Part shown: piece after piece, positions 1 through 64,000 of the stretch
Position numbering within the stretch: position 1 is the stretch's first letter
How the letters are laid out: the number at the start of each line of letters is the position of its first letter
Notes under the pieces: model-generated
Databases searched by the model: none
The model's input: only the letters and a program-made list of their open reading frames with translations
What the model was told of the DNA's origin: nothing
NCBI RefSeq assembly: GCF_018977255.1
Contig: NW_024704742.1
Span: forward strand, 37,202,001 to 37,266,000
Direction of reading: 5' to 3'
Length of the DNA: 64,000 bases
DNA from: Callorhinchus milii
Lineage: Eukaryota
Made by a program: the position numbers and the translations under genes

Positions 1-700
1 TCTCTGTCTGTGAGTGCGTTTCTCTGTCTGTGAGTGCGTGTCTCTCTGTGTCTGTGAGTGTGTGTTGCTCTCTCTGTGTCTATGAGTGCGTGTCGCTCTC
101 TCTGTGTCTGTGAGTGTGTGTGTCTCTCTGTCTGTGAGTGCGCGTCGCTCTCTCTGTGTCTGTGAGTGCGTGTCGCTCTCTCTGTGTCTATGAGTGCGTG
201 TCGCTCTCTCTGTGTCTGTGAGTGTGTGTGTCTCTCTGTCTGTGAGTGCGCGTCGCTCTCTCTGTGTCTGTGAGTGTGTGTTGCTCTCTCTGTGTCTATG
301 AGTGCGTGTCGCTCTCTCTGTGTCTGTGAGTGTGTGTGTCTCTCTGTCTGTGAGTGCGCGTCGCTCTCTCTGTGTCTGTGAGTGCGTGTGTCTCTCTGTG
401 TCTGTGAGTGCGTGTCGCTCTCTGTGTCTGTGAGTGAGTGTCGCTCTCTCTGTGTCTGTGAGTGCGTGTCGCTCTCTCTGTGTCTGTGAGTGTGTGTGTC
501 TCTCTGTGTCTGTGAGTGTGTGTGTCTCTCTGTGTCTGTGAGTGCGTGTGTCTCTCTGTGTCTGTAAGTGCGTGTCGCTCTCTCTGTGTCTGTGAGTGTG
601 TGTGTCTCTCTGTGTCTGTGAGTGCGTGTGTCTCTCTGTGTCTGTAAGTGCGTGTCGCTCTCTCTGTGTCTGTGAGTGCGTGTCGCGCTCTCTGGGCCTG
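1..700. repeat. Compound TC/TG minisatellite, unit about 26-28 bp (tcgctctctctgtgtctgtgagtgcgtg), truncated by the window start
   Basis: Directly visible tandem variants of the unit. Confidence 0.95.
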
Positions 701-835
701 TGTGCGGTGCTGGGCACTGAGAGCTGGTGTGGCCCCTTCGTCCCCACCCAAAAAAAGGAAAGGCCACCCAGTTTTTGTTAAAGCAGCAATTAGTATATTT
801 TTTGCAACCGTGTAATATGTGTTATTTCCTCTGGT

Positions 836-999
836 TGTACTGCTGGATTCTAACCAGTTAAAACTGATTAGCTTGCCATTGAAAGCACTGTCTGGCAAGC
901 TTTCCTGCTGCTTGTCCAGCTAGGACCACTCTACTTGTTAGGGCTTTGGCTTGAGTGTTAACAAGAGTTGAGTGGGAAGATTCCTTGCCCCAAGTGACT
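836..999 (-). repeat. Unidentified interspersed repeat family X, fragment
   Basis: Reverse complement matches 1198-1307, 11630-11770 and 42970-43120. Confidence 0.75.
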
Positions 1000-1029
1000 G
1001 TTTTTATTACGCCAAGTAGGGTCTTCTTG

Positions 1030-1372
1030 GAGCTGAACTGGCTCCAAGGCGACATGCTTGGCAACGGAATATCTGAATCGAGCCAGCCCCCTGTGGCAGT
1101 CTTAAGGGTCTTGTTCCTGAGCTAAGTGGGTCTGCAGTCTACCAGGGTACTGCTGATGACAGCACAGGCTCATCAGAAAGACTTGGAAGAGCAGACGAGT
1201 CACTGGGGACAGGGAACCATCCCACTCAACTCCTGTTAACCCTGCAGCCAAAGCCCTACTGGTGATCCAGTGGTCCAGCTCAGGTAGCAGGAAAGTTTGC
1301 CAGATAGCGATGTACTTTCCGGAATTAAGTAAGCAGGATGCATCCCTCAGGGAGAGAGTGCGCATTCCATAC
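1030..1372 (+). repeat. Unidentified interspersed repeat family X
   Basis: Shares ctggctccaagg...cttggca, gctgatgacagc, cccactcaactcctgttaaccctgcagccaaagccct and gagagtgc.cattc motifs with seven other loci. Confidence 0.75.
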
Positions 1373-3867
1373 ACTAACTAAATGTGATATGATTCAAAAA
1401 TACCAGATCAAGTATTAATTTTTTTTGTCCTGTTAGTAAATTGTCAGGCCCTGCAAATGATAATTTTTTTTCTGATAGCATAGTTAAATTGAAATCAGTT
1501 TTATCGCTTAAACTGCTCATGTTCCAAGATAGGATAATTCAGCTCTAGACAGATATTGTACCTTGTCCTTGGTGTGTGTGGTTCATTGCCACATCCAATG
1601 TGGCAGTGAGCGAAGTGCCACATCCATATTTTCAGATTTTTGCAATTGTTTGGAATTCTGTCTCCAGATCGCATTATTCATTTCCACAGATGTTTCACAA
1701 GATTTTTTTAAAAAATGTAAACCTCTTTGTATTTTGCATAACCTGAAGGTGAAGTCACATCCCAATCTAAAATTTAATTTGAGTGCACTTTGACTAATTT
1801 TTAGAGATGACACTTTCAGCAAAGCTGAAGTCCGTAAATGTCTAAATTGACCTGGTTGCTGGTAGAACAAATCACCAAACATGGAAACTATCTCTGACCC
1901 TATAACCGTGCTCAAAAAGATTTGAGTCTTCACAGTAATCCAGTAGATGTGATTAACTCTCAAATAGTTAAAAAAAATTAAGCCATGTTTGTGACCATTG
2001 AAAAAAAAGTTCACATTTTCCCATTTGTTTTATTTAACAGATTTAATCAAATACACTTTGAAAGAATGTTTATTCTACAAATGGTTGGCCCAGCCTAGAA
2101 ATATACACTTGTATCATTTACTTGACTGTATAATATATTTAACAAGAATATTCCTCATTAGTATATTATCTGTAATCTAGATCATTTTGCAAGTAGTCAG
2201 ACTTTTTCTTACTAATTCCAACTATAAAATGCATATGTAGAAATCTGATACAGTGCCTTTCACGTCGTGAGGACATCTCAAAACATTTCACAGGATTTGA
2301 AAATCTGAAACAAAAATAGAGTTTCACAACTATTTTTATGAGTGAACTATATATAACAGTAATAATACTGTGGGTGAATGAAGTAATAATAATGTAAATA
2401 ATGCATATATGCTTAAGCTATTAGAAACAACAACAACTTGCATTTATATAGCACCCCTCACACAGGTAGCGTCCCAGAGCACTTAACAATTTCCAATAGA
2501 GTAACTATTTTCCTTTGCAGTTATTTTATATTTCCAGAAATGGTAATGGCATAAAACCAAATAGACTTCCCCAAACACAAATCACTGCTAATTGAAGATA
2601 TTCACAAATAATCAAGGCATTAGTTTCTCTATATGCTCCTTCACTGGAATAAAAATTCCTCTATTCCCAATAAAATCACTGTATAATAAAATCCAATCGC
2701 CCTCTTCATTGTTAGTTCCTCAGTAGAGTATGACAACAACTTGCATTTAAATAGTGAGCTTTATGTGGGTCAGCATCTCAGAGCACTTAATAAGTCTTTA
2801 TGAGTCTACATGCATACATGAGGGGTAAGGGGGAAAGTTGGTCGGGGGCAGGGGGAAGGGAATTCGGATGGTTGGAGGCTCAGATGGAATCACGGATATG
2901 GACTGGGCTAAATGGCCTGTTTTGATACTTGGATTTTTTGTAATTCTATATCCTGTAAGAATAACAATTTGCAGCTTATTCTGCAAAATGAGAGCACAGA
3001 TTATCTTTTTCCTCTTACTATAAACCATTTCAAAAATTGTATTATTTCCAAGAACTACTTGTGCATGGGTTTAACCTCAGTTTCTTTCCTTGACCTCATT
3101 ACAATTTAAGGGCCATTAGAAAAGCCTCAAGAGAACCAGTATAATATCTAATTTCCTATTATCACTCCCATTTTCCGCAGAGTTAGGAGATCATGGTTTG
3201 GCAACAATTGAAAAGTTTTTTTTTAAATTGCAAAAACTTTAGCTAATGAGATTTTTTATGTTTTTTTTATGTATTCATGAAACCGGTAACTGGAATGAGT
3301 GGATCTAAAACTCATGGCTTGATACCATGAAATGTATAGATCTAAGCAGATTTTTAATTTTTCTTGTTATTTGCCATGACGTTATATTATCCATCAGCAA
3401 AACTCATCCAAAGAATGAAATTGGTACAAGGCATTCTCTAGATTCCTTAATCTGAGTTAAAGTACGTGTTTCATTATTTCCCTTTGTAGAGTACAGGCAC
3501 AAAACAAATCTACAGTTAAACTTATTTGTACTGCACTTTGAGCATTGGTTTTGGTGAAAATAATGAATGGCCTTCAATGAATGCTCAAAATGCAGCGTGA
3601 CAGTGGGTAGAAAGAAAGTGATTTGGGAAGGAAATTGATTTGGACCACAAAGAAACTTATTATAGTGTGGTTTGCTGGATTCAATATTTATAAGTGAGGC
3701 ATGAAAAATTTACCCAAATCCTTGTCAAAATCCGGAATCCATTTGCCTCGCCCCTTCCCTTACCTCCTTCAGCCCCTTTTCCCTTTTGAATCCAACCCCC
3801 AGTTCGGGTGTAAACCCTCCACTGTCCAGCCCCTCAGGACATCCTCCCAATGCTATGTAAATGCTGT

Positions 3868-5044
3868 CCACAAAGGAAATGGGTCATGAAATAAAGTGGA
3901 AGTACTTAGTATCCTGATTCTGAGCCAGAAAGCCTGTAATTTTCCCAAACAGTTAAAAATTGTATCATAGACTCAAATCCACTGCATTCGTTCAATACCA
4001 CAGGCATATGGGTTAAAGATTTTGAGCAGGAAGACATGCTGACGGTGTAATATCATTTTGTTGATTCTCATATTATTCCTCTGTGTTCCTTCTATTATAT
4101 TATCCTTGTGTTGCCATATTATTTTATACATCACAAGCATGTTACTTTTTTCATATGTGAGAAGGAAGAATGGAAGGAATGGAGGGGGTTTGGAATGAGG
4201 AATTCTTTAAATCTATTGAGACCACAAATTATTTTAAAAGGAAATTGGATCGATGATTGAAAAGCAGATTATTATGGGTACGTGGAGAAAGCCAGGGGGG
4301 GGTGGGATTCGGCTTGGCGGCTCATGTGAGGTGGGAAAAAAAAAGTGCAGAATTGATGATGATGATAATAATCATCCTCATTATCATCCTTGCATTTGAA
4401 ATGGCAACTTTCACACATCAAAATGTTTCACAGGATTTACTGTAAAGTGTAATGACAGCATTTTGTACGCAACAATGGGTCGAATAGCCAGTTTTCTGCG
4501 CTGTAGTGATCTGTATGTGTGATGAAAAGACAGGTGAAATAACGTGTGAGATTACTAAATAGAATTAATTTTGCCTCCTCAGTTCTGTATAGATGACCCG
4601 AAATGTAACCTATATGCCAATATGAGGAAGCGGAAGAGGATACTAGAAGGGGATACTAGCATCTCCGGAGCATTAAAAAGCATCACCAATTCGGAAATTT
4701 CAATACATATGGATGTTTTGTTAAAGTTACGCTTATGATTGACCTCAACTAAATGCAATTGCTACAGTATTTTGCTGAACATAAAAGAAATGCAGTGCTC
4801 ACAGTTAGTTTTGGCAAACTTTTTCGAGGTGTATTGCTTTAACTCCTAAGCCCACAAAGGAACTGGGTCATGAAGTGCAACAGAGGTATTTAGTATCTTC
4901 ATTCTGAACCAGAGAGGCTGGAATTCTCCAAAGCAGTTGAGAATTGGTTCACAGACCTAAATCCGTTGGATTGGTGCAATACTGCAGGCATGTGGGTTAA
5001 AGATTTTGAGCAGGAAGACATACTGATGATGTAATGTCATTTTT
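3868..5044 (+). repeat. Diverged direct duplication of about 190 bp (3868-4059 and 4852-5044)
   Basis: Both copies read ccacaaaggaa.tgggtcatgaa ... gggttaaagattttgagcaggaagacat.ctga.g.tgtaat.tcatttt. Confidence 0.85.
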
Positions 5045-5095
5045 CCCCTGTAATATGACACTGTAATATTGACATTCTTTTTCTTTTTTTGCTAG

Positions 5096-5191
5096 AACCT
5101 GCAGTGGAATACACAGCACGCCACAGTGACGCGTACAGTACATCGAGTGAAAGTCCATCGCTTGTTTCTTCAGACCCAGATTTTCGACATG
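5096..5191 (+). CDS. PTPN13: PTPN13 exon ([32 protein letters not shown])
   Basis: T-rich tract + tag acceptor, gtattc donor, phase 1-1; matches the PTPN13 STSSESPS motif. Confidence 0.9.
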
Positions 5192-8100
5192 GTATTCTAA
5201 AATCCAGATGCTAGCTGATGCTCCTTTACTAAGCAAATTCTTAATGATTTCTCAATACTAATGGTGTTTGAGTACAGTCAGTAGTTTTCTTACAAATCTT
5301 AAAAAAGATCTAATTTATTTTATGGTTTGTTTGCTCTTGAAAGTTCTGTGCTCCTAATATTATTGTAATGGGACCCTATTTACTGCTGGACACTTACATC
5401 ACAAGATTAGAAGATTGATTTAGATAAAACCCTTCGGCCCATTTGATCGTATCCTTCCAGAACTTAACGCCTGTGATCACTTTCTCCAGAGGGAGGGGAG
5501 AGAAGAAGTAAAGAGAGTACCTGGTTTAAATGGCACATAAGAAAGTCAGACATATCTGCAGTAATTGAAAACGCAGCTGAAGGTTGACAAGTCTGTCTGG
5601 CTCATCTGTGAGACGTGGAGTGTCTGCAAACAGATCATTAATCTTGTGAGCCAAAGTCCTAATGGTGGTCCTGGCTGTGTACCATGCAATGTTTATCATA
5701 ATAATAAGCCATAAAGTTGCACAGTTGTATCGCAGCACAGTTGTGGTCACATTGAATATCAATCATCCTTATATCATAGCAGTTGAATGGTGCTGTCATC
5801 GTTGGTCATGTTGCAGCACCATTGATAATTTATGTAGGCGGAGGCTGTGAGAGACAACAAACTATCTTCCCTATCTGTAGCTTTTCATTTCCTCTATTTA
5901 ATAAGTAATATATATTTTTTGCTAGTGCTTATTATAATCACCTAATTGTTGTAATTTTCTACTGAAGAAAAATCATCTCAATTAAAATCACAAGTTAGGA
6001 AGTTGGCCAAAGGCTGCATATTTTTACAACATTGAAGCATTGAGTCGTGCACCTTGTTATCATTGTGTGGCTGGGTGGTTAGTTGGAATGTTGGCTTAAC
6101 AAAATCAATCCCTTCAGTTGTGTTTTGTTGGCTGCTAGCATTAAATTTGAGCCTCCTGTCAGCATAAGTTGTCACTTTTTAGTGATGTCCCTGATAAAAT
6201 TCATTACAATAATGAGACCTTTATGAGTAATTAACACCTAAGAGAACAAAGATGGATTTACCCAGAACATGAGATGTTTTGTACTTTTCTCTCCCAATGA
6301 AAAAATAAAGTGTTTAGCTGAGCGCTTTCTGCTTTTGCTTCACTTTACAGACAAAGTAGTTTGCTTTGTTTATATGGATGAAGGAATGTGCAAGGCTGGA
6401 AAAGACCGTTTTGGTTTGTCTGGCCAGTTTCATTTTCGAATACCAGAGTGTGTGTTTCATATAAAAGTTAAAGGCTTTGTTTCGTGTGAGTTGGGGGTGA
6501 AATTGATGTGTCACTAAACTAATCTGAAAATTGAATCAGATATTTTTGGAGTTTTTAGGAGGGCTAAACTTTACTTCCCAATGTCAGAAGTGCACAATGT
6601 GCTAATATCCCAGAGTCCCTGATTTATTAGTGATGTTGCTGGTGACTATTGTCATCAAGTAATGTTAATAGTAGAATGTTAGACAGTATAATACTTTATC
6701 AGAAATTAACTTTATACATTTTATTTTGTGATTGTTCTATTTGTTTCAGTCCCTCTTCACAGTATTGCATCACACAATTATGCAAGGACCTCAAATCTAT
6801 ATTCCCCATTTCTCAGCATCATAAAACCTGAAACATAACTCTTCTTGAACTTCTTTTCATAAAAGCAAAAGAAATGTGATGAATCTAACATCATTAGCCT
6901 TGTCCTTCCATTTCCCATAAATTGGAGGCATTCTTCAAGAATCCCACAAGATTCACCTACAAATATACAGTGAATTCACTTTACAGTATATTCTGTGAAG
7001 CGTTTTGAGCTGTCTAGAAGACGCGAAAAAGCATTATATCAGATGCAAAGATTATTTATTTATTATTCCATTTCCAATGAGTGCGTGAGCTCACCAAAGG
7101 CTGGTGTACGTGCTTATTGTATGCTTCATTTATTTGATAGTCAACTACAAAGAATGCTTTTTGTTTTTCAAACCATTGCTCAAAGCCCCTCTTGTTGGTA
7201 TCTTCAAATATCAACCAGCAATAGCAACAACAACAAAATGACATTTATAGAGCGCATTTTACGTAGGGAGGATGTCCCAAAGCGCTGAACAGCAGATGTC
7301 GGATCCCGAGCATGGGGGAGGGGTGGTGTAGGGGTGAGGGAAGGCAGAGAGGTGAGAGGGAGACCAAAGGCACGGTTGAAGAGAAGGGTCTTGAGACCGG
7401 CCTTGAAGGAGGCGAGGGAGGAAGCGAGGCGAAGGGACTGTGGGATGGAGTTCCAGAGTGTGGGGGCAGAGAGCCTGAAAGCTTGGCCACCGATGGTAAA
7501 GCGGGTCGGGCGGGAGACATGGAGCAGACTGGAGCCTGATGAACGGAGGGAGCGGGCAGGTGAGTAGGGAGTCAGCAGGTCAGAGAGGTAGGAGGTTGCA
7601 AGGCAACCAGGAATACAAATGTATGCAGTGTTATGGAAACAAATTTTGGGCTACTGAAGCGGTAATTTGGGTGTCTTGATTTCTCTAGTACTGGGGGTAA
7701 GGACCAGCTAAAATCTACATATTGTTTGTGGCATGGATACAAAGGGTGATGGAAATCTGGAACTCTCTCCCAAAAAGGCTGTGGATGCTGGATCCATTCA
7801 AATTTTCAAGACTGAGATGAATAGATTTTTGTTAGGTGTCAAGAGATATGGGGCAAGAGCGGGAAATTGGAGTTGAGGTACAGTTGAACCATGATCTTAC
7901 ATACTGGCGGAACAGACTCGAGGGCTGAATGGCCTTCTTCTGCTCCTATGTCTCATTTAACACTGAAGAATGAATCCAACCCTGCCCTGTGGACAGAGAA
8001 GAATTTCAAGAGTTGTTACTTCGGTTGACTGAGTCTCTGATGCTAATGTGACCATAATCAACTTTTATTTGGTGGTAAACCCCACCCCTCTCAAGTGCCA

Positions 8101-11100
8101 TCGACAATGTGTAATAATAATAATAATACTTCCATTTGATATAGTGCCTTATTACGTCTTTGAGATGTCTCAAAGCGCTTCACAGGATGTACTGTAAAGT
8201 GATGGGCGAAATGGGGCAGCTAATTGCGCACAGCAGTGTCCCACAAACAGTCATGGATTGAGTGACCAGTTTATTATATATTTTTTGAAGGAATTATTAC
8301 CCTTGGAAAAGTGATCTACCTATCAACTAACAACTGGGTTCCTACTTACTCTAGGCAAACAGGGGCTGTGTTGGGGCAGAGGGGGGCTGCCGATAAACAT
8401 ACTTGTTGAATACGCTTTTTCGGTGTTAATATGGAAATGCACCAGATGTCCATTGCCAATTTCTACGCTTTAAATTATGTGACAAAAAACAACCTACAAA
8501 GGCTTAAATAACTGAAGTAAAAATGTTGGACATTTTATATGGTTGAATGTTAGATAGCACAGACATACCTTTCTAATTTTCTGTTTTCTTTCTCTCCTCC
8601 CCCCCACTAGTTCCCAGGAGTGAAGAAATTCGGAGATACAGTTTTCCAGTAGGTTTTGCTGCAGGAGATGAGTCCTTAGAGGATGGTCATAATGTGGTTA
8701 GGAGAGCAAGGTGAATCTTCTGCCATAAATGTTATCACTGCTGTATTTGTAAAACAGATTTAGGAATTATTCAACCAATGCAATAGTTTAGAGCAGCTTA
8801 CTGACTACCATTTGAATTTAGTTCAGAATTGTTAATAGACTTGTAATCGACTTGTAATGGAAATGCTGCCTTAGTGTTGGAAAGAGCACCTCCTGTAGGA
8901 CACCCCATATATAGCGCACTGACCGACAAGAAGTCTCCTCCAATGTAATCTCTGGTCGGAGCCTTGCTTCCTCCCTTGCCTCCTTCAAGGCCGGTCTCAA
9001 GATCCGCCTCTTCGATTGTGCCTTTGGTTGCCCTCCCACCTCTCTGCTTTCCCTCACCCCTACACCACCCCTCCCCCCATGCTCGGACCCCGACACCTGA
9101 CTATACAGTGCTTTGGGACGTCCTCCCGACATGAAAAGCGCTCTATAAATGTAATTTTGTTGTTGTTGTTGTTGATATGGTAGTTTCATTATAAAGCAAG
9201 GGAAAATTCATGTGTAAATCAAACCTGTGCCATTTCACATTGTCACTTAGCAACAGAGTGGTGTAGACAGTGACTGGAAGCAGGTTACTCAGTTAGAATG
9301 GCTTATTGCATTGAACAACTCAATATAAAAGAAAGTGGGTGAACGAGAAACCTTTTTCATTCATAAAAAACAAAGGTAAGCGAGTGTAAAACTTGAGTGA
9401 TCAGTTGTTGTTTTTGCATAATTCTCTAAATCTAACCTATTAAAAAATCAGCAGTCCATATGAGATGTCGACAGATGAGAACATGATGAGCCAGGAGTTG
9501 ATGCTGAAACGTCAGGAAGAAGAATTGAGACAACTACAGAGCAGATTAGCTCAGAAACAGCTTCAATCGGAACTTCACCAAGTATCCATGTTGGATGTCA
9601 ACAGGGACCCCTTGAGAGATGTAGCTATGGAAACATCCATGTCACAAAGAAAACTGAAGGTGAAGAGTTCACTTGTATTTAATGAGGAAATTAAATTGTG
9701 GAGTCCTGTAGCTCAGTGGTTAGAGCACTCGCTTTGCAAGTGAGAGACCTGAGTTCAATTCCAGGCAGAGGGCGAAACCTTGGGCAAGTTTCCTTACTCC
9801 ACACAGAGCCTAATAATAATCCCTCCAAAACAAAAAACAATAATAAATTGGTCATTTTCAATCTACGACTGTTTGTGGGACATTGCTGTGCGCAATTGGC
9901 TGCCGTGTTCGCCCACAAATATACAGTCAATTCACTTTGCAGTATATTCTGTGAAGCGCTTTGGGACGTCCTCCCGACGTGAAAAGCGCTATATCAAATG
10001 CAAGGATTATTATTATTATTATTATTAAATGCATCCACTTTTTGGTGCACAGTGAGTTGTTGCAAAATATGCAGCCGATTGGTAGAAATGTTACTGGTGC
10101 ATTGGACTACAGTTTGTTGTTTCATTTCTCAGATCTAGATTTGTGGGCTAGGTTAACTGAATCAGTGATCTACTTCTATCTGAAATTGTTGCTATCTTAC
10201 TTTGAATCTATTTACAAAATGAATTTACAGAAGGTCTGTTATGCTTGACCAACCTGAGTGATTTATTTGAAGATGTAAGAGATAAAGTAGACAAGAGAAA
10301 TGCAGTGGATTAGAGTATTTGGATTTCAGAAGACCTTCGATAAAGAGCCAGATGAGAGATCCATGACCAAAATCATGGCATGTGGAGTCGTGGGTAGAAA
10401 ACCGAAAGAGCCGTGATATGAAGCAGTTCATTTAACCCTTGCTCCACCCCACCAGGCAGTGCTCAAGGCTGAAACTGGTAGAAAAATGTTCCATTAGGTG
10501 GGGCTAACATTTTTCACCTGATGGAGCACTAGTGATTTGTAAAATAATAATTAATAAGGATTGGGGAAAATTGAAAGATGAGTCATCACAAGCTATTCTT
10601 ACAGTTTTTAGAGGAATAATGTCAGAGGCATGAAGCCATGTTTAGCTACCCATGTTATGGCTGGGTGGTATATGGTGTGGTGTGAGGAGAAGCCATGAAG
10701 TGAAAGACATAAAGGAAACTGGCATGTATCTGTATGTTTGCATTAAATGAAGGTGTGCTAAATTTAAACTAATTTACAATTACTGCCGCAAAGCACTTCC
10801 CAGTGCAAGTGGGGAGTGGAAAGATGACCAAAAGTGTAGTCGAATAAATATATTTTGAGACTTTTTTTTAAAAAAAAGGGAAGAGATGGAGCAAGGTGGA
10901 GGGCCTCTGGGATGGAATTCCAGAGAAAATCTGAAAGCCTGCCTGCCGATGGTGGGGCGGATAGTGTGGAGGACATGAAGCATACCAATGTTCTGAAGCA
11001 GGGAGAGAGAGGGAGGAGGAGGAACTCCAGGATGAAGTTTCAAAGAGTGGAAGCAGATTGTCTGAAAGCTCGCCCACTGTTGGCGGGGCAGAGTGAGGGA

Positions 11101-14100
11101 GGGGAAGTTTGTTGAGTTCAGGGGAAAGTTGGGTCACAGGATACAATAGCATTTATATCTCTTTTACATTTATTTAACAATGTATCCAGTAACCATATTT
11201 CTAACTTAAAATGTTCTTTGACTTTCGCCACTCAGAATTTCTTTGGACCTGAGTTTGTGAAAATGATCAGCGAGCCTTCTATTGCACTGGACCTTCCTAC
11301 ATCGATTCTGGTAAAGATTAACAATGAGAATCATCGCTATCTGTTGACAGCCAGATGTAATCTTGTTGCAGTTCACTCTGTGTTTAAAAACATTCATATA
11401 AGAATTAGTTATTATAATTCCGGTTACAAATTGAAACGTTTTAAGAATGAATGAGGGGAATAATGTGAAGTTTTGTGTAGAAACGAGTATGAAGACACCC
11501 ATCTGATTGGAAGTTTATATCAAGTTTTTTTTAATTGAAGAAACACATTACTGCAATGCTTTGAAGTCAAACCAAATTGACTTTTGCATAACCACTTGTG
11601 ATAGGCAAACCTCTCTACGGGCAGGGATTCTTCCCACTTGGCTCCTGTTAACCCTGCAAGCCCAAACCCTAATGGGTCAGTGGTCCTAGCTGGACAAGCA
11701 GTGGGGCACTTGCCAGCCAATGCTCTCAATGGCAAGCTATGTGATTTTAGCTGGTTAAACTCCACCAGTATCCCAATGGCTTTTGCAAATATGCGCCTAA
11801 TATCCACTGGAATTGAGTCAACAGAGTGCATGCCTCCAAGAAGAGTGCACATTCTGCTCCATGTGCAGGTGGCATTTATGTATATGGAATTCTGTTTGGT
11901 TTGAATAGTCGTAAGCATGGTGATGTGTTTATGCATGTGTTAGACACCCGGCTGACCAGAAAAATTAGAATTTTTAAAAGTGCTTTCAGGTAAGTTTAAA
12001 GCATTCACAGAGAGGTGGAGAGCTATCAGTTTGCACTCTTGACAACATGGACAGCACATTAATTGCCTGGCTTTCCCCGTAAAGCTTTGCTCCAAAGAAT
12101 CCAATGAAGAGCATCCTTTAATCCTTTAATCCTTTGCAGAAAAAAGGAAAAGGTGACGATATCCGGCGCAAATTGAACATCATGCTTCTGAGTGGACAGC
12201 GCTTAGAGTTGACGTGTGACACCAAATCGATGTGTAAGGATGTCTTCGATATGGTGGTTGCCTACATCGGTCTGGTGGAACATCACTTTTTTGCCTTGGC
12301 ATATTTAAAAGGTACATAGATAGCTGTAAAATATTAATTTAACTCTGGCCATTTGTATTTGTCTTGGGTTAACCTCCAGTTTTTCTGGAAAATATTTTTT
12401 GCAAAAACAAACAGCAATATATATATATATATGCGTAAATTTAAACCTCAACAAATGATTAAAAGCAAGATTGTTGGTAATGGAGTGTCATACTTTGGAT
12501 ACCTGGACACTATTATGTTTCTACATCCGACCAAGACGTAGATGCTGGGTTTTCAAGTAATTTTAAACAAGTATCCAGAAAGTAAATTTTCAAGAGTAAT
12601 GCTCAGGTTTGATATGATGATGGACTTTTGGTGTCCTGTAGCTCAGTGGTTAGAGCACTCGCTTTGCAAGCGAGAGACCTGAGTTCAATTCCAGGCAGGG
12701 CGAAACCTTGGGCAAGTTTCCTTACTCCACATGCCTAATAATAATCCCTCCAAAAAACAAAACAATAATAAATTGGTCATTTTCAATCTACGACTGTTTG
12801 TGGGACATTGCTGTGCGCAATTGGCTGCCGCGTTCACCCACAAATATACAGTCGATTCACTTTACAGTGTGTTCTGTGAAGCGCTTTGGGACGTCCTCCC
12901 GACGTGAAAAGCGCTATATCAAATGCAAGGATTATTATTATTATTATTATTATATTATTTTGACTAAACTTATTGAAAGCTGCATTTATCTTCCAATACT
13001 GACAGCAAATGCTAGCTGGGAACATTAGAATTTTGCAGATCAGATGTCTCAGACAAATGCTTACATTGAGTAATCTATATCACACCCACTGCTTGGGTTG
13101 ATCATTGTTCAAAAATCATCATGTATTTGGACGAACTCACACTCGTTGCTAATTTGCTGGTTCCCTCCTGCCAGCATCTTGTTTGCCAGCATCACAGTTC
13201 ACCTCACTGTGAACTGTTGGAATTTCTAATGTTTACTTTTAATATTGCAGCTGGAATTCTGGCTGTTCTCCGTACTTCTGCTTTACATCACATACTGTGG
13301 TCAATGTTAGAGCTTGCTTCACATTGACCTCTGTGATCTTGGATATGGAAGCTAGCTAGTAGTCAAAATGTGTTTTAGACAGCATTTAAACAGTGCTTCT
13401 ACGGGCATGAAGAGTCACGGTATTTAAGCTTAGACCTAAGATTTCAGCATAGCTTAAGATTCACCACCCTTCGTGCTGTGCTGTGGATTCCCTGGGGAAA
13501 TGCTATTTGCATTGCGGGCACTTTTGTTGCAGGCCATGGAGTGCTGACATTCCTACAGCATATTTTAGAAGCTTTTGAGTGTTTTGTTTGTCATGTTCCA
13601 GGGATGATATTCTAGCCAACACAAAGGTGATAGGTTCTCGGTTGCCATCTGTATTGAAACATCTCAGGGTGACTATCCTGTTGGCCTGTTCTTCAGATTG
13701 TGTTGGCTCCAAGCCATCTTCAATTTTTTTTATGCTGGGTTAATTCTTTGCTCATCAGCAGTGCAGTAATGACTACTGGGGTTTATCATATTTTGGGGTT
13801 GAAGAGGGCACTGGTCAGGAAATTGTCATTGTAAATAGCATCTAATATTGGAATAAGTGCCTCAGGACTTGAGGTGCGTTTTGTGCTCAAATATCCTGTC
13901 CTTTTTTTGTAGAAAATGAACTATTTTTTGTTGAACCTGAATTAAAATTGTCCAAAGTGGCACCAGAGGGATGGAAAGAAGAGAAGAAAAAGAACAAAAT
14001 GACTGTAAATTTCACCCTTTTTCTCCGCATTAAGTTTTTTGTAGAAGATGTCAGCTTAATCCAGTAAGTATTGCCATATCTCTACTCTGTAGGTACTTTT

Positions 14101-17100
14101 TTCACCAGTTCATTCAAATAAAAGACAAGGCAGAGATTGTAATTTTAACCCCTGCCTTAAAAAAACACCAAATTCAAAATTGTCCACAGTTATTTTAAGT
14201 TGCATTCAAAGTGAAGTAATTAACATCTTGGGAGAAAAAAATTGCCATTGTTTTGTTAATTCTGGCATCAAAGCATCCCACGTGAGTTAGCTCCATTCTC
14301 TCTGCAGAATATATGATTTTGCCAAAGTATTATACCTCCACTATTAGATATGGTTTGTTGCAACTTGTATAGCTGTCTGGGTTACTGTCAGGTGCTTTAG
14401 ACAGCTGTCTAGCTTAATCGTTGATCATTTGTGGCTAATATTTAACCTTAATAATTTAGTCTAGAAATACCCCAATATGTTTTTTAAATAAAATTCACCA
14501 ACTCATTCCAAGATGTTCCTTCCCCTTCCCTGTAATCGTGGCTGTACCTTTCCACCATTGTTTATCTTCAATTGTCTCTCATCAACTCTTCTGACGGTCT
14601 TGTCTAGTGCTGACTATTGATGTGCACATATTACGTATCTCAACAAATGGTGTGTGTATTTACATGAGAGCACTGACTTAGTTGGTGTCCAGTAGGCTTG
14701 GGGCATAATATTAGACTTGGACTTGTTGAACCTCACAGTAGCTGGTGAATTGTAAATTGTCCTTAAAAGATGTCTTTGGCCTGTTGAAAGTGGATATTCA
14801 TCAAAAGCCTGACAAACAAAATCTCTGATGTTTGAAATGGTGACTGCTGGAATTATTTCATGTTAAAAACCAGCAGGAATAGCCTTCATTCCATTACTCT
14901 GAGTTGCGTTCAGACCCGATCTCAAATGAAAGGGTAGTGTTTAAAATTTTTTGCAATCCTGCCCATGGTATTCTGAAGGCCCAAGACCATATTCATAACA
15001 ATCTCATACTTACAAATCTAGTAACATCTAATTCTGACTTGTGGTAGATTTGCACTAGGTCCACTTGGAATTAAAATATAATTGCCCAGATCAGTTTCCT
15101 TTTAAATTTCTTAACCGCTGGCCTAAAAAGGCGACATTTATCTCATCAGTCTGAGCTACATTCAAACCCAGTTTCCAGGGATGAAAGGATGGTGCATTAA
15201 TTCTTGATGCTTCTCAGTTCCCATCCATGATTTTAACAGCATTCGTAATATTCTTTTACAATTCAGATTACTATTTTATAATATCACCAATATTAGTTGG
15301 TAGTGCACTTGCTTCTCACTCAGAAGGTTGTGGGTTCAAGCTCCAAATTGGGACTTAAAGCTCATATTGTCTAAACTGGCACTACAATCCAGTGTTGGGT
15401 GTGTACTGCATTGTTGGTGGTGCCATCCTTCAGATAAGATGTTAAACCAAGGCTCTGTTTGCCTACTCGGGTGGACGTTAGAGATTCAACAACACTATTC
15501 AGAAAAAGAAGAGAATTTCTTCCAAATAATCCCGCAAATAAAATTGGTCACCAAATCCACAACATGGCTGATAGTGGGTTATTACTGTATGCAAATTGGC
15601 TGCCATTTTCACCCACAAAACACACAGGCACTGCACTTTATAGTAAAACCTTGTGAAGAGCTTTGTGAATGAAGCACTTTGGAATGTTTTCCCAAGCTGA
15701 AAGGCGCTATACTAAATATAAGGATTATTATTAGTCGTGTAATGTTTATTAGTACATATTGATTTATCATGTGTTAAAATGGTCAATCACTCAGTGAATC
15801 TCTTTTTTTTCCCTAAATTATAAACTTTGTGAAGTCACACGCTGACCAGGCATCAATACTACTTGCAGTTGAGAAGAGATATTTTGGAAGAGAGGTTACA
15901 TTGTGATGAAGAAACTGCCTTGCTACTTGCATCATTAGCCCTCCAAACAGAATTTGGTGACTACCAGCCCGAGGTACACTTGAATTTACTGCTCTGTATC
16001 TGTAGTAACCTGCATAAATTACATGTACTTCCTCCACATTATGCCATGGTATGCCATTGCCTTGCTGAGTCCTCAGATTTAGCACAGCCTCCGTTGTATA
16101 TAAATATGCCAAATCAAAAAATTCATAGAAGAGTTGAAAATGTGCACATCAGAAAAAAAGGCATTGTAAGTAATGTCTCAACTTTAGAAAAAGCTCCTCA
16201 GTTAAGCAGTTAAAGTGACTGCTTCAGGGAACCCCACATACAGCAGACCAACCTGCAAGAACTCTATTCTGAGGCTTTTGAGAAGTTGGACAAACATTTC
16301 TATGTACTTGCAGACAGAGCAGTAGATTACTGTAAATACAGTAACTATTGAGTGGTATTGGATTGAATAACATGAATCTGAAGATGAAAGTTACAATGAG
16401 ACTCGTTGGTTTAGTTTGTTCATTGTGATTTCTATCACACATAGATACCATATACACATAAAATGAGCACATCATTTGCAAATTTTTGACACAATTAAAA
16501 TTTGGTGTTCTTAGTGAGTTTATTATCAGTCAAAAAGGTTTTCAAATGTTGTGGTCAGTAAGACCTGGGAGTTTGTGGTTGTCTCATTGGACATGGCAGG
16601 AAGCTGGAAGAGACAATAGGATCATAGATTTGGGAGTAATTGGTGAACCCCAATATAATGCCCTTCAATATAGCACTTCCTCATTTATAAGGCAAGTAGG
16701 TAATGCACCCCAATATTTTGTGACATCAAAGCCCGAAAATCCCATTATTGTAAGAATACAGTTAGTAGATTATGTTGTGCATCATGAGAATAGTGCAATC
16801 AGGCAAGTATCATAATGTGAGAGCTTTCCTTGCAGGTGCGCAACGAGCCGCAGTAACATCACTAGTGACAAAACAAATCCGGATGTGTTAACTGGTGATG
16901 AGTTTTTTTTTAATGTCCTTGCTTATAATGCAGGTTGGAATTTCCTGGATCTCAACAGCCACATAATAGGATGGTTCTCCTGACATTTGTCCAAATTTTT
17001 GTGAAATGTTATTTTTTGATTTTTAATGTGTGATATGGAACTACAGTATTTATTTTTGCTCTCGATAGCTTCATGGGAAGAATTATTTCCGGCTTGAACA

Positions 17101-20100
17101 TTATTTACCAGCCGGAGTGATGGAGACGTTGCACCACTCCTACATGAAGGAAGAACTGACCAAAATGCACAGCACATATTGTGGAGCCACAGAAACAGAG
17201 ACTCAGCTTGAATTTATGAAGGTATTGCCTTTTAGTGCGGAAAGAGGGAAATCAGATTTGCGTTGTTTAAAATATTTCTCATTGTTCCCAGTTTTACTGA
17301 GTTCCTTGTATTGTAGTATTTGATGTTAAATTAATATTTTCTTTAGTATTTAATGTTCCCTTTAAAATATCATTTCAATGGAGGCCATCACTTTTTCACC
17401 CAAGTGAGATGGTGCTGAAAGTACAGCTTTCTGAAACTTGGACAAGGGATCAATTCTGAGCAAGTATTGTTTAGAAAGTGGAAAAATATAGAGGGTTAGA
17501 ATTGAAACATACTAACATTTTGCGCGACTGGCTGGTAAACGGATAGCATAATATGTATCTTGTGGAATAAAACTACATTTAAGCATTCTAACCATGTGAT
17601 GCCAAAGTTCTTTCATCAACTATTCTTTTATTAGATTTGTATGGACTGAAGCAATGGTACAGTTTAGGCTGTAAACTGCTTTCAGGCCTCTGGTGGCCAG
17701 AGTGGTATTGCACTAAGAGCTAACTGCGGCTTTTTCTAATATTGAAACATTAGGGTCATACAGAACTCATCCAACTTTACTTACATTAAGTACTCAACTC
17801 CACACTAGCTGCAGTTATTTCTGTCTAGTAAAGACAACTATTGCTGTTGAGATACAATGTACTTGTGTGTATGCAGATTTTGGCTTTTACGTCTTCTCAC
17901 TCTAATAGGAACCGACTCAATACTAAATGTTTCAGAGGGGACTCTTAATATAATAGATAAGGAACAATATATAAACCAAGGCATCAGCACAGCTTCAGGA
18001 CTGTGATATCAGGGCAGTCAACAGTAACTTTCTTAATGATTGAATGGGATGGGGAGTATGGGGGGTGATCCCAGGACACTTTAACAAATTGCTTGATGAT
18101 GTCTTGGGAAGAAGGTAGAGTGGGTATTCTGGACGGATGAGATTGAATAGGTTGAAATTCATCCCAAAGTTTCTTGTATTTGTGCTGTTTGGATCTCTAG
18201 TAATGGCAGCAATGAAAAGAATGCTCAGGGTTGCAGTGGAAGCTATTTCCTGGAACATCAGACTTCTATATAATTACTATCTGCACAGTGGAGAGATTGG
18301 TAGTTAGTTTTATGGTAGGGTGGATGAGTAGAATCCCGGCTTGACTGCTTTCGGTAATATCCGTGATCCACTTATGGGAAGTGTTAAGGGGTCACGGACA
18401 TATTCTCGTTGCACCCTGCAAATTCCAGAATTTTAGATGTTTAAACCTGAAATGGTGAAGGGGTGGGGGGTGGGGGGCGGGGGGAGAAGAGAAAATAAAT
18501 ACTATTTGCACGGCTCATGGCTGATCTACATGCATACGTTATAATTTTCTAGTACTACAATGTGAAATTCTGTAGGCTCACTTTGTTTTTATGTTATTTA
18601 TTTATTTTTCTGTTTGACTTGGCTTTCAGGTGTGTGAAAAACTGTCCGAGTATGGCGTGCTGTTCTACCGAGTTATGCCAGAGAAGAAATCGTCCACTGG
18701 GATAAATCTAGGCATTTGCTCTAAAGGGGTTATCGTTTATGAGGTTTGTAATGGGGTCAGGACATCCATTCTTCGGTTTCCATGGAGAGACACAAAGAAA
18801 ATTGCTTTCAACGTAAGTGGGCTTCAGCCATTAACCCTATTGTACATAGCAGCTGTGGTTGGTTCTATTTAGTTTGTTCTATGTTGCCTCTAGTGCTTTG
18901 CATGGGATTCATATGTTGAATGAATTAAGCTTCCAATCTAGTTAAGTTGGTGAAAACTGCTCAGGAGAAATACCTCTTGGAAACTATTGCTCAAACAGGC
19001 ATTTCCTGGGGTATTTTCTTTCGTTGAAAATACAGAGAGGTTATATTCTAAAACAGAACAGTAAATAACCAAATTGAAGTAATAAAATTCAAATGAAGTG
19101 TTGAGGCACTTGAAGTGAATTGTAAATTCTATTCTTGACTTTTAGGGTGTGAAATTCCTCTTAGTTCAATTTTGATGACATGCTTAATGCATCTCCACAC
19201 TGAACTACAGGAGGAATTTCATACCCACAGTGGTTTTGTTTCCCCCTCCCCCACACATACCAAAATGGTTGAGAGTGATAGCAGGTAACCCTGCCAACTG
19301 GCTAGTCTGTTACTGGATAGGTTGACAGAGGAATAATTTATATTCTCCGGATTATCCTTACTGAAGGCTTTTCCCAAAACTCACTCCTAAAATCAGGAAC
19401 TCCACATAACAGATATAATGGAAGAGAAACGATGGCTGTGTGCAGTTGATTACTCAAATTTACTCTGCTGGCAGATTTGTGAGGATTAATGTGGCTGATG
19501 ATTTGTACACAGTAATGCCCTACAAACAGCCATGAAGTAAATGATCAATTTGATCTGGAGAATTGTTGGCCAGGACTCCAGGAGAAACTCCTTCAGAGAC
19601 TGTGTTTTATTCTGTGAATATGAGGTGAAAGGACAGTGCTGTATTTCAATATTGTAATCTTTTAACTTTAATTCCTTCCTCCCCAAGAGGTCATATTTAT
19701 TGACATTACCTATCATTTACAGCAACAACAACTTGTACTTATATAGCACCCTCCACGCAGGGTAGCATCTCAGAGCGCTTTATTATTAACCCATGTGCTT
19801 CTTCTAACTCAATCATTTTAACTACAGAAGTTGTTCTCTTTTGACTCAACTTGAACTGATTTACAGACAATTACTTTGTATGTGGGAGGGGGAGATCGCC
19901 CACAAAATATACAGTCAATTCACTTTACAGTATATTCTGTGAAGTGATTTGAGACGTCTAGAAAACGTGAAAAGAGCTATATCAAATCCAAGTGTTATTA
20001 TAGCAATTGAAAATATTTAATAGGAAACTTGTTATTTATAATAGAATGAGTCAATATAATCTTGGTTTTATTTTTCAAAAGTCCATGAACCATATGTTAG

Positions 20101-23100
20101 TTGAGTATAAGTTCAGCATTGTAACCACAAAGAGTTGTTGTAGTCAAACTGTTTAATCTAATACTGCAGTTAATGTTTCTCATTTATCGTTATAATTATT
20201 TCATACCATGTTCTCTTCCTGATGACAGAGAAAGAAGATTACCTTGCAAAACACTTCAGATGGCATAAAGCATCTGTTTCAGACAGATAGCAGCAAGACC
20301 TGTCAATATCTTCTGCACCTGGCTTCATCCCAACACAAATTCCAGCTTCAGATGAGGGCACGGCAGAACAATCAGGACCTAAAGGATTTTGGTATGTATG
20401 TAACCTATTAGGCACAATTGGTACCAGAAAATAAAATTAGCTGCAATTCAATGAGAGAACCACCCAACATTTCTGTACTGTTCTGTAATCAGATGATCAG
20501 AGAGAATTCAAATTTTAAAATGGAAGCACAAGTACCCACATTTCACTGTTGCTTTCACAATTAAAATATTTTATACAAATAGATCCTGATCCACGCTTTC
20601 ATTACATCCCGGCTTGACTACACCAACTGCCTGCTCACTGGACTTCCCAACTCTTCCCTCCACCAGCTGCAGATTATTCAGAACTCTGCAGATCGTGTCC
20701 TCTCCCGCACCAGCTCCGGGAACCTATCACCCCTGTTCTTGCCTGACTTCACTGGTTCTCCATTCATCAAATAATTGAGTACAAAGCCCTTGTTCTTACC
20801 TTCAAGACTCTCCACGGTCTTGCTCCCCCCCTACCTCTCCAACCTCATAACCCCAGCTACTTCCGCTCGTCAGATACCAGCTGGCTTCAGGTCCCCTACA
20901 CATCCCACCCCACCATTGGCAGTCGGGCATTCAGCATCTCTGCCCCCACACTCTGGAACTCTATCCCACATTCCCTCCACCTCACCCCTTCTTGTGCCTC
21001 CTTCAAGTCCTGTCTGAAGACCTTGCTCTTCAACCGTGCCTTCGGCCACCCAGCTTGGGTCCAAAACCCCCGATTGTCCAGTGCTGTGGGATGTCTTCCG
21101 ACATGAAGGGAGCTATACAAGTATAATTTGTTGTATGTGTAACCCACGTGTACAGAGGAAATTGCAGCTACCATGGATTGTTATGAACCCATGTCATGAA
21201 ATTGTTAATGACACCATTTTTAAAAATCCACTTAATTTCTTAATGACTTAGTTAAAAATAAGTATAATTCCTTCTGGGTATATGCGTTTTCATGTGGTTG
21301 ACACAAGATGTGTAATACACATGTTTACACATGGCAAATGATAGCCACCATTTTGTGGCATTGGTTGAAGACTTAGGAACAAGCTCTTCAGTCAGTTTTT
21401 GGCAAGAGGAAGGTGTGTAGTAGGCTTGGAAGTGTTTGGAGAAATAAATTAATGTGTCGCCTATAAAAAAAGGTACCATCTGAAATAAAATATTTATTTT
21501 CTCTTCTTAGAAAAGCTGTCTTTCAACAGCCTGAACTATTATGGAGACTCTGCGGATACGTTTGCAATGGGAAGGGCAAATAGCAGCTTGAGTCTTGCCG
21601 TCAGTGCCTTTAGCAAGTTAAACGATCTACCACAGGCAACACATTCTGAACTCATGAAGCGGATGTCCAGATCAGAGGCTGCACTGAATCGGCCCCTGCA
21701 TTGTCTGTCCAAAAACAAGGTGCCAAGGTCTTTGTGGGATCAGTATCCTCCCATCGTTAGCAAATCCTACTATGATCTCAGTCAAATTCTTGAGTCTCAT
21801 CGAAAGAGTGCTCCCCCATTTAACAGCCAATCACCATGCACGTCAAGTCAGCGGATTGCTCAGAAAGAGCTTGCTGAGTTCAAAGAGAAGACTTCACGTC
21901 CCTGGTCAGATACAGAATTTGTGGCAGGAAATGAGAGACGAACCAAAAGCAGGTATATTTGGTAGTAAAACTGGCTAAGAGTTGCAATTAAAGAAACGTA
22001 AAATGACACCATGCATACCTGTGATATTGGAGGTAAATATACAGGAGTGCTTTCTAAATACCTGGGTAATATGGGTCAGTATTGTGGTCATATTCACAAA
22101 CAGGACAGTAGAGAACTCAATGTCCACATACAGTGTGACTGACATTGGGGTGGAAACAATGCAAATAAAAAACATCACTCGTAATTCAAATTGCTGAATC
22201 AAACTTCTTCCAATAAGAGTTACACTGTCAAACATTACATCCCCTCTAGCTTTTTTTTCTCTAGCTGGCTCATTTTCTCTTAGACATTCTCTTTCTTTTT
22301 TTTTCTGTCTTCTTTCTCATATGAGAACCTGGATTAAGCAATTAATATTCAGTAGGCCTGATATACAGGATTGGGCTTGAATTCAAGGTGAATGGCATAT
22401 CACAAGCTGTTCTGCAAAGATCCTCCTACCACCCTGAAGGCAGATGTCTGTCAAATAGCTGATGAGGAAACTCTGAGGCTCGGGACGACAGCTGCTGGAA
22501 GATGTTACCTGGAGCCTGGTTTCGTGAATACACAGGAATCCAGGGCTTGGTATGACCTTGAATGGTATGCAAAGAGGTAAGCAGCTGCTCTTAAGCTCTG
22601 CACTTCAAACTAATGGAACTATTGCTCAGTTGGTAGGGGCGCATAGCTTACCATTGAAAGACTCTCTGGAAAGCTTTCCCCCTGCTTGTCCAGGCGCAAC
22701 CACCCTGCCCATTAGGGTTTTGGCTGCAGGATTAACAGGAGCTGAGTGGAAAGCATCCCTGCTCCCAGTGCCTGGTCTGCCCTTCCAAGTCCCACTGATG
22801 AGCTTGGCTAACAGGTCTGACATCAGCAGTGCTTTAGAATACGACGGACCTGTTTGGCTCAGGAATCAGACTACTGAGATTACCGCAGAGGGTTGACTCA
22901 ATTCCAACATTCTGTTGCCAAGCGAGTCACCTTGGAGCCAGTTCAGGATTGTCTTCAATGCCTGCCTTCCCATCCTTTAGTCCACCATCACCAATCTGGA
23001 TTTACATCGATCATGTACATACACCACTGAGGAATCAAACTGATAAAACACGGAACCAAGGCAAACCTACAACTTAAGCACCTAATCCTCTGGTTGCCAT

Positions 23101-26100
23101 CTAAGTTCTCGATTATGAGGGAGAAAAGAATAGAGTGTCATGGGATAGATGATCAGAAGGATGTGGAGACTCTTGTAGGGTTAAACAGTTGGGCTGAATG
23201 GCCTGTTTCTGTGCTGTACGTTCTATGTAATCACATGATCTACTGTGAGACCAAATGAAAGAATTTTTAAATTTTGTAACATTCATGTACTGTACTCTTC
23301 TGATTATGCCTAACGCTTCCCTCATCCACCCTGTTTGACTCACTCTTCTATTAGAAGATGGACGAGAACCGCTTTCATACGAGGATAATTGATGTTCAGG
23401 AAATGAAGCCAAATGGGCTAGTGTAAAGTAAATGGTGGGGGTGATTCATCATTCTCAGAAACTGTTAAACCTTCTCAGGCAACTAACCTCGAGATGACGA
23501 AATGTTTGTGATCTACAGGAAAATGATTGGCCAAAATGTTAACTCTTTATAGGCTTTCTATATTCGCGTTGAAGCAGATTACATAAATGGCTATTTAAAT
23601 TATAGCCACTCTTTTGTAAAAAAAACGCTTCTATCCTTTGTTATCAGTGGCTTCCGATAACTAAGTAAGTTTGAATGGGAAAAAATTCAATCTTAAAAAT
23701 ATATCCTTTATGTACCCAACAGGTTAAAATGACAACTGCTTAACATTATTAAAAAAAAGCCACAATGTTTTGATTCAAAACATGTTACAACTATTACTCA
23801 GCAGGAAGTGGCTTTGTAGTTTAACCATCAGTTAACAAAAGCTCCATCTGGGCACTCCAATTCATTTTCAGTGTAATTGATGAAAATAAGCCATTTGAAT
23901 ACTAAATAGTTATTAGAGCTGATGATTCAGATACATTTCTTGTAATCCTCCAGGATAAAGAAGTGTTGATTCAGAAATGCCAATAAATAAAGGATAAAGA
24001 CTGTTTCTGACGGGTTTGATCAGGTGCCAAAGCAGATGTTAGGTAACACAATAAAGACCGGCCTACTTTATGCAGTGTGGAACATGCTGGTATAAATGAC
24101 ACTGACCTCAGATGCTGGTTTTAGAGTATTATCAGCTCAGATAGATGGTAGAGTATATGTATTCTGACAAAGGAATTGACTGTTCTTACTTTATCAGTTC
24201 AGTTACATGGCAAAGTCCCAGCGCCTTGGGATATCCTCCGGATGTGAAAGGTGGTATACAAATGTAAATGTATATTGTAAATGCACTCTGACAAAGGAAT
24301 TGACTGCTTTTATATCCCCTTCCCATTCCATGAGGTATGAGTAGTGAATCATATGATAATCATGGTCTCCACTATTTCAATTTTGAAAATATTTCTATAT
24401 GTATAGATGATGATTATTAGTTTATTAAACAAATCAACTCACTTTTCCTCTTTCACTGAAAATTATTATTTTTCTACCTATTTTGCAAACTATTAAGTGT
24501 TTTCCAAACAAATTCTGTTCAATATGCTGAATTGTTCCTGCAATATTTAACTTCTTGCAGTAAATTATTCCTATCATAAGAACATAAGAATTAGGAGCAG
24601 GAGTAGGCCATTCGGCCCCTCGAGCCTGCCCCGCCATTCAATAAGATCATGGCTCATCTTCAGACCTAACTCTAATTACCTGCCCTATCCCCTAATCCCT
24701 CTTTTTTAAAAATCTATCAGTCTCAGCCTTGAAGATGCTCAAGGACTGAGCATCTACAGCCTTCTGGGGTAGAGAATTCCATAAATTCACTACCTTCCGA
24801 GTGAAGAAATGTTTCCTCAACTCTGTTCTTAAAGACTGACCTTTAATTTTAAGACTGTGACCCCTGGTTATAGATTCTCCTACCAGGGGAAACAGACCCT
24901 CAGTGTCTACTTTATCCAGCCCTTTAAGAATCTTATATGTTTCAATAAGATCTCCCCTAATTCTTCTGTACTCTAGAGAATACAGCCCTAGTTTATTCAG
25001 CCTATCCTCATAGGTCAGTCGCCTCATCCGAGAAACTAACTTAGTGAATCTACGCTGCACCCCCTCTAGGGCAAGTATGTCCTTTCTTAAATAAGGAGAT
25101 CAAAACTGCACACAATACTCCAGGTGCGATCTCACCAAGTATATATACAGTTGCAGCAAGACTTCCCTACTCTTGTACTCTAAACCTTTTGCAATGAACG
25201 CTAACGTGCCGTTCGCCTTCTTAGTTGCTTGCTGCACCTGCAAACTAGATTATGAGACTGGTGTACAAGGGCACCCAAATCCCTCTGAACACTAACACTA
25301 TCTAATCTCTCCCTCTCTAGAAAATAATCTGTTTTTCTATTTTTTCTACCTAGGTGAATAACTTCACACTTCCCCACATTAAATTCCATCTGCTACCTAC
25401 TCGCCCACTCACCTAGCCTATCTATATCCCATTGCAATCTTTTTGCATCATCCTCAGAGCTTACTCTGCCACCTAGTTTAGTGTCATCCGCGAATTTAGA
25501 TATGTTACATTCAATGTCCTCGTCTAGATCATTTGACCTCCACAGTGAAACAAATTTCAAAAGAATTCCTTCTGCTTAGTGATAACAATGAACTTCTTTG
25601 CAGGGAGCAGTAGTTTTATCGCAAACATTCCATCTTGTGGCCGTGCACTAGCTGCAATTATGTACTCTAGTAACGTATGATTATATAGATCTTTCATCTG
25701 TTTAAGTGGTATTTGTGGTGGGGTTCAATATTAGCCGAACAAAAACATGGAATGAAAAGTTTGCTATCATTAATAGCAAAATAAAAAAAAAATTCTTGAA
25801 GTGTTAAAATCCAGTTTCCCCATGTATTTTAGACAGCTGAAGTTAGCAGGCATGACCTCAACACATGAGGAAAGGCTGCTAATCTTGTCGCAGATGTTAA
25901 TGGATGCTGTCAAGTCTAAATACTAGGGTGAAATGATCCAAATTACTGAGTGTAAGAAGCTTTGGTTGAGTTTTCTATGCATTAAATACGTTGTTGAGAA
26001 ACAGGAGATTTCCTTTCATATCATCTAAGCTCACTGTTATTGCTAACAAACTTTTTGTTCCATGCTCATAATGAATAAGTGCAGAATAAAAAGCTAGCTA

Positions 26101-29100
26101 GCAGTGACAAAACCCCTGTGATATTATTGGGCTAAAATAAGATAAGTAAAATAAAATCATTAGGAACCGTCTTCTAGCACTTTATATGCATAAGAAAGTA
26201 TTTTAATCCTGTTCATCTCTGCTTCTTTGTTTACCTGTATTTTGTTTTGTTCAAGTACTTTCAGTCCAAAGAAGTCCCAGGCTGTCTTTCACAGAAGCCC
26301 TGGGCGAAGAAATACTACATCTGACTCCTCATCCACTGAAGACTCCAATCAGGCATATGTGGGAGGTCAGTCACAGGCAGCTCCTGGAAATGTTACTTAT
26401 ATTTATATATGAAATATTGTACTTGCCATTCATAGGGATTTACTTTTAATGCATAGTTTTAGAGATCTGCTGCATGTTTCAGTTCCCAGTAAGATTCCGC
26501 CTTGATTATAAACTTTTCCTTTTTTTGTACAGTTCAGATGGCTTTTTGATCAACAACTTGAATTTTTTTAGTTATCCTGGTGATTAGAATAATCAATATT
26601 GATAATCTGTCTCACTGATTAGGTATTAAGTTTTGCTTTGTATACACCTGGTGAATTATCGAGGCAACAGTGTAGGCGAAATAAAGGTTTATAGTCAGCC
26701 AATAGATGAACATGGCAGACATTGCTCTAACTTTACCTTGTGCTCATTCTTCAAGTGAAATAACTTTTATAACCCAATTATAATTTTTTTTTACTAATGA
26801 GCTTTGTAAAGTCTGGTCTCTTGGTACAGTATCCAGAGAGTTTTCTGTTTTTGAAAGAAAATGATAGCAACTAGAAAGTACTCTGCTGTGTAAAATAGAG
26901 CAACATGAAGAAAAGCTTCCTGGACTCTGAAAAAGTGCGTCTATAAGATTAAAGGGAATCTAAACTCCAGCATTGAATCATTCCTGGTACATTGCGTTTT
27001 CTCCATTTATCTAAAAGGGAGTGATTCTTATTGTCCTATCAAAGCACTCTGCTCACTTATTAGGTAATTTTAGTATGCTTTTTCGCACTCAGAACTGTGT
27101 GATGTAATCAATGACTTCTACGTCTATATAAAGCCTACTCTTATGGTGTTGGTATAGTTAAAATTGTGTTACATGAGAAGGCGTGTTGTGTGCAATCAGA
27201 CCTTCTGTAGAGATACAGTTTACCCATAATTCACAATGAGAATGCAAGAATATATATCACAGAATAATATCACTGCACTCAAATGGTCCAGATGAGTGAG
27301 CAGAGTTCTCTGACCAAAGTAATGACAAGCAGTTGAGAATTATTATCAAATAGCGAAAAGAAAAAGAAATGTAATGAATGATGAAACATTTGGGATAAAA
27401 CTCCTCTTAAACCTGATGTGATGGATCTCCGAGCCTCATTAGTTACTAAATTCTCACAGTAAATTAGACAGTAGTTAAATTAGGAGTAGGCTGATAGCAG
27501 AGATAGGGTGTGAACTGTTTCCTTGTCTTCTTAAGACCAATAAAAACATTTTCCTGTGCATCTGTTCTAAAACTGTAATAGAAGTGAGAGCATCTGGAAG
27601 TATTTGGTCTCTCTGTTTCTCTCTGAGCATGATGGGTCTGCGAACAATTTGATAAAAGGTTCCCAGCAAAATTATTAGGTTAAATCATTTCAATATTCAA
27701 GCAATTGTGTGGCTTACATTTGACAATGATTGTGAACTTTTAAAATGATTAGCTTTTATATTGCATAATTGTATGTTTTTGTTATCAGGACTTAGCATGC
27801 ACAGTTCTGGCACCCCATCAACCCCTGCTACCTTTACAGCCAATGGTAGGCAGAGCGAGCTGACTTTACAAGTATCTTCACTGTCTAAAGTCTTGGTGTG
27901 ACTTTGCAACATCAACTTCTATAACCCCTCTGCTTTTTCTACCTCTATCACTCTCTCTGTTTCTTTCCGTTTCCTTGTCGTCTAAACAGAAACCTGTTGC
28001 AGGTAATGTTTGCGTCTTTTATTTTCCTTTCACTGATTCTGTTTACTTTTAAATCTTTTTTATTTATTATATATAATATATATAACATATATAATAGTGA
28101 TAACCCCAGGACATAAAAAAAGAAAATATAAACATAGAAAATATGAAGCATTGATTTCATCCATCCCTATTCTGAGAAAGGGTTTGTTTTTCTTGTTCAT
28201 TTGACTTTTCCAGTAACAACCAGTAAGTGTTTAGAAATGCCTCGAGTTGTCGGATTTTGGTAAATAATCCATAAAAAACTAAGCCGCATAGAACATCTGA
28301 CCAGATCTGATCAGCATTCAGTGCAGGCTGGAAGTTATGTGTAAAGTGCTTGCCAGCACTTTTTCTTGCTTCTTTTAAGCACAAGTGTTTTTCTTAAAAG
28401 AAGCAAGAAAAAAGTGCTGGCAGAGCACCACAGCTTTTAACAGTCACTGTTATACTGTATCAAGTTAATCAGAGGATAAAAGGGATTGAGAGGGGGAAAA
28501 CTTGAGATTTAAAATTGCCAGTTGTTTTTTTAATCTAAATACACAATCATTTTGTTTGTATTTTGAATACCAAAATAAGCTTTTTGCCAAGTGAAATGAA
28601 AGATATTCGTATTTACAACAGCAGTTGTGCATCAGCACATTTTCCGTATCACATCACGGCTGGTTTGCAGTGTTCACTATCGGCATTTTTATCATTGCAC
28701 TAATTCGATACAAATGGTAAATTAAGATTGAGAAAATGGCCAACAACTACATATATGTTTGAAGAATCAATCAGGTTGAAAAAGCTTTTGTTGGAGAAAT
28801 GGTTGTGTAACAAGAGTGTGAATGCGCCTTGCCCTAGATAAAGTGCATTGGAACATAAAGTGCATCTTTTCTAAGGTATACCATGTGTATCACTTGTGCA
28901 TACTGGTGAGAACTTGACTGCAGCCCAAGATCTCTTCGGAGGCAAATTCTCATAGGTCAGCATGACATATATAGGGATCCTTGAAGGATTCATACTTTAG
29001 ACTGACGTTTCTCTGACGATCACTTCTTAATTCCACACTTTCCATACTGTTCAGTTTAATAATTATGAATCTAAATTATATAATTAATGGAGCACATTTA

Positions 29101-32100
29101 AGTTGACATGTTTTTGATGTGATGGAACTAATTGGTCAGACTGCAATTTTTGGACATGGTTTGCATTCTGCTTAATAATGCATGGCTAAAGATCATTTGA
29201 TTTACAATGTGGGGGATGGTGAGGTTACTTCAGTATATTAGACCTTCCACACAGTACAGGAGTCAGGTTTACAGGAGTCGAGACACTTCACTTCATGATG
29301 CCACAATCCTTTCAATGCCAGAAATCTTGCACACTTCAAAGAGTTGAGCAAAGTTTGACTTAATATTTAACAATATTTAAGATCTCTTCTACTTAATTAT
29401 TTGATATTTGTCTTCAAGTATATAGCGTGGTGACCTTTTTTTTAAAAGTATGTAGTTTCATAATCCTCCAGCATCGCTGCTATTAAATATAATTGGTTTT
29501 TAATTTTTAATATTTACTTTGGATTTAATTTCAAGCCGGAAAGGGTCAAATTCCTGCATAAAGTATAAACCTCATGTGGGGTTTTACATACTGGTTTTGT
29601 TTCATAAACTGAAACTGCGCAAAACCAAATCCGCAACAAAACGCTCTATAATCCATTAATATTTTTAATAGCCAGTAATTGTTACCAAAGTATTCACTGA
29701 CAATTTGTAAACCTTTCTGTGTAGGCTTTTGTACTTAACAACTGAGGCAGCTTCTTTAGAGTCCCAAATCTCCTGATCAGTAATAGAATTACTGAGTGTT
29801 TTTTTTGTGCTTGCACTGCAAACAGTAATGTCCTTTTGCTCGTTCTAATTTAATAGCTTCTTCCAAGAAAAAAATGAAGCGTTTTGAAACTAGCATATTA
29901 ATCAGCATTTCATGGGTGAATTTGTACATTATAAATCTACTTAGTTCCATTGACAGAAATGTCTGATGTAAACCACAAAAGAGAGTTTTTTGGATTTACA
30001 TTTTTTGTTGCAATAAACTGTAGGTGTACAAAATTTCAAAGTTTTACTCTCTTATATTTGACAGATACTTTTCACCAGAATCTCAATGCTTTCCCTTCAC
30101 CAGAGAAAGAGCTTAGATTTGTGAAGCTGAAGAAGGACATGACTCATGGTTTAGGTATGCTATATCTGCAGGTTTTGTTGCATTGTTAATATGTAATATA
30201 ATGGCAAATTTTACTAAATCTATATTAAATTTGTAACCAAGTTCAAGATGGAATATATGATATAATATTTGTGGTCAATACAAACACAAACAAGTCTGCT
30301 TATCATCACCACGTCAGTTCTGTACTGTGATTAGCTGAATTGCAATTGTACTGCAGTAGAGAGGCGATTATCCATAATAATTGATACAGTCTGATGTGGA
30401 TAAGTAAGCTATGCAGATAATGGGTCATCGTGGAAAACATGCAAATTCGCTATTGCTAACCCAAAATATTATTCCATCAGGAATTATATTGTCACTACTG
30501 TCATTAATACTGTCTCGTGCAGCGTTCCTCAGGGCTTTGTCCTTGGTCCTCTGCTCTTCAATATCTATATCCTCTCTCTTGGTGACATCCGCAGACATGG
30601 GGTCAACTTCCACATGTATGCGGATGATACCCAACTCTACCTCTCTGCCTCCACCTTTGACTCCAGGACCACTGCTGTCATGACAGAATGTCTGTCAGAC
30701 ATCAAGTCCTGGATGAGTGCTAACTTTCTTCAGTTGAACGTCAACAAGACCGAGGCTCTGCTGATTGGCTCCCATCAGCGCCTCCTCACCTCAGGCACTG
30801 ACAGCATCACCATCCATGGTTGCACACTCCATCTTACTAAGCCAGTCCGGAACCTTGAGGTCTTATTTGACCCTCAACTATCCTTTCTATCCCATATCTG
30901 CACGATGACCTGCTCTGCCTTCCCCCACCTCCACAACGTCGCCCAGCTCCGATACTGTCTCACACCGCAGGCCACTGAAACCCTCATACATCCTTTCATT
31001 ACATTGAGGCTCGACTATGCAAACTTATTACTTGTCAGCCTCCCGAACACCTTCCTCCACAGGCTGCAGATCATCCAGAACTCTGCAGCCCATGTCCTCT
31101 CCCGCACTAGGCTCCATGACCCTCTCATCCCTATCCTTGCCTAACTCCCCTGGGTTCCCATTACACAGAGGATACAGTACAAGATCCTGCCCCTCACGTT
31201 CAAAGCCCTTCATGGTCTTGCTCCCCCCTTCCTCTCCGACCTCCTAACCCCCTACCATTCTGTTCGCTCCCCCCACTCAGCAGGCTCTGGCCTGCTTCAC
31301 GTCCCCCGCCTTGCTCGCCCCACTATTGGCAGCCAGGCCTTCTGCCCCTCTGCACCCACCCTCTGGAACTCCATCCCGCAGTCCCTCCATCTCGCCCCCT
31401 CCCTTGCCACTTTCAAGATCCACCTCAAGACCCTCCTCTTCGACCGTGCCTTTGATCTCCCTGCTTCCCCCCCCGCCCTCCACCCTCCCCCACCCCAACC
31501 CTCAGGTCGGGTCTGTAACTCTGTCTGTCCAGCGCCTTGCGACGTGTGTATTTGCACATGAGGTTACTAGGCCCATGAGTTTACAGAGTTTTGAGTCAAT
31601 TTGCACTGAAAGGGAAATGATTAAGCAGAAACTAGTTTAGTGTAACAGGCACATGAGAACTGTGTTGGCAATTAGGTTGATGAACTGAATTACTATTGTT
31701 TCATTTGGAAATAGGTTTTCAGATTGTTGGTGGAGAAAAGCCTGGCAAAGTGGACTGTATGGGATTTAATGTCAATAGCATCACACCAGGAGGACCAGCA
31801 GAGCTTGAGGGGCATATGAAACCAGGTACTGCCTGTATTTTTACAGTGGATAGTGTTTAGTGTTTAGTCAATAATAAAAGAATCCTTTATATATCATCAG
31901 CTTTATGTATAGCAAATGATTCTGCAACTTGTCGGCCATTTGTCCAAAGCTGGGAACATGTAAGTTATTGTGAAGCACCACGCTTACTGCTACTTTTTTA
32001 TGGTGGCACACGACACTATTAACATGACCTAGGCTCTTGATAAAAAGGTACCTTTTTTATTACTTTAGCCGTTACTTTTTAAACAGTTTGACATAGATGT

Positions 32101-35100
32101 GTTTATTAACTATTTCTGTAACATTATAGTAGTACATCACACATTTAAGTTGTAGTTTGTTCAACTGGGAGTATTTGCTCAAATTTCAGAGAGCTAGTTT
32201 CAGAAGAAATTAATTTGAACAGTATGAGAAATAGAGGAGTACTGGATTTTTTTTTAAATTTGGGGATAGCCAAATGAACTAGCATGGTCATATCTTATTT
32301 GTTCCCATGCTTTTTAAAAAATAAAACATCAAAGGGCTGATTATGTCTTGGAGTTCAGAATATTGAAACTTGTCAAAAAGGAAAAAGCATTCAAAATTCA
32401 ACTTTGAAGTTAACAACAATATTCAAACTAAATCAAGATAACATTGCTTTAGTTCTGAAAAAATGGGAGAGTGGTAAAGTGAGGTGGGTATTCTGGAAGG
32501 ATGAGTTTGAACGGGTCAAGGAGCTTTCTTCATCCAATCTCATATGTGAAAAATTTCTCTTCAGCATTTGCTTTAATTGTATGTCAGTGAGGGATACCAT
32601 TCTGTTGAGGGTTGACACTGAGGGATCATAAATCAAGAATGATTTCCGTAACATTTCCACACTTGTTTTACAGTACGAAATGTTCTGTCCTCCAGCAGTT
32701 TCATCCCCTCTTTTGAGTGATGTTCACTAGAAGAGAGGCTTGGCTTTTATAATCGGGGGGGGTTTGTTTCTTTTTTCACCCCTGCAGGTGATCGCCTGAT
32801 ATCTGTGAATGGGGTGAATCTGGAGGGTCTTACCCATGATGCTGCAGTGGAGATTTTGCAAAATGCCCCCGAGGATGTGACCCTGATGATCTCTCAGGCC
32901 AAACTCTCTAGAGGTACTGATTTTCATTCAGGTTTTATACATACAACTGAATAACAAAAATCTAAGCGTAAAACCTAGATATGGTGCTGAATTGGTTTAC
33001 ACCAAACAATTGCATTAGAACATTTAGAACCTCAGCTCCAAACACCTTAACTGATTTGTGCTCAATCTGCATTTCTTGAACTTTAGGGACTTATTCTGCT
33101 TGGAGTTCAGAAGAGAGACAATGCCTTCCAAAGCCTACTCTCCAGGTGCCAATATTGAATGAGTCATTCCCTTGAATCAGTTCCCTGTGGGGAAGGATTC
33201 ATGCTGGGACTCGTTAAAGGTTAGGGTTTGAACTGCTGTCAGTATTGCTTTGCATTTACAGTCAATAGGAGGTTAGGTTTCAATGATAAAAGTTAGCAGA
33301 TGTTGTAGCCTTGAGGTGCAGGTTATTATCTTTAGCTTCTCCCACCATTCACTCACTTATCCTAAAGTAAACCATTCAGTTCCTGCTGGTACGCCCTTAT
33401 CAGGCAAACAATTCTTCTCACCACATGTGGGAATTCAGAGGTGGTTAAATTCTTACAATAGCCATCTTTCAAAATGTCGTTGAACATTCACAATACAATA
33501 CAATGATAGTTACTGAGAAAATCCCATTATGTTGTTCTTCTAGAGGAAGATACCAATCCTGTATGGAAATGTTCTGTATTAGCAACGGCTTATGATCACC
33601 TCCTTTCCCCCCCCCCCTCCCCACTGGGTTTCAGGCTCAGGTTGTTAAACACTCTGAGACACTGCCCCGCATGAGGGGCGCTATATAAATGTAAGTTGTT
33701 GTACTTCCTCAGAAAGGAGGAGAGGGAACGTAGAACTTCTGTTTCAAGCTAAGATAGCTCCAAGGTGACGTGCTTGGCAGTGGAATATCGGAATTGAATC
33801 AACTCTCTGTGGCAGTCTCAGTAGTCTGGTTTTTCAATCAGACCCAGTTTAAACACGTATCTGACCCAAAAATATAGAAACAGAGGAGCTGTTCAATGCA
33901 TTATTTTCTGAAATTTCATTTAAAACAAGGATCATCAAATGCCCCATTCAAATATAGCAACCTAATCATCCAAATCAAGATTGGTTCCTTGAAAGTTAAA
34001 TATCTTCTTCAAAACTTTGATCCAGGGGAAGGTTGTACCTGACAGCAATAGATTGGGGGGATTTGTAAAGACAGGAGTAAAAAAAAGTTCCTCCCCCACC
34101 TTTTCTGTTTCAACTATTCTAGTCAAGCAATCCAATGCATAGTTTTCTAGCCATGTTGTCAACCATTTGCTGATCAATGAGGTAATTATTGTGAGCCAGT
34201 CACTGATCAATGAGCTAACCTATTGAAAATTATAAAACCTGTCAGGAAAAGTCAAAGAAGAAAAGTAGTGATGGAAAATTAAAATGGCTCTTTCATTTTT
34301 TTATGTAAGAAAAGGCTATTTGTTAAGTATCTCTTGTAAAGTCCAGAATTGGTACAAATTACACTCCAAAGCTTTTCTGACTCTAGTAAACAAACAAACA
34401 GGATTTCTCAAAGGTCATTTTTAAAATCCAGCCAATTGTTTTAGTCAGGTGTCTGACTTATGTAGAAATTGATTACTATGTTTAAGAGTATCCAAACCAA
34501 ACAGTTTTCCATGTATTCCTCCTACACAGACATTCCTCTGTTTGGAATAAACTGCATGCTCTCTCCCTGGAAGGACACATCCTGCTTACCTAATTTCCAA
34601 TTTTAATTAAGCGCAGGCTAGGAAGAGCCAAGCCCTGGAGACACCAGAGCAGGCTTTGGGGTACTGCTGGAGTCTGGCAAACTTTCTCACTGTTTGAGAA
34701 AGCTTGCCACCATCCAGTTAGGGCTTTGGCTTGTGGAAATAATCCCTGCCCCAGAGATTGGTCTGACCCTCCCGAGTCCCACCAATGAGCCAAGTTGGCT
34801 GTGCTGTCATCAGCAATGCCCTGTAACACTGTGGACCTGCCTGACTCAGGAACTGGACCAGTGTGACCGCCACAGACTCAATTCCGACATTCCATTCTGA
34901 TTGAATATTCTGTGCGAGTGTAACTTATGCTACATATATTCTGCACATTTTGTGTACAGTGCGTGTGAATCACGCTACATTCACTACCCATCCCCCTGGA
35001 GTTGATTCAGTCTCTTAGAACAGAAATTTAATATTTTTTTAAAAAGATTTGATCACCAGAACAGCTTTTTAATGGCAATAGAAATCAATCACCCATTTTT

Positions 35101-38100
35101 GGCATTCTGCAGAATCATCAAGGTAAACATGCAAAGAGCACCAAAATAGAATAGTCAACGCAATGAAAAACAAGCATTATATAGCTTGTCACTGCACTGC
35201 CAGAGCACCTGTATAAATGCAGCATTCAAATCTGCTGTTCATGAAGTATATATCTGGTTCATTTTAAAATGTATTTGTACAGGGTTAAAACTGTTTTGAT
35301 ATAAATCAGAAATTGAAGAGTTGTACCAGAAAATAAAATGTAGAGTAATACTCTGACAAGAAGAATGAACTGCTTTGCTTTACGATTCCGTGTTGAGAAG
35401 CAGAAACCATTTACAAATGATGTTGTAGATTTTGTAGTTGTGCTGCCAAACATTTGTAGGCTTCTACACTGTTACTCTCAACACATTACCATGCACATTG
35501 CAGTATTGTATTTGGAACACATATATCCTATGTGAGTATCCAGACTAAAGTTTTGCACATTGTTTTTTCTATTAGGATAGTATTTACTGATTCTCAGTAA
35601 TGTAGAAGATGGAAGTACATAATATGGCTTGCAGTACAATAAATGACGAGATACATTCATATCCTTGTTACTCATGTGCTCATTGGGTCACAGTAGCAGT
35701 GTCTATACTCTTTATCTTTTCACTTCCTCAAACACTTGTAAAGTCAGGAGATATTACAGATCTTCTTACCTTGAGTCATTTCTGTGTAACATTGACACCT
35801 GCAGCTTTTCTTTTTGGATTCAAGGGGGGAAATAATTCCTTAAAAAACAGTGGTGTGTACTAAATATTTTATAATTATAATCATAATGATCAATTATTAA
35901 TTTTTTATTAAAACGTAGACCTATCCATGACTATTTTGTCTTTCATAAACCAATCTCTGCTTTAGATTGTTCGAGCAGTACATGTGACTGTATTTACTTT
36001 TGTTATCCAGCATCTCCCCCAAATAGAAAAGGAGGACCAAGGAGTCTGTCAAGGAGCCCTGGTCATAGGTTAGGGGGACAGCAATATGAAGGGGAATCAT
36101 CTTCAGAAGAGCACAACCGATCACGAGTTCAGCAAAAGGCATATCCACCAGGAGCATCAGCTGTGGTTGATGGGAAACGAAGAGAAAGTCTGAGCTCTCA
36201 GGACTCAAGAACTGAAAGTGCCGGCCTTTCACAAAATCAACTGAACGGTCTCCAGAGAAACCGAGCACCACAGCACGCTAATTATGAAGTGGTCTCTGTG
36301 CCCACGGCATCAAAACCAGATGTAGTGCATACGATTCTAGATAACGCAAAGTACTTGGGTATGATTAATTCTGAAAAATCTAAAGGAATGGACTGCTCCG
36401 ACCGAGGTGACTCTGACATGGATGAAGCAACATATTCCAGCCTTCAAAAGCGGCAAAGACCTAAAAAAGTAATGGGATTTTCCACCTTTGGCTATAATTT
36501 TAATTTTATGACAGACATTTTAATCTTTATGGGATCTATATATATCATGGTGATTTTATTGTCATGTTAGAAGAGACCAAACAAATAATTTAACTTCAAG
36601 TTCCTTTTTGGTTTTGTTTATTAACCATAATTCCAAGTCAAAATTGCATTATATATATTGTGCCTTTATTATGATTAGGCTTGAGTTTCCCAGTTGTGCA
36701 AAGAACTATTTACATTCAAAACTGACTAGTTCTGACGAGTTCAACCTGAAACAATGACTAATTTTCCTCCCTCCATAGACGTTACCTGGCCTGCTGAGTG
36801 TTCCCAGCGACTTATGTTTTTATTTCAGATTTCCAGCATCTGCAGTATTTTTGTCTTTTGTTTAATATTATTTAGGATGTGCCTCAAGACATTTGATGTT
36901 TTCTTGATGAAGACTTGAGTTTTCAGTGAGAAGTCGAACACAGATTAATCAACAGCCACCCTGAACTAGATTCTCCCAGTTGGCTAGCTCTGATTTTACA
37001 TTTTTCATTTTGGAAGAATCCCACCTGTGTTATCTGTCTAAAGACAAGAGCCTAAATTGTGGATTATTCCCAATTTGTTAGTAGATTCACCAACTATGGT
37101 GCGTGCACTTAAAATGGGAAATACAAACAGTCTGCCAAGGTCAGAAATAATATTTAAACACTAAAGATGGTGTACAGACCAATGGAGTACGACTCCAATT
37201 ATCTTTCCATAGACTATGTTTGTATTGTATATTTAGCCTAATTTGAGGCAACCCAATGCCCCATAACTGTGTGCCTGCTCAGCTGCACCACAGCAGTGAA
37301 TTTGGAGCCCTAAGATTTATAATTGTGCATATATGTATTTTTTGTACATTCTCATTTTGACCAGCAGATTTTCCCCATTCAGACTTTGCTGTAGGATAGC
37401 TCTACACAAGTCTCTATTTTGCTTTGTAATAAATCTGCGAACAGTTGTGCCAGGTATTGGAATATTCCACTCTTAGGCAGTTCAAGCAAGCAGTGCTCAG
37501 AATCTGGCTGAATCTGGGAATTTAGGCTTTGGCAATGTGTTGGAATTTTGGTATGTGACGGCTAGAAGTGATTCCAATTTGCGTCCAATAGTAACTCACA
37601 CTTATTAATCAAAAAAAAATTCTTTTATTATTAAATTATGTTAACAGTTCATTTGTTTGCAGGGCTCCTGAAATCAAAATATTGTATTTTAACGGTAATT
37701 GCTACTTATGCTATATACTGACATCTGTTGCAAAGAACAAGAGCAACATCTAGTTGCGAAAGTCAATACTGCAGTTGCTGTGATTGTTCATCTTCTGGCG
37801 TTTTCTTCCTAGTTTACTTTTACCATGAGCAACAAAAGCAGGAAGATTAGCCCAAGTTTAGTTCTCACTTACCTAACTTCAGCATGATCCCTGACTGGCT
37901 AGGATGAGAAGTGTATTACTGATATAATGTTGCGTATCTTTTCTTGGGAAACTACAGCATTTGCAAAGCAAATTTTGTTCTAACCACTGTAAACAACAGT
38001 GTGCAACAACATGTTAATCAACTGGAGACTGAACTTAATTTATTTTCTGAATAACACTCCTTCAACTAACTTTTACTTTGCTTGCACATAGGACTCTGCG

Positions 38101-41100
38101 GCAGATAAAACAAAAAATAAAGTTATTTCAAATACCAGCCGTGGCATTGTACTGAAGCCAGGAGATGTTTTTGAGGTGGAATTATCTAAAAAAGAGAACA
38201 GCTTGGGCATAAGTGTCACGGTACTGTTTGGCAAGGTTTTCGTCTTTCTCTTTCTTTTTATACCAAATTTAGCATGCATAGGATTTAGACTCCGTGCTTC
38301 CATTTTATATTAAAAAAAAGTCTTTGTGTGAAGCAACTTAACATAAGCATTTATGTCTCAAATACACAAATACATTCATGATCACATTCATACATATATG
38401 CTCACGTGCATACTGCTCATATACATACGTGCATACTGCTTACATATAACAACAAAAAAAACTTGTACTTATATAGCGCCCTCCACACAGGGAAGGGTCT
38501 CAGAGCACTTAACAGTGGCGGAGCCTGACTCTGAGCCAGAGGGAGGGGCAGGTGACCATAAGCACGGCCGAAGAGGAAACTTTTCAAGCAGGACTTGAAA
38601 GAGGGGAGAGAGGGGGCAAGGTGGAGGGATTGAGGGAGAGTGTTCCAGAGTTTTAGGGCGTTGTGGCTGAAAGCGCGACCTCCGATGGTGGGACGGAGGG
38701 TGTGAGGGACGAGCAGGAGGCCAGTGCCAGTCAAGCGGCGGTGCCGGGAGGTGGATGGGGAGTGAGGAGGTCGGAGAGGTAGGGAGGTGCCAGGGAGTGA
38801 ATGGATTTGAATACGAGTGTGAGGATCTTGAAGTTGATCCATTCGGTGATGGGGACACTCATCCAGGCTTTGATGTCTGCCAGACAAGCTGATGGAACAT
38901 TGGCGGGCCTGGAGTTGGTAATGAAGGAGACAGAGTAGATTTGTGTGTCATCCACGTACATGTGGAAGTTTACCCTGTGTCTTCGGATGACATCATCCAC
39001 AGAGGGAGCATATAGATAAGGAAAAGAAGAGGGCCAAGAATGGAGCCCTGGGTACCCAGCAGGTGACCCGGTGGGGACGGGAGGAGAAACTATTTGCTGA
39101 GACAAAATGGAGATGGTTGGTTAAGTAGGACTTGAACCAAACAGTGCGGTCCCACTAAGGTAGATACACATACATACTGCTCACATACGTTTTCTGAATT
39201 GTTATGAGAGAAATTACGTCCTCTTCTCTCCATTCTCCCTGCTCAGCAGCTGACTCCATCTTTGTAAAATGCTCCAAGATATTATCCTATGTGAAGTTGT
39301 TACATGACTTAGCTAACATTGCAGAAGTTTAGGTGCAAATCTGTACTCCACCACTCTGTGGCACAGAGGGTTAATGCTCCAACATCTTCCAGAGTGTTAT
39401 ACTATACTGGAAATAAATTACAATGCTGACTTTTTTATGTTATGCTGCATTGATTTTGTTTATCTTCAGTATCTGTAGCATTAACTCATGCTATGTATTT
39501 GTTTTACTTCAGGGTGGTGTGAATACAAGTGTGAGACATGGTGGAATTTACGTAAAGGCTATTATACCAGGTGGTACAGCTGAGGCTGACGGACGTGTCC
39601 AAAAAGGTAAGCGGTTTTCTCAACACAACAGAAAAGATGAACTTTAAAGATCCCACTGCACTCTTTGAAAAAAGAAGGGAGTGATCTGACCAACAATCCT
39701 CCAGATAAAATTGGTCATCATTTCATGGTCATTTGTAAAACATTGTGCAAATTTTCTGCCACATCTACCAACAAATACACAGGCACTACACTTTACAGAA
39801 AACTCTGAAGTGCATTGAGATGTTTTGACATTATGGGTGCTGTATTAAATGCAGGATTTATTATTATATTTGACCTATATTTTTCTGACTTGTTGCCTGC
39901 CAGGTGACCGTGTCCTTTCTGTGAATGGAATCAACTTGGAGGGTGCAACTCATAAGCAGGCAGTAGAGACTCTGAGGAACACAGGCCAGGTGAGAAAGCT
40001 GCTTAGCAACCCTGTAAACAAGAGTAACATCTGGCACTGAATGAGACTTACGTTTATAATAATATATGCTGTGTATATACATAGTATATAATAATAATAA
40101 TAATAATAATAAGTATATGCATTGTCAGCCTGGTTCCATTGGTAGCACTCACGCCTATGAGTCAGAAGCTTGTGTGTTCCAAGACCCAGCTCAGGATTTG
40201 GTACTCATATAATCTAGGCTGACACTCCAATTCTGTGCTGTTGGGAGGGGATTTCTCTCCTCCTCATGGGTACCCAGCCGGTTCTGTTAAGCCCTCTGAG
40301 ATGTCTTTCCAAGGTGAAAGGCACCATATAAATGTAAATTTGTATTGTAATGTAAGGTGTCATCTTACAGAAGAGATGTAAAACCAAGATCCTGTTTGTC
40401 TGTTCAGGTGTATTTTTAAGATCCCATGGCACTATTCAAAAAGAGAAGGGAGTTTCTCCCAGGTGTCCTGACTAGCAATCTACCAAATAAAATTGGTCAT
40501 TCACTTCATGGTTGCTTGTGGGACATTGCTGTGTGCAATTGGCTGCTGCGAAGGGCTTAGAGACATCATCCTGATGTGAAAGGTGCTATATCAAATGTTA
40601 TCATAATTACACTGCCAGATTTTCTGTGGAACCCCATGGTTTTAATCACATAGTTAGGAGGATCAGATCATGGAATTGCAATGCTTGATAGCTTCTATTC
40701 TTGATCCTAAATTTTTGTTGGGTGAAATCTCTTTTTCTTCAGGTTGTCAGCCTGTTACTAGAGAAGGGGCAGCTTCCCGCGACCAGTGTTCACGCTCCTG
40801 TTACACCACAGTGTACACCTCCGTCTGCAGATAATCAGAATGGACCTCCTGACTCATCTGATAAATTGGAGTTCGAGACCAAACACACGCCAGCCACTGA
40901 CAAAGATTACAGTTTTGTTACTGATGGTGAGGGAATATGTTGATTTGTGTTCATCAAGAGAAAATTGGTAATATTGTATTGAAAGAAAATATGATGGCGA
41001 ATTCAAAAAAGAATATGGGAAAGAAAGCAGGAGAGTTCTGTAATTTTGCTTCTTTTTTCTCTCTCTTCTCCCCCACCCCTCTTCCAAAAAGACTTATAGT

Positions 41101-44100
41101 CTTGCTGAGTTATGGATCTAAAGGCAGCAATATTTAGCATCCTGCCCAAATTACATTCTTCATTTGTGGGTGTGCCAGTGAATGACATTAAACTACTTGA
41201 ATGCAAGGAGAGAATGGGAGACAGTTCTCACCTAAAGTCCATGCATATGCATTTCTAGCAGGGATCAGTGGGTAATGATCGAGAGGCAAAGCACCTTGAC
41301 TTTTGTTTTTATTTTTTCCTACGCATGTCAGAAGCACTCACATTTTGTTGTAGTAACCCTAATAATGAAGCTAAAAATGTAGTATTATATTGTAGTGGGA
41401 TTCTACTCTGTTCCAGCTGAGATCAGTTAAGTCAGCACAGATCAATGTTACCATTTTGAGATCTCGCCCTACTACTTTTGTGCCAGGCCAAAGTTCCCAG
41501 AGATAAAATGTATGATCCCAAAGAACCTGCATTTATGTTAAAAGCATTGTTAAGTGAGTGCCTAATGGATTAACAACTATCCTGTACTAATTGTCCTGCT
41601 AACAAGTTTTATATCGTCATGTTCATAGAATGTTACAGCTCACAAACAAGACCATTTGGCACATGTTTGTGCAGATGCTTTTTTCCACTTAATGCATCCA
41701 CTCTCCTGCATTCTCCCCTCCCCTTTTAATTTTTGTCTTTTTCGTGCATAAATCTAAATTATTTAATTGTTAGCATACTCTTTGAAAAGGTGGATGATAA
41801 GGTACAAACCACAACCCAGCAAACTAAAACGAGATGTCATGTTTAATTGCATATGTTGCTGATTTTGTTTGTTTTAACTTTCATAGAAAACAAGTTTGAA
41901 GTGAAGCTGTTGAAAGGCTCCTCAGGATTAGGCTTCAGTTTCATAGAAGGGAATGAAGCTGTCCCTGACCAGTCTGGGATGAAAATAGTGAGAATAAAGA
42001 AACTGTTCCCTGGGCAACCAGCATCCGAATGTGGGCAGATTGCTATTGGTGATGTGATATTGCAGGTGAACGGCACTCCTTTAAAAGGACTAACAAAGCA
42101 GGTAAGGAACGAGAAATGGTTTTATGTTTTAGTACAAAAAACATGAACTGCAATTAACTTTTGATTTCTGCAAATTGATTTTGTTATAACTGTTCAGAAA
42201 TGAAAGTGTAACTTCTCTCTTGAACTATTCCAAAGTGATTTTTCGGTATAGCTTAGACATGGATACCCAGAGCATGTTACTATAGTCAAACACTAATAAC
42301 ATCACTGGAGAGATGATAAAACAGGACTTCCAAAAATAATTAATTTATTTTGGACATTTTGTGGCTTTTATAAAAACTATTGGTAATTCACACATTGCAG
42401 TGTTCATGGAATTTGGGGTTAAATTTAATATAAATGTTCTCCTTATGACCTTGCAGAGATGTATTCCTGAATGTACAGTGGTATCTGACATACGACAGAC
42501 TCTGAAACGTTCCTGGAGAAAGCACAAAAAAACACAGATAACACAAAACTTACGCAAAAAAAATTCAGGCTATTCTGTAAAATAATGTCTGGTCCTTACT
42601 GAGTGCATTGTTTTTAATCACTGTTTAAATCTCTTAGTACTGTTGAATACATATGTTATTTAAAGCAGCCCTTTTTTTCCAGTGCTACTTTCAATTTAAC
42701 TAATGATGCATTAATCTAGGCTTTATTTGAAACACTTGTCAAATGTCCAACTTGTAACTATGCTCCTTGGAGGGAAGATAAAGCAGGATCTCCTTGTTGC
42801 TGAATTGGCTCCAAGGTAACATGCTTAGAAACTGAATGTCAAAATCGAAATATTCCTCAGTAATCTGGTTTCTGCCAGAAGAGACCTCAGTATTGCAGGG
42901 CATTGCTGATGACAGACCAGCCAGCCTGGTTCATCATCACTAGGACTTGGAGGGGCAGACTGATCACTTGGGGCATTCTTCCCACTCAGCTTTTATTTAA
43001 CCCTGCAAGCCAAAGCCCTAATGGGTAGGATGGTCCTAGCTAGACAAGCAGCAGGAAGCTTGCTAGACAGTGATTTCAATGGCAAGCTATGTGGTTTTAG
43101 TTGGTTTAACTCCAGCAGTATCCTTATGCACATGCTGGGGTCCTAGAGCCTTGGCTCTTGCCAACTTGTGCCGAATACACCTCAAACAAACACCATCTCG
43201 TATTTCTATAGATCTAAAATCTGTTTTCATGTGCATGAAAAGCAACCTCCCTGAAATGTGACTGATAATTGAAGTAAAAACAGCCTGGTTTAGAGACCAG
43301 CTTGATATAATACTTGTCAGTAGATAAAGTCTACACTAAATAGATAAACTAAATAGTTTCAATAGATAAACTTTGTATTTTAATATTTTCTGCTGTGGAT
43401 AGCTCACTTTTTATAATAATAACACAAGTTACAGGTTCCAACTTGTCCCATCTTTTTTGCGCAGCCACTTAAGTTATACCCCATTTCTATTGCCTATCTT
43501 GAACACGGAAATGTGGTGGGAAAGAGGAGACAGTGCCGTGTTTCAGTGCTGAAGGACCTTTATTTGCTTTAAAGTCATTTTCTGACGGTCTCGGTCTCAG
43601 CAGAGACTGCAGTGGCTTTATTTTTGCACTCGCTCAGATGATGAACAGTGATGTCTCTTGAGTCAGGTCAGCCAGTTCCACAGCAGGGAAACTAATTGCT
43701 GTATTGCCTCCGGAGATAATTAAACTAGAAATGGAAAATTGACATTGATATTCTTTGGAAATGCCCATTTACATTCTACAAGATTCAACCTGTACAACTT
43801 AATCGGGACTTCTTAACTTACATTAACAAGGAACTAATGCAGCACTGCAGAGTTGAGAAAGGGAGTTGAGGGCGGTGAGATGTGGATAGAACATTGAATA
43901 CTATAGTATTTTTCTGATGGAAAACAGGAGTGTATCAATCATTGCAGCACATATCCTAATGGAGGAGGAGGTAGAAAATATGATACAGTGGATATTGGGA
44001 GTCACAGCAGGTACCACTCCAGATTGTGGTTTTACTGCAGTAGTGGCTCAGACTAATCAGGAAGTTTGTGACTCATGAAATCCATGAATCTCATCCATAG

Positions 44101-47100
44101 AGCTTTACAGAGACTGTCCACCATTAGTTCTGTATTACCAATAGCGCTGAAGGTCACCGAATCTCCAGTGTAGATGTACCAAGGCTGAATGGCAGCCTGC
44201 TGCAGCTGCTTGTATGGAGGTCTTTTGCTAACAGCTTCATTTATTAATGTATACATATTTTCTCAGCCAAATTCGGCGAGGGGTTTGTTGCATATTACTG
44301 TAGCCAACTTGGAAGAGTGGTTTGTTGCAAATGCCTATGTCTGGATATATATCTTTAGTTGTAAGGAATTTTAAGATGATGAATTACCTGCAGTCAGGAG
44401 AGCTTATGCAAAACCAGATACAAGGTAATTGATCTGGGCTTTTTAATTCTATGTTGGACTATCTGATAGAAACTAACTGGATGATATTAAAATATCTTCC
44501 ACTGTAGCTTTATAAGAAATCTGTATGAACTGATTGGGTTGAGTCGAGTTCTTCCAAATTGCAAAATGACTGGGTATAACTGACTGAATGAATACAATCA
44601 TTTGAGCTCCCACCACAAGATATATTAGGTACCTAAACACAATGATTATCACTTCAATAACATACGACCACCACAGAAGATATTGGACCTCGAGGCACAC
44701 ATCCCAAGAAGTGCAAATTATTTTTATTCTAGGGAATCGACTTTCATGCAGTCAGCCTTTTCACTGCTGTCATTTAGACATTTTTGCCAAGGATTCTGTG
44801 TTTCATAGCTGGATACTCTGAAGGGTTTATTTAACTTTAGAGAGATCAAGTGGCTGGTTCAGAAGTATGAAGTCCACATTTTTGCAAGTATATTATCATT
44901 GGCCGCTATGCTTTTGTAAGCACAAACAAAATTAGGTTTCTCAGACTTGGCACTTAAGGATCCTAGCCACTCCCTCTGTTTTGTTAGCCTTTTGTTTATA
45001 TCATAGTAAGGTCAACTCCCATCATTCGGACACAACAGAGGGAGCCTCCTCTGTAGCTTGTGCTGTACTGAACTCTAAAGTGTTTGCTAAAAATGGGTAA
45101 TGAAACAACAGTGTTCCATTCTTTGAGTCTGACACTACTTCCCCTTGATGAACAGAACAATTAAAAACAAAAAATGTTGCTGTCTGAGACAACATCAATT
45201 TTACTTTCTCTTCTCTGCAGGAAATTGTGTCCGTCCTCAGAAGCACAGCTGAAGATGTTACTCTGGTGCTTTGCAGGCCTGAACATGGTGTATTACCAAG
45301 CGTTGACTCCTCTTTGGTGAGTGTTATTGCTTATGTTATTGCTAATGTTTATGGTCAATTGCAGAATTATTTTTAATGGAAAATAGGAAACCAAATATAT
45401 ATTAGTCATATGTATTAGTCCAGTTAGAAAAATGTACACTTCCACAGTATCAACACTACAAATGGAGTATGCTCAAAAACAGGAATCAGAAAGACATCAA
45501 TACAAGATATGCAGAAGTGTTTCAATCACACTTGACAAAGGCATATGGTTCATTTATGCTTTACTTTTGTAAAGATTATATTCTGTTTGCATCTGGAGTG
45601 ATTCCTTGGAATGATACGATTCCTTGGAATTCACATGGAAGATAATCATGAATCTGGGATTGTATATATTTTACTTTTTTCTAATGTTTCTATTTTCTGG
45701 TTTGATTGTAACCTTGAAAACCTCCTGCTATCTATTGTTGTTTTCTGAGTTGTGAGGTGCTTCCAGCCTTGTACAAATGAAGATAAAGCCACTAAAGTAT
45801 GATTTTTGTGTTACAGAGTTTAATTAGCTCACATTCTGAAGGGATTTACGGAACCAAATTACAGTACCAAAGCACTGACAGCTCAGCGGAGTCTGGAAAA
45901 ACAAACAGTTTCACTGGTGACAGTGTAGATGACTGTGGTAATGATGAAGAGATTGAAAATAAAGACTTTCAGAATCTGAGACTGAGGTCTTCTTCCAGAA
46001 GGGACAGCTACAGTGACAGTACAGATTGTGATGATGGGGACAGGCACACCACATCAAAGCAAGACGCCAGCACCAACAAAAGCATCACTGTTTGCCAAAT
46101 GACTGGGAATGTGATTTCCTTCTCCAACAACCAGTATGAAATGTCATATAGCCAGGAAAAGGCCAGTGTTTACTTCTCCCCTCAGGATTCAACTTCTAAA
46201 CTGGAGCTCACCAGCAGGTTGGTTTCAGACTGTCCATTTTAACAAGGTTCTTTCCTTCCATGATTGTAATAAAAAAGTAATAGCACATACGTGATCACAC
46301 TTACTTGGAATTGGGTTGAGACCTCCCAAGTTCAGTGGACATAGAATTCTTAGAGACAGTAATGACTGTTTTTTCCTTACTTGAACTGGGTTTGAACCAT
46401 TATGTCTTAGAGATGAAAAGACAAACCAATGTTATTGCATACTCTTTTCACCCCACCCCCTTTTTTTAAATGAATAATGAGATATCACACTTGGAAACTA
46501 GTTTATTTTCAGTTCAGGAATGAAGCCTGTTTTACTTGACAAGCAGAGCAAAGCATATCAATTGCAGTAGGTACTCCTTTGCACGCTTTGCCTTGACATC
46601 TGTCAATCTGTGACGTGGGTAAGCAAGCAAGGTATATTCCCCAGACAGAGAGAGTGCGTACTCCAGAATTGGCAAACAAAATTTAGTTCCTTGGTAGTTG
46701 TAACTGGAGACTTTAGCAAAACAAGGGCTAGCATGTCTATCAGGCACCTGCCTGACCAGAACAATGTTTGTAAATGTAAATTTGTTTTTCCGAGCTTATC
46801 TCTATTCTGTTTATTTTGTAGAAAACCGCCTTCACCGACACTTCTAGACCTCTCGACAGAACAGAGGTTCAGTCTCGGACCTGAGGTTCCCTCTCCTACA
46901 CCAGTAGATGAGAACTCACTTACTTCCAGTTCAAGATCTGAAGCAGTAACCTCTGGGTCTGCAGAGGTAGCAGCAGCACAACATCTAGACACTGAGTGTC
47001 ATGAGGAGGAGGAGGAGGCTGAATTACATCCTGTAACTATGATCTTATTGGTTTCCTTTGAAATTCCTATTCATTTTTTGACAGAATAAATCATTTATTT

Positions 47101-50100
47101 ACATATTATTTATAAATCATTGTATTTACTTATTCCAACCTGCTCCAAGTCCCCCGCCCGTCCTGCCCCACCATCGGAGGTCAGGCCTTCATCCATCCCC
47201 CAATCCCTTCACCTCGCTCCCTCCCTTGCCTCCTTCAAGACCCATGTCAAGACCCTCCCTTGAATCGGACCTTTGGTCACCCTCCTACCCCCATCCTCCA
47301 TTCCCTCCACCCCTGTCGATACCATATAGTCTAAGCTGACACCAATGCAATGCTGGGGATTTGCTGCACTGTCAGAGGAGCCATCCTTCTGATGAGGTTA
47401 AACTGAGCCCTCAACTGCCTGTCTAGGTGGACATTAAAGATCCCATTTCATTATTTGAAAAGAGAAGGGAGTTTCTCCCAGAGTCCTGGCAAACAACACC
47501 TCAAATAAAGAATTGGTCATTCACTTCATGGGACATTACTGTGCTCAAATTGCATTCACCCGCAAAACATACAGTCACTACATTTTACAAGTGGGAAATG
47601 CTTTGAGATGTCCTCCCGATGTCAAAGACACTATACCAAAAGTAAGGTTATTATGATTGTATTTACATGCAATTGGGACTAATTCTACAGTTCGTATCAT
47701 TTTGTTTTCTTGAACAAATAAGTGAGAATCTATTAAACAAATTGTTCACTTAATACATCAGTAGTTTTAATTAGTTAAAATTGTTTTAAGTTATTCTGAT
47801 TGGAATTTTTGTTACTACAGGAAGCAGAATTGCACGTCACTCTGAACAAGTCAGAAAAAGGGAGTCTGGGATTCACAGTGACCAAAGGAGATGACAACAT
47901 TGGCTGCTACATCCATGACGTCATCCAGGATCCTGCAAAAAGTGACGGGAGACTACGACCTGGTGACAGGCTTATCATGGTATGTATAACCAGCCAAAAC
48001 TTGGTCCAAAATAATTAGCTTAATTTGTGTGTGTGTGTGTTTTGAGAAACAAAGAAGATAGAAGGGCTAGTTATTTTCTGCCCTTTTAGTTAAATGACAA
48101 AAAGCAATAGAAAGAATCTCATATCAAAAGAAGCAATCTTTTATTTAATTCCGACACAACCCTCTGTCTTTGTGTCCTCAGTTGTTTTGGTACTGAATTT
48201 AAGGCTATGCCTCACCACCCCGCCCTGTAAGAGAGCCCTCTATGAGAGTGAAGAGTTGTCCACAATCTAATCTGTCAGTTGGTTTCATTGTTGAATACCT
48301 CAATTAAATCACCTCTTCCAACCTCCTATAATAACAATTTGGTCACTCAGTCCATGACTGTTTGAGGGACACTCCTGTACACAATTGACTGCCATGTTTC
48401 ATCCACAAAATATACAGTCAGTACATTACATTATATTCTGTGAAGCACTTTGAGATGTCTCAAAGATGTGATAAAGCGCTATATCAAATGCAAGGATTAT
48501 TATTATATTATATAAGAATAGTTAAATCCTCCAAATCTTTTGTGTTATTGTTGCTGTTGTTGTTATTAAAAACAGATTGTTTACAATTAGGATACAATGT
48601 GATTTAAGCTTTGTAACTATCTTAGATTTTTAAAGGAAATTATGATATTATAGTACAGTGTATTTGAAAAGTGAAAAAGAATATGAAATATCCTGTTTCT
48701 AAATCTTTTGAACAGTAAGGTTCTTGCAGGTTTCAAACCAATCAAAATATAATTTATTACCTGGCACTTATATATTGTGCAAATTGTAGGAATGTCTGAA
48801 GGTTGCCAAATCTGTATTGATTGATGCTAGTGTGAACTGTTTTACCAAAGCCAATCTTTCAATTCCTGTTAAAATTCTATGAAATTCTGTACGAATAGCA
48901 TCTGTTGCCATTTCAACAAAGTTTTTGTGGGAGTAAAGTTTAAAGTTTGTGTGAAGGAATTGCTTCTCTGTACATTTTTAAGTTCAGGATTTTAACGCAC
49001 ACATCATTGCTTGAATAACAAAAAAGAGTCGGATTGCAAGCCTGGCTTCCTACGAGCCAAAGCTTCCAGACATAACAAGTCCGAGCACCACCAGGGATAG
49101 AGTAGGCATGCAAAGGGGCGTTTATGTTGAATGACTCAATTTTTTGAAGCTGTGGCTTACTTGATAAGAACTTCAGAGTTTCTTTTGGCACTCTGCAATA
49201 GGTGAATGGTGTTGACATCACCAGCATGAGTCACACAGAAGCAGTGGATTTTCTTCGATCAATCCCAGATGCAGTTACTCTCGTGATTGGAAGAGTCCTG
49301 GAAATACCAGAGTTTCCAATAGAGCCAGATATGCTTCCTGCGATTACAATGATCTCCCACGAACAGGAACTGGGTAATGTTATTTTACAAGAAATATTGT
49401 AAAATAGTCATTGTAATTATGAAAAAATAGTCATTGTAATAATGAAAAAAGTCATGAGAGATTTAAGTACCTATTTTGCGTTTTCTACTGAAATCTTGTC
49501 TAGTCTTAAAAATGCTTTTTCCTGTTTTCTTTTCAATAGTATAGAATATAACTAAGTATTGTGTGCAGTAAAGATATGTATTTAAGTTAGTGCAAGCTGT
49601 TCTGCGATATAAAATGTTACTGAAATCCTCATTACCGGATGGTTAATTTACAGATTTAACATTTTTGTGAACGGCATTGTATGTTTCAAATTCTTTGTCT
49701 AACAATTATTAATATTTTATTTAACGGGGAGGTTAAGGATCATTATAGTTTAACATAACAATGTCTTTCATTCTACTGGATTATTACTTAAAAATAAAAC
49801 CAAGTTGAGATGGTGCCTGTTACTTACTGTGTGTTTTAGATAGACAGGATTGCTGCATTTGTGTGCAGTATTTTGTGTACAGTTTAACTTCAGAAAGCAC
49901 ACATGACCTCTTATTTAAATTCTACAGTACAATTTACATTCAGATAAATGTTAAAATCATTGGACAACTTCTCAGTATAAAGAACCAGTGAATGTTCTGA
50001 GCGAGTCTTCTCTATTATTTAGGCTTATCTCTGGCTGGAGGAAGTGAAACCATTTACCAGGCAATTTACATTGGTGACATCACTCCAGGTTCAGCTGCTG

Positions 50101-53100
50101 ACACAGAGGGGAGTCTGCAGCCACTGGACCTTATCCATTATATTAATGAGGTCAGCACCCATGGGATGACAACAAATGAGGCAAAGGCAGCTCTTCTGAA
50201 TGTATATCCTACCATCACCTTGAAAGCCACAAGGTATTGCAAAATCTGTGTGTTGTTGTAATTTGTAATATGTTTCTGTTTTGCAAGTTAGGTTACATAT
50301 TAATTGGTTATTATGTGGAATCCTGTAGCTCAGTGGTTGGAGCGCTTGTCTCGCAAGCAAGAGGACCTGGGTTCGATTCCTGGGCGGGGCGAAATGTTGG
50401 ACAAGTTTCCTTACTCTACACATCTCTGTTACCCTTGCAGTAAGTAAGAACCCGGTTGTTAGTCATTTGGCGGATCGCTTTTCCGGAGGTAACAATTCCT
50501 TAAAAAAAATTGGTCACTCAATCCACGACTGTTTGTGGGACACCTTTTGTATGCAATTGGCTGCCATGTTTCACTTACAAAGCATACAGTCAATTTTCTT
50601 TACAGTATATTCTGTGAAGCTCTTTGAGACGTCTTGAAGATGTGATAAGGAACTATATCGAATGCAAGGATTATTATTAGCTCAACTAGAAAGAAATTTC
50701 AAAACTGCTTTTATAACAGCTGATGAGAATTCCTTTTAGCCTGCTTTCTCCATACCACATTTATGTTTAACTCTCTTGTCAGATACAATAATTCTACACT
50801 GGATTATAGGCCAATTGTTGGACTTTCTGATTCCACCTTGGTGGGAGTTGAACTATTATTCCATTCAGGATTGAACGTGGGGTCTTTGTGGTTTGAGTAA
50901 TTAAGTGTATGAGCACAGCAGCCTAAACATTGCCCACTGAGACATCAGGGGAACTATTATTTCTATTTTGTGTTTGTTGGGTATGGAAGGGTCAATCTAA
51001 AAGCTCCCTGGATAGTAGTAATTATTATATGAGGTTTATGCCTGTATTGAGTTTGCTAAAGGAATAAAAGCCAGTTTTCCTCAGAAACAATCTGTTTACA
51101 TTCTCACTAATTGAACTGAAAAAGCCAATAAGAAAACACACCCCTATTCTTGAGACTGACTGTTCATTAACAAGGCACCATTTATGCAAGCGCAGGAATT
51201 AGACTGCAACCCACGGTTTGTCTGACTCAGTTCTGAATCAATACCACTAATTAATCCTTGGAGCATTGCATTTAGCATGGCTGCATCATGATGAAAATAA
51301 GAGATCATTAAAATAATACATCAATAAATAAAGCTGTTTTCTGACAACTGTTAGTTACTTTGATTTCATAATAATAATAATCCTTGCATTTGATATAGCG
51401 CTTTTCACATCTTCTAGACGTCCCAAAGCGCTTCACAGAACACATTTTAAAGTGAATTGACTGTATATTTGTGGGCGAACGCGGCAGCCAATTGCGCACA
51501 GCAATGTCCCACAAACAGTCGTAGATTGAAAATGACCGATTTATTATTGTTTTTTGTTTTGGAGGGATTATTATTAGGCTCCTTGTGGAGTAAGGAAACT
51601 TGCCCAAGGTTTCGCCCTCTGCCTGGAATTGAACTCAGGTCTCTCGCTTGCAAAGCGAATGCTCTAACCACTGAGCTACAGGACTCCACACTTTTTACTA
51701 AGTTTACTAAATTCCCCCTCTGATTTTCTCCTCTCCTGCTTGGGTACAGTTCAACACATATCCAGCCACCTTCACATGTTGGGGGTTTGTTTTGTGAGCT
51801 AGGCAGTGACTATGAGGAGACGACTTGATAGCTAAGTCCAATTCTTCCACAACTGTTAGCATATATCTTTGCCTGACTTTTTCTCGCTGTCTCGCTTCTT
51901 TGACTTGATACCCAGTCCTGTAGAATTCACCCTTTAGAGATCAGCTTATCTAGGCTTGAGCCATTCTGCATTGTGTTGCTGGAACTCCATCCCAGAATCG
52001 CTTTCCTCCCTCTCTACTTTCCAAATTGCCTTCTAATGTGCTTTTGACCACCTTCCTCCTCAGATTCCCCTCATCTTCAGCTCAAGCTCCCAGTCAATTG
52101 TGTGAATTTCCTTGAGATATTTTTCTGATGTGAAAAGCTTTATACTTTATGAAACTAACATGTTATTGTTCCCACATGAACAATGCTACATTATATGTTT
52201 GCAAGTTGTTGTATGAGAGCACTTCAAAAGTAGCCAAGTATAGCTATTTGACAAACTGTTCTGGATAGACTTGGCTATCATTTCTATCCCTTCCCCAGCT
52301 CAAACACTCACTGTCTAGTTCAATAAGAAGCCTGGTTGCTTATATAAGGTGATGGAGGGTGGCTAATGCCTGTGGAACTCTACCCAAACCCAGGAGATTA
52401 CAAAGCTGCTTCGAGTTGAAGCACTTTTGCAGAAATAGCACAGCATGAGACTAAAATGTTTTATTGCTCAGAATAACCAGCATGTTGAATGGTTAAAAAC
52501 TTTGAGTTGTGTTTAACCCTTTTGCATCAATCACATTTGTTTGAGGTTCACCTTCTGGAAGGATATCATTAAAAACAGGATTGAGCTTTACAACACATGC
52601 ACTGTTTTCCACTCCATGCTTTGCATTTGGATTAATCTGCTACAGCCACCATATTTCTTCCATTGTGGCTCCCTGAAGGATCTTATTGCGTGACTGAGAT
52701 TGAAATGTGATCTGAAATGAAATTATGTTTTACAGCAATATATAAATGTAATTTCTTTGTATTGTATTGAATCACGTTCAGCCAAAAAATAGAATGTCAT
52801 ATTAAAAAAAGAAAATATTAATTAAAAAATCACACTCATTTAGTGTGACATTTTCAGTAATTTACTGGCTAACAGAGAATAAGTATTGTCTTTTGGAGAA
52901 TTCTTCTCTTTCCTCCAATCCTCCCTCCCTCCAACACTGATCATTTAAATAGAAACCTGATCCAGTATTGAATTAGCAGCTACTGGGGAGAAAATTTTGT
53001 GTTTAGTTTATCCACACCTGTGCAGATGCTTAATAGTTTTTCACCTGACAATGCCTGGTCTCACTTGGTTCAGTGTGAATTGATTATGAATAGGTGTTGA

Positions 53101-56100
53101 AGCAAATAACGGTGCAATCTAGATTATGTGCCTATTCATGCCCAGGAATAAAGAAATCATTTGTCAGATTTAAATAAGATAGCTTGAACCCTTTCAAAAA
53201 TTGAATGCAAATATCTTGTTCCTCATTTGGGCTAAAGTTCAATTCTGAATAAAGAAAATAGAGCAGTTAGTATAGTAGTTGGTTTCTTAATTCTAATATA
53301 TTTCATTGCTGATGAGATGAAAAATATATTTTCCTTTCATTGAGAGTTAAGTGTTTTATGACATGCTAAAGATACAATCAGAGATTCATACTGCAGCAAA
53401 ATCAAATGAAAAATAATGATATTGAATGCTCACCCAATATTACAACAATTAAATACATATGTGATCATATTATGTAAATGTCATCATTCACTATGAATAA
53501 ATCCCTTTTATAAAACCTACAATTAAAGCATTGTTTTTTTTTAAATTTGCAGAGATGGTGAGCCAGTTGTTCCCAAAACAGTGGATTCTCTCTACAAATA
53601 CGATAAAGACAAAGATTCAAAGCTAAATAAATCTGCTGAAGTTAATGGTAAGACTTTTCGGGAATTTTTTTCTGAATTTTTTTTTCCTGAACGTTTATTT
53701 AAATTTGTTATTACATCTGACCCGGCCACCAACTTCACTCAGAGATCACCGGCCTGCTTGATGTCCCTCCCTCCTATTTCGGCCTTTCTGCCCCCACTCC
53801 CTGGAGCTCTGTCCCAGAGTCCCTCCAATTCATCTCTTACCTCATTTAAGGTCCATCTCAAGATCTACCTCTTTAACCACATTCTCAGTCATCTTTATCC
53901 ACTCTACCCCACTTGGTTCCCACCACAGCTCAGGTGCTTTCCCAGCAGTATCAAGTACCTTGTGATGTCCTCCCAACATGAAAGCTGCTATATAAATGTA
54001 ACTGTATCGTATTGAATCACATTCAGCCAAAGAATAGAATGACATACAACAAATAAAGTTAATTTGGTGAAGCACGCATAATGTCAAAACATCCCAAAGC
54101 TCTTCACCATGTTTGTCATGTATAGTGACTGTTTCTTATAAGCAATCACGGCAGCCATTTTGCACAAAGCAAACAGGTGACTTTATCTGGAGGAGTGTGG
54201 CCAGGACACTGGGAGAAACTTCCATTTGTTTCAGATAGTATCATGGGATCACTGACATTTGCTTGCACAGGCAAGTGGGAGCTTAGTTTAATATCTTCTG
54301 AAGGATAGCACCTCTGACAATGCAGCACTCCCCTAGAACTCCACTAGAGTATCAGGTAAAACCATGATTTCAAAATTTCATACCACAATCTTCTGACCCA
54401 GAGACAAGAGTGCTACCAACTGAGTCAAGCAAACACCTAGTTATTAAACAGGAATAAATGGACATAAGCCTGGACTTCGGTAGAACACAGTAAATGCATC
54501 AAAAGATTCAGGTCATAGCATAAACCTATCAATGAGTTTATCAATGTGATTCAAACAGCAATGTGTTTCGTGCTCAACAGATTCAGCAGTTTTATGACAT
54601 TGCCGCTGTGTTCCCTTAGCTTTATTTTCGAGGGTTTGTATCACTTTGGTGATTCAGCACAGATTTCTCTGACTAAATCCTGACCTGAATTGAATGCTTT
54701 TGCAGTTTCTGATTTAGACTGGGATGAAATGTAGATTTCAGTGCTTATTACAGGTAGATGAATCACTTACTGGTGTCATATTCCACACCTAATTCCAAAG
54801 GAAACTAAACACTCCTCAGCCTTCTCAGTCAGGTTAGAATTTGCTAATGTCCACCTATGTGCTTTTCAAGCTTTAGTGGAACAAAGCACTTCGTTCCTAC
54901 CAGACTGTACATGTTTCTCAAATAGCTTATAGGTGCCATAAGAACATTGCTTCACTGATTTGAACAGGTCTATTTTGGGAATGGGACTTGGGGCTAATTC
55001 TACAGTAGTGCATTATAATCACTGATACATTTGTCATCATTAGACTGTCAAAAAAGTATCCCATCTGTACCTATAATATATTCTATAAGTAGCCATATTT
55101 CAATGCCAGCTGTTTGCAAATGGCTGCGATTATTAGGGTTTCTACAAAAATTCCTAGCAGTTCCAAAATGCTATAATTTCAAATTTTGGTACTAAATATG
55201 ACTGTCTAAAGCAGGGAACATTAGACAATCAAGAAAGTGGAACCACTGCATTAGGGATGTTTGACACTTTGGATATGAGGTTTAATCTACGTCTAACCTT
55301 ATTTGTGAGATATAGATACCTATAATGGGAAAAGAAAATGGAAAGTATATCAACTTCCAGCGTTCAAATAATTGCACCTAATAGCGCAGTGTATCAACCA
55401 AAAAAGTGTCAAATAAGTAGCTAAAACTTACTCAAAAATAGTCGATCAACTTGACCTGAAATATAGCTGTTTTATGGTAAATCATCATTCATAATTCCTA
55501 CAACTTGGGTTGGGCAAAGTGAAAAGGACATTGCCTGAACCCTGGAATTCTCTTGTTTCTATTCTATGTAAAACATCCAGAATATCTAAAGACTTTTTCT
55601 TGAATTAAAATAAAATTTGACAAAGCTTCATTCTATACACGTTTCAAATTTGGCAAAAAGATGTTTGTGTTTGTGAAAAGACCACTTTCCATTTTCAAAA
55701 TACTCATCATCACCATCAAGCACTGCCAAGTCAGGTACACCACATCCTACACTGTACCTTCATCTACTGCTCCACAGACAGTCTATCTTACCACCTCCAC
55801 TTCAGAAAGCGACACTTTAGTGTAAGAGTGTGATATGTTTTTCATACCAGCCATCCATTTTGGCCTGCCTCTGAATTGCATGTGAAGAAGGACCCACGTT
55901 AATGCTACGTTGCGAGAGATTTAAAATAAGTCCAATTGTTTCTTTATGATCAGAAAAAAAACCTGAACAATGGCTATCAGAGTTAAATTTTAAAAAATGT
56001 ACTTGTGTCCTCCCTTTCACTATAGAACCATAAGTAGTTCCAGCACAAAAAGAGGCCATTTGTCCTATTGTGTCTTTGAAATAGCTACCTATATAGCCCC

Positions 56101-59100
56101 ATACACCAGCCATTTCCCCATAGCCTTTTTTATATTTCTCCTTTTCACATATTTATCCAGCCCCCCTCTTAAAAATTATATGAATTCTGCTTCAACCAAT
56201 GTTTATCTGAGCCCTGAATTCTAATCATCCAGAGAGTGTGTGTTCACAGGACAGCCCAGCATTTCATGATTTGGCATAGTTCAAACCGTTGTTATAAAAT
56301 GGTGTATCATAAAATGGTGTATTATACAGTACTACAAATGTTGCTCATGTTAGTTGGTTTCTCATGATACCATACTATAGTCTTTTTGGAGCAATTTTAC
56401 CATTTGGAATTACATAACCAGTATTGAATGAGCCTTTGTCATCGGTTGGCAGAAAATACTGTTGATTCAACCTAAAATACCTCACATTCAGACTCTCTGA
56501 AGTTAGGTGTCACCTGGCTCAGTTTGTAGCACGTTTGCCTTAGAATCGGAAGGTCATTGGTTCAATGTCCACTTTAGTATTTAAAACTTATAATCAAGGC
56601 TGACAATCTAGTGCAGTGCTGGAAAGTGCCTTCATTTGGATGAGATGGTAAACCGATGTCCCATCCTGCCTATCCAGATGGAATTTAAAGCTCCCTTGGC
56701 ACTATTCAAATTAAAAAGAGAAGGGAGTTTCTCCTGCTGTCCTGGCCAACAAATCCCCAGACAAAACAAATGTTCATTCACTTAGAACACAAAAGCATAT
56801 ATTGTGTTCTTATATGTTCATTCACTTGATGGGTGTTTGTGGAATGTTGCTCTGTGCAAATTGACTGCTGTGTTCACCTATAAATACATCCATCACTATG
56901 CTTTCTAGAAACATCTGTGAAACACTTTTTGTTTGTATGTGATAAGGTGCCATATCAAATGCATGGATTATTATTGTTCATAAAGCATAAATTTATCTGT
57001 GCTCATTGAATAAGATTTCCTTGTGGCTATGAATTCCTGAGTTCATTGCAGTTTAGGTTTTAAATGCTACTTCTTTTTGTAGGACATATCCACGGAGACT
57101 TGAGCTGTGACTCTAATCCAGTACCTGGTGTGTACATATCAGAGGTACAAATCTATATTTACCATTGTATAAATCAAAGAGAAAAACTGGAGGTTATAGT
57201 ATCTGACAAATTATGAATATGTGGTCAAAATTACAGCTAACCTTTTTTGTCTCAATTTTCAAAAGCAAATTGTATTCTGCATTAACTAATCAAACAGATT
57301 CAATCCTGAAGGTCTCTTTGACTTTTTTTTGGCAGAACTCAATTTAGATATATTGCATTTGTGATTCTAAATGTTTGTGTGTTCTGGCTACCCTTTTATA
57401 TCACAAAAGTTGTGAATCTCTTGTGTGGAAGAATACTCACAAGGCAAAGTAAAGGGAGAAGAAAGGAGTGTGATAATCATATGAAGATTTACCAAGGCTT
57501 GTTCATTGACTTGTTACTCAGTTCCCAAATAATATGAGGAAACAGTCAACAGAAGGCAGTATTCTTGAGCTTAGAAGGTATGCCAGCAACAACAATGTGT
57601 ATTTGCAGCCTTTCATATAACAGACTATTTCAAAGCACTGAATAAATGTTGTGCAAGCTAAACTAAACAGGAAATGAGATTAAAGAATTTTGATCACCTT
57701 TAGCTCAAGCTGTACAGTGCTCTGATCAGGCTGGAGTGTACATTTCTCATGACTATGCAGTGGAGCCCAGTGAAAGACTCTCAAGGTTAGAGGAGTAAAC
57801 TACACGGAACAACTGAATACAATCTGGTTTCTCGGCTTGGCAAAAAAGGCACATGAAATGCATAATAGGATAGAGCAAGTAACCCTGTATCAATACTTTC
57901 AAATATGTTAAAGTAGCAGAACAAGGGGTTGAGGTTCAGGGTGTGAAAGGAAATCTTAGGATACAAAGCAGGATCTCTTCACCCTGAGGGCAGGACATTG
58001 CATTTATTTTTAAAAGAAAGCTTAATGCTGTAATGGGAAAACAGTAGGATAGGTATTCTGAAAGGATGAGATCAAATTAATTGAAGATTTTTCTGCCTTC
58101 AAACCTGTGCTGTGATCTTCAAAAAAAAATGTGCTTTGCATGTTAGCAATACTTGTTACACAGATACTCATCATATTTTGAGGTTTAATTGTGGTCTGTT
58201 TGTGCATCTTTTCACAGTAGCTTTAGTCCTTGTTGTAAATAAATAGTAATAAAGCCTTCACACATGAGATTATTTGTTTTTGCAAATAAACGAGTTTTGT
58301 TTCCACAATATATATTGGGTTAGTATCAAAGTTCAGTGGAAATTTAATACCTTTGTTCTTCTTTGTAGAGTAATGTAACAGAAATTGATCTGCACAAACC
58401 TGCCTCAGGAGGACTAGGATTCTCCCTAGTAGGTGGTGAGAATGGTATTTATGTAAAGAGTGTACATCCGTCTGGGCCAGCTGCCGAGGATGGAAGGCTA
58501 CAAGTTGGTGACAAATTGCTCCAGGTAACAATCAACATCTGCTTTTGATATCAGAAAATCAAATGGGCAAAATTCCAGTCGGCAATCTGCGTAATATCTG
58601 GCAATGTCAGACACTAAAGAGATTTTCCTGTTTTAATCGAGCATCGCCAACCCATACCTGCAGCCCATAAATAAGCTCACTTATAAAGGAATGGATGGTT
58701 TGGGAATGTGAAACAGCCAAACAAGTTTGTCCTGACAGTGTTAGACCACCCATAACTCTGAGGAGTTTTTTTTTATTCAGCAAAAAGCTGCAACAGCATT
58801 ATCTGGTAGTCAAAAGCCACGATCTGAAGTGAACTCAGCTTCACAGATATTGACATTGAGAATGGTATCAGGTGGGGGGAGATCCACCTGAAATGCATTT
58901 GGGTAAACCATATTCAATACTTAGGAAATTTCTAACTTTAAATCATAAATGACACTCCGGTATTATTAAAAAGCCAATCATGCAATCCGTTGTTTAATAA
59001 CATTAAAATCACTCTCTTCAGATCGAGCAGTTCAATAGAGCACTGAAGGAGGAGCCTATTGGAAGGGGTCTAGTGTGCCATATTATACTATGCAAATAGC

Positions 59101-62100
59101 ACTGCTTCTTAAGGTACCACTGCCAAGTATTGTCAGGAGCGGGGCAGCTCATATATGTAATTCCAGTTTATACTGTACGTTTGGCAGGGAATCTCAACAA
59201 TTATTCATCAAGCAGACAGTGTAAGTAAATGCAGCATTTGTGACTTGGTACCCAAACATTTCTTATTAACTGGAAGCTTTGTATTTGATATAGTGCCTAT
59301 ATGTTGAAACATTTCAAATTATTTTCCCCGGTTGTAAATGCAACCAAATTAGATGGTAAATTTGAAAGTATAACTGGGGTTGCCAGTTTTCATTTTTATT
59401 ATTTTTAAATTTCAGCATATTTTATATTAATTTTTTTTTGGGGGGGGATTTTATCAATTTTTTTGTGTTCTTTGACTACAAAATGATCACCTTCTGGTTA
59501 CTATGGTTGTACGGTTTGTAAGATTGCTATGGACAACACTTTGGTGCAATACAAAGCAGCGCTTCTAAAATCACATAGGTTTTTCAGTTTTTTCCAAATC
59601 AAGGAAAATAAGACAATTTTTATCTTTGAAACCAGTAACCGGCAAGTAGTTTTATAATGATTAAGCTTTAATACAAGCTATCACTGACCAGTTCAGGAAA
59701 ACACCAACTGATAATGAATAAGACAAGATACATTTGCAGCTGACATCTGACAGATTACCAGGAACAGAGAACCACCCCTTAATAAGCCGAGCTGGTGATA
59801 TGTCATTAGCAAAAACTTGTGCAACATCAGGAAGAAAAGCTTATAATGGATATGTGCTGTTCAAGATGGAATATATAGGAACTCTCTCATAAAATAATTG
59901 ATTAAAAAAAAATTATTATTAAAAGATCATGCAATAACAGAAGAGTCCAGAAATTTAGAGGAAATATAAATATCATACTTAATTTATTTTAAAATATATT
60001 TTGTCTACCCTTTCCTCAGAGGATCAGCTTTAAGATTCTTGTTCTAAACTTCCAAATGCCGTCATGTCTTGCCCCCATCCTACTTCTGTGATATCTGTGG
60101 TCCTGCTCCTTCTACTCTGTTAACTTATCTCATGACTAGTGGGACAGTTTTCAGTCACTTTGCCCCTGCTCTCTGAAACTCACTCCACCTTAAATATCTC
60201 CACTGTGCACCCTCCCTCTCTGCTTTCAAAAGTCGTCTAAAAATCCACATTTTTGACTACCTCCTATTTCCCATTCTACTTGATCTCCCACTTCGTCACT
60301 GGGGAGCACTATGAGACTTTTCTATATGTAAGGCACATATATAATAATAATAATAATCCTTGCATTTGATATAGCACTTTTCACGTCGGGAGGACGTCCC
60401 AAAGCGCTTCACAGAACACACTGTAAAGTGAATTGACTGTATATTTGTGGGCGAATGCGGCAGCCAATTGCACACATCAATATCCCACAAACAGTCGTAA
60501 ATTGAAAATGACCAATTTATTATTGTTTTTGGTTTGGGAGGGATTATTATTAGGCGTGTGGAGTAAGGAAACTTGCCCAAGGTTTCGCCCTGCCTGGAAT
60601 TGAACTCAGGTCTCTCACTTGCAAAGCGAGTGCTCTAACCACTGAGCTACAGGACTCCACATCCTGTATATATATTTATTTATATTTATTTATAAATATT
60701 TATATATATATATAAATATATTTATAAATAAATGTATATATTTATATATTTATGAATATATAAAGCAAGTTGTTATTTTAAAAAAATCCACCAAACACAA
60801 TATTTTTTAAAAAATCACAAAAAATGTGTTCCCTTTTCATGAAGGAGAAATCCTTCATTTAATGAAATACTGAGTTGCTAAATAACAAAGAAAAGGTACT
60901 TAACCCAAAGTTCTTGAGAATTCCAAACCACCATTCAATTTTGCCCCCAAATAAATATCGTTTCAAAAACAGAATCATGTCTCTTATTATAATTTCTTGA
61001 ATCTTCTTTGTTTTCGAGTCTCGCCTACAAATAGTCACAAATGTACAGTAAATCCTGTGAAACATTTGTTGATGTGAAAAGATACTTTATCATATGCAAG
61101 GATTATTACTATTTCTCTTTCTAACCCTATATAAACCAGCAAGTGGGGGAGGGGGCACTAAAGATGTGGTGATAACTTGCCTACACCTTCCATTTTCTGT
61201 ATTCTTTAACTACAGGTAAATGGAGAATCTATAGTTGGAGCTTCCCACACTAAAGCAGTGACAACAATCCGCAAAGCCAAGGGACTGGTCAACTTAGTTG
61301 TCTCCAGGACAAAGTCCCCAGACAAAGTGAGGCCTTTGATCAGAAATGTTGATACAATGTGTTCTTTCAACAACTCACAAAGTGGAGGTAAGAGTAAAAC
61401 TCAAAACAATGTAATAATTTAATGCAATTTTATTTTAAAATTGAAAAAGGGGGAGTGAGTCATTGCCAGTTGCCACCCTTTACTTTCATCTCTGGGGCCT
61501 GAATGAAACTTGTTCCAGAATGATACAATTAAAGGTTCCTGGTGGGTAAGAAGCTGTCCATATTTCAAAATTATATATTTCAAAACATTGAATTTCCCTG
61601 GTACGTTTTAAAATGCAGAAATGAATTGGCCTGAATTTAGATAAAATAATAACTGGTGTAGATAATAATAATAATAATAATCCTTGCATTTGATATAGCG
61701 CTTTTCACGTCTTTTAGATGTCTCAAAGTGCTTCACAGAATATACTGTAAAGTGAATTGACTATATTTGTAGAAGTCAAACAGGGTGCGTTCCTCCGAGT
61801 AGAGAGTGCACATTCAGTTCCAGACTTAGGAAAATTTCCATGTGAAGGTGGCATGCATATGTGAAACTCTCAGACTGGTTTGGATACTCTTAAGCGTGGT
61901 GAAGACTTTCTGCATGGCATGTGTCGAACACCTGCTGATCATCGAAAATGGCGAAAATCAGTTTAGCTGTTGCAATTTTATTTTGAGGCACCAAATGAAC
62001 TGAAAATAGTTTCTAGCAAACTGCCGTGACTAGAATGTGCAGGTTCTTATGATTGGATCTGCTTATAATCTATATCAATTTAACATGAAGACTTCTTATA

Positions 62101-62289
62101 GGACTACTGAAGTAATCCAACCGTATCTCTGCCAAACTTGAATGTATTTTTCCCCTGCCTTATTTGATTCAGACATCACTGCCAAAGAAGCTGAAGCTCT
62201 GCAGTCCTTGTTGGATGTTATTCATCAAGAAGCCAATAAACTTTCTTGTTTCAGCCCAATAAACTCTCCAACAAAAATTCCACAGCCAG
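5096..62289 (+). CDS. PTPN13: PTPN13 (tyrosine-protein phosphatase non-receptor type 13), partial multi-exon gene: 33 internal coding exons covering FERM and six PDZ domains; 5' and 3' ends outside the window
   Basis: Exons listed below have AG/GT boundaries and matching phases, giving one open frame. Peptides such as [34 protein letters not shown] and [16 protein letters not shown] are recognisably PTPN13. Confidence 0.97.
7225..7605 (-). mobile_element. L2-clade LINE 3' fragment
   Basis: Reverse strand has the LWNS-like ORF2 end, C-rich 3' UTR, agcgct stem-loop tail and (ttg)n end. Confidence 0.8.
7745..7950 (+). mobile_element. CR1-clade LINE 3' fragment
   Basis: Matches the reverse complement of the CR1 copy at 24577-24790, including the gggctgaatggcct.....tgctcct tail. 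Confidence 0.75.
8113..8350 (-). mobile_element. tRNA-derived SINE, 3' part (subfamily of 50315 copy)
   Basis: (aat)n tail, aagcgcttcacag and gcgcacagca.tgtcccacaaacagtc motifs. Confidence 0.8.
8611..8710 (+). CDS. PTPN13: PTPN13 exon ([33 protein letters not shown])
   Basis: Strong pyrimidine tract + tag, gtgaat donor; phase 1-2 fits both neighbours. Confidence 0.85.
8960..9175 (+). mobile_element. L2-clade LINE 3' fragment
   Basis: Close inverted match to 7225-7430; stem-loop tail and (gtt)n end. Confidence 0.8.
9452..9659 (+). CDS. PTPN13: PTPN13 exon, coiled-coil region ([27 protein letters not shown]...[19 protein letters not shown]); alternative start 9455
   Basis: cagcag tandem acceptor, gtgaag donor; MLKRQEEEL and RDPLR motifs. 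Confidence 0.9.
9698..10027 (+). mobile_element. Full-length tRNA-Ala-derived SINE (about 330 bp)
   Basis: Pol III A box tagctcagtgg, B box gagttcaattcc, anticodon arm ctcgc-tttgcaa-gtgag, LINE-like stem-loop tail, (att)n end; three near-identical copies elsewhere. Confidence 0.93.
10770..11100 (-). mobile_element. L2-clade LINE 3' fragments
   Basis: Reverse-strand LWNSIP...[10 protein letters not shown] peptide typical of the L2 ORF2 end. Confidence 0.7.
11236..11310 (+). CDS. PTPN13: PTPN13 exon ([25 protein letters not shown])
   Basis: cag/gtaaag boundaries, phase 0-0. Confidence 0.95.
11615..11975 (+). repeat. Unidentified interspersed repeat family X
   Basis: Matches 836-999 (rc), 42970-43120 and 61780-61950. 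Confidence 0.7.
12140..12311 (+). CDS. PTPN13: PTPN13 exon, FERM F1 start ([29 protein letters not shown]...FALAYLK)
   Basis: cag/gtacat, phase 0-1. Confidence 0.95.
12629..12954 (+). mobile_element. Full-length tRNA-Ala-derived SINE
   Basis: Near-identical to 9698-10027. Confidence 0.93.
13913..14063 (+). CDS. PTPN13: PTPN13 exon, FERM ([24 protein letters not shown]...[17 protein letters not shown])
   Basis: tag/gtaagt, phase 1-2; not in the ORF track but translated by hand. Confidence 0.95.
15290..15735 (+). mobile_element. Older, longer tRNA-headed SINE (DeuSINE/SacSINE-like), diverged
   Basis: Degenerate A/B boxes, central ccatcctt.agat.agatgttaaacc region, same tail; related copies at 40125, 47325, 54085 and 56507. 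Confidence 0.7.
15835..15973 (+). CDS. PTPN13: PTPN13 exon, FERM F2 ([46 protein letters not shown])
   Basis: aag acceptor, gtacac donor, phase 2-0. Confidence 0.95.
17069..17221 (+). CDS. PTPN13: PTPN13 exon, FERM F2 ([19 protein letters not shown]...ETQLEFMK)
   Basis: tag/gtattg, phase 0-0. Confidence 0.95.
18630..18812 (+). CDS. PTPN13: PTPN13 exon, FERM F3 ([15 protein letters not shown]...[14 protein letters not shown])
   Basis: cag/gtaagt, phase 0-0. Confidence 0.95.
20229..20391 (+). CDS. PTPN13: PTPN13 exon, FERM F3 end ([54 protein letters not shown])
   Basis: cag/gtatgt, phase 0-1. Confidence 0.95.
20580..21135 (+). mobile_element. L2-clade LINE 3' fragment
   Basis: Degenerate [12 protein letters not shown]...LQIIQNSA...LHW coding remnant plus tail. 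Confidence 0.85.
21511..21952 (+). CDS. PTPN13: PTPN13 exon, post-FERM linker ([11 protein letters not shown]...MGRANSS...SKSYYDLSQ...RRTKS)
   Basis: tag/gtatat, phase 1-2; MGRA and SKSY.DLSQ motifs. Confidence 0.92.
22620..22945 (-). repeat. Unidentified interspersed repeat family X
   Basis: Reverse complement matches 1030-1310 and 42800-43100. Confidence 0.75.
24577..25535 (-). mobile_element. CR1-clade LINE, 5'-truncated (RT C-terminal half + 3' UTR)
   Basis: Reverse strand encodes [31 protein letters not shown]...[13 protein letters not shown]...LWNSLP; ends in gaatggcctactcctgctcct and (ttcttatg)n tail. Confidence 0.92.
26265..26365 (+). CDS. PTPN13: PTPN13 exon ([33 protein letters not shown]); alternative in-frame start 26256
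   Basis: cag (or upstream aag) acceptor, gtcagt donor, phase 2-1; RSP..R...SDSSS.ED..QAYV motif. Confidence 0.9.
27789..27845 (+). CDS. PTPN13: PTPN13 57-nt symmetric exon ([19 protein letters not shown])
   Basis: cag/gtaggc, phase 1-1; MHSSG motif shared with human. Confidence 0.88.
28346..28428. repeat. Near-perfect inverted repeat (about 34-bp arms, 13-nt loop)
   Basis: gtgcttgccagcactttttcttgcttcttttaag / cttaaaagaagcaagaaaaaagtgctggcagagcac. Confidence 0.95.
30065..30154 (+). CDS. PTPN13: PTPN13 exon, PDZ1 start ([30 protein letters not shown])
   Basis: cag/gtatgc, phase 1-1. Confidence 0.93.
30520..31560 (+). mobile_element. L2-clade LINE, 5'-truncated (RT YADD to 3' UTR)
   Basis: ORF 30614-31144 MYADDTQLY...[15 protein letters not shown]...RLDYAN...IQNSAA with premature stop; 3' tail. 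Confidence 0.92.
31715..31825 (+). CDS. PTPN13: PTPN13 exon, PDZ1 ([37 protein letters not shown])
   Basis: tag/gtactg, phase 1-1. Confidence 0.93.
32788..32913 (+). CDS. PTPN13: PTPN13 exon, PDZ1 end ([42 protein letters not shown])
   Basis: cag/gtactg, phase 1-1. Confidence 0.95.
34550..34895 (-). repeat. Unidentified interspersed repeat family X
   Basis: Reverse complement matches 1060-1372 and 43105-43170. Confidence 0.7.
36011..36468 (+). CDS. PTPN13: PTPN13 exon, PDZ1-2 linker (...[16 protein letters not shown]...[15 protein letters not shown]...RPKK)
   Basis: cag/gtaatg, phase 1-0; strongly conserved linker motifs. Confidence 0.93.
36725..36860 (+). mobile_element. Penelope-like element terminal-repeat fragment
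   Basis: cctggcctgctgagtgttcccagc...ttcagatttccagcatctgcagtatt resembles the common shark Penelope-type terminus (recalled); preceded by a ctgacga...gaaac motif. Confidence 0.55.
38092..38220 (+). CDS. PTPN13: PTPN13 exon, PDZ2 start (DSAADKTK...[22 protein letters not shown]); alternative end 38235 adds VLFGK
   Basis: tag acceptor; donors gtactg (38221) and gttttc (38236), phase 0-0. Confidence 0.95.
38450..39165 (-). mobile_element. L2-clade LINE fragment with internal deletion
   Basis: Reverse-strand [10 protein letters not shown]...DIKAWM and LWNTLP...[11 protein letters not shown]; tail at 38450-38515. Confidence 0.85.
39513..39606 (+). CDS. PTPN13: PTPN13 exon, PDZ2 ([31 protein letters not shown])
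   Basis: cag/gtaagc, phase 0-1. Confidence 0.96.
39904..39989 (+). CDS. PTPN13: PTPN13 exon, PDZ2 ([29 protein letters not shown])
   Basis: cag/gtgaga, phase 1-0. Confidence 0.96.
40125..40610 (+). mobile_element. Older DeuSINE-like SINE interrupted by a short L2-type tail (about 40240-40350)
   Basis: Collinear with 15290-15735 and 56507-56975 apart from the insert. Confidence 0.65.
40743..40926 (+). CDS. PTPN13: PTPN13 exon, PDZ2 end/linker ([10 protein letters not shown]...PVTPQCT...KDYSFVTD)
   Basis: cag/gtgagg, phase 0-1. Confidence 0.95.
41887..42101 (+). CDS. PTPN13: PTPN13 exon, PDZ3 ([19 protein letters not shown]...KKLFPGQPA...[18 protein letters not shown])
   Basis: tag/gtaagg, phase 1-0. 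Confidence 0.96.
42800..43180 (+). repeat. Unidentified interspersed repeat family X
   Basis: Collinear with 1030-1310 and 11630-11770. Confidence 0.75.
45221..45316 (+). CDS. PTPN13: PTPN13 exon, PDZ3 end ([32 protein letters not shown])
   Basis: cag/gtgagt, phase 0-0. Confidence 0.95.
45817..46217 (+). CDS. PTPN13: PTPN13 exon, PDZ3-4 linker (SLISSHSEG...[10 protein letters not shown]...KLELTS)
   Basis: cag/gttggt, phase 0-2; SRRDSYSDS motif. Confidence 0.9.
46822..47032 (+). CDS. PTPN13: PTPN13 exon, linker ([10 protein letters not shown]...[12 protein letters not shown])
   Basis: tag/gtaact; phase 2-0 bridges both neighbours. Confidence 0.85.
47821..47979 (+). CDS. PTPN13: PTPN13 exon, PDZ4 ([53 protein letters not shown])
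   Basis: cag/gtatgt, phase 0-0. Confidence 0.96.
49202..49373 (+). CDS. PTPN13: PTPN13 exon, PDZ4 end / PDZ5 start ([19 protein letters not shown]...LVIGRVLE...HEQEL)
   Basis: tag/gtaatg, phase 0-1. Confidence 0.95.
50023..50233 (+). CDS. PTPN13: PTPN13 exon, PDZ5 ([50 protein letters not shown]...TLKAT)
   Basis: tag/gtattg, phase 1-2. Confidence 0.95.
50315..50679 (+). mobile_element. tRNA-Ala-derived SINE, distinct subfamily with a longer middle
   Basis: A box tagctcagtgg, B box gggttcgattcc, anticodon loop ctcgcaa, same tail. Confidence 0.88.
51368..51689 (-). mobile_element. Full-length tRNA-Ala-derived SINE
   Basis: Reverse complement near-identical to 9698-10027. Confidence 0.93.
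53553..53647 (+). CDS. PTPN13: PTPN13 exon ([31 protein letters not shown])
   Basis: cag/gtaaga, phase 2-1; PVVP motif after PDZ5. Confidence 0.88.
54085..54430 (-). mobile_element. Older DeuSINE-like SINE
   Basis: Reverse complement resembles 15290-15735 and 56507-56975. Confidence 0.6.
56507..56975 (+). mobile_element. Older DeuSINE-like SINE
   Basis: tggctcagtttgtagc A box, ggttcaatgtcc B-box remnant, shared body and tail. Confidence 0.7.
57083..57144 (+). CDS. PTPN13: PTPN13 exon ([21 protein letters not shown])
   Basis: tag/gtacaa; phase 1-0 is exactly what is needed between 53647 and 58369. Weak sequence conservation. Confidence 0.75.
58369..58524 (+). CDS. PTPN13: PTPN13 exon, N-half of a sixth PDZ domain ([52 protein letters not shown])
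   Basis: tag/gtaaca, phase 0-0, canonical GLGF PDZ signature. Confidence 0.93.
60341..60660 (-). mobile_element. Full-length tRNA-Ala-derived SINE, adjoining the tail of an older L2 fragment (about 60010-60340)
   Basis: Reverse complement near-identical to 12629-12954. Confidence 0.93.
61216..61387 (+). CDS. PTPN13: PTPN13 exon, C-half of the sixth PDZ ([31 protein letters not shown]) + linker
   Basis: cag/gtaaga, phase 0-1; VNG...H..AV..IR PDZ signature. Confidence 0.92.
61780..61950 (+). repeat. Unidentified interspersed repeat family X, distal part
   Basis: Matches 11820-11975 (agagtgcacattc, ccatgtg.aggtggcat, ggtttg.ata.tc.taagc.tggtga). Confidence 0.6.
62173..62289 (+). CDS. PTPN13: PTPN13 exon ([39 protein letters not shown])
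   Basis: cag/gtaacc, phase 1-1; EAE..QSLLDV motif of PTPN13, confirming the sixth PDZ lies inside this gene. Confidence 0.92.
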
Positions 62290-62689
62290 GTAACCTCTTC
62301 TAAGGGTTCGGGGGAGGGGAAGGGAAATTTATTTGATGATCTTTCCACCGTCAGCCTGCTTTGCTTGAATGGAAACTGATGGTGAATTTTAGCTGCATGA
62401 AAACATTACTTTATTTTCTGTTACAAAACCAAACTGATACATCTATCTCCGATACTGCTTTTTGTAATTTGGAGCTCAAATAGAAACGGCTTTGCAAACT
62501 CCTGAGCTGTCAGTTGTTTGTATGCAGAATCCACAGCAGCCACACAGAAGCAACTATTTTACAGCAAACTCCTGTTAGAGCATCAAGCTGTTTCTTAAAA
62601 ATGTCCAAGACTCTAGACTCAATCACTCTTCTTTGTGTCCCTTTGCAACTGCCTATTTGCCTCTGTATAAAGAAATACTTCCTGATGTC

Positions 62690-63620
62690 GCTGTAAACGT
62701 GACCTTCACAGCCATGATCCCTGAACCTTTGCCCTCTTGTCTTTTGGTCTTGGAATATCTGAAATTATTTTACTTATTCTAGCCTTAAATGTCTTGCATA
62801 CCTTTACAAGACCTCTCTTTTTAAGACTGAAGAGCCCTATCTTATTGAATCATTCCTCACTGTTCATCTCTTTAACGATGGGGATCAATTTTGTTGCTTC
62901 CTCTTAAAAGCCTAGCTAGGTCTTTTCTATCATGGAAACTGGAACTATATACTCCAGGTGCAGCCTAACCAGAGTACTGTACAGCTTAAACATGAATTGC
63001 AGGGATTTGATTTGGCAGAGAAGATCAGCGTTATGTTTGCTTTTCATTGAAAATGGTGATCACAGAGTCGATGTATAATTCCTGGGTCTCTTTCAGGTTA
63101 CCCCTAGAAAAAAATATCCATGAAATACACAAGTCTTCTATCTTTGCTTCTAATATACAGTACTTTGCTTTTGTCCATATTTAGCATCATCTGTGACATA
63201 TCAGCTTAGCTTGATATGTCACAAATTACATATCTACCTCCCCTGAGTCTACAGTTTTCTAGCTTAGTTATCTGTGCATTTAACAACTTTGCACTGAATC
63301 TGCAAATTAAGTTCAATTATGTACATCAATAAGAAGTGTTCCAGCATGGTTCCCTAAGGCACTGCACTCAATAATTCTCCTCCTTTTAACCAAACTCTGT
63401 AATGATTACCCTCTGCTTCCTTCCCTTCAGCTAATTACTAATCTCCATGTCATTTCTTTGAAACACACAGATTTTAGTTAAAAGCATCTTTTGTGTGGTA
63501 CATGTAAAAGCCTTTTGAACATTAGGCTGCACTACTTCATTATGACTTCTTACTATTCAATTTGAATGTCACCTCCTCAAAATTACCTAACGTTGGTTGA
63601 TTAAGATCTACTCCTTCTGA
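62690..63620 (-). mobile_element. Old, highly decayed CR1-like LINE fragment
   Basis: Loose similarity to the 24577-25535 CR1 copy (ctggaactatatactccaggtg..gcctaacca, catcatctg, ttagttatctgtgcattt). Confidence 0.55.
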
Positions 63621-64000
63621 AGCAGAGTTGGCTCTCATTTATTTGGCTATTTTCATACTGGTTCATTACAATTATTGAGGTCCCGTTATTGAAACAATTG
63701 TTCTTTCACCCTCATTGCATGAAGCAACACCATTTGTCCTTTTTCTATTTGATGAAAACTCCACATTGCTCTCTCAAAAAGGTGAGTAATATCTTGTCCA
63801 TGTACCTCATAGCTTTCCAAATTAATACTGGCATCTATTATGCGCCACGTGTAAACCATGTGTGAACACATATATAGAATGGATCAAAAGTACACTTAAA
63901 TTTGTAATTAACAACCAATGAAAGGGACTTGATTGTTAATGACAGAATAAATCCTTTCCTACAAATAGGACAAGATACTGCCCCCCACCCCTCCCACAGG

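Follow-up and report, generated by a model that had tools for sequence, protein, structure and literature searches.

How many PDZ domains PTPN13 originally had, and whether a domain beyond those of the mammalian protein is in use in other vertebrates, are the questions raised by this locus. Mammalian PTPN13, also called PTP-BAS, PTPL1, FAP-1 or PTP-BL, is composed of KIND, FERM, five PDZ and PTP domains, and to our knowledge it has always been described as a five-PDZ scaffold. Early FAP-1 papers reportedly put the number of GLGF repeats in the human protein at six, the extra one of which we take to be N-terminal and different from the domain treated here. The window, namely the whole stretch of 64,000 nucleotides of Callorhinchus milii DNA that was analysed, led to an original prediction, made from the letters alone, that two exons supply an intact sixth PDZ domain (PDZ6) which the ancestral jawed vertebrate had and mammals lost.

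The gene in the window

The exons of the window are collinear with PTPN13 proteins by tblastn over about 9.4 to 61.4 kb, and the collinear set comprises the FERM domain, the PTN13_u3 linker and the exons of PDZ1-5. The phosphatase exons lie 7.5-9.2 kb beyond the window end, on the same contig and the same strand, with 61-71% identity to whale-shark PTPN13; their membership in the same transcript is judged by position. The gene shares its family and domain order with mammalian PTPN13, and its exons are collinear with the PTPN13 of bat and monkey (also of turtle), but between PDZ5 and PTP it contains a sixth PDZ, of which mammals have only a remnant of the second half. We consider it highly probable that the window carries the PTPN13 orthologue of a cartilaginous-fish-type genome, with the layout KIND-FERM-PDZ1-6-PTP, and, jointly with this, that PDZ6 is encoded by the two exons described below.

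Two exons encode a complete PDZ domain

The exons which matter here, all on the forward strand, are as follows.

49201-49372 (+): end of PDZ4 and start of PDZ5, by tblastn to teleost and shark PTPN13; a piece of contigs X3 record 1 and X4 record 5
50022-50231 (+): PDZ5 core, by tblastn; in contigs X3 record 1 and X6 record 10 it is followed directly by 53551 onward
53551-53647 (+): linker exon 1 between PDZ5 and PDZ6, 97 nt, with a GT donor; from the frame and contig pieces
57083-57144 (+): linker exon 2, 62 nt, AG/GT borders, in frame; fits the gap of X3 record 1
58369-58524 (+): PDZ6 exon A, 156 nt, with the first strands, the GLGF carboxylate-binding loop and the first helix; Pfam and contigs X3, X4 and X6
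61216-61387 (+): PDZ6 exon B, 172 nt, with a strand, helix alphaB with its His (SHTKAV), the last strand and then a tail of some 28 residues; Pfam and contigs
62173-62289 (+): next linker exon, common to tetrapod PTPN13; AG/GT borders, in frame

For linker exon 1, three tried ends keep the frame and among these only 53647 precedes GT. Exon A is bordered by ...ttctttgtag/AG and CAG/gtaaca, and exon B by ...aactacag/GT and GAG/gtaaga; being 156 nt long and in phase 0 at both ends, exon A is cassette-like. Together the two exons form a single open frame of 109 codons containing GGLGFS, GIYVKSV and SHTKAV. When each exon is scanned singly, exon A corresponds to positions 1-51 of 81 in Pfam PF00595 (43.5 bits, E 4.1e-11, cutoff 23.2) and exon B to positions 52-80 of 81 (18.6 bits, E 0.0024). 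Exon B matches proteins named PTPN13, and in alignments exon 62173-62289 falls on the ..VIQSLLDVV.. block in the proteins of amphibians, reptiles and mammals. The borders, the frame and the two Pfam segments agree with the proposal of a complete PDZ made from two exons with good splice sites and matching phases, and the flanking exons 53551-53647, 57083-57144 and 62173-62289 are likewise as it described them, all in frame.

Contig evidence for the splicing of PDZ6

Intron-free contigs from two studies join exons A and B to each other, to PDZ5 and to the downstream exons, so that PDZ6 is spliced into transcripts; the RNA nature of the runs is presumed, and the transcript status rests on their contigs without introns. 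Record 1 of run X3 (4847 nt) passes through 49201-49372, 50022-50231 and 53551-53646, then through 61 letters outside the listed pieces, and then through 58367-58521 and 61213-61387. These 61 letters, between 53646 and 58367, fit exon 57083-57144, which is not itself a listed piece. Run X4 joins 58380-58517 to 61209-61332 in record 7, and 61306-61385 to 62171-62289 in record 9. All three junctions proposed for checking, i.e. 57144-58369 (exon 57083-57144 by fit), 58524-61216 and 61387-62173, are supported by such contigs. The joins listed in the contig table are mostly SINE-repeat joins, which mask any skip from 57144 to 61216.

The run X3 contig also carries a G>A change at 58436, which turns an invariant glycine into Asp.

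Age, distribution and loss

A tree of 101 PDZ domains puts the PDZ6-type rows (n=14) in one split with support 98/95 that includes no amniote PTPN13 row, and the clade is also obtained in a quicker tree with support 97. It holds the last PDZ of PTPN13-like proteins from amphioxus, hemichordate, crinoid and nemertean together with that of FRMPD2/PTPN20, and it is separate from PDZ1-5, which are the same five classes as in mammalian PTPN13. By these groupings PDZ6 is one of six ancient PDZ orthology classes in the PTPN13 family, kept in fishes and amphibians. Since the clade includes invertebrate and paralogue domains, six PDZs are ancestral and older than jawed vertebrates, with a loss before mammals. 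Between vertebrates and invertebrates PDZ6 retains 55% identity, a value exceeded only by PDZ2 (60%), and the patterns G-x-LGFS and x-H-x-x-AV occur in 150 of 150 PDZ6 copies.

Both exon peptides are present in 120/120 teleost entries, a list ranked on a region including PDZ6 and thus biased toward its holders, in the single whale shark entry (1/1) and in 29/37 amphibian entries. The second-exon peptide occurs by itself in 8/37 amphibian and 6/10 turtle entries, and neither peptide is found in 4/10 turtle, 21/21 squamate, 2/2 monotreme and 50/50 placental entries. Among amniotes, where absence is counted in protein entries and hence in annotated exons, the first exon is found in 0/10 turtle, 0/21 squamate, 0/2 monotreme and 0/50 placental entries. 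Birds, crocodilians, marsupials, lampreys, hagfish, gars, and the PTPN13 of coelacanth and lungfish are outside the sample. In Pfam scans, 6 PDZ stretches are found in whale shark, Xenopus, newt, amphioxus, hemichordate, crinoid and skate FRMPD2, and 5 in turtle, lizard, echidna, bat and monkey. A sturgeon model (P0002) that lacks PDZ4 and PDZ5 as well as the first half of PDZ6 was considered probably faulty and left out.

The amniote PDZ5-PTP linker aligns with the second exon as a degenerate stretch, with exactly the first-exon segment missing; in turtle this remnant gives E 7.6e-07, and it covers positions 38-91 of our own PDZ profile with 31 bits. The loss in the sampled amniotes was therefore partial, the first exon being gone and the second kept as a decaying remnant. 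What is more, the loss predates mammals, as none of the 31 turtle and squamate entries has the first exon. The original prediction was right that mammals are without the extra PDZ (absent in 52/52 mammalian entries) and that an ancestral module was lost, but it placed both events too late: by the grouping with invertebrates the module originated before jawed vertebrates, and the loss was pre-mammalian and, as the remnant shows, partial. Its guess that fish orthologues may already be annotated with the domain is borne out by public gene models of teleosts, shark and amphibians.

Three other explanations of the locus have to be weighed against these data. That exons A and B are unused look-alikes, i.e. 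pseudo-exons open by chance, is contradicted by the contigs linking them with each other and with their neighbours, as well as by the occurrence of the same exons in gene models throughout fishes and amphibians, and we regard its probability as negligible. The window gene could instead be the FRMPD2/PTPN20 paralogue, since the paralogues of skate, coelacanth, paddlefish and lungfish also have a last PDZ of the PDZ6 class; however, summed tblastn bits are 1460-1660 for PTPN13 orthologues vs 855 for skate FRMPD2, the window PDZ6 pairs with that of whale-shark PTPN13 (98/93 in the tree of 101 domains), the domains of the paralogue being grouped in a clade apart (99 in the quicker tree), and elsewhere in this genome, on a different contig, there is a second and weaker locus that fits FRMPD2/PTPN20. 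We regard this reading as very improbable. Still less credible, to the point of being extremely improbable, is the idea that fishes and amphibians acquired the domain late, through duplication of another PTPN13 PDZ, and that the amniote line never had it. Nothing beyond the amniote absence speaks for it, and it is at odds with a PDZ6 clade that contains invertebrate and paralogue domains apart from PDZ1-5, and with the second-exon remnant retained by amniotes at the same place.

Predicted fold and binding

The fold was examined on the whale-shark orthologue, of which the PDZ6 is 70% identical to that of the window over 88 tree columns; the window PDZ6 itself is known by sequence. The AlphaFold model of the whale-shark domain has a mean pLDDT of 90.3, takes the form of the six-stranded, two-helix PDZ sandwich, and superposes on the solved PDZ domains listed with TM 0.84-0.91 and rmsd 1.1-3.1 A. 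The structure matches listed include no solved PDZ6 orthologue. Histidine at helix alphaB1 marks class I PDZs, which prefer S/T-x-hydrophobic C-termini. The window domain has a GLGF-type carboxylate-binding loop (GGLGFS, in exon A), and the histidine of its SHTKAV motif lies at the position of the alphaB1 His of PSD-95 PDZ1, PDZ2 and PDZ3 in the best 60 solved-structure matches. The class I PDZ1-3 of PSD-95/DLG resemble PDZ6 in fold (TM 0.86-0.90 for the entries listed), GLGF loop and aligned alphaB1 histidine, but their host proteins are unrelated, and the identity of PDZ6 to the listed solved structures is at most 44%. From these features we infer that PDZ6 binds ligands of class I type: the GLGF loop would hold the C-terminal carboxylate of a partner, the alphaB1 histidine would read Ser or Thr at its position -2, and the domain may bring a substrate or regulator to about 200 residues from the catalytic domain.

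A different use of an intact PDZ6 would be mainly intramolecular, so that it tunes the phosphatase and its skipping alters catalytic regulation instead of ligand recruitment. There is a precedent, as the PDZ of PTPN4 tunes phosphatase activity, and PDZ6 is the PDZ nearest to PTP, with 195-211 residues between its end and the start of PTP in the shark entry and the 29 amphibian entries that have it; it is also strongly conserved down to invertebrates and removable via in-frame exon skipping. On the other hand, the tails of PTPN13 end in -NISG, -PLK, -ENQ and similar, without a class I motif, so that binding of PDZ6 to the C-terminus of its own protein was rejected and the tail gives no hint of self-binding. 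Kinship with the single PDZ of PTPN3 and PTPN4 was likewise set aside, neither appearing in the best 60 solved-structure matches, and the fully conserved canonical peptide groove suits outside ligands at least equally. We hold the intramolecular use to be unlikely, and predicted class I ligand binding remains our preferred reading.

Exon skipping as a possible switch

In predicted amphibian gene models, the first PDZ6 exon is variably included: isoforms X5 and X6 of Xenopus laevis (2 of 8 annotated) are without exactly the 52 first-exon residues, with the flanks joined directly, and in Ranitomeya isoform X1 has the first-exon residues and X7 is without them. Skipping of this 52-codon exon would disable the PDZ6 site with the reading frame intact, and the amniote form may be the skipped state made permanent. 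It is conceivable, though we consider it doubtful, that PDZ6 is an ancient splice-operated switch beside the phosphatase domain, controlling substrate access or activity, which amniotes fixed in the 'off' position. If so, the PDZ5-PTP linker of the human protein would be carrying a fossil half-domain, and the PTPN13 of fish and frogs would have partners that mammalian PTPN13 cannot bind.

Relation to known proteins and meaning

Among known proteins, the PTPN13 models of teleosts, whale shark, frog and newt are the closest in layout, with six PDZs and a PDZ6 which is 51-64% identical to that of the window (BLASTP), although they are automatic predictions from other species. FRMPD2/PTPN20 has the same architecture, but it is a separate paralogue clade, and its PDZ6-class domain is 46-57% identical to the window PDZ6. 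Excerpts of van Eekelen et al. 2012 give 5 PDZ domains to full-length PTPN20 (zebrafish) and PTP-BL (PMC3335823), and human full-length PTPN20 is likewise given five in an excerpt of PMC9900141. A search of the literature, supplements excluded, for six- or sixth-PDZ PTPN13, PDZ6 and six GLGF FAP-1 found no description of a six-PDZ PTPN13. The single listed match naming 'PDZ6' was unrelated by its title and abstract, and two further matches concerned other proteins by title and the start of the abstract. PDZ6 is already in public gene models, and no description of it as a sixth PDZ was found in the literature.

With PDZ6 already in such models and its ligand role putative, the practical weight of the finding is moderate. 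For the family, it means that the PTPN13 models of zebrafish and Xenopus carry a predicted binding module which mammals lack, that the PDZ5-PTP linker of mammals, regarded as 'unstructured', is in part the remnant of a domain, and that PDZ6 of PTPN13 offers a dated case of domain loss via the loss of a cassette exon.

Two exons encode a sixth PDZ domain of PTPN13

Two exons of the PTPN13 gene in the window, here called exon A and exon B, lie between PDZ5 and the phosphatase (PTP) domain, and have the good splice sites that the original prediction ascribed to them, with canonical acceptor and donor signals at both.

PTPN13 exons from PDZ5 onward (window positions, forward strand; bounds of the exons other than A and B set by splice sites and reading frame)
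50022-50231: PDZ5 exon
53551-53647: exon between PDZ5 and PDZ6 exons
57083-57144: exon between PDZ5 and PDZ6 exons
58369-58524: PDZ6 exon A, 156 nt, acceptor ...ttctttgtag, donor gtaaca
61216-61387: PDZ6 exon B, 172 nt, acceptor ...aactacag, donor gtaaga
62173-62289: exon after PDZ6 exons

Translated in series, exons A and B form an open frame that includes GGLGFS, GIYVKSV and SHTKAV. In Pfam scans of each exon alone, so that the scores are per exon and none belongs to the joined domain, exon A covers positions 1-51 of the 81 in the PDZ profile (43.5 bits, E 4.1e-11) and exon B positions 52-80 (18.6 bits). Judged by sequence, the two exons are thus, as had been proposed, one complete PDZ domain (PDZ6) interrupted by a single intron.

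By tblastn the window's exons are collinear with PTPN13-named proteins from just upstream of FERM through PDZ6, with summed scores of 1460-1660 bits for whale shark, Xenopus, teleost, turtle and bat, 855 for skate FRMPD2 and 846 for amphioxus; of the proteins compared, that of whale shark has the highest identity (63.5%). The assembly that contains the window places N-terminal exons upstream of it and phosphatase exons downstream, 7.5-9.2 kb beyond its end and in the same orientation. Another, weaker locus, on a different contig of this genome (C7, 6571420-6621043), gives matches at 46-52% identity to the FERM, PDZ and phosphatase portions of PTPN13, and is probably the unsplit FRMPD2/PTPN20 paralogue.

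Transcripts in this species

Parts of the window are present in 14 public runs, none recorded as RNA and all of guessed kind; four, which come from three studies, were aligned to 49000-64000, where their contigs lack the introns. One contig of run X3 (record 1, 4847 nt) comprises 49201-49372, 50022-50231, 53551-53646, and then 58367-58521 and 61213-61387. Contigs of run X4 join 58380-58517 to 61209-61332 (record 7) and 61306-61385 to 62171-62289 (record 9), and one of run X6 (record 10) joins 50083-50231 to 53551-53648. Since intron-free contigs of X3 and X4 span both PDZ6 exons, the predicted junction 58524-61216 is supported in two studies, and such contigs also place the PDZ6 exons in one transcript with PDZ4 and PDZ5. 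Junction 61387-62173 is bridged by X4 record 9. Junction 57144-58369 is borne out in part: X3 record 1 reaches 58367-58521 after 61 letters outside its listed pieces, compatible with exon 57083-57144.

At 58436 one X3 contig (depth 92.6) has A versus G in the window, the X4 and X6 contigs having G. The change, which could reflect an allele, an error or editing, would replace by Asp the second glycine that follows the GLGF strand, a position without variation in the PDZ6 alignment. Within the introns around PDZ5 and PDZ6 there are SINE copies with a tRNA-Ala-like head (50320-50650, +; 51363-51690, -; 60339-60661, -; 61665-61766); contig depth over them is very high in the runs, and they fill the table of contig joints with false joins. 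An AT-rich simple repeat of TATATTTA-like units (60660-60760) directly follows a SINE copy in the PDZ6 intron.

Distribution of PDZ6 and its loss in amniotes

The exon B peptide alone found seven proteins among 19 candidates; all six named ones are from teleosts or a sturgeon, three being called PTPN13 or PTPN13-like, and one of these has six Pfam PDZ stretches. With the PDZ5-to-PTP region of a teleost protein as query, 2306 matches were obtained; each of the 120 listed spans 96-100% of that region, and all 117 with a named species are teleosts, a list biased toward PDZ6 holders by a query that contains PDZ6. Cluster representatives were searched with a PDZ2-PDZ6 fragment and then compared locally with the window's PDZ6, whose best match, in most of those with a phosphatase domain, is a PDZ that precedes this domain by a few hundred residues. 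The ten named ones are PTPN13 of Xenopus laevis and whale shark, PTPN13-like proteins of amphioxus, a hemichordate, a crinoid and a nemertean, and the paralogues skate FRMPD2, coelacanth PTPN20 and proteins of paddlefish and lungfish. The suspicion that PDZ6 was already annotated in fish orthologs proved right, with the domain present in public teleost and shark models.

For tetrapods the query was the linker and PTP part of the Xenopus protein, a query that leaves PDZ6 out and is hence unbiased for it, and the 120 entries listed comprise 37 amphibian, 10 turtle, 21 squamate, 2 monotreme and 50 placental ones; birds, crocodilians and marsupials are absent from the entry lists. Each entry was searched, over the stretch ahead of its PTP domain, for the peptides of the window's exons A and B.

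Exon A and exon B peptides before the PTP domain
Teleosts: both 120/120; exon B only 0; neither 0
Whale shark: both 1/1; exon B only 0; neither 0
Amphibians: both 29/37; exon B only 8/37; neither 0
Turtles: both 0/10; exon B only 6/10; neither 4/10
Squamates: both 0/21; exon B only 0; neither 21/21
Monotremes: both 0/2; exon B only 0; neither 2/2
Placentals: both 0/50; exon B only 0; neither 50/50

The exon A peptide was not found before PTP in any of the listed amniote entries, and the two monotreme entries give only weak exon B matches (E 0.036 and 0.094). By Pfam count, whale shark, Xenopus, newt, amphioxus, hemichordate, crinoid and skate FRMPD2 have six PDZ stretches, and turtle, lizard, echidna, bat and monkey have five; a purpose-built PDZ profile gives equal counts, with an extra partial match in a turtle (positions 38-91, 31 bits). 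When the PDZ5-to-PTP region is aligned, the stretch missing from amniotes coincides exactly with exon A, and exon B is retained, as VNG...SH.NAV...KGL in a turtle and caecilian-like form and increasingly degenerate in squamates, echidna, bats and monkey; the ..IQSLLDVV.. block after it is common to all aligned proteins. The proposed loss in mammals therefore stands in that 0/52 mammalian entries have exon A, but turtles and squamates lack it too (0/31), and a remnant of exon B stays.

Exon A is 156 nt with phase 0 at both ends, so its skipping preserves the frame. Among predicted amphibian models, two of the eight annotated isoforms in one Xenopus laevis cluster (isoforms X5 and X6) lack precisely its 52 residues, with the flanks joined directly, and in Ranitomeya isoform X7 lacks them while X1 has exon A; this type makes up 8/37 amphibian entries, the sole caecilian one included. 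Such skipping of the first half of the domain suggests that PDZ6 splicing is regulated.

Age and fold of PDZ6

A tree was built from 102 PDZ matches in 18 proteins, minus two partial ones and plus the window's PDZ6 (101 rows, 94 columns), and the domains in it sort into six classes. All 14 rows of PDZ6 type make up a single split (ultrafast bootstrap 98, SH-aLRT 95; 97 in a quick tree), which holds PTPN13 of the window, whale shark, two teleosts, Xenopus and newt, the last PDZ of the amphioxus, hemichordate, crinoid and nemertean proteins, and that of all four paralogues; no amniote PTPN13 domain falls in it. The window's PDZ6 pairs with that of whale shark (98/93). Mean vertebrate-invertebrate identity, three proteins against three, is 60% for PDZ2, 55% for PDZ6, which ranks next after PDZ2, and a much lower 35% for PDZ5. 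In the alignment, the PDZ6 loop after the GG-E motif is four residues shorter in vertebrate PTPN13 than in invertebrate proteins, and two shorter in the FRMPD2/PTPN20 paralogues.

Over its whole length, a profile of nine PDZ6 sequences aligns with PDZ domains that include PSD-95 PDZ1-3, and the conserved histidine (that of SHTKAV), rightly placed at helix alphaB1, aligns with theirs. No solved structure of a PDZ6 orthologue is among the matches, the best single-domain scores being generic PDZs. The AlphaFold model of whale-shark PDZ6 (mean pLDDT 90.3) has the canonical strand/helix order and fits solved PDZ domains at TM 0.84-0.91, with identity at most 44%. G-x-LGFS and x-H-x-x-AV occur in 150/150 PDZ6 copies.

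Discussion

PDZ6 is real, expressed and correctly read by the original prediction; it is ordinary in kind and already in public gene models. Because its split spans invertebrates and paralogues and its identity is high, six PDZ domains are the ancestral layout of the family, which agrees with the extra domain postulated for the jawed-vertebrate ancestor, and the five of amniote PTPN13 are a derived state.

Class I PDZ domains bind S/T-x-hydrophobic C-termini. PDZ6 resembles PSD-95 PDZ1-3 in alphaB1 histidine and fold, and from what holds for class I it would be a putative site for such C-termini, about 200 residues before the catalytic domain; the class I motif was not found at the C-termini of the PTPN13 proteins examined.

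No description of a six-PDZ PTPN13 was found in the literature searched. In van Eekelen et al. 2012 (PMC3335823) full-length Ptpn20 and PTP-BL are given 5 PDZ domains, and in Hendriks et al. 2023 (PMC9900141) PTPN13 and full-length PTPN20 are given five each; the abstract of PMC6615252 gives five for PTPN13. In contrast to the first two, the FRMPD2/PTPN20-type paralogue has six PDZ matches in skate, coelacanth and paddlefish, one being partial in coelacanth. What goes beyond the print found is a family with six ancestral PDZ domains, a cassette exon within the last of them, and a half-domain remnant in amniotes.

Follow-up and report, generated by a model that had tools for sequence, protein, structure and literature searches.

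PTPN13 has been studied as a five-PDZ scaffold and tumour-related phosphatase. The locus described here, in which a sixth PDZ domain follows PDZ5, raises the question whether the linker that takes this place in mammals is the remnant of such a domain and, if so, when and by what route the rest of it was lost.

The PTPN13 gene in the window

The window, by which we mean the whole 64-kb stretch of DNA that was analysed, carries the middle of a PTPN13 gene on its + strand, with FERM exons at ~12-20 kb and PDZ exons from 31.7 kb (Table 1); the N-terminal KIND and C-terminal PTP domains were not found among the exons mapped. We infer a PTPN13 of the cartilaginous-fish type, because exon order agrees with that of sawfish PTPN13 at identities of up to 90%, and because the FERM exon is nearer to PTPN13 (64-68% against full-length PTPN13-named matches, one unnamed eel model included) than to FRMPD2/PTPN20 (55-58% against named FRMPD2-type matches).

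Table 1. Exons and domain segments around PDZ4 to PDZ6, in window coordinates
Feature	Coordinates	Strand	Evidence
PDZ4 first-half exon, 159 nt, frame-preserving, cut at the same place as PDZ6	47821..47979	+	Pfam and exon phases
Exon with most of PDZ5	50023..50234	+	
Linker exon 1 after PDZ5, 95 nt	53553..53647	+	
Linker exon 2, 62 nt, phase-0 end	57083..57144	+	61-nt gap between flanking pieces in contig X3/8 fits
PDZ6 first-half exon, 156 nt, phase 0-0, 52 aa, GLGF loop	58369..58524	+	AG/GT flanks, open frame
PDZ6 second half, 31 aa: strand, helix B with class I His, last strand	61216..61308	+	
Whole exon: PDZ6 second half plus 26 linker codons, 172 nt, phase 0-1	61216..61387	+	
Next exon, conserved QSLLDV-type helix used as downstream anchor	62173..62290 (3' end approximate)	+	

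The QSLLDV-type helix encoded at 62173-62290 is kept from coelacanth to placentals, with a predicted helix at pLDDT 86-88, and is missing from the sawfish and eel models; contigs of runs X2 and X3 stop at the exon that precedes it. This exon may be alternatively spliced, and the helix is a candidate binding motif adjoining the phosphatase. One short interspersed repeat, of very high run depth, has copies at 60335-60660 and 61670-61760 and near 9700-10020, 12660-13000 and 51370-51690, and an AT-rich simple repeat occupies 60663-60760.

PDZ6 is a spliced, two-exon domain

Searched with the Pfam PDZ profile (PF00595), the first exon covers profile positions 1-51 (E 4e-11) and 61216-61308 covers positions 52-80 (E 6e-4), so that the two halves abut exactly. 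Contigs of three of the four runs, from two studies, pass straight from the first into the second PDZ6 exon across a 2.7-kb intron; that these runs are RNA is a guess of the software, and none is on record as RNA. No skip join appeared among the joins listed, which were filled by rows derived from repeats and were 185 rows short of the full table; contigs lose rare forms, so this has no bearing on skipping in this species. With abutting Pfam halves and contigs that join the two exons, the sixth PDZ is real and spliced. The preliminary description had stated that the exon at 58369-58524 is 156 nt long, of phase 0-0 and losable without a frameshift, and this proved correct: it has AG/GT flanks and 52 open codons, and its phase follows from the full codon on which 57083-57144 ends and the full codon with which 61216 starts.

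The domain has the carboxylate-binding (R/K)-x-G-L-G-F loop, its GLGF lying in the first exon, and full Pfam coverage. In structure prediction, made on the coelacanth orthologue, the domain takes the six-strand, two-helix fold of a PDZ (pLDDT 94-96). Histidine at helix B position 1 is described as a mark of class I PDZ binders (PMC7138185). The window has it, as do 42 of the 43 tabulated labels from non-amniotes; it suggests that the intact domain, situated next to the phosphatase, probably binds C-terminal S/T-X-hydrophobic motifs in the class I manner. At position 58436, one contig of run X3 (depth 93) has A for G, which would put aspartate in place of a glycine shared by all 29 sequences of alignment A2; this is probably an allele.

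Age of PDZ6 and its fate in PTPN20/FRMPD2

In a tree, the 157 PDZ domains taken from 30 PTPN13-like proteins fell into six clades, one for each position. The PDZ6 clade (25 domains, support 0.981) contains the last PDZ of non-amniote PTPN13, that of hemichordate, crinoid and abalone (mollusc) proteins, and all PTPN20/FRMPD2 sequences with a whole last domain, including bird and marsupial. Because last PDZs of vertebrates, hemichordate, crinoid and abalone join in this clade, PDZ6 is ancestral and older than the vertebrates, and the five-PDZ PTPN13 of textbooks is a derived amniote state. Five-PDZ proteins of the invertebrate type end in PDZ6 and are without PDZ5 at that position (P0004, P0011, P0014, P0013); what they lack is PDZ5, not PDZ6, so five PDZ domains were reached separately from amniotes. 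The second PDZ of abalone falls in the PDZ5 clade, possibly an artefact.

The paralogue PTPN20/FRMPD2 has PDZ6 in common with PTPN13 and shows the same skip junction in a caecilian model. It has been published with five PDZ domains, in the account given by van Eekelen et al. 2012 (PMC3335823), whereas we find six in skate, paddlefish, electric eel, coelacanth and bird. Lineages with fewer have retained PDZ6 and miss PDZ4, frogs also PDZ5. PDZ4 is absent from lungfish, amphibians and marsupial and present in coelacanth and birds (P0600, P0015, P0170, P0160, P0185, P0209), a patchiness that implies repeated losses. A PDZ4 relic is clear in PTPN20 of Geotrypetes, where 0 of 2000 shuffles matched it, and weak in Macrotis (90 of 2000); none was found in Protopterus (564/2000 shuffles matching) or Pleurodeles (1354/2000). 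The PDZ6 first half is absent at one and the same junction in a Geotrypetes FRMPD2 isoform and a Poecilia model (P0155, P0596, P0205), and since these models share it, the position of the PDZ6 intron seems common to both paralogues.

Recognition of a PDZ6 relic in amniotes

We surveyed 353 PTPN13 proteins under 113 species labels, taken from the best 120 of 1622 and of 1107 matches together with cluster members, a biased sample whose placentals are chiefly carnivores and horses. They are predicted proteins, not genomic DNA, from which amniote exon boundaries and exon fate were inferred. Human, primate, neognath bird, snake, tuatara and lungfish PTPN13 lay outside the sample; humans, as placentals, most likely carry the same relic as the species described below.

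Ungapped identity to the 31 residues of the window's second half is 21-26 in teleosts, 16-20 in frogs and 13-16 in salamanders. It is 13-18 in turtles, 15 in crocodilians, 12-15 in birds, 9-10 in monotremes, 8-12 in marsupials and 5-11 in placentals, where the mean of 9.5 makes typical about 10/31, the value that the preliminary description gave for the human linker; the 3-5/31 of squamates results from an internal deletion of ~11 residues. The placental segment aligns without gaps in 32 of 35 labels, the others (two Myotis and beaver) having small deletions. In the proteins retrieved the segment lies ahead of the QSLLDV-type motif, where the preliminary description had placed it, and the graded decay sought in intermediate taxa is found, running from frogs through turtles, crocodilians, birds and marsupials to placentals.

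Linker shuffles seldom reach the raw identity observed in horse (2 of 3000), dog (0), elephant (0), armadillo (20) or camel (3); for the beaver relic 1880 of 3000 do. An ungapped profile was trained on sequences of ray, teleost, coelacanth, frog, salamander and the window alone, caecilian excluded. With this profile the relic was the best window of the linker, matched by 0 of 2000 shuffles, in 13/13 turtles, 2/2 crocodilians, 3/3 birds, 6/7 marsupials and 31/35 placentals, counts that are not independent because the labels are related. The result was weak in monotremes (68 and 39 of 2000 shuffles) and beaver (101/2000), and the ungapped profile failed in five of five squamates and two Myotis; in all of these, indels break the register. 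Podarcis, Pelusios and Chelydra, whose models are without the start of the relic, were dropped from this test.

In pairwise comparison turtle, crocodilian and bird relics are clearly PDZ6-like; those of armadillo, camel and Sturnira are no nearer to PDZ6 than to other PDZ halves, and that of opossum ties with PDZ4. Assignment of these weak mammalian relics rests on position and on the bridge that turtles and crocodiles provide. A match of 10/31 would be weak by itself; position and the reptile bridge carry the case, and on this comparison the mammalian linker segment appears to be the decayed second half of ancestral PDZ6. Long and short forms of the placental linker differ by 17 residues right after the relic (P0326, P0328, P0436, P0340), the fox having both, which suggests that an internal splice donor arose more recently where the domain used to end.

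Distribution of the PDZ6 first half

Among the matches listed, with P0528, P0530 and P0536 left out, the first half is present in 76 of 101 non-amniote PTPN13 proteins; by label it occurs in ray (1/1), teleosts (4/4), coelacanth, frogs (27/33) and salamanders (3/3). A motif search found it in 0 of the 252 amniote proteins listed, which represent 70 labels (15 turtle, 2 crocodilian, 3 ratite bird, 6 squamate, 2 monotreme, 7 marsupial and 35 placental), and a first-half HMM detected no trace in amniote linkers (best score -2.3 bits). The GLGF loop and first strands are missing from all 252 linkers, so the amniote relic does not qualify as a PDZ. Such consistency over 70 labels makes an artefact unlikely. 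Lysine or glutamate stands directly before the relic junction in 66 of 67 amniote labels, and a dog model carries a deletion that ends exactly at this junction; both are at most indirect signs of an intron there.

Because the first half is absent from every amniote protein examined, its loss appears to date to early amniotes, not to mammals. The preliminary description had mammals losing the first exon and keeping the second as a decaying linker. The decayed half and the single missing, frame-preserving exon agree with our findings; the mammalian timing has to be given up.

An optional exon in amphibian gene models

Models both with and without the first half exist for Xenopus laevis, X. tropicalis, Ranitomeya, Aquarana, Ascaphus and Pleurodeles. 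Judged by these gene models, the linkers of the two forms are identical in each of the six amphibians except for exactly 52 residues, the exact exon-size difference of a cassette exon. Six further frog labels have the short form only, one of them read-assembled (P0271). In the amphibian short form the upstream exon meets the second half exactly where amniote proteins enter the relic; in both, the exon joined straight to the second half is the counterpart of 57083-57144. An exon that is already optional in amphibian models points to fixation of an existing skip form. Loss by deletion of a single exon, as first suggested, is thus right about what is missing, namely one exon, and incomplete as a mechanism.

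The caecilian Rhinatrema has a PTPN13 without the first half (P0283, one low-quality model), which calls for at least one more loss or a bad model. Three helix positions are changed in this protein whose residue class is kept in all 42 other non-amniote labels, and these hints make an independent loss of the first half possible.

Rate of decay of the second half

Tree lengths were compared in 41 chosen taxa, squamates left out. Among non-amniotes they came to 3.80 for the PDZ6 second half, 4.17 for the PDZ5 second half and 10.56 for the upstream linker; among amniotes, to 5.21 for the relic, 1.34 for the PDZ5 second half and 5.22 for the linker. The amniote/non-amniote ratio is 1.35 (0.91-2.02) for the relic, 0.30 (0.18-0.47) for the PDZ5 half and 0.48 (0.39-0.63) for the linker, and that of the relic exceeded both others in 100 of 100 column resamples. 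The second half changes at domain-like speed in non-amniotes and at linker-like speed in amniotes.

Pairwise identities, from which Podarcis, Pelusios, Chelydra and Chrysemys were dropped, are 0.35 for the relic, 0.38 for the linker and 0.83 for the PDZ5 half between turtles and placentals; the corresponding values between frogs and salamanders are 0.56 (PDZ6 second half), 0.31 and 0.61, and within turtles 0.89, 0.87 and 0.98. As the turtle relic is kept no better than the linker, its close match reflects slow evolution. In a residue column table that excluded five gapped labels, helix B loses its residues in steps, the basic residue in all amniote clades tabulated, His and Val in crocodilians and mammals. 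Structure prediction for turtle PDZ5 plus relic gave no secondary structure in the relic, in a model whose PDZ5 control is itself of low confidence (block pLDDT 27-58). As in domain atrophy, core elements are gone from the relic and what is left is homologous to the full domain; its rates speak for relaxed constraint.

Proposed history and alternatives

The best explanation of these patterns, and one that we consider likely, is that an ancestral PTPN13 had six PDZ domains, that its first-half exon was made optional, and that the skip form was fixed in amniotes while the second half drifted. An ancestral PTPN13/PTPN20 protein would have had six PDZ domains, all of which the window gene retains. 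The frame-preserving exon of 52 residues would have turned optional in early tetrapods or earlier, as judged from gene models, and the skip form would have become the only form on the amniote line, given its absence from all sampled amniote proteins. From what is known of the fold, a second half without the GLGF loop and first strands should be unable to form a PDZ. It would have been retained as the opening part of an exon that holds the frame to the phosphatase domain, and would have drifted at linker speed since, slowly in turtles and more quickly in birds and mammals, squamates having also deleted an inner part; the paralogue PTPN20/FRMPD2 would have kept PDZ6. The loss was thus probably made by fixing a skip form that already existed, and was presumably single on the amniote line.

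The same relic could have been left if a constitutive exon was deleted from the genome at one stroke on the stem of the amniotes; skipping in amphibians would then be of separate origin or annotation noise. A 0-0 exon can be removed without a frameshift in this way too, no skip model is listed for Rana (0/4), Lithobates (0/8) or Bufo (0/3), and partial domains are reported to be mostly artefacts, often of splicing or annotation (PMC4443539). However, skip models exact to the residue occur in five frogs and a salamander and in the read-assembled P0271, and the same skip is seen in the paralogue of a caecilian, which leaves abrupt deletion conceivable and, in our estimation, rather unlikely.

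We think it unlikely, too, that the first half was lost more than once in amniotes, for example in synapsids and sauropsids separately, each time from the optional exon. In its favour, the relic hardly changed along the stem of the amniotes (0.08; 5.21 in the crown), turtles retain 13-18/31 identities, and the caecilian case hints at loss happening readily more than once. Yet the upstream linker shows a similarly small stem change (0.11), turtles are slow-evolving, with a relic no better kept than the linker among them (0.89 and 0.87), and a single loss is the simplest account of 0/252.

A new job for the relic, whether as a folded extension of PDZ5 or as a short motif for binding, in place of passive service as a linker, is improbable. 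Its first three residues and the hydrophobic positions of the last strand persist in placentals, within which identity is 0.83 for the relic and 0.77 for the upstream linker; but the persisting first codons fit a splice-site constraint, across amniotes the relic evolves no more slowly than the linker beside it, no amniote clade tabulated has kept the basic residue of helix B, and squamates have lost about 11 residues of it. That the mammalian similarity is chance, or PDZ6 a fish-specific gain, is hardly credible: true PDZ1-5 halves do score 9-13/31 against the same query, so that 10/31 in a single pair says little, but frogs, turtles, crocodilians, birds and marsupials form a continuous series at one junction, and PTPN20 and invertebrates have PDZ6 orthologues.

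Fixation of an optional skip form may be one instance of a wider habit. We put forward, tentatively, that PTPN13/PTPN20 repeatedly lose PDZ domains through one predictable route: a 0-0 first-half exon is made optional and later disappears, so that a fossil half-domain stays behind on the exon that follows. PDZ6 of PTPN13 in amniotes, and probably in caecilians, and PDZ4 in some PTPN20 would be examples. The amphibian skip could then be a regulated switch that removes a substrate-docking PDZ beside the phosphatase, amniotes would be frozen in the off state, and PTPN20 might have taken over the PDZ6 ligands.

Comparison with known systems

PTPN13, or PTP-BL or FAP-1, is described as a KIND-FERM-5 PDZ-PTP protein with five PDZ domains (PMC6615252, PMC3335823). 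The window holds the same gene, as FERM and PDZ1-5 exons match in order. Compared with this five-PDZ protein, orthologues outside the amniotes, those of Xenopus and teleosts among them, carry one more PDZ immediately ahead of the phosphatase. Since PTPN13 of Xenopus and teleosts has an extra, ancient PDZ of class I type by its catalytic domain, results and rescue constructs may not transfer to mammals; the ligand of PDZ6 is a testable question. A CDD profile for the last PDZ of zebrafish-type Ptpn13, 'PDZ5_DrPTPN13-like', may describe the same domain type; such a profile would state neither the sixth or ancestral status of the domain nor the amniote half. The literature that we searched, with subscription papers and supplements outside its coverage, contained no account of a sixth PTPN13 PDZ or its relic.

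Lineage-specific exon loss after conversion from constitutive to alternative splicing has reportedly been documented by Wang et al. 2014. The turning of old exons into alternative ones, and exon loss, are reviewed in PMC6695735; compared with the exon losses treated there, the exon lost from PTPN13 is half a domain, and its ancestral, optional and lost states are all found in living species together with graded decay. Domain atrophy is defined as a large loss of domain core elements (Prakash and Bateman 2015, PMC4432964), with exon loss and alternative splicing as likely routes and internal cases given as very rare. The cases described in that account stay folded and functional, whereas the PTPN13 relic evolves like a linker and in mammals is past Pfam-type detection, which makes it a fossil and not a partial domain still at work. 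The mechanism belongs to a known kind, and the PTPN13 case is unusually well graded: it is a rare example of a single domain that living species show in its intact, optional, lost and decaying states, and their coexistence allows the turning of a folded half-domain into a linker to be measured directly.
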